From positions 1-46,042 of the forward strand of contig JAAYZF010000130.1 in NCBI GenBank assembly GCA_012514975.1: 46,042 bases of DNA, given 5' to 3'. The translations under genes and the position numbers were made by a program. The notes beneath the pieces were generated by a model. That model was given only the letters and a program-made list of their open reading frames with translations, was not told where the DNA came from and did not search any database. This stretch comes from a bacterium (GTDB lineage Bacteria > Auribacterota > UBA3054 > JAAYZF01). This document shows, piece by piece, positions 1-46,042 of the stretch (position 1 is its first letter; the number at the start of each line of letters is the position of its first letter).

Positions 1-337
1 GCAGGGCGATGCCGGTGTAGACGAAGTGATTTTTCCCCTGGAGGGCGCGGAGCATGCGGTGCGCGTCAGCCATATCAGCCGGTTTGCCGAACAGGGCGCG
101 TCCGCAGTAGACGAGTGTATCGGCGCCGAGCACGATGCCGGTGCGGAGTCGCGAGCCCGCGGCTGCAGCTTTCTGCCTGGCATGCTGCATGACGAGCGCG
201 CTGGGCGCGCTGTGCGCATTGTTATGCTCGGCGTAGTCGCTCTTGACGGCGCGGAAAGGCACGCGGAGCATCTCGAGCATCTCGCGCCGGCGCGGCGACG
301 CAGAGGCGAGGACGAGATCAAGTCGCTTGTTGTCCAC
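1..337 (-). CDS. maf: Maf-family nucleoside triphosphate pyrophosphatase (partial, runs off window start)
   Basis: Manual minus-strand translation from GTG at 337: MDNKRLDLVLASASPRRREML...IVLGADTLV...FGKP...AHRMLRALQGKNHFVYTGIAL. Contains the Maf motifs LASxSPRR, GADT and GKP. Not in the ORF track. Confidence 0.9.
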   Translation of the reverse strand, partial: MDNKRLDLVLASASPRRREMLEMLRVPFRAVKSDYAEHNNAHSAPSALVMQHARQKAAAAGSRLRTGIVLGADTLVYCGRALFGKPADMADAHRMLRALQGKNHFVYTGIAL

Positions 338-369
338 GCGGGAGGCCTGTGAAGAGTGAAGCGCCGTCA

Positions 370-1338
370 TCAGTCGCGGTCGGTGCCGTCGAGCCATTGC
401 CATGCGAGGCGGGCGGCGCCGAGGATGCCCGCGTTATCGCCCAGCTTGGAGACGCGGATGGTGATGAGCGGTGTGAGCTCGGGCGGCTGGTAATACCGGT
501 CAAGTTCGTTGTGGAAGGGATCGAGGAAGACCTTCCCCGCCTTCATCAATCCGCCGCCGATGACAAAAACGTCGGGGTCGAATATCTGCATGAGGTTCCA
601 TACGACAAGCGCGAGGCAGCGCGCGGCGTCATCAAGGAGCCTGCGGCAGAGGTGGTCGCCCTTGGCGCCTTCCTCGATGATGTCCTTGGCCGAGATGTCT
701 TTGCGGCCGGCGAGGGCGCTGGGGACGCCAATGCGGAGGTAGTGGTGGACGCGGCGGACCATGGCGCCGGGGGCGGTGTAGACCTCGACGCAGCCGTAGT
801 TGCCGCACGTGCAGGGCTCGCCATTGGGCACGACGATCACGTGGCCGAACTCGGCGGCGCGGCCGAGCGCGCCGCGCATGACGCGGCCATTGATGACGAT
901 GCCGCCGCCGAGGCCCGTGCCGAGCGCGATCGAGAGCTGGCAGCGCGACCCTTTGCCCGCGCCGATCCAGTTCTCGCCGAGGGCGATGAGGTTGACGTCG
1001 TTGTCAATCGCCGCGGGCACGCCCGTCCATTCGGTCACCAGCGGCCCGACAGGCGTGCCCGTCCATCCTGGAATATGGGCCTGCATGTAGCGGATAATGC
1101 CGTCGCGATGGTTGATCGAGCCGGGCGAGCCGATGCCGACGGCGGCGATGGGGTGTGCGGTGCGCAGCTCGTCGATGACGGCCTTGAGCGTTTCGAGCAG
1201 CGCGCCGCGCCCCTCGGCCGCATGCGACGGCCGGTGCGTCATGCCGGTGATGTTCCCCTCGCGGTCAACGAGCCCGCCGCGGACGTTTGTGCCGCCGATG
1301 TCGATTGCGGCGACCATGTGCTTCCTGGACCGTGTCAT
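370..1338 (-). CDS. ROK-family sugar kinase (glucokinase-like)
   Basis: AIDIGGT, GIGSPG, DNDVN, LGTGLGGG and EFGH...CTCGNYGCVE motifs; no N-terminal HTH. Confidence 0.9.
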   Translation of the reverse strand: MTRSRKHMVAAIDIGGTNVRGGLVDREGNITGMTHRPSHAAEGRGALLETLKAVIDELRTAHPIAAVGIGSPGSINHRDGIIRYMQAHIPGWTGTPVGPLVTEWTGVPAAIDNDVNLIALGENWIGAGKGSRCQLSIALGTGLGGGIVINGRVMRGALGRAAEFGHVIVVPNGEPCTCGNYGCVEVYTAPGAMVRRVHHYLRIGVPSALAGRKDISAKDIIEEGAKGDHLCRRLLDDAARCLALVVWNLMQIFDPDVFVIGGGLMKAGKVFLDPFHNELDRYYQPPELTPLITIRVSKLGDNAGILGAARLAWQWLDGTDRD

Positions 1339-2159
1339 ATCAAATCCCGTTTATGTTCCTGTGCGAGAAGGACGAGCGCGGTGCGCGCCGCGTTCATCTC
1401 GGCCTCCTTCTTCGATGCCCCGTCACCCGCGGCAAGCACCCGGCCGGCAAGGCGGACTTCGACGCTGAACTGCTTGGTATGCTCCGGCCCCGAGACGGCG
1501 ACGACGACATACTGGGGCTGGTCGCCGAAGCGGTCGTACGCTTCCTGCTGGAGCGCGTTCTTGTAGTTGATCTGCGCCTTGTCCTCGTCAACCGTGCGCA
1601 GCTTGACGGCGAAGGCGGCGAGGACGAACGTGTTCGCCGCCGCGAACCCGCCGTCAAGATAGATCGCGCCGACAAGCGCCTCGAACGCGTCGGCCAGCAG
1701 CGCCGCGCGCCCGCGCCCGCCACTCGCATCCTCGCCGCAGCCGAGCAGAAGATAATACCCGATATCCATCTCCTGCGCAAGTTCGGACAGATTCGACTCG
1801 CTGACAAGCCACGAGCGCATCAGCGACAGCTCGCCCTCGCGCCGCTCAGGAAAGAAACGGAACAGATGCTCGGCAAGAATGACGCCAAGCACCGCGTCGC
1901 CGAGGAACTCGAGCCGCTCGTTGTGGCGCATGCCGCTGCGCGGATTCTCGTTCATGTAGGACGAGTGGGTAAGCGCCTTGAACAGCAGACGCTTGCTGCG
2001 GAATGCATACCCGATCCTTCTCTCGAGCAACGCCATCCGCTCGAGGCACGATTCGCACGGCTCGGCAAGGTACGCGTACGCGTCCTCCGCGCCGGCTTCA
2101 TCGGCCGGGAGTGCGGGAACGTCGCGCTGGATGTCGTCTGGCTCGTCCATGGATGTCAT
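1335..2159 (-). CDS. rnc: Ribonuclease III
   Basis: ALTHSSY, NERLEFLGDAVL and ADAFEALVGAIYLD motifs plus a C-terminal dsRBD (NYKNALQ...SKKEAEMNAA). Start chosen at ATG 2159 (alternative 2150); the longer ORF overlaps valS. Confidence 0.95.
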   Translation of the reverse strand: MTSMDEPDDIQRDVPALPADEAGAEDAYAYLAEPCESCLERMALLERRIGYAFRSKRLLFKALTHSSYMNENPRSGMRHNERLEFLGDAVLGVILAEHLFRFFPERREGELSLMRSWLVSESNLSELAQEMDIGYYLLLGCGEDASGGRGRAALLADAFEALVGAIYLDGGFAAANTFVLAAFAVKLRTVDEDKAQINYKNALQQEAYDRFGDQPQYVVVAVSGPEHTKQFSVEVRLAGRVLAAGDGASKKEAEMNAARTALVLLAQEHKRDLI

Positions 2160-2184
2160 TGATGGCCAAGGCCGCCCGGCGTCA

Positions 2185-5115
2185 TCACGCGGCGCCGCCG
2201 GCGAAGAAGGCGAGCATCTGGCGCAGCTTCGCCGCGCGCTCCTGCGCCTCGGCGAGCTTCGCCTGCTCCTTCTCGACCACGGTGGCCGGAGCGCTCGAGG
2301 TGAACTTCCCGTTCGCGAGTTTGCGTTGCTGCGCGGCGATGTAGCCCTCGACTTCGCCAAGCTGCTTCGTCATGCGCTGCGCCTCGGCCTTCAGGTCGAA
2401 CGCCCCGTCGAGGAACATGAAGATTGTGGCCGTCTTCGTCATCTGGCCCGGCAGCGGATGGGCGGCGGTGAACGCCGGGTCGACCGTGATCTCGGACGCC
2501 TGGAGCAGGCGGCTCATGGTGTCGCTCTCGCCGGCGAGGAACCGCGCAAGCTCGTCCGCCGCGGGTTTGACGGCGAAGCGGACCTTCGCGCCCGGCGGCA
2601 CGTTGTATTCGCTGCGCAGCATGCGGCCGAGGGAGATGAGCTCGTACTTCGCGTGCACCAGCTCGAGCAGCGCGGGCGCGCAGAATCCGCGCTGCACCTC
2701 CGGCCATGCGGCGCGGATCAGCAGCGATGGCGCGGCGAGCCCGAGCGTCTCGTGGAGCAGCCGCCACAGTTCCTCGGACTCGAAGGGCATGACGGGGTGG
2801 AGCAGCCGCAGGGCGGTCTGGAGCACGCAGGCGAGAACGGTCTGCACGCGCCGTTTCGCCCCCGCGTCGCCGCCGTAGAGCGCCGGCTTCGCCGCTTCGA
2901 CGTACCAGTCGCAGAACTCGTTCCACATGAACTCGTAGAGCCCGCGCGCATACTCGTGGAAGCGAAATTCCTCGAGCGCGTTGGTCGCGGCGATCGTCTG
3001 CGCGGCGAGCCGCTCAAGAATCCAGGCGTCATCGGCGCCAAGGCCGTGCATGGCGGACTGGGGATCGCGGAGCTGGCCCGCGAGCTCGCGCGGCGAGAGC
3101 ACTGGCACGCCCGGTTCGAGGTTCATGAGGACGAACCGGCTGGCATTCCATATCTTGTTGGCGAAATTCCTGCCGAACTCGAATTTCTCGCTGGTGAGAA
3201 GGGCAAGGCCCGTCTCCCGCTGCACCGCCTCGCCCGCCCAGCGCGTTGCCATCGGTTTCTTGCAATGCGGGCACGGGAGCGTCTTCGCCGTCATGTTGTT
3301 CGCCGTCTGCGGCGTGTTCGCGCCGCAGTGCGGGCACTTGTACTGGACGGGCATGCGGACGTCCTGCGTTTCGGTGGCCATTGCGGCGAGCGAGAAGCGC
3401 AGTGCGTCGGCGCCGTACTGGTCGATGATGTCCTGCGGGTCGACGCCATTGCCTTTTGACTTCGACATTGTCTGGCCCTGGCCGTCGAGGATTTTCACAT
3501 GGATGGGCACGTGCGTGAAGGGGACGTTGCCCGTGTTGTACAGTCCCGTCATCACCATGCGGGCGACCCAGAGGGTGATGATGTCGCGCGAGGTGATGAG
3601 CACGCTGGTCGGGTACCAGCGTTTCAGCTCGGGCGTCTGCTCGGGCCAGCCGAGGGTCGAGTGCGGCCAGAGGGCGGAGCTGAACCACGTATCGAGCACG
3701 TCCGGGTCCTGCTCGATCGTGATGCCCGGCACGGCGTCCGCGCGGAGGTCCTCGGTCTGCGAGCAGACGAGCCATTGCCCGTATTCGCCATCCCAGCGCC
3801 ACGAGACGTCCTTGCGCCCGGCGAACGCCGATTTGAGCGCCGCCTCGTCGCAGCCGCGTGCATACCAGATCGGGATGCGATGGCCCCACCAGAGCTGGCG
3901 GCTGATCGGCCAGTCGCGCTTCTCGGAGAGCCAGTCAAGGTACATCTTCGCATAGCGCGGGGGATGGAACTCGACGCGGCCCTGCGTCACCGCGTCCATC
4001 GCCAGTTGCGCCAGCTCGCCCATGGTGACGAACCACTGGTCGGAGAGATAGGGTTCGATCGGCGTCTTCGAGCGGTCTGAATGGCCGACCTGTGTTTCAT
4101 ACGGCTCGATTTTCGCGACAAGGCCGAGCTGTTCGAGCGCCTCGACGACCGCCTTGCGCGCCTTGGCGCGTTCCATGCCGGCGAAGGCGCCGCCGTTCTC
4201 GTTGATCGTGCCGTCGGGATTGAGTATGTTGATCATCGGGAGGTTGTGGCGCAGCGCGCACGCATAGTCGTTCGGGTCGTGCGCCGGCGTGACTTTGACG
4301 CAGCCGGTGCCGAAGGTCATGTCGACGAGTTCGCCGTCGGCGATGATGGGAATCTCGCGGTTGGCCAGCGGGAGGAGGGCGGTCTTGCCGACGAGATGCG
4401 TGTAGCGCGGATCGTCGGGATGGACGGCGACGGCGGTGTCGCCGAGCATTGTTTCTGGGCGGGTGGTGGCGATGAGGAGGCGCTCGGCGGAGTCTTTGAC
4501 CGGATACCAGTAATACCAGAGGTGGCCGCGGACGGTCTCGTGGTAGATTTCGTCGTCCGAGACGGCGGTCTGGAGGTGGGCGTCCCAGTTGACGAGCCGT
4601 TTGCCGCGGTAGATCAGCCCGTCGGCGAACATTTTGAAGAAGGTGTGGCGCACGGCGCGCGCGCACTGGTCGTCGAGGGTGAAGCGCGTGCGCCGCCAGT
4701 CGCACGAGCAGCCCATGAGCTTGAGCTGTTCGACGATGCGGTCTCCGAACCTTTGTTTCCAGTCCCAGATGCGCTGGACGAGGCCTTCGCGTCCGATGTC
4801 GTGGCGTGTCTTGCCTTCCTCCTCGATGAGTTTCTTCTCGACGACGGCCTGGGTGGCGATGCCGGCGTGGTCGATGCCGGGCATCCAGAGGGTGTTCTCG
4901 CCGAGCATGCGGTGATAGCGGATCAGGATGTCCTGTAGGGTGTTGTTGATGGCATGGCCGAGGTGGAGCGCGCCGGTGACGTTGGGCGGCGGGATGACGA
5001 TGCAGAAGGGGTTGCCGGTTGCGTCGGGGCTTGCATTGAACGCGCCGGCTGCTTCCCACGCGGCGTAGGTGGTTTTCTCGATTGCGGCCGGGTCGTATTG
5101 TTTCGCGATGTCCAT
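2185..5115 (-). CDS. valS: Valine--tRNA ligase
   Basis: PPPNVTGALHLGHA (HIGH), TMSKSKGN (KMSKS), DWPISRQLWWGHRIP, DVLDTWFSS and a C-terminal coiled-coil arm. Confidence 0.98.
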   Translation of the reverse strand: MDIAKQYDPAAIEKTTYAAWEAAGAFNASPDATGNPFCIVIPPPNVTGALHLGHAINNTLQDILIRYHRMLGENTLWMPGIDHAGIATQAVVEKKLIEEEGKTRHDIGREGLVQRIWDWKQRFGDRIVEQLKLMGCSCDWRRTRFTLDDQCARAVRHTFFKMFADGLIYRGKRLVNWDAHLQTAVSDDEIYHETVRGHLWYYWYPVKDSAERLLIATTRPETMLGDTAVAVHPDDPRYTHLVGKTALLPLANREIPIIADGELVDMTFGTGCVKVTPAHDPNDYACALRHNLPMINILNPDGTINENGGAFAGMERAKARKAVVEALEQLGLVAKIEPYETQVGHSDRSKTPIEPYLSDQWFVTMGELAQLAMDAVTQGRVEFHPPRYAKMYLDWLSEKRDWPISRQLWWGHRIPIWYARGCDEAALKSAFAGRKDVSWRWDGEYGQWLVCSQTEDLRADAVPGITIEQDPDVLDTWFSSALWPHSTLGWPEQTPELKRWYPTSVLITSRDIITLWVARMVMTGLYNTGNVPFTHVPIHVKILDGQGQTMSKSKGNGVDPQDIIDQYGADALRFSLAAMATETQDVRMPVQYKCPHCGANTPQTANNMTAKTLPCPHCKKPMATRWAGEAVQRETGLALLTSEKFEFGRNFANKIWNASRFVLMNLEPGVPVLSPRELAGQLRDPQSAMHGLGADDAWILERLAAQTIAATNALEEFRFHEYARGLYEFMWNEFCDWYVEAAKPALYGGDAGAKRRVQTVLACVLQTALRLLHPVMPFESEELWRLLHETLGLAAPSLLIRAAWPEVQRGFCAPALLELVHAKYELISLGRMLRSEYNVPPGAKVRFAVKPAADELARFLAGESDTMSRLLQASEITVDPAFTAAHPLPGQMTKTATIFMFLDGAFDLKAEAQRMTKQLGEVEGYIAAQQRKLANGKFTSSAPATVVEKEQAKLAEAQERAAKLRQMLAFFAGGAA

Positions 5116-5142
5116 GGGGCTCTTGTGGAAGGAGGATGGCGG

Positions 5143-5814
5143 TTACGCTGTGGTCGCATCTGGCAGGATCGATGCAACAAGCTTGTTGATCGTATTCTCC
5201 TTGAAGGCGAGAAGCTCGTCAAGCGTCACCGGCTTGACAAGGAAATCGGGAACAGCGGTGATCGACAACTGCTCGATGGAGTAGGCGAGCGACTCCGCGG
5301 CCATTCCCCCATCCTTGCGCTGCGCCCTGGGAAGGAACGACAGAGTGTCATAGCCGGCACGATCAAGAAACAGCAGATCGATGAAATCCTTCATGGCGCT
5401 GCGCCCAAGCATGGCACACAGCTTGTTGGCCATGATATCCTCTATTGAGTCGACACGTGTGTCTCCGCACGAGGCAACCGGCGCCAGGCGAGCCGGCACG
5501 TCTCTCGCGCTGTGGATGGTGAGCGGTCCGGAAGACATTTCGGCCTCGAAGTGCTTGAAGTAATGCGTCGTGCGGATGCCGCGCACGGCTATGCCCAGCG
5601 CGTCGGCTGTGTCTGACAGGACGACATCGAGGTGCTCGAACGCGTCTGCATCCTGCGTGAACAGGTCGAGATCGATCGAGGTACGGTGCCCGAGGTAGAA
5701 GCCCGCAAGCGCCGTGCCACCTGTCAGGTAGAACTCCGACGTCAGCCGGAAGAACGCGTTAAGAAACGCGTCCTGGTCCCGCGTGAGAATCTGTGGTTGT
5801 CTTGAGCAGATCAT
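5143..5814 (-). CDS. AbiEii/AbiGii-family nucleotidyltransferase (putative type IV TA toxin)
   Basis: FYLTGGTALAGFYLGHRTSIDLDLF, ANKLCAMLGR and KDFIDL motifs. Start uncertain (ATG 5814). Confidence 0.8.
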   Translation of the reverse strand: MICSRQPQILTRDQDAFLNAFFRLTSEFYLTGGTALAGFYLGHRTSIDLDLFTQDADAFEHLDVVLSDTADALGIAVRGIRTTHYFKHFEAEMSSGPLTIHSARDVPARLAPVASCGDTRVDSIEDIMANKLCAMLGRSAMKDFIDLLFLDRAGYDTLSFLPRAQRKDGGMAAESLAYSIEQLSITAVPDFLVKPVTLDELLAFKENTINKLVASILPDATTA

Positions 5815-6082
5815 TACTGACCCACCGGTTATACAGGAATTCCCACATGCCCCTGTGCCAGCCAAGCCGTGCAAACAGCGCATCGCGATGGCGCAGAAGG
5901 TCCGCGGGCGATATGAACTGCCAGACGTCCTCGACACGTGCGTCGCGCATCACCTTTGCCATCAGGTCAATGCGGCGCGCCGCCGGGGCGGTCGCAAGCA
6001 GGCGTCGAATCTCTCCTGCCGTGAGGCGCTCGTCCCACATGAAGTAGGGCACATCCGCATCGCTGAACGTATGTGTACTCAT
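5759..6082 (-). CDS. Small hypothetical protein, probable antitoxin partner of the nucleotidyltransferase
   Basis: 107 aa containing PYFMWD...KVMRDARVEDVWQF; immediately upstream of and overlapping the AbiEii-like gene. Confidence 0.65.
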   Translation of the reverse strand: MSTHTFSDADVPYFMWDERLTAGEIRRLLATAPAARRIDLMAKVMRDARVEDVWQFISPADLLRHRDALFARLGWHRGMWEFLYNRWVSNDLLKTTTDSHAGPGRVS

Positions 6083-6086
6083 GGCC

Positions 6087-7703
6087 CTATTCCTTGCGCG
6101 AACGTCTGGCTGTGGTCTTCTTCGTCCGCGCGTCCTTCATCAGCTTGTACTCGATCGAGTCGATGACGGCTTCGTACGAGGCCTCGATGATGTTCGTCGA
6201 GACGCCCACGGTGCCCCACGTGTTCATTCCGTCGGCCGACTCGACGAGCACGCGCACCTTTGACGCGGTGCCTTTCAGGCCCTTGGCGGAGAGGACGCGC
6301 ACTTTGTAGTCGATCAGCTCGACCTGTTCGAGCTGCGGGAAGAACGGGCGGAGCGCCTTGCGCAACGCCGTATCGAGCGCGTTGACCGGGCCGTCGCCCT
6401 CGGCTGCCGTGTGCTCCTCGACGCCGAGCACGCGCACTTTCACCGTCGCCTCGGAGACGATGGCGCCGTCGCGCACCTCATCGATGACGCGGAAGCCGAG
6501 CACCTCGAACGACGGCGCGAATTTCCCGAGCGTCCGCTTGATCAACAGCTCGAAACTCGCGTCAGCGGCCTCGTATTCGTAGCCCGCATGGTCGCGCTTC
6601 TTCACTTCCTCGATCACGGCGGCCACCTTGTCGGGCTGGCTGTCAAGGTCGATGCCGAACTCGCGCGCCTTGTAGAGCACATTCGACTGCCCGCTCTGCT
6701 CCGAGATGAGCACGCGGCGCCGGTTGCCCACCTGCCCGGGCTCGATGTGCTCGTACGTCCGCGCGTTGCGCTGCACGGCGCTGACATGGATGCCGCCCTT
6801 GTGGGCAAACGCGCTCATGCCCGTGTACGGCTGGCGATGGTTGTACGGCAGGTTGGCCAGCTCGTTCACGTACTTGCTCACCTCGGTAAGCTGGTCAAGG
6901 TGGACGGCGCAGGCGCGCTGCATCTTGAGCACGAGGCCCGGCAGGATCGACGTCAGGTCCGCATTGCCGCACCGCTCGCCGCACCCGTTGATCGTGCCCT
7001 GGACGTGCGTGGCGCCCGCGGCGACGCCCATGAGCGCGTTCGCCGCGCCGCACCCGGCATCGTTGTGGGGATGGATGCCGACCACCGCGCCCGGGAAGCG
7101 CGTGCAGACGGCCCTGGTGATCTCGAACGCTTCCATCGGCGTGCTCCCGCCGTTCGTGTCGCACAGCACGAGCGCGCTCGCGCCCGCGTCGCGCGCGGCA
7201 TCGAGCACGGCAAGGGCATACCCGGGATCGTCCTTGTACCCGTCGAAGAAATGCTCGGCGTCGAAGATGACTTCCCGCGCGTGGCTCTTGAGGAACGCGA
7301 CCGAGTCGCGCACCATCTCGAGATTCGTCTCGGGGCTGACGCGGAGCGCATCGCGCACGTGGAGCAGCCAGCTCTTGCCGAAGATGGTGGTGACCGGCGC
7401 CTTCGAGGCGACGAGGGCCAGCAGGTTCGGGTCGTCGCCGGCGGCGTTCTTCGCGCGGCGCGTCGAGCCGAAGGCGGCGATGCGCGCATGCACAAGCTTC
7501 TCGGCGCGGATGCGCTCGAAGAAATCGATGTCCTTCTGGTTCGAGTACGGCCAGCCGCCCTCGATGTAGTCGACGCCGAACGCGTCGAGCCGCTTGGCGA
7601 TGAGCACCTTGTCCATGCTCGAGAAATTGACGCCCTCGCCCTGCGACCCGTCGCGCAGGGTGGTGTCGTAGATGTATACCCGTTTGTCAGTCCGGTTCTT
7701 CAT
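6087..7703 (-). CDS. cimA: Citramalate synthase (CimA, alpha-IPM synthase family)
   Basis: YDTTLRDGSQGEG, YIEGGWP, FDAEHFFDG, LCDTNGG, HPHNDAG, AFAHKGGIH and a C-terminal regulatory domain (GDGPVNALD, WGTVGVSTNIIEAS). Start at ATG 7703. Confidence 0.9.
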   Translation of the reverse strand: MKNRTDKRVYIYDTTLRDGSQGEGVNFSSMDKVLIAKRLDAFGVDYIEGGWPYSNQKDIDFFERIRAEKLVHARIAAFGSTRRAKNAAGDDPNLLALVASKAPVTTIFGKSWLLHVRDALRVSPETNLEMVRDSVAFLKSHAREVIFDAEHFFDGYKDDPGYALAVLDAARDAGASALVLCDTNGGSTPMEAFEITRAVCTRFPGAVVGIHPHNDAGCGAANALMGVAAGATHVQGTINGCGERCGNADLTSILPGLVLKMQRACAVHLDQLTEVSKYVNELANLPYNHRQPYTGMSAFAHKGGIHVSAVQRNARTYEHIEPGQVGNRRRVLISEQSGQSNVLYKAREFGIDLDSQPDKVAAVIEEVKKRDHAGYEYEAADASFELLIKRTLGKFAPSFEVLGFRVIDEVRDGAIVSEATVKVRVLGVEEHTAAEGDGPVNALDTALRKALRPFFPQLEQVELIDYKVRVLSAKGLKGTASKVRVLVESADGMNTWGTVGVSTNIIEASYEAVIDSIEYKLMKDARTKKTTARRSRKE

Positions 7704-7715
7704 GGTGTCATTTCC

Positions 7716-7741
7716 AATTGCCGATTGCCGATTGCCGATTG
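7716..7741. repeat. Heptamer tandem array (TTGCCGA)n, one arm of the inverted repeat around the four-helix-bundle gene
   Basis: aattgccgattgccgattgccgattg; reverse complement of 8161-8186 with one mismatch. Confidence 0.9.
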
Positions 7742-7762
7742 AGTGTGGCGGCAACACGGCTA

Positions 7763-8110
7763 CTATCCTTTTGCAGTAATCCTGGACGCTGCCATTATTC
7801 GCGTCAATTCCTCCGCTTCCTTGAGCAAATCACTGACCTTCCGCTTCTCGAGCAGCGATGCCTCGATGATCATCTCCAGCCAATACGCGCTCTCGTCCGC
7901 CTCCTCCTCAACAATACCTATCTTTGCGACAAACTCCGCTCTGCTTCTCGCGCGGCATGCAGCCCTGTAGTTCGCCCCGACCGCTGTGCCGCATCGTACA
8001 AGCTGCCCCCCGATCGCCCGCCCTGCAGACGTATCGGGCAATGCATCAACCAGTCTGATTATCCTGAGCCCAAACCACTTCGTTCGCGTCAGAAGCTCGT
8101 CTTTTCTCAT
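7763..8110 (-). CDS. Four helix bundle protein (23S rRNA IVS protein-like family)
   Basis: MRKDELLTRTKWFGLRII...QLVRCGTAVGANYRAACRARSRAEFVAKIGIVEEEADESAYWLE, the hallmark motif of the family. Confidence 0.92.
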   Translation of the reverse strand: MRKDELLTRTKWFGLRIIRLVDALPDTSAGRAIGGQLVRCGTAVGANYRAACRARSRAEFVAKIGIVEEEADESAYWLEMIIEASLLEKRKVSDLLKEAEELTRIMAASRITAKG

Positions 8111-8156
8111 GCGTGCCTTCGCACTATGGCCATGCGGCCTGTTAGTCATCCCCAAG

Positions 8157-8186
8157 TCGGCAATCGGCAATTGGCAATCGGCAATT
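8157..8186. repeat. Heptamer tandem array (TCGGCAA)n, other arm of the inverted repeat
   Basis: tcggcaatcggcaattggcaatcggcaatt, directly after the apgM stop codon. Confidence 0.9.
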
Positions 8187-8189
8187 CCA

Positions 8190-9413
8190 TCATTCCGTCG
8201 TCCTCTTCATCCACTCGATCAGCCCGAGCCCCGTCATCGTGTTCCACGGGCTGTTGCGCGCGGCGGGCTCGCTGAACGCGGCCATGCTGCCGTCGGGCGC
8301 GATGCCGCTGCCGCAGACTGCGAACGGCACCTTCTCGCGCACGTGCGTCTTCACATCGAGCGGTGTCGGATGGTCTGGCAGCACGACGAGCGCATGGCGC
8401 GGGTACTCTCGCGCGGCGCGCCACACGGGGCCGACGATCTCGCGGTCGAAGTTCTCGATCGCGCGGATTTTCTCGTCGAGCTCGCCGTTGTGCCCTGCTT
8501 CGTCAGGCGCCTCGACGTGGACGACGACGAAGTCGTGATCCGCGAGCATCCGGACTGCCGCGCCGGCCTTTCCCGCGTAGTTCGTGTCATAGTAGCCTGT
8601 CGCGCCAGGCACCTCAGGCACGTCGAGCCCGGCAAGGCGGGCGATGCCGCGTATGAGGTCGACGGCGGTGATAGCGGCGCCTGTTTCGATGCCGAAGCGT
8701 TGGGCGAACGTGGGCAGGGCGGGGCTCGTGCCATGGCCCCAGAGCCAGACGGCGTTGGCCTCGCCATTGCCCGCCGCGCGCTGCGCGCATGCGGCCGGGT
8801 CGCTCTGCAGGAACGCATTGACGTCCGCCATCAACTGACGGACGAAGGCGCTGCCCGGGCCGGCAGGCAGGTGCGGCGCCCACGGCTGCTCGCTGATGTC
8901 ATGCGGCGGCGTGGCCTTCAGGCCCGTGCCATCGGCGCCCAGGAGGCGTTCCGGCACGACAAGCAGGTGCCGGTAGCTCACGCCCGGGTGGAACCGCACG
9001 CCCTCGCGGCCGAACTTGGCGTCGATCATCGCGATGTACTTCGCGGCGTCCGCGGTCCTGATGTTCCCGCCGCTGTAGCTGGCCATGCGGCCATCGCGCA
9101 GCGTGACGAGGTTGCAGCGGAAGCAGACGTCGCCGGGTTCGAGCGCGATGCCAAGCGCGGCAGCCTCGAGCGGTCCGCGGCCCGTGTAGTACTTCTTCGG
9201 ATCGTAGCCAAGGACGGACATGATGGCGATGTCGCTGCCCGGCTTGAGCCCCTCGGCCACAGTCTCGATCAGGCCGCCGCGGCCCGCGCGGGCAATGGCG
9301 TCCATGTTCGGACATGCGGCCGCTTCGAGCGGCGTCCTGCCGCCGAGCGCGGGGACGGGATGGTCGGCCATGCCGTCACCGATGAGCATGATGATCCTTG
9401 CGCGCTGCGCCAT
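8190..9413 (-). CDS. apgM: Cofactor-independent phosphoglycerate mutase, ApgM family (proposed homoserine-kinase-like subfamily)
   Basis: IGDGMAD, TPLEAA, PGSDIA, YTGRGPLEAA, GVSYRHLL, HVEAPDEAGH and PDHPTP motifs. Start at ATG 9413. Confidence 0.85.
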   Translation of the reverse strand: MAQRARIIMLIGDGMADHPVPALGGRTPLEAAACPNMDAIARAGRGGLIETVAEGLKPGSDIAIMSVLGYDPKKYYTGRGPLEAAALGIALEPGDVCFRCNLVTLRDGRMASYSGGNIRTADAAKYIAMIDAKFGREGVRFHPGVSYRHLLVVPERLLGADGTGLKATPPHDISEQPWAPHLPAGPGSAFVRQLMADVNAFLQSDPAACAQRAAGNGEANAVWLWGHGTSPALPTFAQRFGIETGAAITAVDLIRGIARLAGLDVPEVPGATGYYDTNYAGKAGAAVRMLADHDFVVVHVEAPDEAGHNGELDEKIRAIENFDREIVGPVWRAAREYPRHALVVLPDHPTPLDVKTHVREKVPFAVCGSGIAPDGSMAAFSEPAARNSPWNTMTGLGLIEWMKRTTE

Positions 9414-9528
9414 GGGTGTCCGTGTGGTTACCGGCAACGTAGTATTATACTCAAAGCCGCCCGATTTTGCATGCCCCGCGCATTTCCCGCTGCTGGCGAC
9501 GCGGGAAATGCGGGAGGCGCTGCCCTGC

Positions 9529-9561
9529 AAAGAAAACGGCGGCCGGGTCACCGGTCGCCGT
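9529..9561 (-). terminator. Rho-independent terminator (attenuator terminator)
   Basis: Minus strand acggcgaccgg-tgac-ccggccgccgt-tttcttt: an 11-bp stem with one mismatch followed by a U-tract. Confidence 0.75.
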
Positions 9562-9586
9562 GTTTCATTGCCTGTTCAGTGTGTGC

Positions 9587-9679
9587 TCAGGCGGAGGCCG
9601 ATGACAGAAGGATGCGCGATCCTACAATCACGAGATGCAGGATGGCGATCACGGCAATCTGTACCGGCGTTCCGTTCAT
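9587..9679 (-). CDS. Putative Ile/Val/Leu-rich attenuator leader peptide (30 aa)
   Basis: MNGTPVQIAVIAILHLVIVGSRILLSSASA*; 13 of 30 codons are Ile/Val/Leu; lies between a consensus promoter and a terminator. Confidence 0.7.
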   Translation of the reverse strand: MNGTPVQIAVIAILHLVIVGSRILLSSASA

Positions 9680-9703
9680 GGCAGACAATCCAATCAACAC
9701 AAA

Positions 9704-9732
9704 AGTATACGATTAAGGTGTGGTCTTGTCAA
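9704..9732 (-). promoter_or_regulatory. sigma70-type promoter driving the leader peptide/apgM-cimA transcript
   Basis: Minus strand TTGACA-N17-TATACT. Confidence 0.8.
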
Positions 9733-9747
9733 GGAGGCGTGCCGTTA

Positions 9748-9765
9748 ATGCTCACAATTGAGCAT
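9748..9765. promoter_or_regulatory. Palindromic operator candidate between divergent operons
   Basis: ATGCTCA-caat-TGAGCAT, a perfect 7-bp inverted repeat. Confidence 0.45.
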
Positions 9766-9831
9766 CCGATTGACTGGATGTGATTGATTATGCTACCCTC
9801 TTGGTCCGTAATAGCCTCCATGGAGCACGCA

Positions 9832-10677
9832 ATGAACATGTATGCACTTCCAAGGGCGGCACAGACCGCGCGCCGCTGTGTTTTCTTCGCACTCGTGACC
9901 GCCGCCACGCTCGGCCCGGCGCCGGCCGCGCGGGCGGAGGACGCGGCGGTAACGAACGATGCGCAGCCGGCCTCCGTGACGAACGCCGAGGCTGCCGTGG
10001 GCGCGCAGGCGGACGAGAAGGTTGTCAAGGGCGTATCGTTCATGGAGAGGCTGCAGCAGGGCGGATACACGATGTTCTTCCTGCTCTTCGCATCGGTCGT
10101 GGCCGTCACGTTCTCGATCGAGCGCGCGGTGCACTTGCGGCGCAAGGCGGTCTATCCGGACGGGCTGGCCGAGCAGGCAGACGAGCTGTGGAGCCGGCGG
10201 CGCTACGACGACATCTACGCGCTGTGCGACCGGTACCCGAGCACGCTGGCGACGATTATCAGGGCATTCGTGCGGCATCGCAACTGCCCGTCGTCGGAGC
10301 TGTCGGTGCTGGCGGGCGACATCGCGGGGCGGGACATGCGGGCGCATTTGCAGAAGGCGTATCCGATCGCGGTGGCGGCGACGGTTTCGCCGTTGCTCGG
10401 GCTGTTCGGCATGGTGATCGGGATGATCGAGGCATTCGAGATCGTCGCCATTGCCGGGTCTCTTGGCGATGCATCGCTGCTGGCAGGGAGCATATCGAAG
10501 GCGCTGGTGACGACGGCGGCGGGGCTGGTGATCGCCATTCCGGCGCTGTCGGCGTATCATTTTTTCAAGAGCAGGACGAACTCGCTTGCCATGGGGCTGG
10601 AGGGTGTGGTGAACGAGCTGTTGAGCACGTGGTTCATGGACAAGGCTGATGACACAGCGGAGCGCGCGCGGCAATGA
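9832..10677 (+). CDS. exbB: MotA/TolQ/ExbB proton channel protein with N-terminal signal peptide
   Basis: SPLLGLFGMVIGMIEAF...ISKALVTTAAGLVIAIPA; GGAG RBS before ATG 9832. Confidence 0.88.
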   Translation: MNMYALPRAAQTARRCVFFALVTAATLGPAPAARAEDAAVTNDAQPASVTNAEAAVGAQADEKVVKGVSFMERLQQGGYTMFFLLFASVVAVTFSIERAVHLRRKAVYPDGLAEQADELWSRRRYDDIYALCDRYPSTLATIIRAFVRHRNCPSSELSVLAGDIAGRDMRAHLQKAYPIAVAATVSPLLGLFGMVIGMIEAFEIVAIAGSLGDASLLAGSISKALVTTAAGLVIAIPALSAYHFFKSRTNSLAMGLEGVVNELLSTWFMDKADDTAERARQ

Positions 10678-11099
10678 AAGTGGACCTGCGGGATGACGAA
10701 GGGCTCGAGGTGCAGATGGCGCCGTTGATCGACTGCGTCTTCCTGCTGCTGATCTTCTTTCTCGTGGCCACCACGCTGAAGAAGATCAACGAGGAGCTCC
10801 CGCTCGTGCTGCCCGAGTCGAAGGCGGCGATCCAGGTGCAGGAGCCCGACCAGTTCATCGTCATCGCGATCGATGAGAACCAGAACATCTATGTCGACGG
10901 CACGCCCGTGTCGATCGGGCTGCTGCAGAACGATCTGCGGGCCAGGAGCCAGGCGACGCCGGAGATGAAAGTGCGGCTTGATGTCGATCACGCCGTGCCG
11001 TTCCAGCGCGTCATGCAACTCCTCGACATCCTCCAATTCGAAGGGCTTAAGAATGTCGGCATCAACACCCATCAGGAACGCTTCGAGCCGCTGCGGTAG
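10674..11099 (+). CDS. exbD: ExbD/TolR biopolymer transport protein
   Basis: MAPLIDCVFLLLIFFLVATT with the conserved TM Asp; ATGA overlap with exbB. Confidence 0.9.
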   Translation: MKVDLRDDEGLEVQMAPLIDCVFLLLIFFLVATTLKKINEELPLVLPESKAAIQVQEPDQFIVIAIDENQNIYVDGTPVSIGLLQNDLRARSQATPEMKVRLDVDHAVPFQRVMQLLDILQFEGLKNVGINTHQERFEPLR

Positions 11100-12375
11100 C
11101 AGGCTGACGCGCGCGAAGCAGGGCCCGTTCTGGGGAATCTCGATCGCGGTGCACTGCATCGTGCTGGGCGCATTGGTCATCGCGTTCCCCGTGCGCGAAA
11201 TCGTGTTCAGGCGCGATGCGCCCCGCGAGCCCGAGATCATCACCCGCGGCGACGCGCTCCAGGAGATCATCGATGCCATCCGCGACCGCACGGCCGAGCG
11301 GCTGCGCGGGCGCGTCGCCCTGCTCGAACAGGGGCAGGACCGCATGGCACAGAATTTCCAGATCATCAACACCCACTTTCTCCCGTTCGCCGACCAGCAG
11401 CGCGCCACGGCACGCGCGCGGCTCGACGAGTGCATCCGGCAGGCGCTCGACAGGCAGAAGGCGCTCGCCGATGCGCTGCGCGCCGCGCAGGCCTCGCACA
11501 ACCCCCTTCCCGCGGTGGAAGCCGCGCGCGCCGACATGCCAAGGATTCTTACGGCGCAGGACGAAATCCGCCGCGGCATCATTCTTCTCGACCTGCAGAA
11601 GGATGCCCTTGCCACGCAGCAGAATGCCGCGCAGGAAGCGCAGATCAGCGCAAACCAGTTCATCCGCTGGCTCGACGATGCCGTGCTCACCATCCAGCAA
11701 CGCGCCGAGCCGCTGCGATCTCTCAGGAAGGAACTCGAAGACCTCGAACTCTCGCTTCCCGGGCTCGAGGACGCCGAACGCTCCGCGTTCGCCGCGGCCA
11801 CGAACGCGGAAGCGCGTGTGCGCCTCTGCGACCAGCAGCGCAGGGACACCGAGCGCCTCATCCGCGCCGCACAGGACGACGCGCGCAGACTCAAGGCGCA
11901 GCAGGACAAGCTCGAGCGATCACTCAGGGAGGCGAACCAGCAGGCGAAACAGCGGAAGAAAGGCGCGGCGCCCGACACCGCGAAGATCGAGGCGCTCACG
12001 CGAGGCATCGACGACGCCGTCGCCGGACAGAAACAGGCCAAAGCCCGCCTTGACAGCCTCAAGCAGCAGGAGAGCGGTCTGAAAACGCAGCGCGGCACGC
12101 TGGAGAACACCGCCGCGGAACTGAAGAGAACCGCAGCCAAAGCCCGCGACGAAAGCAGAAATGCGCTCCGCACCGCCGAGGACATGCGCAAGAGGGCCGA
12201 GCGCGACGAAGCCGACCTGGCACGTACGGTAACGAACCGCGCCAGCCTCCTCGTCACGTCGTGCAACATCCAGTCCGGCGCATACGCAGCACAGCAACGC
12301 GTCGTCGAGCGCATACGCGAGCTGCTTGCCGGGGGCACGAACGCCGGCACACAAGCCGGCACCGCACGCCAATGA
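11053..12375 (+). CDS. Hypothetical single-TM, long coiled-coil protein (occupies the TonB/TolA position)
   Basis: N-terminal TM 'GISIAVHCIVLGALVIAF' with an SxxxH pattern, then about 380 aa of Ala/Gln/Arg/Glu helical sequence. Start uncertain. Confidence 0.65.
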   Translation: MSASTPIRNASSRCGSRLTRAKQGPFWGISIAVHCIVLGALVIAFPVREIVFRRDAPREPEIITRGDALQEIIDAIRDRTAERLRGRVALLEQGQDRMAQNFQIINTHFLPFADQQRATARARLDECIRQALDRQKALADALRAAQASHNPLPAVEAARADMPRILTAQDEIRRGIILLDLQKDALATQQNAAQEAQISANQFIRWLDDAVLTIQQRAEPLRSLRKELEDLELSLPGLEDAERSAFAAATNAEARVRLCDQQRRDTERLIRAAQDDARRLKAQQDKLERSLREANQQAKQRKKGAAPDTAKIEALTRGIDDAVAGQKQAKARLDSLKQQESGLKTQRGTLENTAAELKRTAAKARDESRNALRTAEDMRKRAERDEADLARTVTNRASLLVTSCNIQSGAYAAQQRVVERIRELLAGGTNAGTQAGTARQ

Positions 12376-13628
12376 AGCCACTCCGCCACATCCTGCTGCT
12401 TTCCGCGGCGCTGCTCGCGCCCGGCGCGCCCGCTGTGCTCGCGGCTGCCGAAGCGGCGGACGCCAGCGCCGCCGCGCCCGCGAACGATCAGCATCTGGGC
12501 AGCGACATCGTCGGCATCTACGATACCGCCGTGGCGAATCTCGAACAGATATGCGACGATTACCGCCGCATCAAGGCCATCCAGCAGGCGAAGCAGCTCG
12601 ATATCCCGTATGATGAAGCATACAGGAACATCTCGTCCGTGATGCCGGTGCTCGATCCGGTCGACGCGCCGCTCCTGCGCCGCGCCATTCGCCACCCGGA
12701 CGACATTGCGACGCACAAGCATGCGGTCGAGAAAGTCGAGACCCAGATCGAGATGATGATCGATCTTGCCGCGAAGCTGCTCGAGGAGATCGAGGTGATC
12801 CAGGTCAGGCTGCTTGACGGCGGCGAGATGGCGAAGAGGCCGGAGGCCACGCTCGAGGAGATCGTGCAGAAGCCCGAGTACGACCCCGATGAAGTCATCG
12901 AGATCGCGCAGGTGCGGGAGGGCAGCCCGGCCTTCGCCCAGCTCGAGGAGCTCGCCAAAGACGACGAGAAACAGCAGTTCAAAGACCTGACGCCCCTGAT
13001 GCACGAGCTGATGCCGGACATCAAGGACCTGACGAAGGAGACGCAGGAGGGCGAGGAACGGCCGCGCGACCTGTTCCGCAGCTCGGACAATCCGGCCGCA
13101 CTCATGCGCATCACGGACCCGGAGGCGCCGCACACGTTCGGCCGCAAGATCGGCGACGGCGGCGCGCCGGTCGAGTGGCTCTTCGTCAACTCGTGGTACA
13201 CCATCGGCCCGTTCCCGAATCCCATGCGCATCAACATCCATACCAAGTTCCCGCCCGAGACGGTGGTTGATCTTGCCGCAACCTACGTCGGCAAGGACGG
13301 CCGGCTCCTGAGATGGGAATGGGAACAGAGCGGCGTGCCAATGGTGCAGCCATCCGCGCCCGACCAGTACGGCGTCTACTACGCCTACACGGAAATCTCG
13401 TGCGACCGGCCGATGGATCTGTGGGTGGCGGTCGGCAGCGACGACAAGGCGAATGTCTGGCTCAACGGCATGCCCATCTGGGTGAGCAGCGACCGGTTGA
13501 AGGGCTGGCGCGTGAACGAGGGATTCCGCAAGGTGACCTTCCGCCGCGGCATCAACAAGGTGCTGTATCGCGTGGAGAACGGCTGGCTGAACATCGGGTT
13601 CTCGATGGCCATCCGCGTCGCGCCGTGA
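12372..13628 (+). CDS. Secreted protein with C-terminal PA14-like/galactose-binding-like beta-sandwich domain
   Basis: Signal peptide MKPLRHILLLSAALLAPGA; WYTIGPF...YYAYT...VGSDDKANVWLNG...GINKVLYRV; ATGA overlap with the previous gene. Confidence 0.65.
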   Translation: MKPLRHILLLSAALLAPGAPAVLAAAEAADASAAAPANDQHLGSDIVGIYDTAVANLEQICDDYRRIKAIQQAKQLDIPYDEAYRNISSVMPVLDPVDAPLLRRAIRHPDDIATHKHAVEKVETQIEMMIDLAAKLLEEIEVIQVRLLDGGEMAKRPEATLEEIVQKPEYDPDEVIEIAQVREGSPAFAQLEELAKDDEKQQFKDLTPLMHELMPDIKDLTKETQEGEERPRDLFRSSDNPAALMRITDPEAPHTFGRKIGDGGAPVEWLFVNSWYTIGPFPNPMRINIHTKFPPETVVDLAATYVGKDGRLLRWEWEQSGVPMVQPSAPDQYGVYYAYTEISCDRPMDLWVAVGSDDKANVWLNGMPIWVSSDRLKGWRVNEGFRKVTFRRGINKVLYRVENGWLNIGFSMAIRVAP

Positions 13629-13693
13629 CGGAGAGCGGGAGATTCGTTCGCAGCCGCAGGGGCGTGTCCCTGCAACACTGGACAACACACATC

Positions 13694-16033
13694 ATGACCG
13701 GATCACTTCCCCGCGCGCAATGGCTTCGCTGGGCCGGACAAGGGCCGCAGCCGGCCGTTGCCGCGTATGCCGTGCGGTTCGCGGTCGCGGAGGCGCTTTC
13801 CGCGCGACTGCACGTCGCCGCTGATGAATGGTGCGAATTGTACCTTGACGGCACGCCGCTCGGAAGGATGCCTGACCGCGGCGACGCGGTCCGCTGGTTC
13901 TATACCACCGTCGATCTTACCCTGTCGGAAGGAACTCACGTCCTCGCGGCACGCGTGTGGGCGCTGGGCGCTCACGCGCCCGCGCCGGTGATGAGCATCC
14001 GGCCGGGCCTGTGGGTGGCCACGGACGCGGACTCTCCGCTCGGTCCGCAGGTGCGGACGGGCGAAGCCGTGTGGCGCTGCAAGGCGCTCGATGGGTTCGC
14101 ATTCGGCGACAAGCCGTCATGGTCGATGGGCGCAGTAAGCCCTATGACGTTCGACGGCGCAGTGTATGATTGGAGCTGGGCCAGCGGGCCGGCCGACGGC
14201 TGGAACCTGGCGCGGGCGGAAGATGACGCGCGCCTTCTCCAGCCGACGTCGCTGCCGCCGATGTATCGCGCCGACCGTGCCGCGGGCACGGCGATCCACG
14301 CGGACGATGCCGGGCTTGACGATGCACGCTCTTCGCCGCTCGGCAAGGCGGCAACCCGCTGCGACGGGCAGCGCGAATGGCAGCGCCTTTCAGACGGCCA
14401 CGCGCTTCATGTCCCGGCGAACGCGCGACGGCGCGCGGTGTTCGACCTGGGCGAGTATGTCTGCGCGTTTTCCCGCATGGTCGCGCGCGGCGGTGATGGG
14501 GCCGTCGTCCGCATGGCGTGGGCGGAGGCGTTGCGCACCAAGCCGTTCTCCGGCCAGACGCACGAAGGCGACTGGGGCAACAAGACCCACCGCGACCGCG
14601 TGGACGGCATGTACTTCCACGGCATCGGCGACACATGGCGCATGGCCGGCGGCGGCACGCCCCGCGCGTTCGAGTCGTACTGGTGGCGCCCGGGCAGGTT
14701 CATCGAGGTCGTGGTCGAAACCGCCGCAGCCCCCCTGGTCATCGAGCGGCTGTCGCTCCGCGAAACACGCTATCCGCTCGAGCTCGACGGCATGGTGACA
14801 TGTGATGACGAGGAGATCAACGAATCGTTGCGCCTTGGTGTGCGCGCGCTGCAGATGTGCGCCCACGACACGTACATGGACTGCCCGTACTACGAGCAGC
14901 AGCAGTGGGTCGGTGACATGCGGCCGCAGATCCTGTGCGGCTACGTGATGACACTCGATGACCGGCTGCCGCGGCAGGCAATGCGTCTCGCATGCGACTC
15001 CGCGGACGAAGGGGGGCTGACCAGGGCATGCTATCCGAACCGGGGACGTTGCGTCATTCCTTCATTCTGCCTGTGGCTCGTGACGACGCTGCACGATTAC
15101 GCGCGCTGGCGGGGCGATCGCGCGTATGTGGCGGAGCAGATGCCCGCGATGCGCGCACTCATGCAGCGCCTTTGCAGAGACCGCGCGGATGATGGGCTGA
15201 TGCGCTGGCCGGGGAATGAATGGAACTACTACGACTGGGTTGACGGATGGGAACGCGGCATACCGCCCCACCGCGCCGACGGCGTCAATGGATTGTACAA
15301 CTGGCAGATCGTCTACACACTCGACCGCCTGGCCGAGTTGGAGGCGTGGCTCGGCGCCACGGGCGAAGCCGATGCCGCACGAGCCCTTGCGGACGATCTG
15401 TCCAAACGGTGTCTCGGATTGTTCTGGGACGATGCGCGCGGCGCCATGGCCGACGATCCCGCGCGCACGCGGTTCTCCCAGCATACGCAGAGCATTGCCG
15501 TGTTGACGGGCCGCCTGCCAGGCGCCATGACGCAGCGCATCGGCGACACGCTTGCCGAGGACAGCGGCTTGACGCGCTGCAACCTGTTCTTCACGCATTA
15601 CCTGTTCGAAGCCTTTGCACAGCTCGGAAGAATCGATCTCCTGCACGCATACCTCATGCCGTGGCGCGGCATGGTGCGCGGCGGTGTGCGCACGACGTTC
15701 GAGTGCTGGCCGCAGGACAGGGAGAAAGGCCTTCGTGCGCTCCCGCCGATCGACGCAGCCTTCACTCGGTCGGACTGCCATGCGTGGTCCGCGCACCCGC
15801 TCTATCACCTCGTGGCAAGCGTCGCGGGCATTCAACCGGCCGGCTTCGGCTTCGAGCGCGTGCGGATAATGCCCCGGCTCGGTCCGTTCCGCCGCATCCG
15901 TGTTGAAGTGCCCCATCCCAAGGGGACGATGGCCGCGGAGTTCGAGCAGGATGGCCGCGGGAATCTTTCCGGCAATGTGAGACTGCCGGAAGGCCTCGAG
16001 GCTGAGTACCCCGCCGGCACGCCCTGGAGATGA
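13694..16033 (+). CDS. Alpha-L-rhamnosidase-like glycoside hydrolase (GH78-type)
   Basis: YMDCPYYEQQQWVGD, YYDW, FSQHTQ, TTFE...SDCHAWSAHP and VPHPKG motifs. Confidence 0.85.
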   Translation: MTGSLPRAQWLRWAGQGPQPAVAAYAVRFAVAEALSARLHVAADEWCELYLDGTPLGRMPDRGDAVRWFYTTVDLTLSEGTHVLAARVWALGAHAPAPVMSIRPGLWVATDADSPLGPQVRTGEAVWRCKALDGFAFGDKPSWSMGAVSPMTFDGAVYDWSWASGPADGWNLARAEDDARLLQPTSLPPMYRADRAAGTAIHADDAGLDDARSSPLGKAATRCDGQREWQRLSDGHALHVPANARRRAVFDLGEYVCAFSRMVARGGDGAVVRMAWAEALRTKPFSGQTHEGDWGNKTHRDRVDGMYFHGIGDTWRMAGGGTPRAFESYWWRPGRFIEVVVETAAAPLVIERLSLRETRYPLELDGMVTCDDEEINESLRLGVRALQMCAHDTYMDCPYYEQQQWVGDMRPQILCGYVMTLDDRLPRQAMRLACDSADEGGLTRACYPNRGRCVIPSFCLWLVTTLHDYARWRGDRAYVAEQMPAMRALMQRLCRDRADDGLMRWPGNEWNYYDWVDGWERGIPPHRADGVNGLYNWQIVYTLDRLAELEAWLGATGEADAARALADDLSKRCLGLFWDDARGAMADDPARTRFSQHTQSIAVLTGRLPGAMTQRIGDTLAEDSGLTRCNLFFTHYLFEAFAQLGRIDLLHAYLMPWRGMVRGGVRTTFECWPQDREKGLRALPPIDAAFTRSDCHAWSAHPLYHLVASVAGIQPAGFGFERVRIMPRLGPFRRIRVEVPHPKGTMAAEFEQDGRGNLSGNVRLPEGLEAEYPAGTPWR

Positions 16034-16045
16034 ACGGAGAACGCA

Positions 16046-17299
16046 ATGAGCGACCAGCAGAAACACGGTAACGGCGCCAAACCGCCCAGCGGCCATGGGA
16101 TACGCACGCTGCTGCTCGTTCCCGAACTGCTTGCGGACGCACGTTCACGCGCACAGCGGCATGCGCTCGCACCGCCCGAGGCGGACGGGCTGCGTGCGCT
16201 GGTTGCGGAAGCGGATGCGTCCCTGCCCGTGCAGCCGCCGTCCGTCATGGACAAGAAGCACACGCCGCCGACAGGCGACAAGCACGATTACTTCTCTCTC
16301 GGCATCTACCTCTGGCCCAATCCCGGCACGCCCGACAAGCTGCCGTACGTCTCGCGCGATGGGGAGATCAACCCCGAGGTGGCAGACTATGACCGGCCGG
16401 GCATGCTGCGGATGCACCGTGCGGTTGAGGCGCTGGCGCTTGCGTGGGCGTTCACGGGTGACGAGCGCTATGCGGCGAAGGCGGCTGCGTTCCTCCGCGT
16501 ATGGTTCACGGACCCGGCCACGCGGATGAACCCGAACATGCTGTTCGCGCAGTACATTCCGGGCAGCGGCGGGTTCCGCACGGCATTCCCGCCGCGCTGG
16601 GTGGAGGGCAGGGACGGCAAGGGCGTCTACGTGTCGTTCGGCGGCGTCATCGAAGGCAGCTCGCTTCCCCTGCTGTTCGATGTCGTTGAGATGCTGAAGT
16701 CATCAACGGCGTGGACGGCACATGATGATGAGCTGCTGCGCGGATGGGCGCGTGAATTCATGCAGTGGCTGCTGACACACCAGCACGGCAAGGACGAGGC
16801 GGGCTGCCCGAACAACCACGCGGTCTGGTACTGTGTCCAGATCGCCAGTTACGCTCTTCTGTGCGGCGATCTCGAGGTGGCGCGCGACATCCTGGAGAAC
16901 CGCGTGCCCTCGCTTATGAGCCGGCAGATCGAGCCCGACGGTTCCATGCCGCACGAGGTCAGCCGCGCCGTCGGCCTTCACTACGTCCTGTTCACGCTCA
17001 ACGCCTTTGCCAATCTTGCCCTGATGGGCGAACGCATCGGCGTCGATCTCTGGCGGTGCCGGACAGCGGATGGCCGGTCGCTCAAGGCGGCCATTGACTG
17101 GGCCGTGCCCTACCTCGCCGGAGAGCCCTGGCCGTACCGTCCGTTCGTCAAGCCCTTCGATTTCGCAACGGGCATTCCACTTCTTGCCGCGGCGGCGCAC
17201 CGGTTGCGCGAACAACGCTATGCCGATGCGCGGGCAAGAGTGCCGCGCGCGGAAGGCACGGGCGTAATGGCACTGCTGTACCCTTCCATGGTCCTCTGA
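16046..17299 (+). CDS. Alginate lyase family protein
   Basis: GDKHDYFSLGIYLWPNP...PYVSRDGEINP, WFTDPATRMNPNM, NNHAVWY and QIEPDGSMPHE...HY motifs. Confidence 0.85.
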   Translation: MSDQQKHGNGAKPPSGHGIRTLLLVPELLADARSRAQRHALAPPEADGLRALVAEADASLPVQPPSVMDKKHTPPTGDKHDYFSLGIYLWPNPGTPDKLPYVSRDGEINPEVADYDRPGMLRMHRAVEALALAWAFTGDERYAAKAAAFLRVWFTDPATRMNPNMLFAQYIPGSGGFRTAFPPRWVEGRDGKGVYVSFGGVIEGSSLPLLFDVVEMLKSSTAWTAHDDELLRGWAREFMQWLLTHQHGKDEAGCPNNHAVWYCVQIASYALLCGDLEVARDILENRVPSLMSRQIEPDGSMPHEVSRAVGLHYVLFTLNAFANLALMGERIGVDLWRCRTADGRSLKAAIDWAVPYLAGEPWPYRPFVKPFDFATGIPLLAAAAHRLREQRYADARARVPRAEGTGVMALLYPSMVL

Positions 17300-17442
17300 A
17301 GAAGTGACGCTGCAGACGGGCGACTGGCGCCATGCCGCGCCTCGGCGAGTGGTGTGTGCCAGGGGGGAAAAGCCCGGCCTGGATGGCTGGGTTGGAATGT
17401 GCCCGCCATGCATGCCTGACAGGCAGCAGATGCACAGGCTGG

Positions 17443-18630
17443 TCACGCCTCGGGCGTGTTCTTCAACTGCTCGATCAGCGCCCGCGCGTCATCGGCGTCG
17501 TGTGCAGCCACAAGAAGCTCGCCAAAACCCTCCCGGGCAACATAGACGCCGTCGTACGCCTTGTCGTAGAACGAACGGATGGCGCAGGAAATCCCCGCGG
17601 ACTCAAGGTACGTCTGCCATTCGATTGCCTGCTGTTCGGACGCGGCGAGCGCAACGCTGACAAGATTCCCGTCATCCGCGGCACCGGAGCCCGGCTGCGC
17701 GCGGGCGGTCTCCTCGACGGCAGGCGCTGCCGGCTCAGCGGCGCAGTTGTCTTGAGCGGACGGTTCTGCGGAGGCCGGGGCGCCAGCGGCAGAGGCGCTC
17801 GCGGCGCTCGTTGCCGGCTCCACGGGAGGTGGCGGCGCGGAAGATGATGACGAGGCAGGTGTGGGCGGTCCGGCGTGTTCCTCCTTGTCCTGCTGCGTGA
17901 TGCCGGCGGCGAACCAAAGGCTTGCCTCGAAAAGGAGGTAGAGCGGGACGCCCATGAGGAACATGGTGAAGATGTCGGGCGGGGAGAACACGGCCGCGAT
18001 GATCGCGATGATGACTATCATGACCCGGCGGTTGCGTGCCAGGGTGTCGCGCGGCACGATGCCGGTTTTCATGAGGAAGATGAGAACGAGAGGCGTCTGG
18101 AACACGAGGCCCGACGCGATGAGCCAGAACGAGGCGAACCCGATGTAGTTCTTCAGCGTGATCTGGTCGACGAGGAAGTCGCTTCTGAACTGCATGAAGA
18201 ACCGGAGCGACAGCGGGATCATGACGAAATAGGCGAAGAGCAGCCCGGCGACGAACAGGCCCACTGACGCGCCCCAGAGGCGGTTGACCCAGTGCTTTTC
18301 GTGGTCATAGAGGGCAGGCGAGACGAATCTCCAGATCTGGTGCGCCACGTAGGGCAGCACGACGATGAAGCCCGCGACGAGCGAGAGTTTGAGCTGGATG
18401 AGAAACGGCTCGGTGGGGCTGAGAAACGTCAGGTGCTCGACCGATGCGCGCACAGGATGGACGAGCAGGCGGAGCCAGAGCTCCTGGAAGGGTAGGGCCG
18501 CGACCGCGCCGAGCGCGATGGCAACAATCGAATGGAGCAGGCACGTCCGGAGATCGTCGAGATGCTCGACGATCGTCTTGGGCGGATCGTTCAGCCGGCG
18601 CGGCTCATCACTTGGTGTCGGATTTGCCAT
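17443..18630 (-). CDS. tatC: Twin-arginine translocase subunit TatC with a C-terminal linker and extra soluble domain
   Basis: VEHLDDLR, LSPTEPF, QIWRFVSPALY, FQTP and SPPDIF motifs, then a Pro/Ala/Ser linker and an ~70-aa domain (YLESAGISCAIRS). Start uncertain (18630 or 18645). Confidence 0.92.
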   Translation of the reverse strand: MANPTPSDEPRRLNDPPKTIVEHLDDLRTCLLHSIVAIALGAVAALPFQELWLRLLVHPVRASVEHLTFLSPTEPFLIQLKLSLVAGFIVVLPYVAHQIWRFVSPALYDHEKHWVNRLWGASVGLFVAGLLFAYFVMIPLSLRFFMQFRSDFLVDQITLKNYIGFASFWLIASGLVFQTPLVLIFLMKTGIVPRDTLARNRRVMIVIIAIIAAVFSPPDIFTMFLMGVPLYLLFEASLWFAAGITQQDKEEHAGPPTPASSSSSAPPPPVEPATSAASASAAGAPASAEPSAQDNCAAEPAAPAVEETARAQPGSGAADDGNLVSVALAASEQQAIEWQTYLESAGISCAIRSFYDKAYDGVYVAREGFGELLVAAHDADDARALIEQLKNTPEA

Positions 18631-18808
18631 CGGGCTTCTGCTCATGATCATCCGACGTCACGTCCGACTCGATCTCCTTCAGGGATTTCTTGAATTCCCT
18701 GATGGACTTGCCGACTGACCTGGCGAGGTCGGGCAGACGTTTCGAGCCGAACAGCAGCAGGATGATGATGAATATCGCGCCGATTTCCCACCAACTGAGA
18801 CTTCCCAT
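18608..18808 (-). CDS. tatA: Twin-arginine translocase TatA/E subunit
   Basis: MGSLSWWEIGAIFIIILLLFGSKRLPDLARSVGKSIREFKK. Confidence 0.93.
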   Translation of the reverse strand: MGSLSWWEIGAIFIIILLLFGSKRLPDLARSVGKSIREFKKSLKEIESDVTSDDHEQKPDGKSDTK

Positions 18809-18880
18809 GACGCACCTCGTAGTGGCAAGGCTGTTTGCGTGGTATGGGCGGGTACGGCGTTCCGTCCCGCCGGAAAAGAT

Positions 18881-18966
18881 TGGTGCGCGAGGGGAGACTT
18901 GAACTCCCATGGGTTTTGCCCACTAGCACCTCAAGCTAGCGTGTCTACCAATTCCACCACCCGCGC
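18881..18966 (-). tRNA. tRNA-Leu(GAG)
   Basis: GCGCGGGTGGTGGAATTGGTAGACACGCTAGCTTGAGGTGCTAG...GGGAGTTCAAGTCTCCCCTCGCGCACCA; long variable arm, GAG anticodon, encoded CCA. Confidence 0.97.
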
Positions 18967-19001
18967 AACTGGACTTCGGGCCTATGTGTACCGCAGTTAC
19001 G

Positions 19002-19030
19002 ATTATAGCCTATCGCGCGCGGCTTGTCAA
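19002..19030 (-). promoter_or_regulatory. Consensus sigma70 promoter for tRNA-Leu-tatA-tatC
   Basis: Minus strand TTGACA-N17-TATAAT. Confidence 0.88.
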
Positions 19031-19079
19031 CGGTATGGCGGCGTGTGAGGCCTTGAGCGCGGGCGGCGGCCGTGCGCCG

Positions 19080-21572
19080 TCACCGCATGCCCCGCGTCCA
19101 GTTCCGCCGCAACGCCGGCAGCAGGGCAAGAAGAAGCGCGACCCACACGGGTTCCGGCACAAGGATGACGTCGTTGCCCACCGGTTGCGTGCCTGTAGCG
19201 GCGCGATTGACGGGCACGCACTGGCTCATCCCGTCAGCGTGGATCATCACGTGGTCGCACCCCCCGGGCACGCGCACGGAGAAGAAGCCTGAACGGCTGA
19301 GGGCGCCCAGCACAAGGCTGTCCGTTCCCGCGGCGCGGGCCGCGCGGGCCGCGACAGGCGCCTCGATGACGCCGTCCGCCGGCGCCGTGCCGCTGACGGC
19401 CGAGACAACCGAGCCGCAGAGGTACACCTCGCCGCCGTCGATGAACACGTCGGCCATGCCGCCATCCGCCGTGTTGGTCAGCACCGTTGTCGTCGAACGA
19501 TACCCATCGGCCTCGGCGACGAGCACATGGGTCGGTGCGCCTGGCGCATCGGTCTCGGGCGGCGGGAGGGCGGTGAAGGCGAAGATGCCGTTGGCATCGG
19601 CGATCGCCTGCCGGGCGCCGAACCAGACGCGCGCGCCTGCGACGGGCACGTGCGCGCCGCGCGAGCGAACGGTGCCGGAGAGGGCCACCGTGGCATTGGT
19701 CTGGCGGAGCGTATGGACGTCGGTCAGGACAGTGTGATTGATCTGTGCGGGTGTCCTGCGGACGCAACGGGACGTCCAGCCGTCTTTCATGAACACGAGG
19801 TAGTGGCTGCCTTCTTCAGCCTCATCGACCGGCCATGCCTTGGGTATGCGGCCGAACGAGTATCCGCCCGCCTCGTTGCATTCCGCCGCGATGCGCGCGC
19901 CGCGAATCAGCAGGATGACGGAGGCGCCGGGGACGCCGCTTGACATCTTCGCCGCGTCAACCAGCCAGCCGCCGTAGGCGTACGTGGTCACCGGAAAGAG
20001 GAACGGGTAATGCACGCCCGACGTGGTGCTCGCTGATGTCGAGAAGTAGTAGTTCGACAGCTCGTGCTCCTGGAGGTTCACGGTGCGCTGGAGCTGCACG
20101 GAGCAGAGCGCGCCCGTGGGCCGGTCGAGGTGCAGCCAGCCGTCGCCATCCGAGCGTGTCGCCAGCGTGTCGTCGGGCGCGCCAAAGGCGTTGGTGTTGC
20201 CTGGATAGCCGGCGGTGGCATACGCGCCCCAGACGGGCAGAGGCGCCTGGAAGCCTTCGGCCATGGCGGCGCCGCGGATGCCGGGAACAGTGATCGCCAC
20301 CGTGGCCGGCGCGCTGCGGTGCCGGCCGTTGTTGGCAATGACGGAGAAGCGATAGACTCCGGGCACGGCAAGCGGCCCGAGCGCGAGCTCGCTGTTCGTG
20401 GCGGCTGCGGGCGCGGGAATGACCGACAGCGGGTTTTCAGGGCTTTCATGCCATTCGACAGCAAGCGGCCCGGGACCGGCGTCAGGATCTGACGGCAACG
20501 CGCGAAGGCTGACATCGTGCATGGGCATGCGATGTGCATCAAACGACTGGCCGGGCGCCCATGCGCTCCATGCGCCGTTGGTCCGCCAGGCGGCCAGCAC
20601 GGCCGGCGGCTGGTTCGAGACAATCAACCCGGCGACAGCCTGCGCGCTGAGCGGCGCGTTGAACGTGCCTTCAGCCCCTGTCCACGTGTCGGAGACAATG
20701 CAGACGATGTAGCTGTCATGCGTCTCGGCGAAGACGAACGTTGCCGTCGGCGACGCGCTTGCCGGGGTAAACGGCCCGTCGGGCGGGTTGAACTGCCAGG
20801 AGAAGACGAACTGCTCCTGCGGATTTGGGTCGGACGCAGTTGCCCAGACCGTCACCGTGCCGCCGGGCGTGACGAGGTACGGGCCGTTCGCGTTCACACG
20901 CGGCGGCGAGTTCCACACCTGGAAACGGCGCCATGTGTCGATGCTGGTGCGCCCATGCTCATCCTTTGAGACGAGGGACAAGTCGATGTCGGCAGGTTCC
21001 TTGAAGGTCGTGTGTGCGGAAGGGCCCGTACCGAGGGCCTGGGACTCCGGAGGCGCCGAGTCGTTGTAGTTCGTCACCCAGTACAGCGTGCCGCCCCACC
21101 CGGCGCTGAGCCGCGCGTCCAGGTGGTACGGCAGGCCGGCGAATGCGCGCGGCGCGCCGCTTATGACGGGATGGAGCGTGGCGACACCCTCGACAACGGC
21201 GGCCACGACGAACGATGTCTCTGACACTCCGCCGCCGGCAACGATCACCATGCCTGTGTACGTGCCAAGCGCCGCCAGCACATCGCGCCGGATGGTCACG
21301 GGCACGGTGTTCGGCGCCGTGCCGAGCACGATGCCGTTTGTCGCTTCGAGCACGAACCATGGCGCGGCCGCGCCGAACGCCGCCGACGCGTTCCACGCAA
21401 TGCCGGTCGGGGACGGCGTGGTGACCGTGCACGCGCTGGTGAGATTGCTGACGCCGGCGTCGATGAGCGGCGGGAGGAGACTGAGCTTGCCCGCCGCGGC
21501 CGTGCGGGAGACGGCCCAGACTGCCATCGGCAGCAGGGCGGCACGCAGGATGTGTATGCGGATTCGTTTCAT
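19080..21572 (-). CDS. PEP-CTERM surface protein with Ig-like/PKD and carboxypeptidase-regulatory-like beta-sandwich domains
   Basis: Signal peptide MKRIRIHILRAALLPMAVW; C-terminal ILVPEP-hydrophobic-RR tail; NGPY/SDP PKD-like segments; paralogous to 25017-28022. Confidence 0.8.
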   Translation of the reverse strand: MKRIRIHILRAALLPMAVWAVSRTAAAGKLSLLPPLIDAGVSNLTSACTVTTPSPTGIAWNASAAFGAAAPWFVLEATNGIVLGTAPNTVPVTIRRDVLAALGTYTGMVIVAGGGVSETSFVVAAVVEGVATLHPVISGAPRAFAGLPYHLDARLSAGWGGTLYWVTNYNDSAPPESQALGTGPSAHTTFKEPADIDLSLVSKDEHGRTSIDTWRRFQVWNSPPRVNANGPYLVTPGGTVTVWATASDPNPQEQFVFSWQFNPPDGPFTPASASPTATFVFAETHDSYIVCIVSDTWTGAEGTFNAPLSAQAVAGLIVSNQPPAVLAAWRTNGAWSAWAPGQSFDAHRMPMHDVSLRALPSDPDAGPGPLAVEWHESPENPLSVIPAPAAATNSELALGPLAVPGVYRFSVIANNGRHRSAPATVAITVPGIRGAAMAEGFQAPLPVWGAYATAGYPGNTNAFGAPDDTLATRSDGDGWLHLDRPTGALCSVQLQRTVNLQEHELSNYYFSTSASTTSGVHYPFLFPVTTYAYGGWLVDAAKMSSGVPGASVILLIRGARIAAECNEAGGYSFGRIPKAWPVDEAEEGSHYLVFMKDGWTSRCVRRTPAQINHTVLTDVHTLRQTNATVALSGTVRSRGAHVPVAGARVWFGARQAIADANGIFAFTALPPPETDAPGAPTHVLVAEADGYRSTTTVLTNTADGGMADVFIDGGEVYLCGSVVSAVSGTAPADGVIEAPVAARAARAAGTDSLVLGALSRSGFFSVRVPGGCDHVMIHADGMSQCVPVNRAATGTQPVGNDVILVPEPVWVALLLALLPALRRNWTRGMR

Positions 21573-21573
21573 G

Positions 21574-24500
21574 TCAACGCCATTCCCCAAGGAGAACGAA
21601 GCCGGCCCAGAACGCCGGATGGGTGAACCGCCTGTCGGACCTGAGGGCGCGTTTCGCCTGGTTGAGCGCCGCAAGCGTGTTGGTCGCGCCAAGTCCGGCG
21701 TAATACTCGCGGACGAGAGTGGTGGTGCTGGCATCCTCGAGGTTCCACAGCGCGGCCGTCACGCGCGTCGTGCCGGCATGGAAGAAGGCGCGCGCAAGTG
21801 CCGAGATGCCGTGCGCGTACTCGCGCTGGTCAACATAGCCGGTGAAGCAGGCTGAGAGGGTGACCATGTCGGCATTCATGCGCAGGCCCATGATCTCGCG
21901 CGCGGCGAGGAAGCCGTCATCGCTGTCGTCGCCGTAGAGCGAGAGCACGAGGCAGGGCTCCGGGATGCCGCGCACGTCGCCGGGCAGCAGCGCGTGCGTG
22001 GCGAAATGGACATAGCGGTTGCTGAGCAGCGCGCCGGTGGCGCTCAACGACTTCAGTGCGCTTTCGCGCGCGTCAGCGCCGACGAAGACGCTGACCGGCG
22101 TTCTGCGCGTCCGCAGCAGGCCGGCGATGCCCTCCACTTCCCTCCGCGACGACGGCAGCGGCACGATCAGCGTCAGTTCCTTGTCAGGGATGAACATGGC
22201 CGCGGGATCCGCGCCGCGCATGCGCAGGCCCGAGCGCATCGCGAGAGGCGCGAGCGCGCCTTCGCCGCCGGCGCCTGTGCCGGCGTACTGGCGCGGCGTC
22301 ACCACGGGGTCGCCGAACAGGACCGCGCCCGTGCCCGAGTGCGCAGCAGTGATGCGCGCCTCATCGTTTTCCCGTATCTGGCGCAGCACACGGGCCGATG
22401 GCACGTACGCAACGGGCACTGAGTCGCCCAGGTAGTCGAGCGCGGCGAACGTGGCGCCTGTGCGCGAGCGGAGGAGCGCGTCAAAGGGGATGGTGGCCAG
22501 GCAATCGTGCGGGATGACGTAGACAGCCGTGCACTTCGAGAGATCGCGGCCGGCAAGAAGCGGCGCCACGACATCGGCATACAATCCGGCGGCGCACTGG
22601 ACGTACGCGTTCATTGGCGCCGTGGTTGCGCCAGGTGTCAGCACGTCGCGGAACGCGGCCACGCGCCGGCGCAGCGCAGCCCGGCCAGGTGCGAGGGCAT
22701 GGAAGCGTGCTTCGTCCTTCGTGATCGCGCAGGCGTAGAGGCCGTTCTGCCCAACCCAATAGCAGAGCGCAAGCTCGCCGGGCGCCAGCACTGTGCTCTG
22801 AAACGCGGCGAGGTCGAGCCGGGCAGGCTGGCAGAGCGATGCATAGCGCGGATAGCGCACCGCGAACTCGGCACGGAGTGCCCGCAACTGCGCGCGGAGC
22901 GGCGCAAGGGCGAGTTCCGCCTGCGTGGCATCGAGTGCGGCGCCCGGCGCATCACCGCGCAGGGCGGTCGCGTCCTTCCTCGCCTCGAGCAGGTGTGTCT
23001 CGCCGTCGAGGCTGGCGAGTCTCCCGGCATCAGCGCGGGAGAGGCCTGCGCGCTGGGCAGCATCGAGGTCCACCAGCTCATCGAGCATCTCCCGCGCGCG
23101 CGCAGTTTCCATCGCGGCAAAGGCGAGCGCGGCGTCCGCGGACGGCGCGGCGCGGCGCGGCCGCCGCGCGGCAACGGCGGCCAGCGTGTCCGCACACAAC
23201 GTCTCCATGTCCGCGTTCATCCGCTCGCGCAACGCCGCCGGGCCGGCCGCGGCGAATGCGCCGTCAAGCACGCGCAACGCGCGGACGTACAGGGCGACCG
23301 CATGGCCGGTGTTGCCCTTGCGCGCCGCGCATGCAGCCACGCGCGCAAGTGCGTCCGCCGTGTCCGGGTGGAGTGGCCCGAGCGCCGCTCCGCGGATGTG
23401 GAGCGCTTCTTTGTACGCCTGTTCCGCAAGGTGTTTGCTTCCCTGCAGCAGGAAGGCATCACCCAGGCACTGAATGGTCGCCGCGACATCGGGATGGCGC
23501 GGGCCAAGGACACGTTCCTGCAAGGCGCGCGCCCGGAGGGCAAGGGCGCTGCCGGCCGCGCCGTTGCTCAGCGCGCACTGCACAGCCGCCATGCGGCAGA
23601 GCACGCGCGCCACGGCGGGGTGGTTCGTACCGAGCGACGCCTCGAGGATGGCCAGTGCCGCTTCATGCTCCCGCGCCGCGTCCGCGTAACGCCCCTGATC
23701 CTCGTACAGCCGGGCGAGGCTGCCGCGCGATTCGCCGACGGCGCGATGGGCGGGCCCGAACACGTGTGTCCGGATGGCCAGCGCCCGCAGGTACAATGTT
23801 TCCGCCTCGGCGTACTTCCCCTGCCGGCGGCAGAATGCGGCGAAATCGTTGAGCGTCGAGGCAACGGCGGGGTGATTGCTGCCGTGCGCCTGCTCGCACG
23901 CCTGAACTGCGACGGCATACTGGTCTTCAGCGTCGGCATAGCGGCCCAGGGCCGCGTATACGCCGGCGAGATTGCGCGACACGGTGGCCACGCGCGGATG
24001 CCGCGGCCCGAGCGTGTTCGTGTAGACATCAAGCGCCTCAAGGTACAAGCGGAGCGCCTCATCATACCTGCCGCCGTCGTGGCACAGGACCGCCATGTCG
24101 TTGATCGTCGCCGCGGTGTCCAGGTCGCGGCCGCCGAGGTGCTCGCGGCGCAGCGACAGCGCGCGGCCGTACTCCGTGCGCGCTGGCGCATAGTGCCCCG
24201 TGTCGGCGAGAAGGAAGGCCAGATTGTTCCGCAGGACGGCTTCGTCAAGGACGTTCGACCCGGCGGCGGCCGCGGAGATCCCTTCCAGAAACAGCCCTTC
24301 CGCAATGGCGTGGTTGCCCAGGATGCGTTCGATCTCGGCAAGATTGTTGATGGACTGGGCGACAAGCGCGCTCTCCGGCGGCAGTGCTGCGCGACGGATA
24401 TCGAGCGCGGCCCGATGGTGTCTCCGCGCGCGAGGGTATGCGCCCAAGTGGCGGCAGACTTCGCCAAGGTTGTTGAGGCACGTCGCCACGCGCAAGTCGT

Positions 24501-24978
24501 CCGCCAAACCCTCCGCGCGGTAGATCGCGGTGGCACGCTCGAGCAACGGCTCGGCCTCGGCATAGCGCCCCTGGTTGACGCGCAGCGAGGCAAGGTTGTT
24601 CAGCGCCTGCGCAACGCCCGGGTCCTCCGCGCCAGTCGCTTGCTCGCGCACACGGAGCACGCGCAGCAGCAGCGGCTCGGCCTCGGCATAGCGGTGCGTG
24701 AGCACGTACAGCGAACCGAGGATGTTGAGGCAGACCGCAGTGTTCGTGCCGTCGCCGCCGTAGAGCGCGGTGGCCGCTTCGACTGCGCGCTGTGCAGGCT
24801 CGATCGCCTCCTGGTAGCGCCCGGCGGCGAAGCAGGCGTTGACTTCGGTGTAGAGCTCGTCCAGCGCATCGGTCTCCGCCCCCGCCGCGCACAACGCGAG
24901 CATGCAGAGCGGCAGCGCGCGCTTCAGCCCTGCATGGAAGCCGCGCCGGCAGAGAAAAAGTACCCGGATGCGCGTCAT
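21574..24978 (-). CDS. TPR-CHAT domain protease (caspase/separase clan CD) with N-terminal signal peptide
   Basis: More than 10 TPR repeats (LNNLA..Y...GRYAEAE), then the CHAT motifs VIPHDCLATIPFDAL, LFGDP, VHFATHA (His), VTLSACFT (Cys), AFFHAG and THPAFWAGFVLLGE. Confidence 0.92.
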   Translation of the reverse strand: MTRIRVLFLCRRGFHAGLKRALPLCMLALCAAGAETDALDELYTEVNACFAAGRYQEAIEPAQRAVEAATALYGGDGTNTAVCLNILGSLYVLTHRYAEAEPLLLRVLRVREQATGAEDPGVAQALNNLASLRVNQGRYAEAEPLLERATAIYRAEGLADDLRVATCLNNLGEVCRHLGAYPRARRHHRAALDIRRAALPPESALVAQSINNLAEIERILGNHAIAEGLFLEGISAAAAGSNVLDEAVLRNNLAFLLADTGHYAPARTEYGRALSLRREHLGGRDLDTAATINDMAVLCHDGGRYDEALRLYLEALDVYTNTLGPRHPRVATVSRNLAGVYAALGRYADAEDQYAVAVQACEQAHGSNHPAVASTLNDFAAFCRRQGKYAEAETLYLRALAIRTHVFGPAHRAVGESRGSLARLYEDQGRYADAAREHEAALAILEASLGTNHPAVARVLCRMAAVQCALSNGAAGSALALRARALQERVLGPRHPDVAATIQCLGDAFLLQGSKHLAEQAYKEALHIRGAALGPLHPDTADALARVAACAARKGNTGHAVALYVRALRVLDGAFAAAGPAALRERMNADMETLCADTLAAVAARRPRRAAPSADAALAFAAMETARAREMLDELVDLDAAQRAGLSRADAGRLASLDGETHLLEARKDATALRGDAPGAALDATQAELALAPLRAQLRALRAEFAVRYPRYASLCQPARLDLAAFQSTVLAPGELALCYWVGQNGLYACAITKDEARFHALAPGRAALRRRVAAFRDVLTPGATTAPMNAYVQCAAGLYADVVAPLLAGRDLSKCTAVYVIPHDCLATIPFDALLRSRTGATFAALDYLGDSVPVAYVPSARVLRQIRENDEARITAAHSGTGAVLFGDPVVTPRQYAGTGAGGEGALAPLAMRSGLRMRGADPAAMFIPDKELTLIVPLPSSRREVEGIAGLLRTRRTPVSVFVGADARESALKSLSATGALLSNRYVHFATHALLPGDVRGIPEPCLVLSLYGDDSDDGFLAAREIMGLRMNADMVTLSACFTGYVDQREYAHGISALARAFFHAGTTRVTAALWNLEDASTTTLVREYYAGLGATNTLAALNQAKRALRSDRRFTHPAFWAGFVLLGEWR

Positions 24979-25016
24979 GATACCGTGAACGGTCGCGCGT
25001 GTTGCGCTGGACAGGT

Positions 25017-28000
25017 TCAGCGCCGGCAGCGCCGCAGACGCCTTAAGCCCGGCAGGCCAAGCGCCAGGCCGCCAAGCCAGCCGGCCGGCTCGGGAATCGG
25101 CAGGATGATGTCACGCTTCGTGTGGTCATTCACATCGACCGTCACCGTGACCGGCTCGAAATCAGGCGAGGAAACAACGTAGGAGCGTGTGCCTTTGGCA
25201 ACCATCACATCGTAGTAGCCTGCGCCCGAGGCGGCGGTACCCGGCACCGGCATCCGGCCGGCCGCCCACGCGCCGCGCACAGACGCCTGTACGCTGTCGA
25301 CCATTACCGATGCATTCGTGACCGGGATGCCGTTGATGTCGTAGATCTGCCCGTAGACACTCACTTCGCCGCCGTGGATCACGAGATCAAGATTCGTGGT
25401 GCCGGACAACAGGTTGATATCGCCCACCATCGTACGCGTGAACCCGTCCCTGGCCAGCACGACAAGATACTCCCCGTCCGGCACGGCCAGCGGGCCGAAC
25501 GTGCCGTCGCCTGCCGTCACCGCCGACCACCCATTGCCAAAGTCCACCGTCACGTCTGCCACGGGCAGCCCGGACAACTGGCCGCGGACAGTGCCATGCA
25601 CCTCCGCGTTCCCCGCCGACGGCTGGACAGCGATCACTTCGCTGTTCATGTTCATGTTCAGCCGCATGGCACGCACGACGCTGCGCCAGCCGGCCTTCTG
25701 CACACGGACAAGATACTCGTCTCCATCAAGCGGCCAGCTCTCCGGCACCATGCCGTAGCCGAACGCGCCGATGGCATCCGCCTGGACGGGCATGCCGTTG
25801 CCGATAAGCAGCTCCGTCTGCGCATAGGGCAGGCCGACGTACGCGGCAGGCGTGCCCGTAACGATCTGGCCGGCATAGATGTAGCAGGTTGGCAGCAGGT
25901 AGACGTTCTTCGAGTATCGCCCGCCGGGGTCAATATCGATTGTCACATTCTGCCGGTCAAAACGCCGTTTCAACTCGGCAACCTGCGGCCCGGCGCCGGC
26001 ATCAACCAGGAATGCTCCACTGCGGTCCGTGCGGCCCATGTGCGCGTTGCCGGTAAATGTGTTGGTCACCGTCACCTCGACGCCCCACAGGGGCACTCTG
26101 CCTGCAAAGCCCTCGCAGATGACTTGGCCATGCCATCCTGGCACGCGCACGACAAGCGTTGCAAGCGCACTCAGGTACTCCCCGTCGAAAACGGCCAGAT
26201 GGAACCTGTAAGTGCCAGGCTTGTTCAGCGGGTCTGTGGTGACAACCGGATCGTGGAGCCTGCCGGCGGGTATCGCGGGTTTCTGCGGATTGGCAACATC
26301 CTCCCGCCAGTCGAAATAGAGCACCGGATTCGGCTTCATGTCGGGATCGCTCGATGCGCTGCCGTCGAGCGTCACTGTGCAGCCCAGCCCCGGGAGATTT
26401 GTGCTGGCCGCTCCGGAGCCTGCAAGCACCGCGCGCGCCGCGGGTGGTGCGTTGGCCGGATCTATCAGTACGGTCGCCGTGTCCGAGCCGGCCGCGCCAT
26501 GCTGGTCGCGCACCTCGCACGCGGCAACGTAGCTGCCGGCAGCGGCATAGGTGTGTGCGATGACGAAGAGGTTCGACCACGGCGTATCCCAGACCGCGTC
26601 TCCGTCGAAGTTCCAGCGGCATTCATGCGTGTCATGGATGCCCGGGTCGGATACAAGCGCCGCCAGGAACGTGTTGGTGCCTGCGCGGCCGCTGTACGGC
26701 CCGCCAAGCTCGACCGTGGGCGCCACGTTGTACACCGTGAGCAGCGTGCTGTCGGAGGCGGTGTGCGGCGGGCTGTTGCTGTCGCGGACAGTCAGCGTAA
26801 CGTCGCAGACGCCTGCGTCGTATGTATCTGTATAGGTAAAGGCCGCGTTGCTGCTGTCGTAGGGCGTGGCGAAGCCGGCGCCCACTTCCCACCGGTACTG
26901 CAGGCCCTGCCCGAAGGAGCCGACCGCGGTAAACGCCGCAGGCGTTCCCTGGTCGACCACATACGGGCCATTTGCCTCCGCGCAGGCCAGGTTGCCCGCG
27001 GTCGCCTCGACCGTCGCCGTGATGACGATCTTTCCGCCTGTAGACGGCGTGATTGTCACAAAGCCCTCGTACGTGCCGGGAACGAGGGAAGAGCGGTTGG
27101 CAAGGAGGAGCACGCCCACGTTGTCCATGGCGACAGTGCCGCCCGGCGGCCACACGGAGAGCCACGATCCGCCCTGGCTGACGGCGGTGGTGAAGCCGTA
27201 TGAGCCGGCGCCCGCGTTGCCGCAATAGGCAAACCGCGTCGAGTGGTTCGTCGAGAAATCAAGATGCGTCGGCCAGACCGTCGGGACGGGAAGGGGGTCG
27301 GCGCCACTGTAGGCATCCAGGGCAACTTCCTCGGGCGTCAGCACCCGGTCCCAGATCTTCACCTCGTCTACTTGTCCTTGGAGATAGCCCCAGCCCCACG
27401 AATTGAAACCGCCGATTGTGACCTGTTCGTCGTTCGTGATGATCGTTGCCGTCGGCCAGTTGGTCTCCGCGCAGGCAAGCCCGTTGGTGTAGACAATTAA
27501 CGATAGAGGCGTCATGCAAACGGCGATATGGGTCCATGCGGTACGCCCTATGCGTGGTGCGTCTATCGAGTACTCAGAACTGCCGCTGCCGTTCGCTACC
27601 GCCACATAGATGCCGTTATCCGGAATCAGGTGAACGTACCATCCGGAAAAGCGGTTCAACCACTTGCCGAGCACCCGGTTCATGCCACTCGGAGCGTCGG
27701 AAGTCGGTGTCTTGAGCCAGAGGCTCACCGTTGCATTTGAGCTGCTGAACGCTTCATGGTGCGGCACTGATATGTAGTCGTCCAGCCCGTCGAAGCTGAA
27801 GCATCCGCCTTTTACGCCCGCCGGGCTCCACGTGGCGCCGAAGTTCGTGCCGGCATGCCCGTGGCCGGTCGCATCATGCACGGTTGACGACGGGGTGTCA
27901 AAAGGCCAATGTGCAATGAGCCCCTGCGACAGGTCCCCCTCCGCGCTCGCCGCGGCAAGAAGCCACACGCCAAGGCCTGTGACCGCACATGCCGTACCCC

Positions 28001-28022
28001 GCCCGCATCTGAGTATCCCCAT
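25017..28022 (-). CDS. PEP-CTERM surface protein with LamG-like, BACON/PKD and carboxypeptidase-regulatory-like domains
   Basis: GLIAHWPFD...FDGLDDYI...WTHIAV...GQVDEVKIWDRVLT (LamG-like), WNFDGDAVWD/HTYAAAGSY (PKD), TLDGSASSDPD and a C-terminal LPIPEP-hydrophobic-RRLRR tail. Confidence 0.85.
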   Translation of the reverse strand: MGILRCGRGTACAVTGLGVWLLAAASAEGDLSQGLIAHWPFDTPSSTVHDATGHGHAGTNFGATWSPAGVKGGCFSFDGLDDYISVPHHEAFSSSNATVSLWLKTPTSDAPSGMNRVLGKWLNRFSGWYVHLIPDNGIYVAVANGSGSSEYSIDAPRIGRTAWTHIAVCMTPLSLIVYTNGLACAETNWPTATIITNDEQVTIGGFNSWGWGYLQGQVDEVKIWDRVLTPEEVALDAYSGADPLPVPTVWPTHLDFSTNHSTRFAYCGNAGAGSYGFTTAVSQGGSWLSVWPPGGTVAMDNVGVLLLANRSSLVPGTYEGFVTITPSTGGKIVITATVEATAGNLACAEANGPYVVDQGTPAAFTAVGSFGQGLQYRWEVGAGFATPYDSSNAAFTYTDTYDAGVCDVTLTVRDSNSPPHTASDSTLLTVYNVAPTVELGGPYSGRAGTNTFLAALVSDPGIHDTHECRWNFDGDAVWDTPWSNLFVIAHTYAAAGSYVAACEVRDQHGAAGSDTATVLIDPANAPPAARAVLAGSGAASTNLPGLGCTVTLDGSASSDPDMKPNPVLYFDWREDVANPQKPAIPAGRLHDPVVTTDPLNKPGTYRFHLAVFDGEYLSALATLVVRVPGWHGQVICEGFAGRVPLWGVEVTVTNTFTGNAHMGRTDRSGAFLVDAGAGPQVAELKRRFDRQNVTIDIDPGGRYSKNVYLLPTCYIYAGQIVTGTPAAYVGLPYAQTELLIGNGMPVQADAIGAFGYGMVPESWPLDGDEYLVRVQKAGWRSVVRAMRLNMNMNSEVIAVQPSAGNAEVHGTVRGQLSGLPVADVTVDFGNGWSAVTAGDGTFGPLAVPDGEYLVVLARDGFTRTMVGDINLLSGTTNLDLVIHGGEVSVYGQIYDINGIPVTNASVMVDSVQASVRGAWAAGRMPVPGTAASGAGYYDVMVAKGTRSYVVSSPDFEPVTVTVDVNDHTKRDIILPIPEPAGWLGGLALGLPGLRRLRRCRR

Positions 28023-28053
28023 GGCAACCTCGTGTGTTGCGTACAAAACGGAA

Positions 28054-28081
28054 CGGACGGCACGCGCTAATCAACGGTGCC
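28054..28081 (-). promoter_or_regulatory. Candidate ECF-sigma-dependent promoter
   Basis: Minus strand GGCACC-N16-CGTCCG upstream of the LamG PEP-CTERM gene; same core as 28681-28708. Confidence 0.45.
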
Positions 28082-28133
28082 GGCCGGCCTCCCTCGCGCA
28101 AACGTCATCGCTCACATATGCTGATCCAACTCG

Positions 28134-28640
28134 TCAGTTAACTGCGTCACCGGGTGACGCATTCGTTGCGCCTGCCGGTTCGTTCGTTTCCGTGCAAGGG
28201 GCATGCACACCGCGGAATACAAGCGGCGCAGTCTCGTCGCCCCTGTTGCTGCCCGGCCGCGCGTCCATGCCATGCCAGCATGCGAAATACAGCGCGGCCA
28301 TGCAAAGGCATGCGGCTGCTGCCACGGCCGCAATGCCCCATGGCCGCCTGATCGAGTGTATCACGCCCTGCGTTGCCAGAACCACCTGCTGGAACAGGGG
28401 AACCCGGGGAATCCCCAGCGAATCCGCCGGCGCAGCCTCAAGCGCCCGCACCAGCTCCGCCACGTCAGGACGGGCGCTGCACAGGGCCGCAAGGCGCTCT
28501 TCCTCGTCAGGCGTGCTGACGCCCTCGACATGCCGGCTGACGAGCAGATAATCGACTCCCTCGATGTGCGAGGCCGTTGCCCGTTCCCTGGCTGATGCAA
28601 AGAGCCTGTCAAGCCTGCTCTGTACCGTTTTGTCGTCCAT
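28134..28640 (-). CDS. Putative transmembrane anti-sigma factor
   Basis: Directly downstream of the ECF sigma. N-terminal degenerate anti-sigma-like helices (LLVSRHVEGVSTPDEEERL), one TM (WGIAAVAAAACLCMAALYF) and a short tail with NRG and VFRG. Confidence 0.65.
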   Translation of the reverse strand: MDDKTVQSRLDRLFASARERATASHIEGVDYLLVSRHVEGVSTPDEEERLAALCSARPDVAELVRALEAAPADSLGIPRVPLFQQVVLATQGVIHSIRRPWGIAAVAAAACLCMAALYFACWHGMDARPGSNRGDETAPLVFRGVHAPCTETNEPAGATNASPGDAVN

Positions 28641-28680
28641 GATCAACCTTCCTTGGCTGCTATATCCTCTCTCATAAGTA

Positions 28681-28708
28681 TATACGCACGCCAAGGGGAT
28701 TTGGTGCA
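28681..28708 (-). promoter_or_regulatory. Candidate ECF-sigma-dependent promoter
   Basis: Minus strand TGCACC-N16-CGTATA in the sigma/anti-sigma spacer. Confidence 0.45.
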
Positions 28709-28721
28709 CGAAACCGGCAGG

Positions 28722-29336
28722 TCAGTCTGTCAGACACCGCCGCAACTTCGCATGAACAGCCCTTAATTCACGGTTTATCTGGAGGCGGCTGCGCCGCAGA
28801 ATCGCGCCGATTTCGCCCTGGGTGAGCCGGTCATAGTGATATAGCTTCACGAGCAGCTTCTCATGGGAATCAAGACGGTCCAGCGCCGCCGCAAGTGCCC
28901 GCTCGTCCTCCGCAAGGCACACTTGCTCCGCCACCGACACCGTGAAGCCCTCGTCGGCGGCGATGCCGTGCGTCAGGGTGTCAGCAGGGCTGCCGAGAAG
29001 TGCGGGCCGGGCTGCGCGCCGACGCATCCGGTCGATGAGCATGTGGCGGAAGACCACGGAAAGAAAGGTCGTGAGACACACGCTGCCATCATACCGGCTG
29101 AGCACGCCGGCATCGCCGGGCGCGGCGCCCATGAGCCTGACGACGAAATCCGAGAACACGTCGTCCAGTTCCTCAGGGCAGTTGTGCTGCTGTGCAAGAA
29201 TGGCGCACATGGGGCGGACGCGGCGGAGCAGCGCCGTCCATGCCCGGTTGTCGCGGCGCACGCACGCCTTCGAGAGACGCAAGTCCTCGGGATGGCGAAC
29301 GGGGTGCGTCGCATGTTCACCGCTGCTCACACTCAT
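28722..29336 (-). CDS. ECF-type RNA polymerase sigma-70 factor
   Basis: Region 2 (AWTALL...DDVFSDFVVRL...YDGSVCLTTFL..VFRHMLIDRMRR) and region 4 HTH (LYHYDRLTQGEIGAIL...AVHAKLR). Confidence 0.85.
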   Translation of the reverse strand: MSVSSGEHATHPVRHPEDLRLSKACVRRDNRAWTALLRRVRPMCAILAQQHNCPEELDDVFSDFVVRLMGAAPGDAGVLSRYDGSVCLTTFLSVVFRHMLIDRMRRRAARPALLGSPADTLTHGIAADEGFTVSVAEQVCLAEDERALAAALDRLDSHEKLLVKLYHYDRLTQGEIGAILRRSRLQINRELRAVHAKLRRCLTD

Positions 29337-29455
29337 CCATGACGTCCTGCAACATACAGCGCTTTACACGGCGGCCGTAAGCACAGCCGCCGCATGCGTG
29401 TCCCCTGTCCGTCATCGAATGTGTCTGTCGAGTGGCGCTCGTCTGACGCGTTCCC

Positions 29456-29484
29456 ATGATAGCACTTTCGGCCGTGCACGTCAA
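29456..29484 (-). promoter_or_regulatory. sigma70-type promoter for the ECF/CHAT locus
   Basis: Minus strand TTGACG-N17-TATCAT. Confidence 0.6.
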
Positions 29485-29529
29485 GATGCCGCGATGAATC
29501 TGTCTGGGCGGGCGTGATCGGGCACGCAT

Positions 29530-29558
29530 TTGCGTTTCCGGGGTGCTTTTGGTATACT
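29530..29558 (+). promoter_or_regulatory. sigma70-type promoter for the rplY-pth-rpsF operon
   Basis: TTGCGT-N17-TATACT with an extended TGn. Confidence 0.7.
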
Positions 29559-29726
29559 GAGTGCCGATGCGATGACGCACCCCTCACGGGCGCCGGTTGC
29601 GCATGGGACGCAACCTGAATGAACCGAGGCGTCATCAAGCACACAGTTGATAAGGAATCTGACGCATGTATGTTGCGTGCGGCGCTCCGTGCGCCGCGCG
29701 TCTAACCGCCATCAGGAATGCCTGTC

Positions 29727-30425
29727 ATGGAACAAGCAGCTATTGCAGCCCAATTGCGCAAGGAAACCGGGACGAGCGCGTGCCGCCGCCTGCGCCGCAG
29801 CGACCGCATCCCCGCCGTGCTCTACGGACGCGGGAATGTCAAGAACCTGTCCGTCCAGTCGCGCGACTTCGTCACCTTCATGCATCACCTTCGCTCCGAG
29901 CACGCCGTGGTGCAGCTCGCCGTGGAGAACGAAGGCGCCAGCCTTAACGTCCTCATCAAGGACATCCAGCGCAGCAAGGTCACTCACGACATCATTCATG
30001 TCGATTTCCTCGAAGTCGACCTCGAACAGGTCGTCACCATCAGCGTGCCGCTCGAATTCCAGGGCGAGCCGGACGGCGTGAAGAATTTCGGCGGCGTGCT
30101 CGAACCGCTGCTCCGCGACGTCGAAGTCCAGTGCAAGGCGAAGGAAATCCCCGACCTCGTTACGGTCGACGTGTCGGCCCTGCGCATTCACGACGTCATC
30201 CATATCAGCGAGCTGCCGCAGATGCAGGGCGTCGTCTACACGGGCGACCCGGGCACGCCGGTGGTGACCGTTGCGCCGCCGACAGTCATCGCCGAGCCGA
30301 CGCCGGCAGCAGAAGGCGCCGCGCCGGCCGAGCCGGTCGAACCGGAAGTCATTGGCCGCGCGAAGAAGGAAGAAGAGGAGGAAGAGGAAGGCGCCGCCAA
30401 GGAAGAGAAGAAGGAGAAGAAGTGA
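29727..30425 (+). CDS. rplY: 50S ribosomal protein L25/general stress protein Ctc
   Basis: RRLRRSDRIPAVLYG, IIHVDF, GVKNFGGVLE and an acidic C-terminal tail. Confidence 0.95.
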   Translation: MEQAAIAAQLRKETGTSACRRLRRSDRIPAVLYGRGNVKNLSVQSRDFVTFMHHLRSEHAVVQLAVENEGASLNVLIKDIQRSKVTHDIIHVDFLEVDLEQVVTISVPLEFQGEPDGVKNFGGVLEPLLRDVEVQCKAKEIPDLVTVDVSALRIHDVIHISELPQMQGVVYTGDPGTPVVTVAPPTVIAEPTPAAEGAAPAEPVEPEVIGRAKKEEEEEEEGAAKEEKKEKK

Positions 30426-30991
30426 TCCGTTGGGTGGTTGGCCTGGGCAACCCGGGACGCGCCTATGCCGGCACGCGGCATAACATGGGGTTCCGCGTTC
30501 TCGATGAGCTTGCCCGGCGCGCTGCCACCCGATGGCACAAAGGGCTCTTTCGCAACTACTGGTGGTGCGAGATCAACGACCCGCGACCCGCATTCTGCTG
30601 CAAGCCGGCAACGTACATGAACCGCAGCGGCGAAGCAGTCAGGGCCGTGATGGCCAAACGCGGGTACGGGCCGGATGACGTGCTCGTGGTGTGCGACGAC
30701 GTCAGCCTTCCGCTGGGCGCCCTGCGCCTGCGCCCCGGCGGCAGCGCAGGCGGGCACAACGGCCTCAAATCGATCATCGCCGCCACTGGCACCGACCGCT
30801 TCGCGCGTCTGCGCCTCGGCGTCGGCCAGCCCGAGGGAGGGCTGGTGGCATACGTCCTCAGCGCGTTCAGGCCGGACGAGCAGCCGCTGGCGGAGAAACT
30901 TGTGGCCGCGGGCGCGGATGCCGTGCGTCTCGCCCTCTCGGAAACATGGGAAACAGCAGTCAGAAACATAAACAGGAGGATACAGCTGTGA
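30422..30991 (+). CDS. pth: Peptidyl-tRNA hydrolase
   Basis: VGLGNPG..YAGTRHNMGF, KPATYMNRSG and GSAGGHNGLKSI; GTG start overlapping the rplY stop. Confidence 0.96.
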   Translation: MIRWVVGLGNPGRAYAGTRHNMGFRVLDELARRAATRWHKGLFRNYWWCEINDPRPAFCCKPATYMNRSGEAVRAVMAKRGYGPDDVLVVCDDVSLPLGALRLRPGGSAGGHNGLKSIIAATGTDRFARLRLGVGQPEGGLVAYVLSAFRPDEQPLAEKLVAAGADAVRLALSETWETAVRNINRRIQL

Positions 30992-31272
30992 AGACCTACG
31001 AAGGATTGTTCATCATCGAGCCGGATGCGGCAAGCGAACGCTTTGACCAGGTCAAGACCGCCCTGGCGCAGGATATCGAACGGTACAAGGGCAGCGTGAC
31101 CAAGGCCGAGGAGCTCGGGCAGAGCACCTTGAGCTACCCGATCAAACACTGCACCGAAGGCTTCTACTACCTGCTCGAGTTCACGGTCGACCCGGCTGCG
31201 CTGACGGACATCCGCAACCGCTACCGGCTGAACAGCGACGTGCTGCGCTGCCTGATCACGGCGCGCGGCTAA
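30988..31272 (+). CDS. rpsF: 30S ribosomal protein S6
   Basis: MKTYEGLFII...LSYPIK...EGFY...VLRCLI; AGGAGG RBS and GTG start. Confidence 0.93.
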   Translation: MKTYEGLFIIEPDAASERFDQVKTALAQDIERYKGSVTKAEELGQSTLSYPIKHCTEGFYYLLEFTVDPAALTDIRNRYRLNSDVLRCLITARG

Positions 31273-31291
31273 TCCCAACGTGCGAGGCCTC

Positions 31292-32074
31292 ATGAACCCC
31301 CTGGCATCTCTCGTGCCGTGTGCAGGGCTGGCGCTCGCGCTGCTCCCGCTCGCCGGGTGTTCGTCCTACACCTACCAGGCGCAGGAATGGCGCGTCACAG
31401 CCGTCGGCGACGACGCCCAGGTCAGCGTTCGCTACACCGGCATCGGCGCCGCCACCACCAACCCGGTCGAACGCGCAGAAGCGCTTGACAAGGTGGAACA
31501 GCTGGCCGCGGATGTCCATCCGTCCAGCCCGCTCACGCCGTCTCTCAGGAACGTCACCCGCAAAGTGTACGTCGAGGGCAATTCGCTGATCATCGAGGAG
31601 ACCGGCACGCGGAGCAATCCGCTCTCGTGGCTCCAGCAGCTCAACATGGCGAACGACCTCTCGGTGCGCAGCGAGCACATCGTGCTCAAGGACATCGGCG
31701 AAGACCGCATCGTCCTTGCCAGCAATGGCCGCGTGCTGGATGAGGATACCTACACCCGCCTCTTCCGGAACACCAGGATGCCCGTCAACCTCGGCACCGA
31801 TACACGCTGGATGCGCGAAGGCGAAACGCGCCCGGACGAGATCGCCCAGGATGAAACGCTCCAGGTGATCGTCTGGCCGCGCGAAGCGCGGATGTTCTAC
31901 TGGAAACTCAGCTCGCCGTCGTACAAGGACTACCGCCCCTGGTATTCATTGGCGCCGGATTACCTCGCGCACAGACAGGTGCATGCCGCGGTTGACACAC
32001 CGCCGGCCGAGGACGAAGGCGAACCGCCGGCCGGAACTGCCGCCGGGGCGCCCGCGCCCGCCACCGCACAATAA
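31292..32074 (+). CDS. Hypothetical lipoprotein
   Basis: Hydrophobic leader ending in the lipobox LAG-C; no recognisable domain. Confidence 0.7.
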
Positions 32075-32106
32075 TCAACCGTTTAATCACTGACCATCAG
32101 CTTTCC

Positions 32107-32355
32107 ATGGCTACACAATCACGACCACGCCGCCTCGAACGCAGTTGCGCCTTCTGCGAAGACAAATCGCTGAAGATAGACTACAAGAACACCGAACAGC
32201 TCAAAGCCTACGTCTCCGATTACGGCCGGATCACTCCGCGCTACCTCAACGGGAACTGCGCGCGCCACCAGCGCATGATCTCAAAGGCCATCAAGCTCGC
32301 CCGTTTCATGGCGCTGCTTCCGTACGTCGGTTCACTGTCGGGCGACGAGCAATAA
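32107..32355 (+). CDS. rpsR: 30S ribosomal protein S18 (Zn-ribbon form)
   Basis: CAFC...IDYKN...[14 protein letters not shown]...[13 protein letters not shown]. Confidence 0.96.
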
Positions 32356-32365
32356 GGAGCCATCC

Positions 32366-32809
32366 ATGGACGTCATTCTTCGTCACGACATACCCAAGTT
32401 GGGCAAGGCCGGCCAGGCGGTCAAAGTCGCCCCCGGCTATGCCAGAAACTACCTCCTGCCAAAGGGGCTTGCCGAGGCAGCCAGCAAGGAGAATCTCGCG
32501 CGCATCGAAGCCGAGCTCCGCCGCCGCGTCGTCGCGGAGGCAAAGGAGCGCGAGGAATGCCAGGTCCTCGCCACCCGCCTCGCCGAAATCTCCGTCACGA
32601 TCCCGCGCAAAGCCGGTGAGGACGACAAGCTCTACGGCTCCGTCACGAACGCCGACATCGCCAAGGCGCTCGAAGCGGAAGGCGTGGTGATCGACCGGCG
32701 GAAGATCGTCGTCGAGCCCGCCATCAAGCAGCTCGGCGTCTTCTCGGTCAGCGTTGCACTGCACGCGGAGATCACTGCCACCGTCCGTGTCTGGGTGGTG
32801 CGCGAGTAG
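32366..32809 (+). CDS. rplI: 50S ribosomal protein L9
   Basis: LGKAGQAVKVAPGYARNYLLP and KLYGSVT. Confidence 0.97.
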   Translation: MDVILRHDIPKLGKAGQAVKVAPGYARNYLLPKGLAEAASKENLARIEAELRRRVVAEAKEREECQVLATRLAEISVTIPRKAGEDDKLYGSVTNADIAKALEAEGVVIDRRKIVVEPAIKQLGVFSVSVALHAEITATVRVWVVRE

Positions 32810-32830
32810 CCCCTGCTGTCCGCGGCGGTC

Positions 32831-34240
32831 ATGTGCGCTGAAGCGACAAATGCCCCCTCGCCGGCCTCGCCGGCCGACCGCGTCCCGCCGAGCAATCTTG
32901 CGGCGGAGCGCAGCGTGCTCGGCTCGGTCCTCATCGACGACAAGTCGCTGTCCGTCGTCATGGACCAGCTCCGCGAGGATGCGTTCTACACGCCCGCCCA
33001 CCGCCTCATCTTCCGCGCCGTCCGCCAGCTCTTTGACAACAGGCAGGCCGTCGACCTCGTCACGCTCACCAATGCCCTCCAGTCCCAGGGCACGCTCGAA
33101 CAGTCAGGCGGCGCGGCGTACCTGACGGAGCTGTCCGACGCAGTCCCCACCACCGCCAACATCGACCACTACGTCAAGATCGTCGTCGACAAGTGGCTCA
33201 CGCGCGAGCTCATCCGCACAACGCGCGAAGTCTACGAGGACTGCTTCAGCACGGAGGTCGAGACCGAGGACCTGTTCGAGTCCGCCGAGCAACGGATTTT
33301 CCGCATCGCCCAGATGCGTTCCCGGCAGGATTTCATGGACCTCAAGGACATGATCCTCCCGGTGTTCGACGAGCTCGAGAAGCTGTCGAAGAAGGGCGGC
33401 ATCGTCACGGGCGTCGGCACGGGCTTCAACCGCCTCAACGAGCTGACCACCGGGCTCCATGGCTCCGAGCTGATTATCATCGCCGCGCGTCCCTCGATGG
33501 GCAAGACGGCCTTTGCGCTCAATGTCGCCGAGCACGTCGCGCTCGAAGAAAACAAGGCCGTTGCCATCTTCTCCCTCGAGATGAGCGCCAAACAGCTCGT
33601 CATGCGCCTCCTCGCCTCGCGCGGCCGCGTCGATGGCCAGCACCTCCGCCGCGGCGACCTCAGCAACCCCGACTGGGCCGGGCTGATGCAGGCGGCCAGC
33701 ATCCTCAAGAAGGCGAACATCTACATCGATGCATCGCCCCAGCTCACCCCGCTCGAAATCCGCGCGCGCTGCCGCCGCCTCAAGAGCGAGAATCCCAACC
33801 TCGCCCTCGTCGTCGTCGATTACATCCAGCTCATGGACGCACGCGGCATCGGCCGCGAGATCGACAGCCGTGAAAAGGAGATCGCCTATATCTCCCGCTC
33901 GCTCAAACACATGGCCATCGAGCTCGATCTCCCCGTCATCGCCCTCTCGCAGCTCAACCGCGAGGCCGAACGGGGCCGCGGCGACAAACCAGCGCGCCCA
34001 CAGCTCAGCCAGCTCCGCGAATCAGGCGCAATCGAGCAGGATGCCGACGTCGTCATCCTCCTCTACCGCCCCAGTTACTATTTCAAAGACCCGAAATACG
34101 CCGACCGCGCAGATATCATCCTCGCAAAACAACGCAACGGCCCCACCGGCACCGTCGTCCTCCAGTTCCTCGACCGCTTCGCACGGTTCCAGGACCCGCC
34201 GCAAGGCTATATGGATCAGTTCGCGGACGAGGACCTCTAG
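32831..34240 (+). CDS. dnaB: Replicative DNA helicase
   Basis: AARPSMGKT, FSLEM, VDYIQLM, LSQLNR, LRESGAIEQDAD and KQRNGPTG; no intein. Confidence 0.98.
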   Translation: MCAEATNAPSPASPADRVPPSNLAAERSVLGSVLIDDKSLSVVMDQLREDAFYTPAHRLIFRAVRQLFDNRQAVDLVTLTNALQSQGTLEQSGGAAYLTELSDAVPTTANIDHYVKIVVDKWLTRELIRTTREVYEDCFSTEVETEDLFESAEQRIFRIAQMRSRQDFMDLKDMILPVFDELEKLSKKGGIVTGVGTGFNRLNELTTGLHGSELIIIAARPSMGKTAFALNVAEHVALEENKAVAIFSLEMSAKQLVMRLLASRGRVDGQHLRRGDLSNPDWAGLMQAASILKKANIYIDASPQLTPLEIRARCRRLKSENPNLALVVVDYIQLMDARGIGREIDSREKEIAYISRSLKHMAIELDLPVIALSQLNREAERGRGDKPARPQLSQLRESGAIEQDADVVILLYRPSYYFKDPKYADRADIILAKQRNGPTGTVVLQFLDRFARFQDPPQGYMDQFADEDL

Positions 34241-34242
34241 AA

Positions 34243-34314
34243 ATGGAATGATGGAATAATGGAATAATGGAATAATGGAATAATGGAATGATGGAATGAT
34301 GGAATGATGGAATG
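34243..34314 (+). repeat. Octamer tandem repeat (ATGGAATR)x9
   Basis: Units in order: ATGGAATG, 4x ATGGAATA, 4x ATGGAATG, starting 2 nt after the dnaB stop. Confidence 0.95.
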
Positions 34315-34369
34315 AGTGGATGGCTGGGTGGCCGGGTGGTTGATAACGGTCATCCCGCTCCCCCAAGTT

Positions 34370-34400
34370 TCAAATGTTAAATGTCAAATGTCAGATGTCA
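34370..34400 (+). repeat. Heptamer tandem repeat (TCAAATG-like) x4
   Basis: tcaaatg ttaaatg tcaaatg tcagatg tca, upstream of metK. Confidence 0.8.
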
Positions 34401-34427
34401 TATACCCGAACCCTCACTCCCCGACCC

Positions 34428-35597
34428 ATGAAAAACAAGCTCTTCACCTCCGAAGCAGTCTCAATGGGCCACCCGGACAAAGTGGCCGACCAGATCAGCG
34501 ATGGCGTCCTTGATGCGGTGCTGAAGCAGGACCCGCGCGGGCGCGTCGCCTGCGAGACCCTCTGCACCACCGGTCTCGTCGTCATCGCCGGCGAGATCAC
34601 CACGTCTGCCGAGCTCAACTTCACTGACATCGCCCGCCAGACAATCGCCGATATCGGCTACACCGACCCGACGCTCGGGTTCAGCGCCGACTCGTGCGGC
34701 ATCGTCGTGGCCGTCAAGGGCCAGTCGCCCGACATCAGCCAGGGCGTCACCGCCGGCCAGGGCCTTCACAAGGAACAGGGCGCCGGCGACCAGGGCATGA
34801 TGTTCGGCTACGCATGCAATGAAACGCCCGAGCTGATGCCCATGCCCATCATGCATGCGCGCCGCATTCTCAACGAGCTCGCGCGCCAGCGCTTCACGAA
34901 ACGCATCCCATGGCTGCGCCCAGACAGCAAATCGCAGGTCACCATCGAGTACGATGCGAAGAACCGCCCGGTCCGCGTCCACACCGTCGTCGTCTCCACC
35001 CAGCACGATCCGAGCGTGAAACACGCAAAGATCGCGAAGGACGTCATCGACAAAGTCGTGCGCAAAGTCATCCCCGCCCGCCTGCTCGACAGGAACACCA
35101 TCTTCCACATCAACCCCACCGGCCGCTTCGTCATCGGCGGGCCGCATGGCGACTCGGGCCTCACGGGCCGCAAGATCATCGTCGACACGTACGGCGGCAG
35201 CGGGCGGCACGGCGGCGGCGCGTTCTCCGGCAAAGACCCGAGCAAGGTCGACCGCAGCGCGGCGTACATGATGCGCTACATCGCGAAGAACATCGTCGCC
35301 GCAAAAATCGCCGCGCGATGCGAAGTGCAGGTCGCCTATGCGATCGGTGTCGCACGCCCGATCTCGGTCAGTGTCGACACCTTTGGCACGGGCGTCCTTG
35401 ACGACGTGAGGATCGCCGCGTCGATCGAAAAGGTCTTCGACCTCCGCCCGGCGGCGATCATCAGCGATCTGAAGCTGCTCCGGCCGATCTATGTGAAGAC
35501 CGCCCGGTACGGCCATTTCGGCATCAACGACCCCGACTACACGTGGGAAAAAACCGACAAGACCGCTGCCCTGCGCAAGGCGCTCGGCCTGAAGTAA
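34428..35597 (+). CDS. metK: S-adenosylmethionine synthetase
   Basis: [30 protein letters not shown] and [16 protein letters not shown]. Confidence 0.98.
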
Positions 35598-35624
35598 CCG
35601 TACCCAACGCAGTTATCGCACATC

Positions 35625-35660
35625 AAGCCCCGCTGGACACCTGTCCAGCGGGGCTTCTTC
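35625..35660 (+). terminator. Rho-independent terminator after metK
   Basis: aagccccgctggaca-cc-tgtccagcggggctt-cttc: a long GC-rich inverted repeat followed by a short T-rich tail. Confidence 0.8.
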
Positions 35661-35744
35661 ATGCCTAGGTGAGTGGCCGAGGCTGTGCCTTGGTAAGTGA
35701 AAGTCCCCGGGCCCTCGGACCGCACGGAAGCCGTGGGCGTGAAC

Positions 35745-35774
35745 CGTGGCGCGGAATGCCATTCCGCGTCTACG
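35745..35774 (-). repeat. REP-like GTAG palindrome (single copy in window)
   Basis: Minus strand cGTAGacgcggaatggcattccgcgccacg: a GTAG tetranucleotide followed by a GC-rich palindrome. Confidence 0.45.
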
Positions 35775-35892
35775 TGAGCGGCGGCCGTTCATGGATGCGT
35801 ACGCTGCTGCTTCATGGCGCGTCCCGTCCACGCCTTCGGCGGGTGCCCCAAATCTGTTGCGCCGCCGTGTGCGCAACGGATTTGCAGCGCAG

Positions 35893-35921
35893 TTGCGCCT
35901 CGCGCTGCGAAACCGTATAAT
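35893..35921 (+). promoter_or_regulatory. sigma70 promoter placed for a leaderless uxaE mRNA
   Basis: TTGCGC-N17-TATAAT, then 6 nt, then ATG 35928; no SD. Confidence 0.7.
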
Positions 35922-35927
35922 CTCCGC

Positions 35928-37181
35928 ATGGAACTGTCACGCTTCTCGATTGGCACAGGCGACCGGTTCGGCAGGCAGGGCGTTGCGCAATTGCGTGCGC
36001 TCGAGCAGGCCGCCGAAGCAGGCATCGCCGTCACTCCCGTGTGGAACAAATCCTTCCGTGAACACTCGATCATCGGCACCTCGCCGCGCGATACCCGTGC
36101 AGCGGCTGATGCTGCCGTGCGCGCGGCCGGGTGGAACAAACCATACCGCGTTGATGCCGATCATATTAACTTGAAGAACGTCGACGGTTTCATCGACAGT
36201 TGCGATTTCTTCACCATCGATGTCGCCGAGTCGATCGGCGCGCCGGCCAGTGATGCAGCGCGTGCCGCGTTCACAAATGCGTGCCGGCCGCTGCTGGGCA
36301 CGCACCAGCTCAGCGGCATTGACAAGCCGTTCGTCATCGATGAACCGGCCGTCAAACGGATCGCCGCGCGCTATGCGGCCGCATGCGCTGAAGCTGCGCG
36401 GATTTTCCGGCATGTCCACGCGCGCAATCCCGGCGGATTCATCACCGAAGTGTCAATGGACGAATGCGCCGACCCGCAGACACCACTCGAGCTGTTGATG
36501 ATCCTCGCCGCGCTTGCTGCGCACAAGGTACCTGCGCAGACCATCGCGCCGAAGTTCACCGGCCGGTTCAACAAGGGTGTTGACTATGCCGGCGACGTTG
36601 CGCAGTTCGCGCGTGAGTTCTCCGACGATGTTGCCGTGGCCGCGTATGCAGTGAAAGCCTTCGGCCTGCCTGATTCGCTGAAGCTCAGCGTCCACTCGGG
36701 CAGCGACAAATTTTCGCTCTATCCGCACATCAAACAGCGCCTCGGGAATACCGGCGCGGGCGTCCATCTGAAGACCGCGGGCACGACGTGGCTCGAAGAG
36801 ATCACCGGGCTCGCCGAGGCGGGCGGAGACGGGCTTGTGATCGCGAAGGAAGTGTACACGAAGGCCCTCGGGCGCTTTGACGAGCTGTGCAAGCCGTACG
36901 CGACGGTGATCGACATTGACCGGGCAAAACTGCCTGCGCCGGCCGTGGTGCAGCGCTGGACGGCCGGGCAGTTTGTGGCGGCGGTGGCGCATGAGCCGGG
37001 ATGCGTGGGATTCAATGCGAATGTGCGGCAGTTGCTGCACGTGGGATACAAGGTGGCGGCGGAGATGGGCGCGCGGTTCCTCGATGCGCTCGCGGCGAAC
37101 GAGGCGGTGATCGGCAGGCGCGTCACGGACAATCTCTACCGCAAGCACCTCCTGTCAGTTTTCCCGAAGCGGCAAGACTGA
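35928..37181 (+). CDS. uxaE: Tagaturonate/fructuronate epimerase family protein
   Basis: FSIGTGDRF, VDADHI, EVSMDE, KLSVHSGSDKFSLY, HLKTAGTTWLE and RQLLHVGYK. Confidence 0.8.
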   Translation: MELSRFSIGTGDRFGRQGVAQLRALEQAAEAGIAVTPVWNKSFREHSIIGTSPRDTRAAADAAVRAAGWNKPYRVDADHINLKNVDGFIDSCDFFTIDVAESIGAPASDAARAAFTNACRPLLGTHQLSGIDKPFVIDEPAVKRIAARYAAACAEAARIFRHVHARNPGGFITEVSMDECADPQTPLELLMILAALAAHKVPAQTIAPKFTGRFNKGVDYAGDVAQFAREFSDDVAVAAYAVKAFGLPDSLKLSVHSGSDKFSLYPHIKQRLGNTGAGVHLKTAGTTWLEEITGLAEAGGDGLVIAKEVYTKALGRFDELCKPYATVIDIDRAKLPAPAVVQRWTAGQFVAAVAHEPGCVGFNANVRQLLHVGYKVAAEMGARFLDALAANEAVIGRRVTDNLYRKHLLSVFPKRQD

Positions 37182-37231
37182 AGAGCCAGAGTGGCTGATC
37201 CCGCAGGGCGGGATTGGCAAGTACGGGCCGC

Positions 37232-38296
37232 ATGCAACAGGTAGCTGCAAGCCTTCTCTCCATCTTCCTGTGCGGATGGTGCTGTGCGCAAGCGCCCATT
37301 GAACCGCCGCCGGCAGGGTACTACTACCATGGTGTCTATCCCGGCGGGGTGACGGGCGAAGAGGACGACATCACGCCCGCTGGCGTGGCTTCGTATGAGT
37401 CGCACGCCGGGAAGCGCGTCGCATGGGTATATTTCTCGCACAACTGGTATCGCGACAGGTCGTTTCCGCTTGCGACGGCATCATGGATCAGCGCATCCGG
37501 GAGCGTGCCGTTCGTGCGGCTGATGCTGCGCGACAGCGCGCGGCAGGACAGGCGCAACCATGTGTTCACGCTCAAGCGCCTGCTCAAGGGCGTGTTTGAC
37601 GAAGACCTGCGCGCCTGGGCGCGGTCAGCGCGTGATTTCTCCGCGCCGCTCATCGCCGAGTTCGGCACGGAGGTCAACGGCCGCTGGTTTCCGTGGAACG
37701 GCCGCTGGAATGGCCGCGGCAGGAAAAAGGGGTACGGCGACCCCACCGAGCCCAACGGCCCTGAACGCTTCCGGGACGCATACCGCCACATCGTCGATCT
37801 TGCCCGCAGCGAGGGGGCGACGAATGTTCTCTGGGTCTTTCATGTCAACAATGAGGACTGGCCTGCAGTCTCGTGGAACCGGTTCGAGAACTACTATCCC
37901 GGCGACGACTACATCGACTGGCTGGGCGTCAGCGTCTACGGCGCGCAGACGCCGCGCGAAGACGCATGGCCGCTGTTCCGCCCGCTGATGGATGCCGTGT
38001 ACCCGCGTCTGGCGGCTCTCAGCTCGAACAAGCCGGTCGCGCTGCTCGAGTTCGGCGCGTGCAGGAACAACCCGCTGGGCGACCAGGCCGCGTGGGCAGA
38101 CGCAGCGCTCAGCGACATCCTGGCCAGCCGCTGGCCGCGGCTGCTCGGCTTCTCGTGGTGGAATGAATGGTGGCAGAACGACAACAACCCCGCGCATGAC
38201 ACGACAATGCGCCTCGAGGACAACCCGGCGCTGTCAAACGTGTTCAGAACGCTCGTGGGCGGCTCGACGAACGTCCTGGAGGATCTCATCCGGTAG
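37232..38296 (+). CDS. Secreted glycoside hydrolase family 26-like protein
   Basis: Signal peptide; FGTEVNGRWFPW (acid/base), YYPGDDYIDWLGVSVY and KPVALLEFG (nucleophile). Confidence 0.8.
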   Translation: MQQVAASLLSIFLCGWCCAQAPIEPPPAGYYYHGVYPGGVTGEEDDITPAGVASYESHAGKRVAWVYFSHNWYRDRSFPLATASWISASGSVPFVRLMLRDSARQDRRNHVFTLKRLLKGVFDEDLRAWARSARDFSAPLIAEFGTEVNGRWFPWNGRWNGRGRKKGYGDPTEPNGPERFRDAYRHIVDLARSEGATNVLWVFHVNNEDWPAVSWNRFENYYPGDDYIDWLGVSVYGAQTPREDAWPLFRPLMDAVYPRLAALSSNKPVALLEFGACRNNPLGDQAAWADAALSDILASRWPRLLGFSWWNEWWQNDNNPAHDTTMRLEDNPALSNVFRTLVGGSTNVLEDLIR

Positions 38297-38317
38297 CGAA
38301 ACGGCCGCAGCAGCGCG

Positions 38318-38977
38318 CTACTTTTTCACTCCTGCCGCGCAGAGATAGCCGTGCGAATTCTTGACGACCTCGAACCAGTCGAAGCCGGCCGCTTTGCACA
38401 GGCCTTCGATCTGTTCCTTTGAATAGTCGTAGATGGGGCACTTCTTGATGAGGTAATAGCGGATGCGGCGCTGGATGCTCCACGGGAACGTGAAGCGCGG
38501 GAATGACGCGACAAAGACGCGCGGCTTGAGCGATGCGGCCTTGTTGAACAGTGGCGCGGGGTCTTTGATGTAGTCGAACAGACCCAGCGCGAGCACCACG
38601 TCAAACGTTTCCGTGAACTCGTGTGCAAGCACATCGCCCTGGATGAACGTGCATTGCCCTGCCACACCCATCTGCCTGGCGATATTCCTGGAGAACTCGA
38701 TCATTGACGGTGCGAAATCGATGCCCGTGACGCGCCGCGCGCCGCGTTTTGCGCATTCGATGCTGTAGCGCGCCGTGCCGCAGCCGATATCGAGCACGGA
38801 TGCGCCGGTGAGATCGCCGCATTTCTCGAACGTGAAGGCATAGCGCTCGTAGAGCCCTTTGCGGAGCGCCTTGTTGACGCGGTACATGAAGCCGTGTTCA
38901 TGCGAGTACAGCGCGTCCCATTCCTTGGGCACCTTGTCGAAGTAGGATTGCGCGCCGGGGTTTTCAGGCGTGGTCAT
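38318..38977 (-). CDS. Class I SAM-dependent methyltransferase
   Basis: VLDIGCGTAR, VTGIDFA and FDVVLALGLFDY. Start at ATG 38977, overlapping the upstream gene. Confidence 0.85.
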   Translation of the reverse strand: MTTPENPGAQSYFDKVPKEWDALYSHEHGFMYRVNKALRKGLYERYAFTFEKCGDLTGASVLDIGCGTARYSIECAKRGARRVTGIDFAPSMIEFSRNIARQMGVAGQCTFIQGDVLAHEFTETFDVVLALGLFDYIKDPAPLFNKAASLKPRVFVASFPRFTFPWSIQRRIRYYLIKKCPIYDYSKEQIEGLCKAAGFDWFEVVKNSHGYLCAAGVKK

Positions 38978-39827
38978 CGAATGCCTCGCGGATCGACGTA
39001 AAGGGAAAACCGCCGAGCAGGCGGGCGAACTTGCCGCGCATGCTCGAACGGAACATGTTCTGCGTGAGCTCGTCCCTGCGCGACTTGAGCCAGCCGAACG
39101 GGGATGAACCGCGGCGATGACGCAGCCGGGCCTCGCCGAATTCGTAGGGATGGCAATAGGCGACGAACGGCATGCCCTCGGCATTCACCGCGCGCACGGC
39201 CCAGCGGATCACCGGGTACGGCATCAGGCGGAAATACCCGCCGCCGGAGACGGGCCAGTTGCGCCCCGCATGCCGCACGGTCGACAAGGGCAGCTCGATC
39301 AGCGTGCCTGACGGGCACGTCACGCGCACCGCGCCGCGCGGAAAGCCCGGCACGCCATAGCGCGCACCGGCGATCGGGAACACGCTGCTGTCATACTTCA
39401 TTTCCAGGCTGGCCATGACGTCGAACGCCCAGTACGTCTGCTCGACGAGGCTGAAGACAGGCGCGCGGAATGACACGACGGGCGCGCCGGTGATGTTGCC
39501 GAGCACGGCGAGCGCGCGGCTGAGCTCTTCCTTGAGCGCCGCGGGCGTCATCCGCTGAAGAGGGGTGTGGCGCAGGCCATGCGAGCCGATTTCATGGCCG
39601 CGGGCAGCGATGTCGCGGACCAGGCCGGGTGTGCGCTCGGCGACATAGCCGACGACGAAGAACGTCGCCCTGGCCCCGTGCTCGTCGAACAGGTCGAGCA
39701 GGTAGCGCGTCGCATTCTCGTAGGGCACATGATACCAGTTCTCGACGTCCACGGTGAGGATGTTGCGAAGCGAGCCGCCGCCGGTCGGCAGCGGCTCGAG
39801 CGAGAAGGCTGTGGAAGCCGTGTTCAT
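38964..39827 (-). CDS. Polysaccharide deacetylase family protein (PEP-CTERM-locus-type, DUF3473-like tail)
   Basis: LTVDVENWY, ATFFVVG, GHEIGSHG, FRAPVFS, YDSSVFP, SGGGYFRLMPY and YCHPYE. Confidence 0.85.
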   Translation of the reverse strand: MNTASTAFSLEPLPTGGGSLRNILTVDVENWYHVPYENATRYLLDLFDEHGARATFFVVGYVAERTPGLVRDIAARGHEIGSHGLRHTPLQRMTPAALKEELSRALAVLGNITGAPVVSFRAPVFSLVEQTYWAFDVMASLEMKYDSSVFPIAGARYGVPGFPRGAVRVTCPSGTLIELPLSTVRHAGRNWPVSGGGYFRLMPYPVIRWAVRAVNAEGMPFVAYCHPYEFGEARLRHRRGSSPFGWLKSRRDELTQNMFRSSMRGKFARLLGGFPFTSIREAFDDHA

Positions 39828-39845
39828 TGCGCGGGGTGGATCACC

Positions 39846-40862
39846 TCAGATCTCGCGGCCCACTGCCGCCGCAACCGAGCGCAACGAGTCCATCAGCTCG
39901 GCGAATGCCGCGGGCGTGAGCGACTGTGAGCCGTCTGACCATGCCTCGTGCGGATCGGGGTGCACTTCAACCATGATGCCGTCGCACCCGGCGGCGACGG
40001 CCGCGCGCGCCATGTCGGGCACGAACGACGCATGGCCGGTGCCGTGGCTCGGGTCGACGATGACAGGCAGGCTGGATTCCTGCTTCAGCGCGGGGACGGC
40101 GCTCAGGTCGAGCGTGTTGCGTGTCAGCGTCTCGAAGGTGCGGATGCCGCGCTCGCAGAGAATCACGTCAAGATTGCCCTGCGCCATGATGTACTCGGCC
40201 GACATGAGCCATTCATGGACGGTGCTGGCGAGCCCGCGCTTCAGCATCACCGGCTTGCGCGTCTGGCCGACGGCTTTGAGCAGGTCGAAGTTCTGCATGT
40301 TCCGCGTGCCGATCTGGAGCACGTCGGCATAGTCGGCGACGAGTGGGAGCACGCTTTCCTTCATCACCTCGGTGACGATCGGCAGGCCGGTCTTCTCGCG
40401 CGCCGCGGCGAGCATTTTCAGCCCCTCCTCCTCGAGGCCCTGGAAACTGTACGGCGATGTCCGCGGCTTGTACGCGCCGCCGCGCAGGAGGGTTGCACCG
40501 GCCTGTTTCACAGCCTCGGCCGTGGCGATGATCTGCTCATGGCTCTCGACCGAGCACGGGCCGGCGATCACCGGCAGCTTCATTCCGCCGAACACGACGC
40601 CGGGCGCAACGGTGACGGGCGTCTTCTTCCGCAGCTCGAGCCCGGCCAGCTTGTACGGCTTGAGGATGGGGATGACGCGCTCGACGCCCGGCGACGTCTC
40701 GAGCTGCTGCAGCCGGGCCTTGCCGCGTTCATCGCCGATGGCGCCTATGACGGTGCGCTCGACGCCGAAGATGGGATGCGTCTGGTATCCCATCGATTCG
40801 ATCTCCTTCATCACGTCGTCGATCTCGCGCCGCGAGGCGCCTTTTTGCATGACAATGATCAT
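39846..40862 (-). CDS. aroF: 3-deoxy-7-phosphoheptulonate (DAHP) synthase, type I-beta with N-terminal regulatory domain
   Basis: [34 protein letters not shown] and IVDPSH. Confidence 0.96.
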
Positions 40863-40903
40863 GAACGCATCGTATTCGGGTTATCACTGCACAGCGCGCA
40901 GGT

Positions 40904-41335
40904 TCAGTACTCCATGGCGCCGACAGCGTTGAGCGCGTTGCGCCGTGGCCTGCCCTCATCGTCCATATGCCACACGTCGTCAATGAACCACCGCTTGCGC
41001 AACGACAGGTCCATCCGGAGCGGCCAGTCGATCACCGTCTCGTCCCGCAGGTCGAAGCGGACGCGGACGTCCACATGCGCCCTGTCAGGCGTGACGATCT
41101 CCCCGGCGCCGACGGCGAAGGAGGTGCTCTTGACCATCTGGCGGTGGTAGAAGACGAGGTCCTGGCGGTTCGAGTACAACTCCTGGATGGCCGGGCCGGT
41201 GTACTGGAGCGCCTGCTCGTACTTCTTGGCTTCGAGCGCATCGAGGCATTCCTGCACGACGCGGGCAGGCGGCGGCGGCTCGCACGCGGCAAGGAGGAAG
41301 GCAGCCATCAACGCAGTCGAAGCGACCTTTATCAT
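40904..41335 (-). CDS. Hypothetical lipoprotein (NTF2-like fold possible)
   Basis: Lipobox LAA-C; pattern ...ALEAKKYEQALQY...AHVDVRV...WFIDD. Confidence 0.65.
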   Translation of the reverse strand: MIKVASTALMAAFLLAACEPPPPARVVQECLDALEAKKYEQALQYTGPAIQELYSNRQDLVFYHRQMVKSTSFAVGAGEIVTPDRAHVDVRVRFDLRDETVIDWPLRMDLSLRKRWFIDDVWHMDDEGRPRRNALNAVGAMEY

Positions 41336-41341
41336 GCGGAT

Positions 41342-41370
41342 ATTGTAGCAGAGCAGGCGGATTGTGTCAA
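41342..41370 (-). promoter_or_regulatory. sigma70 promoter placed for a leaderless mRNA (lipoprotein-aroF unit)
   Basis: Minus strand TTGACA-N17-TACAAT, then 6 nt, then ATG 41335. Confidence 0.78.
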
Positions 41371-41419
41371 AGGGGTTCCGTTGCCCGGTTCCGTCGCCGG
41401 GACCGGGGTTGCGGCGCGG

Positions 41420-42322
41420 CTACGCGAACGCAACGACGCCGTCGATCGACGCGGTGTCCGTAAGGGCCATGAGCAGCCGGTCGATCCCCAGCGCCATGCC
41501 CGCGCAGGGCGGGAGGGAACGCAGTGCGTTCATGAACGCGGCGGGCCAGGGATACGGGTCCTTGCCCTGGCGGATGCGGGCGTCCTGTTCGGCGTGTAGG
41601 GTGCGTTCCTGGAGGGCGGGATCGGCGATCTCGGTGCAGCCGTTGGCGATCTCGAGGCCGGCGATGTAAAGCTCGAGCCGTTCGGCGCGGGCGGGGCGTT
41701 CCTGCGTTCGTTTCGCCATGGGGCAGAAGCACGAGGGGTAGTCGTGGAGAAACGCGGGCCGCCGGAGCCCAAGGCGCGGCTCGACGCGTTCGACCAGCGC
41801 GGCATCAAAGACGAAGGCGTCCGGCTCGTCAGCCAGCTCGATGCCGGCGTGCGTTCTGAACGCGTCGTCAACGGCGATGAACTCCGGCATGCCGCGCAGC
41901 ATGACGGTGTTGCCGCGGCAGGAAGCCGGCTCGGGCAGGCCGAGCGCATCGGCGGCAGCCTTGAGCAGCCCGTGCGCGTCGGCGGCGAGATCGCGGTAAT
42001 CGGCGCCCGTGCGGTACCATTCGAGCATGGTGAACTCGGGAAGGTGGCGCGCGCCGCGTTCGCCGAGCCGGAAACATTTCGACACCTGGAATATCCTGTC
42101 GAAACCGGCGGCGAGAAGCTGCTTCATGTGCACTTCGGGCGACGGGGCGAGGTAGCGGTCGCCCACGGGCGGCGCGTCGATGAAGCGCTCGGGGATCGGC
42201 TCGTCAACGAGGCATGGCGTCTCGACTTCCATGAACCCGCCGGCGGCGAAGAACGAACGAACCGCGCCCAGAAGCCGAGCGCGGCGTTCGAGAATTTCAT
42301 GCGTTGCGGCCAGGGAGCGCAC
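41420..42322 (-). CDS. epmA: EF-P lysine aminoacylase (GenX/EpmA)
   Basis: LysRS catalytic core without an anticodon domain: EVETP, SPEVHMKQLL, HLPEFTMLEWY, GLEIANG and GMALGIDRLLM; adjacent to efp. Confidence 0.92.
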   Translation of the reverse strand: MRSLAATHEILERRARLLGAVRSFFAAGGFMEVETPCLVDEPIPERFIDAPPVGDRYLAPSPEVHMKQLLAAGFDRIFQVSKCFRLGERGARHLPEFTMLEWYRTGADYRDLAADAHGLLKAAADALGLPEPASCRGNTVMLRGMPEFIAVDDAFRTHAGIELADEPDAFVFDAALVERVEPRLGLRRPAFLHDYPSCFCPMAKRTQERPARAERLELYIAGLEIANGCTEIADPALQERTLHAEQDARIRQGKDPYPWPAAFMNALRSLPPCAGMALGIDRLLMALTDTASIDGVVAFA

Positions 42323-42335
42323 GGATGCCGCCGTG

Positions 42336-42899
42336 TTAGCGCTTTACGCGCTCGACGTATTCGCTGGTGCGCGTATCCACCTTGATCCACTCGCCTTCGT
42401 TGATGAACAGCGGCACCTGCACTTCGAGCCCGTTCTCGAGCTTCGCGGGCTTGGTCACGTTCGTCGCCGTGTCGCCGCGCACACCGGGGTCGGACTGCAC
42501 GATCTTGAGCACGACGAACGGCGGGAGCTGCACGTCGATGATCCGCTCGCCAAACAGGAGGACATCGACCTTCATGTTCGGCATGAGGTAGTACTTCTTG
42601 TCCCCCATCACCTCGTCTTCGGCAAGGTAGTTCTCGAACGTGTCCGGGTCCATGAAGCAGAAGTGATGGCCGTCGACATAGAGGAATTCCATCGCCTTGG
42701 ACACCGTGTCAGCGGCATCGAACTTGTCGCCTGAGCGGTACGAGCGGTCGAGGTTCGAGCCGGTGATGAGGTTCTTCATGCGCATGCGGTAGATGGCCTG
42801 GCCTTTGCCCGGCTTGGCGAACTCGTAGTCGGTGATCAGGTACGGCTCGCCGTCGATCTGGACTTTCATGCCCTTCTTGAGTTGTCCCACTTCATACAT
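42336..42899 (-). CDS. efp: Elongation factor P
   Basis: KPGKGQA, PGVRGDTA and VPLFINEGE..KVDTR. Confidence 0.97.
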   Translation of the reverse strand: MYEVGQLKKGMKVQIDGEPYLITDYEFAKPGKGQAIYRMRMKNLITGSNLDRSYRSGDKFDAADTVSKAMEFLYVDGHHFCFMDPDTFENYLAEDEVMGDKKYYLMPNMKVDVLLFGERIIDVQLPPFVVLKIVQSDPGVRGDTATNVTKPAKLENGLEVQVPLFINEGEWIKVDTRTSEYVERVKR

Positions 42900-42969
42900 A
42901 ACAAACACTCGTTGCTTCGCGTTATCTGGCGTTCCCCGTCAATTGCAGGGTATCATTTACAGAAGCATT

Positions 42970-42998
42970 AGTATATGAAATCACGCGGTTTTATGCAA
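42970..42998 (-). promoter_or_regulatory. sigma70 promoter for efp-epmA
   Basis: Minus strand TTGCAT-N17-TATACT. Confidence 0.65.
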
Positions 42999-44175
42999 CT
43001 TTCTCCCGTGAGAGAAACGCATGGATGCGCTCGCACGCCGCATCGTTCATGAAGTCTGCGTGCTTGAGCCCCTGTTCGAGCACGAGATCGCAGGTGTTGC
43101 CATGTTCTTTCATGGCCTGCGCGAACGCGCGCACGCTGTCAACAGGGATGAACTCATCCGCGGTGCCAAGGAAGAGGAGACACGGCGGCATTCCCTGGCG
43201 GATGTGGTGATGCGGCGAGAGCTGCACGTCGTCGCACGCGCCTCGCAGCACATAATGGAACCAGTTGTCGCGCAACGGGTCCACGCACGGCGCGATCAGC
43301 ACCGTCGCCCCGGGCCGCGCGCTGAGACGCGTGTCGGCGGAGGGCTCCTCGATGCCGTCAATGCAGGCAAGACACGCGGCAAGATGGCCGCCGGCGGACC
43401 AGCCCGCGGCGGTGACGCGCGCGGGGTCGATGCCCCATTCCTCCGCATGAGCCCTGAGCCAGCGGATGGCGGCGCGTGCATCGTGGAGGCCATCGAGCGG
43501 CGTGTCGTTCGAGCGGCCCTTTATGCGGTACTCGAACGACGCAGCGACGAAGCCTCTGGCCGCGAAGAACCGGCAGAATGGGAAGAACTGCTCGGGAGTG
43601 CCGTCGTACCACCCGCCGCCAAAGAGGAAACAGATGGCGGGCCGCAGCGCGCCGGACGTTGCGGCAGGCATGAACACGTGCGCGTTGAGAACGCCGCGGG
43701 CGGTATCGCGGTATGCGAACACCTGGTGGCCGGCATTGGCCCGCCTGGCCCCGTCAATCTGCCCAAGCAGTTCCGCTCTCTGCGCCGCATCGGTGCACCG
43801 CGCGCGGAACAATGCGGCAAGCGGCTCACAGCCGTACGTGCCGAACGTGCGGAGATGCTCGCGCATGATGAGGCAGAGGGCGTAGTCGCGAATCTGCGCG
43901 TCGGGAAAGGCGAGTGCGAGCTCCATTTTGCGCATGGTGAAGCAGAAATCAGTGGCGGCATGCGGCTGTACCTCGAGATCATGCTTTGCCTGCATGTCGA
44001 GATAGACGGCGAGGAAGGCGCGGTACACATCGCCGGCCAGCAGGCGCGCATCGTCGAACGGCACGCGCGGCGCAGCGTCGTGGAATCCGGCGGGAAAGCG
44101 GTACGGGCTCCGCTGCTTCAGCGCGGTCTCGAACGGCTGCCGCCAGTAGCTGATGGCGCGTGTGAATTCATCCAT
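42991..44175 (-). CDS. Alpha/beta hydrolase (HSL/BD-FAE-like esterase) with an extra N-terminal domain
   Basis: FGGGW oxyanion motif, GWSAGG nucleophile, GTADE Asp and LKHA His. Start at ATG 44175. Confidence 0.82.
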   Translation of the reverse strand: MDEFTRAISYWRQPFETALKQRSPYRFPAGFHDAAPRVPFDDARLLAGDVYRAFLAVYLDMQAKHDLEVQPHAATDFCFTMRKMELALAFPDAQIRDYALCLIMREHLRTFGTYGCEPLAALFRARCTDAAQRAELLGQIDGARRANAGHQVFAYRDTARGVLNAHVFMPAATSGALRPAICFLFGGGWYDGTPEQFFPFCRFFAARGFVAASFEYRIKGRSNDTPLDGLHDARAAIRWLRAHAEEWGIDPARVTAAGWSAGGHLAACLACIDGIEEPSADTRLSARPGATVLIAPCVDPLRDNWFHYVLRGACDDVQLSPHHHIRQGMPPCLLFLGTADEFIPVDSVRAFAQAMKEHGNTCDLVLEQGLKHADFMNDAACERIHAFLSREKVA

Positions 44176-44182
44176 TGGTCGC

Positions 44183-46042
44183 TCAGCGCACGATGGTGAA
44201 GTACGTGTCTTCCGGCAGCGGCACGCTCGCGCCGGCGTCGCCGGCGGCAATCGCGGCCGGCGGGCCCTGCGGATAGCCGTAGAGGTCGAGCGGCTGCGCG
44301 TTGACGACGGAACGCGTGCGGAAGGTGATCGTGCCATGCACGCGCGCGATCTCGAACGGTTGGTGGCCCATATTGTCAATGCGGCGCGCGCCGGGCGGCA
44401 GCGCGATGGTCTGCGTTTTGCCGCCCTGTGCGACCTGGACCATCGTGCCCGCGGGCAGCACGGGGGCGTTCCAGCCGGACAGATGCGCATCGGTGACTGC
44501 CTGGACAAGTATGCGCGGAGCTTTTGCCAGGGGCGTGCCGTCAAGCGAGATCACGAGCACGGCGGCGAGATCGTTGTGGCAGTCAATGGTGACATCCGCC
44601 AGCTCGATCTTCTTTGCCGCGGCAAGCAGTCCCACTGCGCCCTGCGCGCACGGTGTATTGATGGTGAGAAGCTGCCTTCCCCAGTCGAGGGCAAGTTCGC
44701 CGGTGATGCTGCGCACGGTCTTATTCGAGCGGTTGATGCACGACTCGAGCACGTTGGTATCGATCGTCGTTTCAGCGGGCTCGCCGATCGAGTACTCGAT
44801 GGCGCCTACCTGGAACGCAAGCGGGTCGGCGCCGCCGGGCAGCGGTGCGCCGGCCGGGTCGACCGTCTTTTTCTCGTCGTCGCCGAAATGGTAGAGCGGG
44901 TCGCCGTTCTGTATGTCGAGGATTGGCGGGAATTGCTTGGCGGCATAGGAGGATACAGGACGTTGATACGAGACGACCACCGGCGCTTCGCGCACGCAGC
45001 CATTGCGGAACAGCAGGGACGCGCCGGGGAACTGCCCCATGATCTGCGGCCAGTTGTGGTTGAACTTGTTGATGGTGCCGCCGCCCATGTTGTTGCCGTA
45101 CCCGTTCCATTCGACCTGGAGCCATGTGATCTGGTCGAAATCCTGCAGCGATCCGTATGCCGCGGCGGCAAGCTGGCCTTCGAGCGCGAAGCGGTTGGGC
45201 CCGGGAAGCCCCATCTCGGTGCAGATCATCGGCACGGCCCTCATGCGCTTGTAGTTGGTGGGTATCAGGCGCGGATTGGCGAGCACGGACCCGTCGGCGA
45301 AGTAATCTCCCGGGCCGATGCGATAGCCGGAGAGGCTTCGGTTGCGCGGGTTGAGGTGGAAGGAAGCCGAGTACTGATGATACCCGATGCAGTCGGTGCC
45401 GGGCGGCAGGGTGGCGTAGCGTGCAAGGTCGTTCAGCAGCGCCGCATCGCACGGCGCCCAGTCGCCCCCGAGGATGAGTCCCTTGTAGCCGCACTCCTCC
45501 TTGATGAACCGGGCGATTTCACCGTTGTACTCGCGTTCGAGCTGCGTGACGAACTCGATGAGGTCGCCGGCATAGCGGTTCATGGCGGGGCTCATCCATT
45601 TGAGCGCCTCGCGCACCATGAACCACGACTCGATGGGGCGGAGCATCGCGGCATCGCCGGCGCCCTCGAAGACATTCGTGCGCTCGACCGCGCTGAGCTG
45701 CCATGCGGCGGCGGCATTGTCGAGCGAGCCGTGTTTGCCGCGGACGAACGCGGTGAACTGCGCGCGCAGCTCGCGCCAGCGGACGGCGTCGCAGCAGTTC
45801 GAGCTGAGCCCGTGGAAAAACAGGTTCTCTTCGTTCTGCAGCTCGATGATGTTCACCGCCGGGTCGTCGGCAAGAGCGACGCCGGTGTAGGGATTCGTCG
45901 TGGTAAGAATCTGGCGGTACCATCCCTTGGCAAGCTCCTGCAAGTCCTTGCACCAGTAGAACGGTTTGCCGCTGCCGACGTACCCGGGCACTTTGGGGTT
46001 GTTCACCACGCGCCAGTGGCCCTGAATCCACCACGGGCAGTA
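44183..46042 (-). CDS. Clan GH-A-like glycoside hydrolase (partial, runs off window end)
   Basis: TTNPYTGVALADDPAV..IELQNE (acid/base), GYHQY and PMICTEMG (nucleophile); reading frame is open to position 46042. Confidence 0.7.
   Translation of the reverse strand, partial: YCPWWIQGHWRVVNNPKVPGYVGSGKPFYWCKDLQELAKGWYRQILTTTNPYTGVALADDPAVNIIELQNEENLFFHGLSSNCCDAVRWRELRAQFTAFVRGKHGSLDNAAAAWQLSAVERTNVFEGAGDAAMLRPIESWFMVREALKWMSPAMNRYAGDLIEFVTQLEREYNGEIARFIKEECGYKGLILGGDWAPCDAALLNDLARYATLPPGTDCIGYHQYSASFHLNPRNRSLSGYRIGPGDYFADGSVLANPRLIPTNYKRMRAVPMICTEMGLPGPNRFALEGQLAAAAYGSLQDFDQITWLQVEWNGYGNNMGGGTINKFNHNWPQIMGQFPGASLLFRNGCVREAPVVVSYQRPVSSYAAKQFPPILDIQNGDPLYHFGDDEKKTVDPAGAPLPGGADPLAFQVGAIEYSIGEPAETTIDTNVLESCINRSNKTVRSITGELALDWGRQLLTINTPCAQGAVGLLAAAKKIELADVTIDCHNDLAAVLVISLDGTPLAKAPRILVQAVTDAHLSGWNAPVLPAGTMVQVAQGGKTQTIALPPGARRIDNMGHQPFEIARVHGTITFRTRSVVNAQPLDLYGYPQGPPAAIAAGDAGASVPLPEDTYFTIVR

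What the first reader, a model, noticed from the sequence alone, without database searches (positions are those of the whole stretch)
19080..29336. Candidate protease-gated surface signalling system: ECF sigma, 'RG'-tail anti-sigma, secreted TPR-CHAT protease and two PEP-CTERM paralogs
Seen: five co-oriented genes with short gaps (1 nt between CHAT and the downstream PEP-CTERM gene). In order they encode an ECF sigma, a single-TM anti-sigma-like protein whose short outer tail carries NRG and VFRG, a LamG/PKD PEP-CTERM protein, a signal-peptide TPR-CHAT with an intact His (HFATHA)/Cys (LSAC) dyad, and a second PEP-CTERM protein. Established: CHAT is a clan CD cysteine protease related to separase, which cuts after Arg. 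In type III-E CRISPR, the cytoplasmic TPR-CHAT Csx29 cleaves Csx30, an inhibitor of an ECF sigma. Inference: this is an extracytoplasmic, CRISPR-independent version of the same logic. The surface proteins would sense a ligand or contact, activate the TPR-CHAT, and it would clip the anti-sigma tail at R-G (a site-1 cut) to release the sigma.
Basis: partly seen in the sequence, partly recalled or inferred. Interest (0 to 1): 0.88.

Follow-up and report, generated by a model that had tools for sequence, protein, structure and literature searches.

The report
Sigma factor switch with caspase-like protease
A bacterial gene cluster pairs a stress-type sigma factor and its membrane inhibitor with an exported caspase-like protease that probably clips the inhibitor's outer tail at a conserved Arg-Gly site, a split version of a design so far described in only one bacterium.

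Summary
The five co-directional genes are real: ECF sigma (28722-29336), a single-pass anti-sigma (28134-28640), a LamG/PKD surface protein, an exported TPR-CHAT with an intact His/Cys dyad, and a paralogous surface protein.

- **Conserved motif.** The anti-sigma belongs to an unnamed family. Its outer juxtamembrane segment carries hydrophobic-x-hydrophobic-Arg-Gly, here LVFRG. The motif occurs in 17 of 23 top-ranked members that have a membrane helix, against 1.2 expected from shuffles.
- **Fusions.** In 8 of 10 long family members tested, a caspase (Peptidase_C14) domain follows the helix.
- **Association.** In the window's phylum, 7 of 7 strong matches with the motif are fused or adjacent to a caspase or CHAT protease. 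Neither of the 2 without the motif is.

The closest known system is Myxococcus DdvA/DdvS, an anti-sigma fused to a periplasmic TPR-CHAT. Self-cleavage as the first proteolytic step has been proposed there but not shown (PMC11506125).

Cleavage, the signal and the role of the two surface proteins remain inferred. Their tails miss the PEP-CTERM model. I rate this a new variant of a known kind.

The parts
29456..29484 (-). sigma-70-like promoter (TTGACG-17-TATCAT, TG before the -10) about 120 nt upstream of the sigma gene
   Evidence: Consensus scan. This is a pattern match only, not evidence of function.
28722..29336 (-). ECF-type sigma factor, 204 aa
   Evidence: TIGR02937 70.5 bits against a cut-off of 42.9. 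Sigma70_r4 at its cut-off. Orthologues of 31-36% identity sit beside family anti-sigmas in G012, G007, G004, G002, G006 and on the genome's own contig C7.
28134..28640 (-). single-pass anti-sigma factor, 168 aa: cytoplasmic N-domain, membrane helix, 47-residue outer tail
   Evidence: Start ATG with aggaagg upstream. One hydrophobic helix at residues 103-121. Profile of 7 relatives finds 509 proteins at E<=1e-3; 4 of the 10 further hits scanned reach the zf-HC2 cut-off, 2 of them with sub-threshold RseA_N matches. It follows a sigma gene in 8 of 9 strong phylum matches; the ninth is cut by a contig end.
28278..28334 (-). transmembrane helix of the anti-sigma (residues 103-121)
   Evidence: Kyte-Doolittle 19-residue window, score 2.28. 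No dedicated topology predictor was available.
28209..28223 (-). L140-V-F-R143-G144, the family-conserved juxtamembrane motif and proposed scissile site R143/G144
   Evidence: Present in 17 of 23 helix-bearing proteins among profile ranks 1-25, against 1.2 in shuffles. R143 and G144 align in one column in 15 short forms, which were chosen because they carry the motif. NRG at 133-135 is not conserved.
28137..28208 (-). distal tail after the motif, with Thr-Asn pairs (TETN...ATN)
   Evidence: TN...TN recurs after RG in both short and fused relatives. Its role is unknown. A handle for the TPR domain is my inference.
25017..28046 (-). pep1: exported LamG/PKD/CarboxypepD_reg surface protein with a PEP-CTERM-like tail (likely start ATG at 28022)
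   Evidence: Pfam. 51% orthologue in synteny in G004:C114. The tail misses TIGR02595.
21574..24978 (-). exported TPR-CHAT protease, 1134 aa (signal-like residues 1-34, TPRs about 40-600, CHAT 796-1132)
   Evidence: Pfam CHAT 155 bits, TPR_12 276 bits. AF2 model of residues 640-1134 has pLDDT 90.1. Foldseek: Csx29 E 3.5e-12, DdvA 2.3e-9, separase, gingipain R.
21994..21996 (-). catalytic His (residue 995, second His of HFATHA)
   Evidence: Invariant in 74 aligned CHAT domains.
21847..21849 (-). catalytic Cys (residue 1044, LSAC)
   Evidence: Invariant in 6 close homologues and present in at least 90% of 74.
19080..21572 (-). pep2: paralog of pep1 with a PEP-CTERM-like tail, starting 1 nt after the CHAT stop
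   Evidence: 46% orthologue in the same position in G004:C114.
19002..19030 (-). perfect sigma-70 consensus promoter (TTGACA-17-TATAAT) before tatA-tatC, marking the likely end of the cluster
   Evidence: TatA and TatC by Pfam.

Best explanation
**What it is.** The cluster is an ECF sigma/anti-sigma switch whose first proteolytic step is carried out by a clan-CD (caspase-fold) protease outside the cytoplasm.

**Proposed mechanism.**
1. The anti-sigma holds the sigma factor with its cytoplasmic N-domain, crosses the membrane once and exposes a 47-residue tail.
2. About 20 residues beyond the helix, the tail carries the family-conserved motif LVFRG.
3. In relatives, the same anti-sigma continues after this motif into a caspase (Peptidase_C14) domain. 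Here and in one other lineage the tail is short, and a separately exported TPR-CHAT is encoded beside it.
4. The TPR-CHAT most likely binds the tail and, on an unknown signal, cuts after Arg143.
5. The stub of about 22 residues becomes a substrate for an RseP-type site-2 protease, which the genome encodes elsewhere.
6. The sigma factor is released.

**Shown:** gene order, domains, motif conservation, the fusion and adjacency pattern, the CHAT fold and dyad.

**Inferred:** export, binding, cleavage and its exact site, the signal, and whether the two PEP-CTERM-like paralogs are sensors, substrates or simply the regulated output.
For: 1. **Motif.** [ILVMFYWT]-R-G lies within 50 residues after the helix in 17 of 23 helix-bearing proteins among profile ranks 1-25, against a shuffle mean of 1.2. 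It falls to 4 of 24, 4 of 48 and 4 of 43 in lower rank bands, where shuffle means are 1.06-1.93.
2. **Fusions.** 8 of 10 long family members have Peptidase_C14 directly after the helix. So do the G002 and G003 forms. The His-Gly and Cys motifs are visible in the G002 and G006 proteins. Of two further long members, P0046 passes the cut-off and P0064 is below it.
3. **Association in the phylum.** Searching 79 genomes with the profile gave 9 strong places. All 7 with the motif are linked to a clan-CD protease: the window, G012 and G007 have an adjacent TPR-CHAT; G002, G006 and G003 are fused; G009 has caspase-like ORFs in broken frames. Neither of the 2 without the motif is: G004:C21 is followed by an LTD protein, and the genome's own C7 by a BamA-like protein.
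4. **Export.** The N-termini of the window CHAT and of the G012, G007, G004 and G002 homologues all look like signal peptides.
5. **Active enzyme.** His is invariant and Cys is present in at least 90% of 74 sequences. The model is confident and matches Csx29, DdvA and separase.
6. **Site-2 protease.** An RseP-like Peptidase_M50 is encoded at C365, E 2.8e-60.
7. **Precedent.** DdvA is an anti-sigma with a periplasmic TPR-CHAT. When that domain is removed, DdvA becomes RseP-sensitive (PMC11506125, sections read). The abstract of PMC6426788 states that orthocaspases cut after basic residues.
8. **Cassette.** pep1-CHAT-pep2 is conserved in G004:C114 at 51%, 52% (CHAT part) and 46% identity.
Against: - No experiment or model shows binding or cleavage.
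- The split form (short tail plus neighbouring CHAT) was seen in only two independent lineages: the window's, and the G012/G007 genus. Both metagenome scans added no new lineage.
- In the window, pep1 lies between the anti-sigma and the CHAT gene.
- Secreted TPR-CHAT paralogs of the same clade sit beside a histidine kinase and a sigma-54 regulator instead (own C298, G002, G006, G004:C246). The tree does not unite the sigma-linked CHATs into one group.
- Among the 80 closest CHAT loci in species genomes, only 2 (L057, L101) have an ECF sigma close by.
- CHAT specificity is not always Arg; craspases cut after Leu or Met (PMC11506125, section 8).
- The motif could be a docking or structural element rather than a scissile bond.
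- The kin counted in the 7-versus-2 table are not independent.
- Alignment A4 was assembled from sequences chosen for the motif.
- Export and topology were judged by eye and by hydropathy only.
Confidence: 0.55

Rival explanations
1. **Output only.** The sigma/anti-sigma pair is an ordinary envelope-stress switch. The CHAT protease and the two surface proteins are simply the genes it turns on. The Arg-Gly motif is recognised by another site-1 protease or has a structural role.
For: - Genes downstream of family anti-sigmas vary: an LTD protein in G004:C21 and a BamA-like protein in the genome's own C7. That is typical of regulated outputs.
- pep1 separates the anti-sigma from the CHAT gene.
- CHAT paralogs sit beside two-component systems.
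Against: - The motif tracks the protease: 7 of 7 with it, 0 of 2 without.
- In 8 of 10 long relatives the protease is part of the anti-sigma polypeptide itself. That is hard to explain if the protease is only an output.
Confidence: 0.2
2. **Cap without cutting.** The TPR-CHAT binds the tail non-covalently and shields it from the site-2 protease. Signalling works by release of the cap, and the CHAT dyad serves another substrate or none. The motif is a docking site.
For: - In DdvA, the bulky TPR-CHAT domain blocks RseP, and dyad mutants behaved like the wild type under the conditions tested (PMC11506125, passages from section 9 and the discussion).
- A 47-residue unfolded tail alone may be too small to block a site-2 protease; this is my inference.
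Against: - The His/Cys dyad is strictly kept in the window and its relatives and in the fused caspase domains.
- Arg at the conserved position fits the preference for basic P1 residues reported for orthocaspases (PMC6426788, abstract) and for separase (PMC11506125, section 8).
Confidence: 0.12
3. **Surface-protein maturase.** The main substrates of the CHAT protease are the two flanking PEP-CTERM-like paralogs, which it matures or sheds. Its link to the anti-sigma is indirect.
For: - The pep1-CHAT-pep2 cassette is conserved in G004:C114.
- A PEP-CTERM gene also lies upstream of the genome's own CHAT paralog on C276.
- In a Bacteroidales locus, the sigma/anti-sigma/CHAT trio is followed by a PKD protein with a T9SS sorting domain.
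- pep2 holds one LLIRG.
Against: - The G012 locus has sigma, anti-sigma and CHAT but no such surface proteins.
- pep1 has no match to the motif.
- This reading does not explain the fused caspase forms.
- It could hold alongside the main explanation.
Confidence: 0.1

Closest known systems
DdvA/DdvS of Myxococcus xanthus (PMC11506125; PDB 8rot, 8rw5)
   Same: An ECF sigma is held by a single-pass anti-sigma that is coupled to an extracytoplasmic TPR-CHAT with a His/Cys dyad. CHAT cleavage of the juxtamembrane linker was proposed as the site-1 step before RseP. The window's CHAT model matches the DdvA chains at E 2.3e-9 and 4.7e-9.
   Different: - DdvA is one polypeptide with a CHCC zinc anti-sigma domain. 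Here the anti-sigma (no zinc motif found, no Pfam hit) and the TPR-CHAT are separate genes.
- The DdvA regulon is a CBASS/CRISPR defence island. Here the neighbours are two surface proteins, and the flanking genes scanned are housekeeping or glycan-degrading.
- No cleavage site is known for DdvA. Here a conserved Arg-Gly is a candidate.
- The authors report DdvA-like proteins only in Myxococcota and one Comamonas. Their table S7 could not be seen.
Type III-E CRISPR craspase: Cas7-11, Csx29 (TPR-CHAT), Csx30, RpoE (PMC10028731, search listing and abstract start only)
   Same: A TPR-CHAT protease is genetically linked to an ECF-type sigma factor. Csx29 is the best structural match, E 3.5e-12.
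   Different: - Csx29 is cytoplasmic and RNA-activated, and according to PMC11506125 it cuts after Leu or Met.
- Here the protease carries a signal-like peptide, no cas genes were seen among the ORFs scanned, and the candidate site is Arg-Gly in an outer tail.
RseA/DegS/RseP regulated intramembrane proteolysis of E. coli sigma-E (recalled textbook knowledge)
   Same: A single-pass anti-sigma receives a site-1 cut in its outer part and then an M50 site-2 cut. An RseP-like gene is present in this genome.
   Different: The site-1 protease there is a serine protease activated by outer-membrane protein C-termini. Here it would be a clan-CD cysteine protease with TPR repeats.
Bacterial orthocaspases / Peptidase_C14 proteins with FG-GAP repeats (PMC6426788 abstract; PMC3501461 search listing only)
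   Same: The fused relatives carry a C14 domain with His-Gly and Cys motifs, often followed by FG-GAP repeats. Orthocaspases are reported to cut after basic residues.
   Different: No paper in four full-text searches links a C14 domain to an anti-sigma N-domain. NCBIfam gives only a sub-threshold 'caspase, EACC1-associated type' match.

Membership tests
ECF (group 4) sigma-70 factors | Match to the ECF sigma profile, with regions 2 and 4 in a protein of about 200 aa | tested here: met
   TIGR02937 70.5 bits against a cut-off of 42.9, covering residues 32-202. Sigma70_r4 24.1 bits, at its cut-off.
Class I single-pass anti-sigma factors | Encoded next to the sigma gene, with one membrane helix and an N-terminal cytoplasmic domain | tested here: met
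   It follows a sigma gene in 8 of 9 strong phylum matches; the ninth is cut by a contig end. One hydrophobic helix at residues 103-121.
Class I single-pass anti-sigma factors | Recognisable anti-sigma domain (zf-HC2, RskA or RseA_N) or zinc motif | tested here: inconclusive
   No Pfam or NCBIfam hit for the window protein. Of 10 further hits of its profile that were scanned, 4 reach the zf-HC2 cut-off (P0008, P0013, P0022, P0026), 4 match it below the cut-off and 2 match Peptidase_C14 instead; RseA_N matches on three of them are below cut-off. Atlas structure hits to zf-HC2 clusters have TM below 0.5.
Class I single-pass anti-sigma factors | Binds and inhibits its sigma factor | not testable with these tools
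CHAT (clan CD, separase/craspase-like) proteases | CHAT domain profile match | tested here: met
   PF12770 155 bits against a cut-off of 24, residues 796-1132.
CHAT (clan CD, separase/craspase-like) proteases | Catalytic His and Cys present | tested here: met
   H995 is invariant and C1044 is present in at least 90% of 74 sequences.
CHAT (clan CD, separase/craspase-like) proteases | Caspase-hemoglobinase fold | tested here: met
   AF2 pLDDT 90.1. Foldseek matches to Csx29, DdvA, separase, SAVED-CHAT and gingipain R.
CHAT (clan CD, separase/craspase-like) proteases | Proteolytic activity and P1 specificity | not testable with these tools
   Needs an enzyme assay.
DdvA-type anti-sigma (fused zinc anti-sigma domain, helix, TPR-CHAT) | Anti-sigma domain and TPR-CHAT in one polypeptide | tested here: not met
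   They are separate genes, 28134-28640 and 21574-24978, with pep1 between them.
DdvA-type anti-sigma (fused zinc anti-sigma domain, helix, TPR-CHAT) | CHCC zinc-binding anti-sigma domain | tested here: not met
   No zf-HC2 match. No His/Cys cluster is visible in residues 1-100 of the sequence printed.
DdvA-type anti-sigma (fused zinc anti-sigma domain, helix, TPR-CHAT) | TPR-CHAT located outside the cytoplasm | tested here: inconclusive
   Signal-like N-terminus in the window protein and four homologues, judged by eye and by hydropathy. No signal-peptide predictor was available.
Type III-E craspase module | Association with Cas7-11 and a CRISPR array, with a cytoplasmic protease | tested here: not met
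   The ORFs flanking the cluster that were scanned are TatA/TatC, alginate lyase, rhamnosidase, ribosomal protein L25, DnaB and others. The protease has a signal-like N-terminus. The window was not scanned with cas profiles.
PEP-CTERM / exosortase-sorted proteins | C-terminal match to TIGR02595 | tested here: not met
   Neither tail is among the 32 genome matches at E<=0.1, and neither matches when its last 40 residues are scanned alone at E<=10. The G004 orthologue of pep1 scores 17.2 against a cut-off of 16.
PEP-CTERM / exosortase-sorted proteins | Exosortase encoded in the genome | tested here: met
   PF09721 118.8 bits at C420.

The most novel reading that the evidence does not exclude
Caspase-type site-1 proteolysis may be a general, so far undescribed way to switch on ECF sigma factors. 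An unnamed anti-sigma family (509 profile hits at E<=1e-3; the motif concentrated in the top-ranked ones) would carry a conserved outer hydrophobic-x-hydrophobic-Arg|Gly site that is cut by a cognate clan-CD protease. That protease is either fused to the anti-sigma (Peptidase_C14 with FG-GAP repeats) or secreted separately (TPR-CHAT, as in this window). On this reading, the split form is the natural trans version of the self-cleavage proposed but never shown for DdvA. It would supply both a defined substrate peptide and a candidate scissile bond.
Probability: 0.45. Interest if true: 0.8.

Novelty: new variant of a known kind. Interest (0 to 1): 0.7.

Why it matters
Regulated proteolysis of anti-sigma factors is a central route of signalling across the bacterial membrane. 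The known site-1 enzymes are serine proteases or non-enzymatic self-cleaving domains.

The only described link between an ECF anti-sigma and an extracytoplasmic CHAT protease is DdvA. Its authors call a CHAT-based first cut 'unprecedented', and they could not test it because neither the signal nor the site is known (PMC11506125, discussion).

This window and its relatives add three things:
- **A family.** It includes caspase-domain fusions found in several genera of this candidate phylum and in metagenome proteins.
- **A candidate scissile bond.** The conserved Arg-Gly sits at the right distance from the membrane.
- **A two-piece version.** Protease and substrate are separate proteins, so a simple in vitro cleavage assay with defined mutants becomes possible.

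It would also give a clear physiological role to some of the many bacterial caspase homologues whose function is unknown.

Tried and rejected
- **Word-index homologue search** with the anti-sigma found only a 98% identical copy of itself. The exhaustive profile search was needed instead.
- **Complex prediction**, CHAT residues 640-1134 with tail residues 122-168: no verdict. Both runs scored under the mark and the controls were not folded. I count this neither for nor against binding. The TPR region had to be left out because of the size limit.
- **PDB sequence searches.** The whole protein matched only TPR proteins such as kinesin light chain. The CHAT part alone matched nothing at E<=1. Fold search was informative instead.
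- **Metagenome scans.** The short-form anti-sigma alignment gave no confirmed locus. A 4-sequence sigma alignment gave 80 loci, but only L128-L132 belong to the family, all from the G012/G007-like lineage, on short contigs. No new independent context came of it.
- **Species-genome scan** with the CHAT alignment: 80 loci, mostly alphaproteobacterial. An ECF sigma lies close to the CHAT gene only in L057 and L101. The association is therefore not a general property of this CHAT subfamily.
- **Shared ECF-type promoter.** Ten sigma upstream regions gave only composition-driven word pairs.
- **CHAT tree**. The order-level clade is supported (98/97), but relations inside it are unresolved. I could not tell whether the sigma-linked CHATs were recruited once or twice.
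- **Tat export of the CHAT protein**, considered because of 'CRRGF' and the neighbouring tatA/tatC. Rejected as unsupported: the homologues lack a twin arginine, and tatA has its own consensus promoter.
- **ESM Atlas look-up** of the anti-sigma: unnamed clusters only, and structure hits below TM 0.5.
- **Literature.** Four full-text searches found no paper linking an anti-sigma to a Peptidase_C14 domain or to a separately secreted CHAT. The main text of the ECF reclassification paper (PMC7826278) does not contain 'caspase', 'CHAT' or 'TPR'. Supplementary tables of that paper and table S7 of PMC11506125 were closed and may bear on this claim.

Full report
**Observation.** The window (contig C85 of a 484-contig genome that is 76% complete) carries five genes on the minus strand between 29336 and 19080.
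- **Sigma, 28722-29336.** An ECF-type sigma: TIGR02937 70.5 bits against a cut-off of 42.9.
- **Anti-sigma, 28134-28640.** The second ORF most likely starts at the ATG at 28640, behind aggaagg, giving 168 residues. It has one hydrophobic helix at residues 103-121 and a 47-residue tail that holds NRG and VFRG. It has no Pfam or NCBIfam hit.
- **pep1, 25017-28046.** Laminin_G_3, PKD and CarboxypepD_reg domains.
- **TPR-CHAT, 21574-24978.** Nine TPR_12 stretches and a CHAT domain at 155 bits, with HFATHA and LSAC present.
- **pep2, 19080-21572.** It starts 1 nt after the CHAT stop. It is a paralog of pep1: 29% identity over 552 residues, E 1e-33.

A perfect sigma-70 consensus promoter lies at 19030-19002, in front of tatA/tatC. 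A sigma-70-like site lies at 29484-29456, upstream of the sigma gene. Together they frame the cluster (these are pattern matches only).

- The two 'PEP-CTERM' tails look right by eye but do not reach TIGR02595. The genome does have an exosortase and 32 other PEP-CTERM matches.
- Export of the CHAT protein was judged from its N-terminus only.

**Conservation of the locus.** Sigma orthologues were found in 6 of 79 genomes of the phylum, G000 included, all in the same order.
- G004:C114 keeps pep1-CHAT-pep2 in order, at 51%, 52% (CHAT part) and 46% identity. That contig starts inside pep1, so its upstream genes are unknown.
- G012 has sigma, a 161-residue anti-sigma and a TPR-CHAT with a signal-like N-terminus, but no PEP-CTERM genes.
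- G007:C974 has the same three genes, cut by the contig end.
- Other CHAT paralogs of the same clade follow a histidine kinase and a sigma-54 response regulator (own C298, G002:C6, G006:C403, G004:C246).
- The tree supports an order-level CHAT clade (98/97) and pairs the window with G004:C114 (97/95). It does not resolve whether the sigma-linked CHATs are one group.

**The anti-sigma family.** A profile of seven anti-sigmas (A2) was scored against 1.84 billion representative proteins. It found 509 at E<=1e-3 and 25 at E<=1e-10.
- Of 10 further hits scanned, 4 reach the zf-HC2 cut-off, 4 match it below the cut-off and 2 match Peptidase_C14; RseA_N matches on three of them are below cut-off. This places the family among class I anti-sigmas.
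- In the top ranks a motif stands out: hydrophobic-x-hydrophobic-Arg-Gly, 8-40 residues after the helix.
- Counted as [ILVMFYWT]RG within 50 residues after the helix, it occurs in 17 of 23 helix-bearing proteins among ranks 1-25, against 1.2 in shuffles of the same segments. It occurs in only 4 of 24, 4 of 48 and 4 of 43 in lower bands, where shuffle means are 1.06-1.93.
- In 15 short forms, which I chose because they carry the motif, R143 and G144 of the window protein fall in one column, followed by Thr-Asn pairs.

**Link to clan-CD proteases.**
- The long relatives in G002 and G006 share the N-domain: 34% identity over 82 aligned residues for G002. After the helix and a PAFRG or LELRG they continue into a Peptidase_C14 domain and FG-GAP repeats.
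- Of 10 long family members scanned, 8 have Peptidase_C14 right after the helix. Of two more, one passes the cut-off and one is below it. The G003 form has it too.
- In the phylum-wide profile search (79 genomes) there are 9 strong places.
  - The 7 with the motif are all fused or adjacent to a caspase or CHAT protease. G009 has caspase-like ORFs in broken frames, detected by my local profile but not by Pfam.
  - The 2 without the motif are followed by an LTD protein and a BamA-like protein.
  - These kin are not independent. They represent roughly four or five genera.
- Outside the phylum, a Bacteroidales locus (L057) has ECF sigma, a zf-HC2 anti-sigma, a TPR-CHAT and a PKD protein with a T9SS sorting domain. 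An Acidobacteriota locus (L101) has a CHAT gene between sigma/anti-sigma pairs. They are 2 of the 80 closest CHAT loci.

**The protease.** His995 is invariant and Cys1044 is present in at least 90% of 74 aligned CHAT domains. The AF2 model of residues 640-1134 is confident, at pLDDT 90.1. It matches Csx29 (E 3.5e-12), DdvA (2.3e-9 and 4.7e-9), separase, SAVED-CHAT and the Arg-specific gingipain R. The genome also encodes an RseP-like M50 protease.

**Mechanism.** The best-supported reading is regulated intramembrane proteolysis in which a clan-CD protease makes the first, extracytoplasmic cut after Arg143. This leaves a stub of about 22 residues for the site-2 protease.
- In the split form, I propose that the TPR-CHAT also binds the distal Thr-Asn-rich tail. 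It would then form a non-covalent equivalent of the bulky periplasmic domain that protects DdvA from RseP (PMC11506125, discussion).
- Binding, cleavage, the signal and the role of pep1 and pep2 are all inferred.
- Arg at P1 fits orthocaspases (PMC6426788, abstract) and separase. It does not fit craspases, which cut after Leu or Met (PMC11506125, section 8).

**Comparison and novelty.** The nearest known system is DdvA/DdvS. [quoted passage not shown]
- The window fails the defining features of DdvA membership: a single polypeptide and a CHCC zinc domain. It appears to work like DdvA all the same.
- Four literature searches and the main text of the ECF reclassification paper gave no description of anti-sigma/caspase fusions or of a split form. 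Supplements were closed.
- I therefore rate this a new variant of a known kind.

**Limits.**
- No predictor for signal peptides or topology was available.
- The complex job gave no verdict.
- The split form rests on two lineages.

Noticed in passing
window 22213-22227 (CHAT residues 918-922, LRMRG): The CHAT protein carries a hydrophobic-x-hydrophobic-Arg-Gly of its own, in a low-confidence loop (pLDDT under 50) between its two caspase-like halves. An Arg-Gly occurs in this loop in 56 of 74 aligned homologues, against 27.4 in shuffles, often as W/F/S-R-G-x-x-x-D. The closest in-phylum homologues lack it. It could be a self-processing site or a structural motif.
   Followed up: partly
G000:C298:7933-13677; L027 5863-11539; L028 2-5522; L024 616-6384: A second recurring arrangement: histidine kinase, sigma-54-dependent response regulator, then a TPR-CHAT with a signal-like N-terminus, at four loci in three genera. 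Exported TPR-CHAT proteases may therefore be partners of more than one kind of signalling module.
   Followed up: no
window 17443-18651 and 18608-18910: tatC (402 aa) has its TatC domain only in residues 29-236, followed by a C-terminal extension of about 165 residues (a Pro/Ala/Ser-rich linker plus a small folded-looking end) of unknown role. tatA lies just upstream, behind a perfect sigma-70 consensus promoter.
   Followed up: no
G000:C7:4399-8697 (L039, L225): The genome's second member of the same sigma/anti-sigma family has a short tail without Arg-Gly. It is followed by a BamA-like protein with five POTRA repeats and an Omp85 domain.
   Followed up: partly
L057 6315-13668 (Bacteroidales record): An analogous but unrelated-looking locus in another phylum: ECF sigma, a 291-aa zf-HC2 anti-sigma without the motif, a TPR-CHAT with an N-terminal hydrophobic segment, then a PKD/Fib_succ_major protein with a T9SS sorting domain.
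   Followed up: partly
window 7986-9716 (+) and 10557-13688 (-): Two large ORFs (576 and 1043 aa) have no Pfam match at E<=0.001. They overlap other long ORFs in this GC-rich sequence, so it is uncertain whether they are genes.
   Followed up: no
G000:C276:629-5323: The genome's own CHAT paralog on C276 lies directly downstream of a gene whose product ends in a clear PEP-CTERM-like tail. This is another pairing of a CHAT gene with a gene for a sorted surface protein.
   Followed up: no
L224 512-2305 (G009:C91): The G009 member of the family has its anti-sigma part (with IFRG) and its caspase-like part in different reading frames. Either the gene is broken or the assembly has errors.
   Followed up: no
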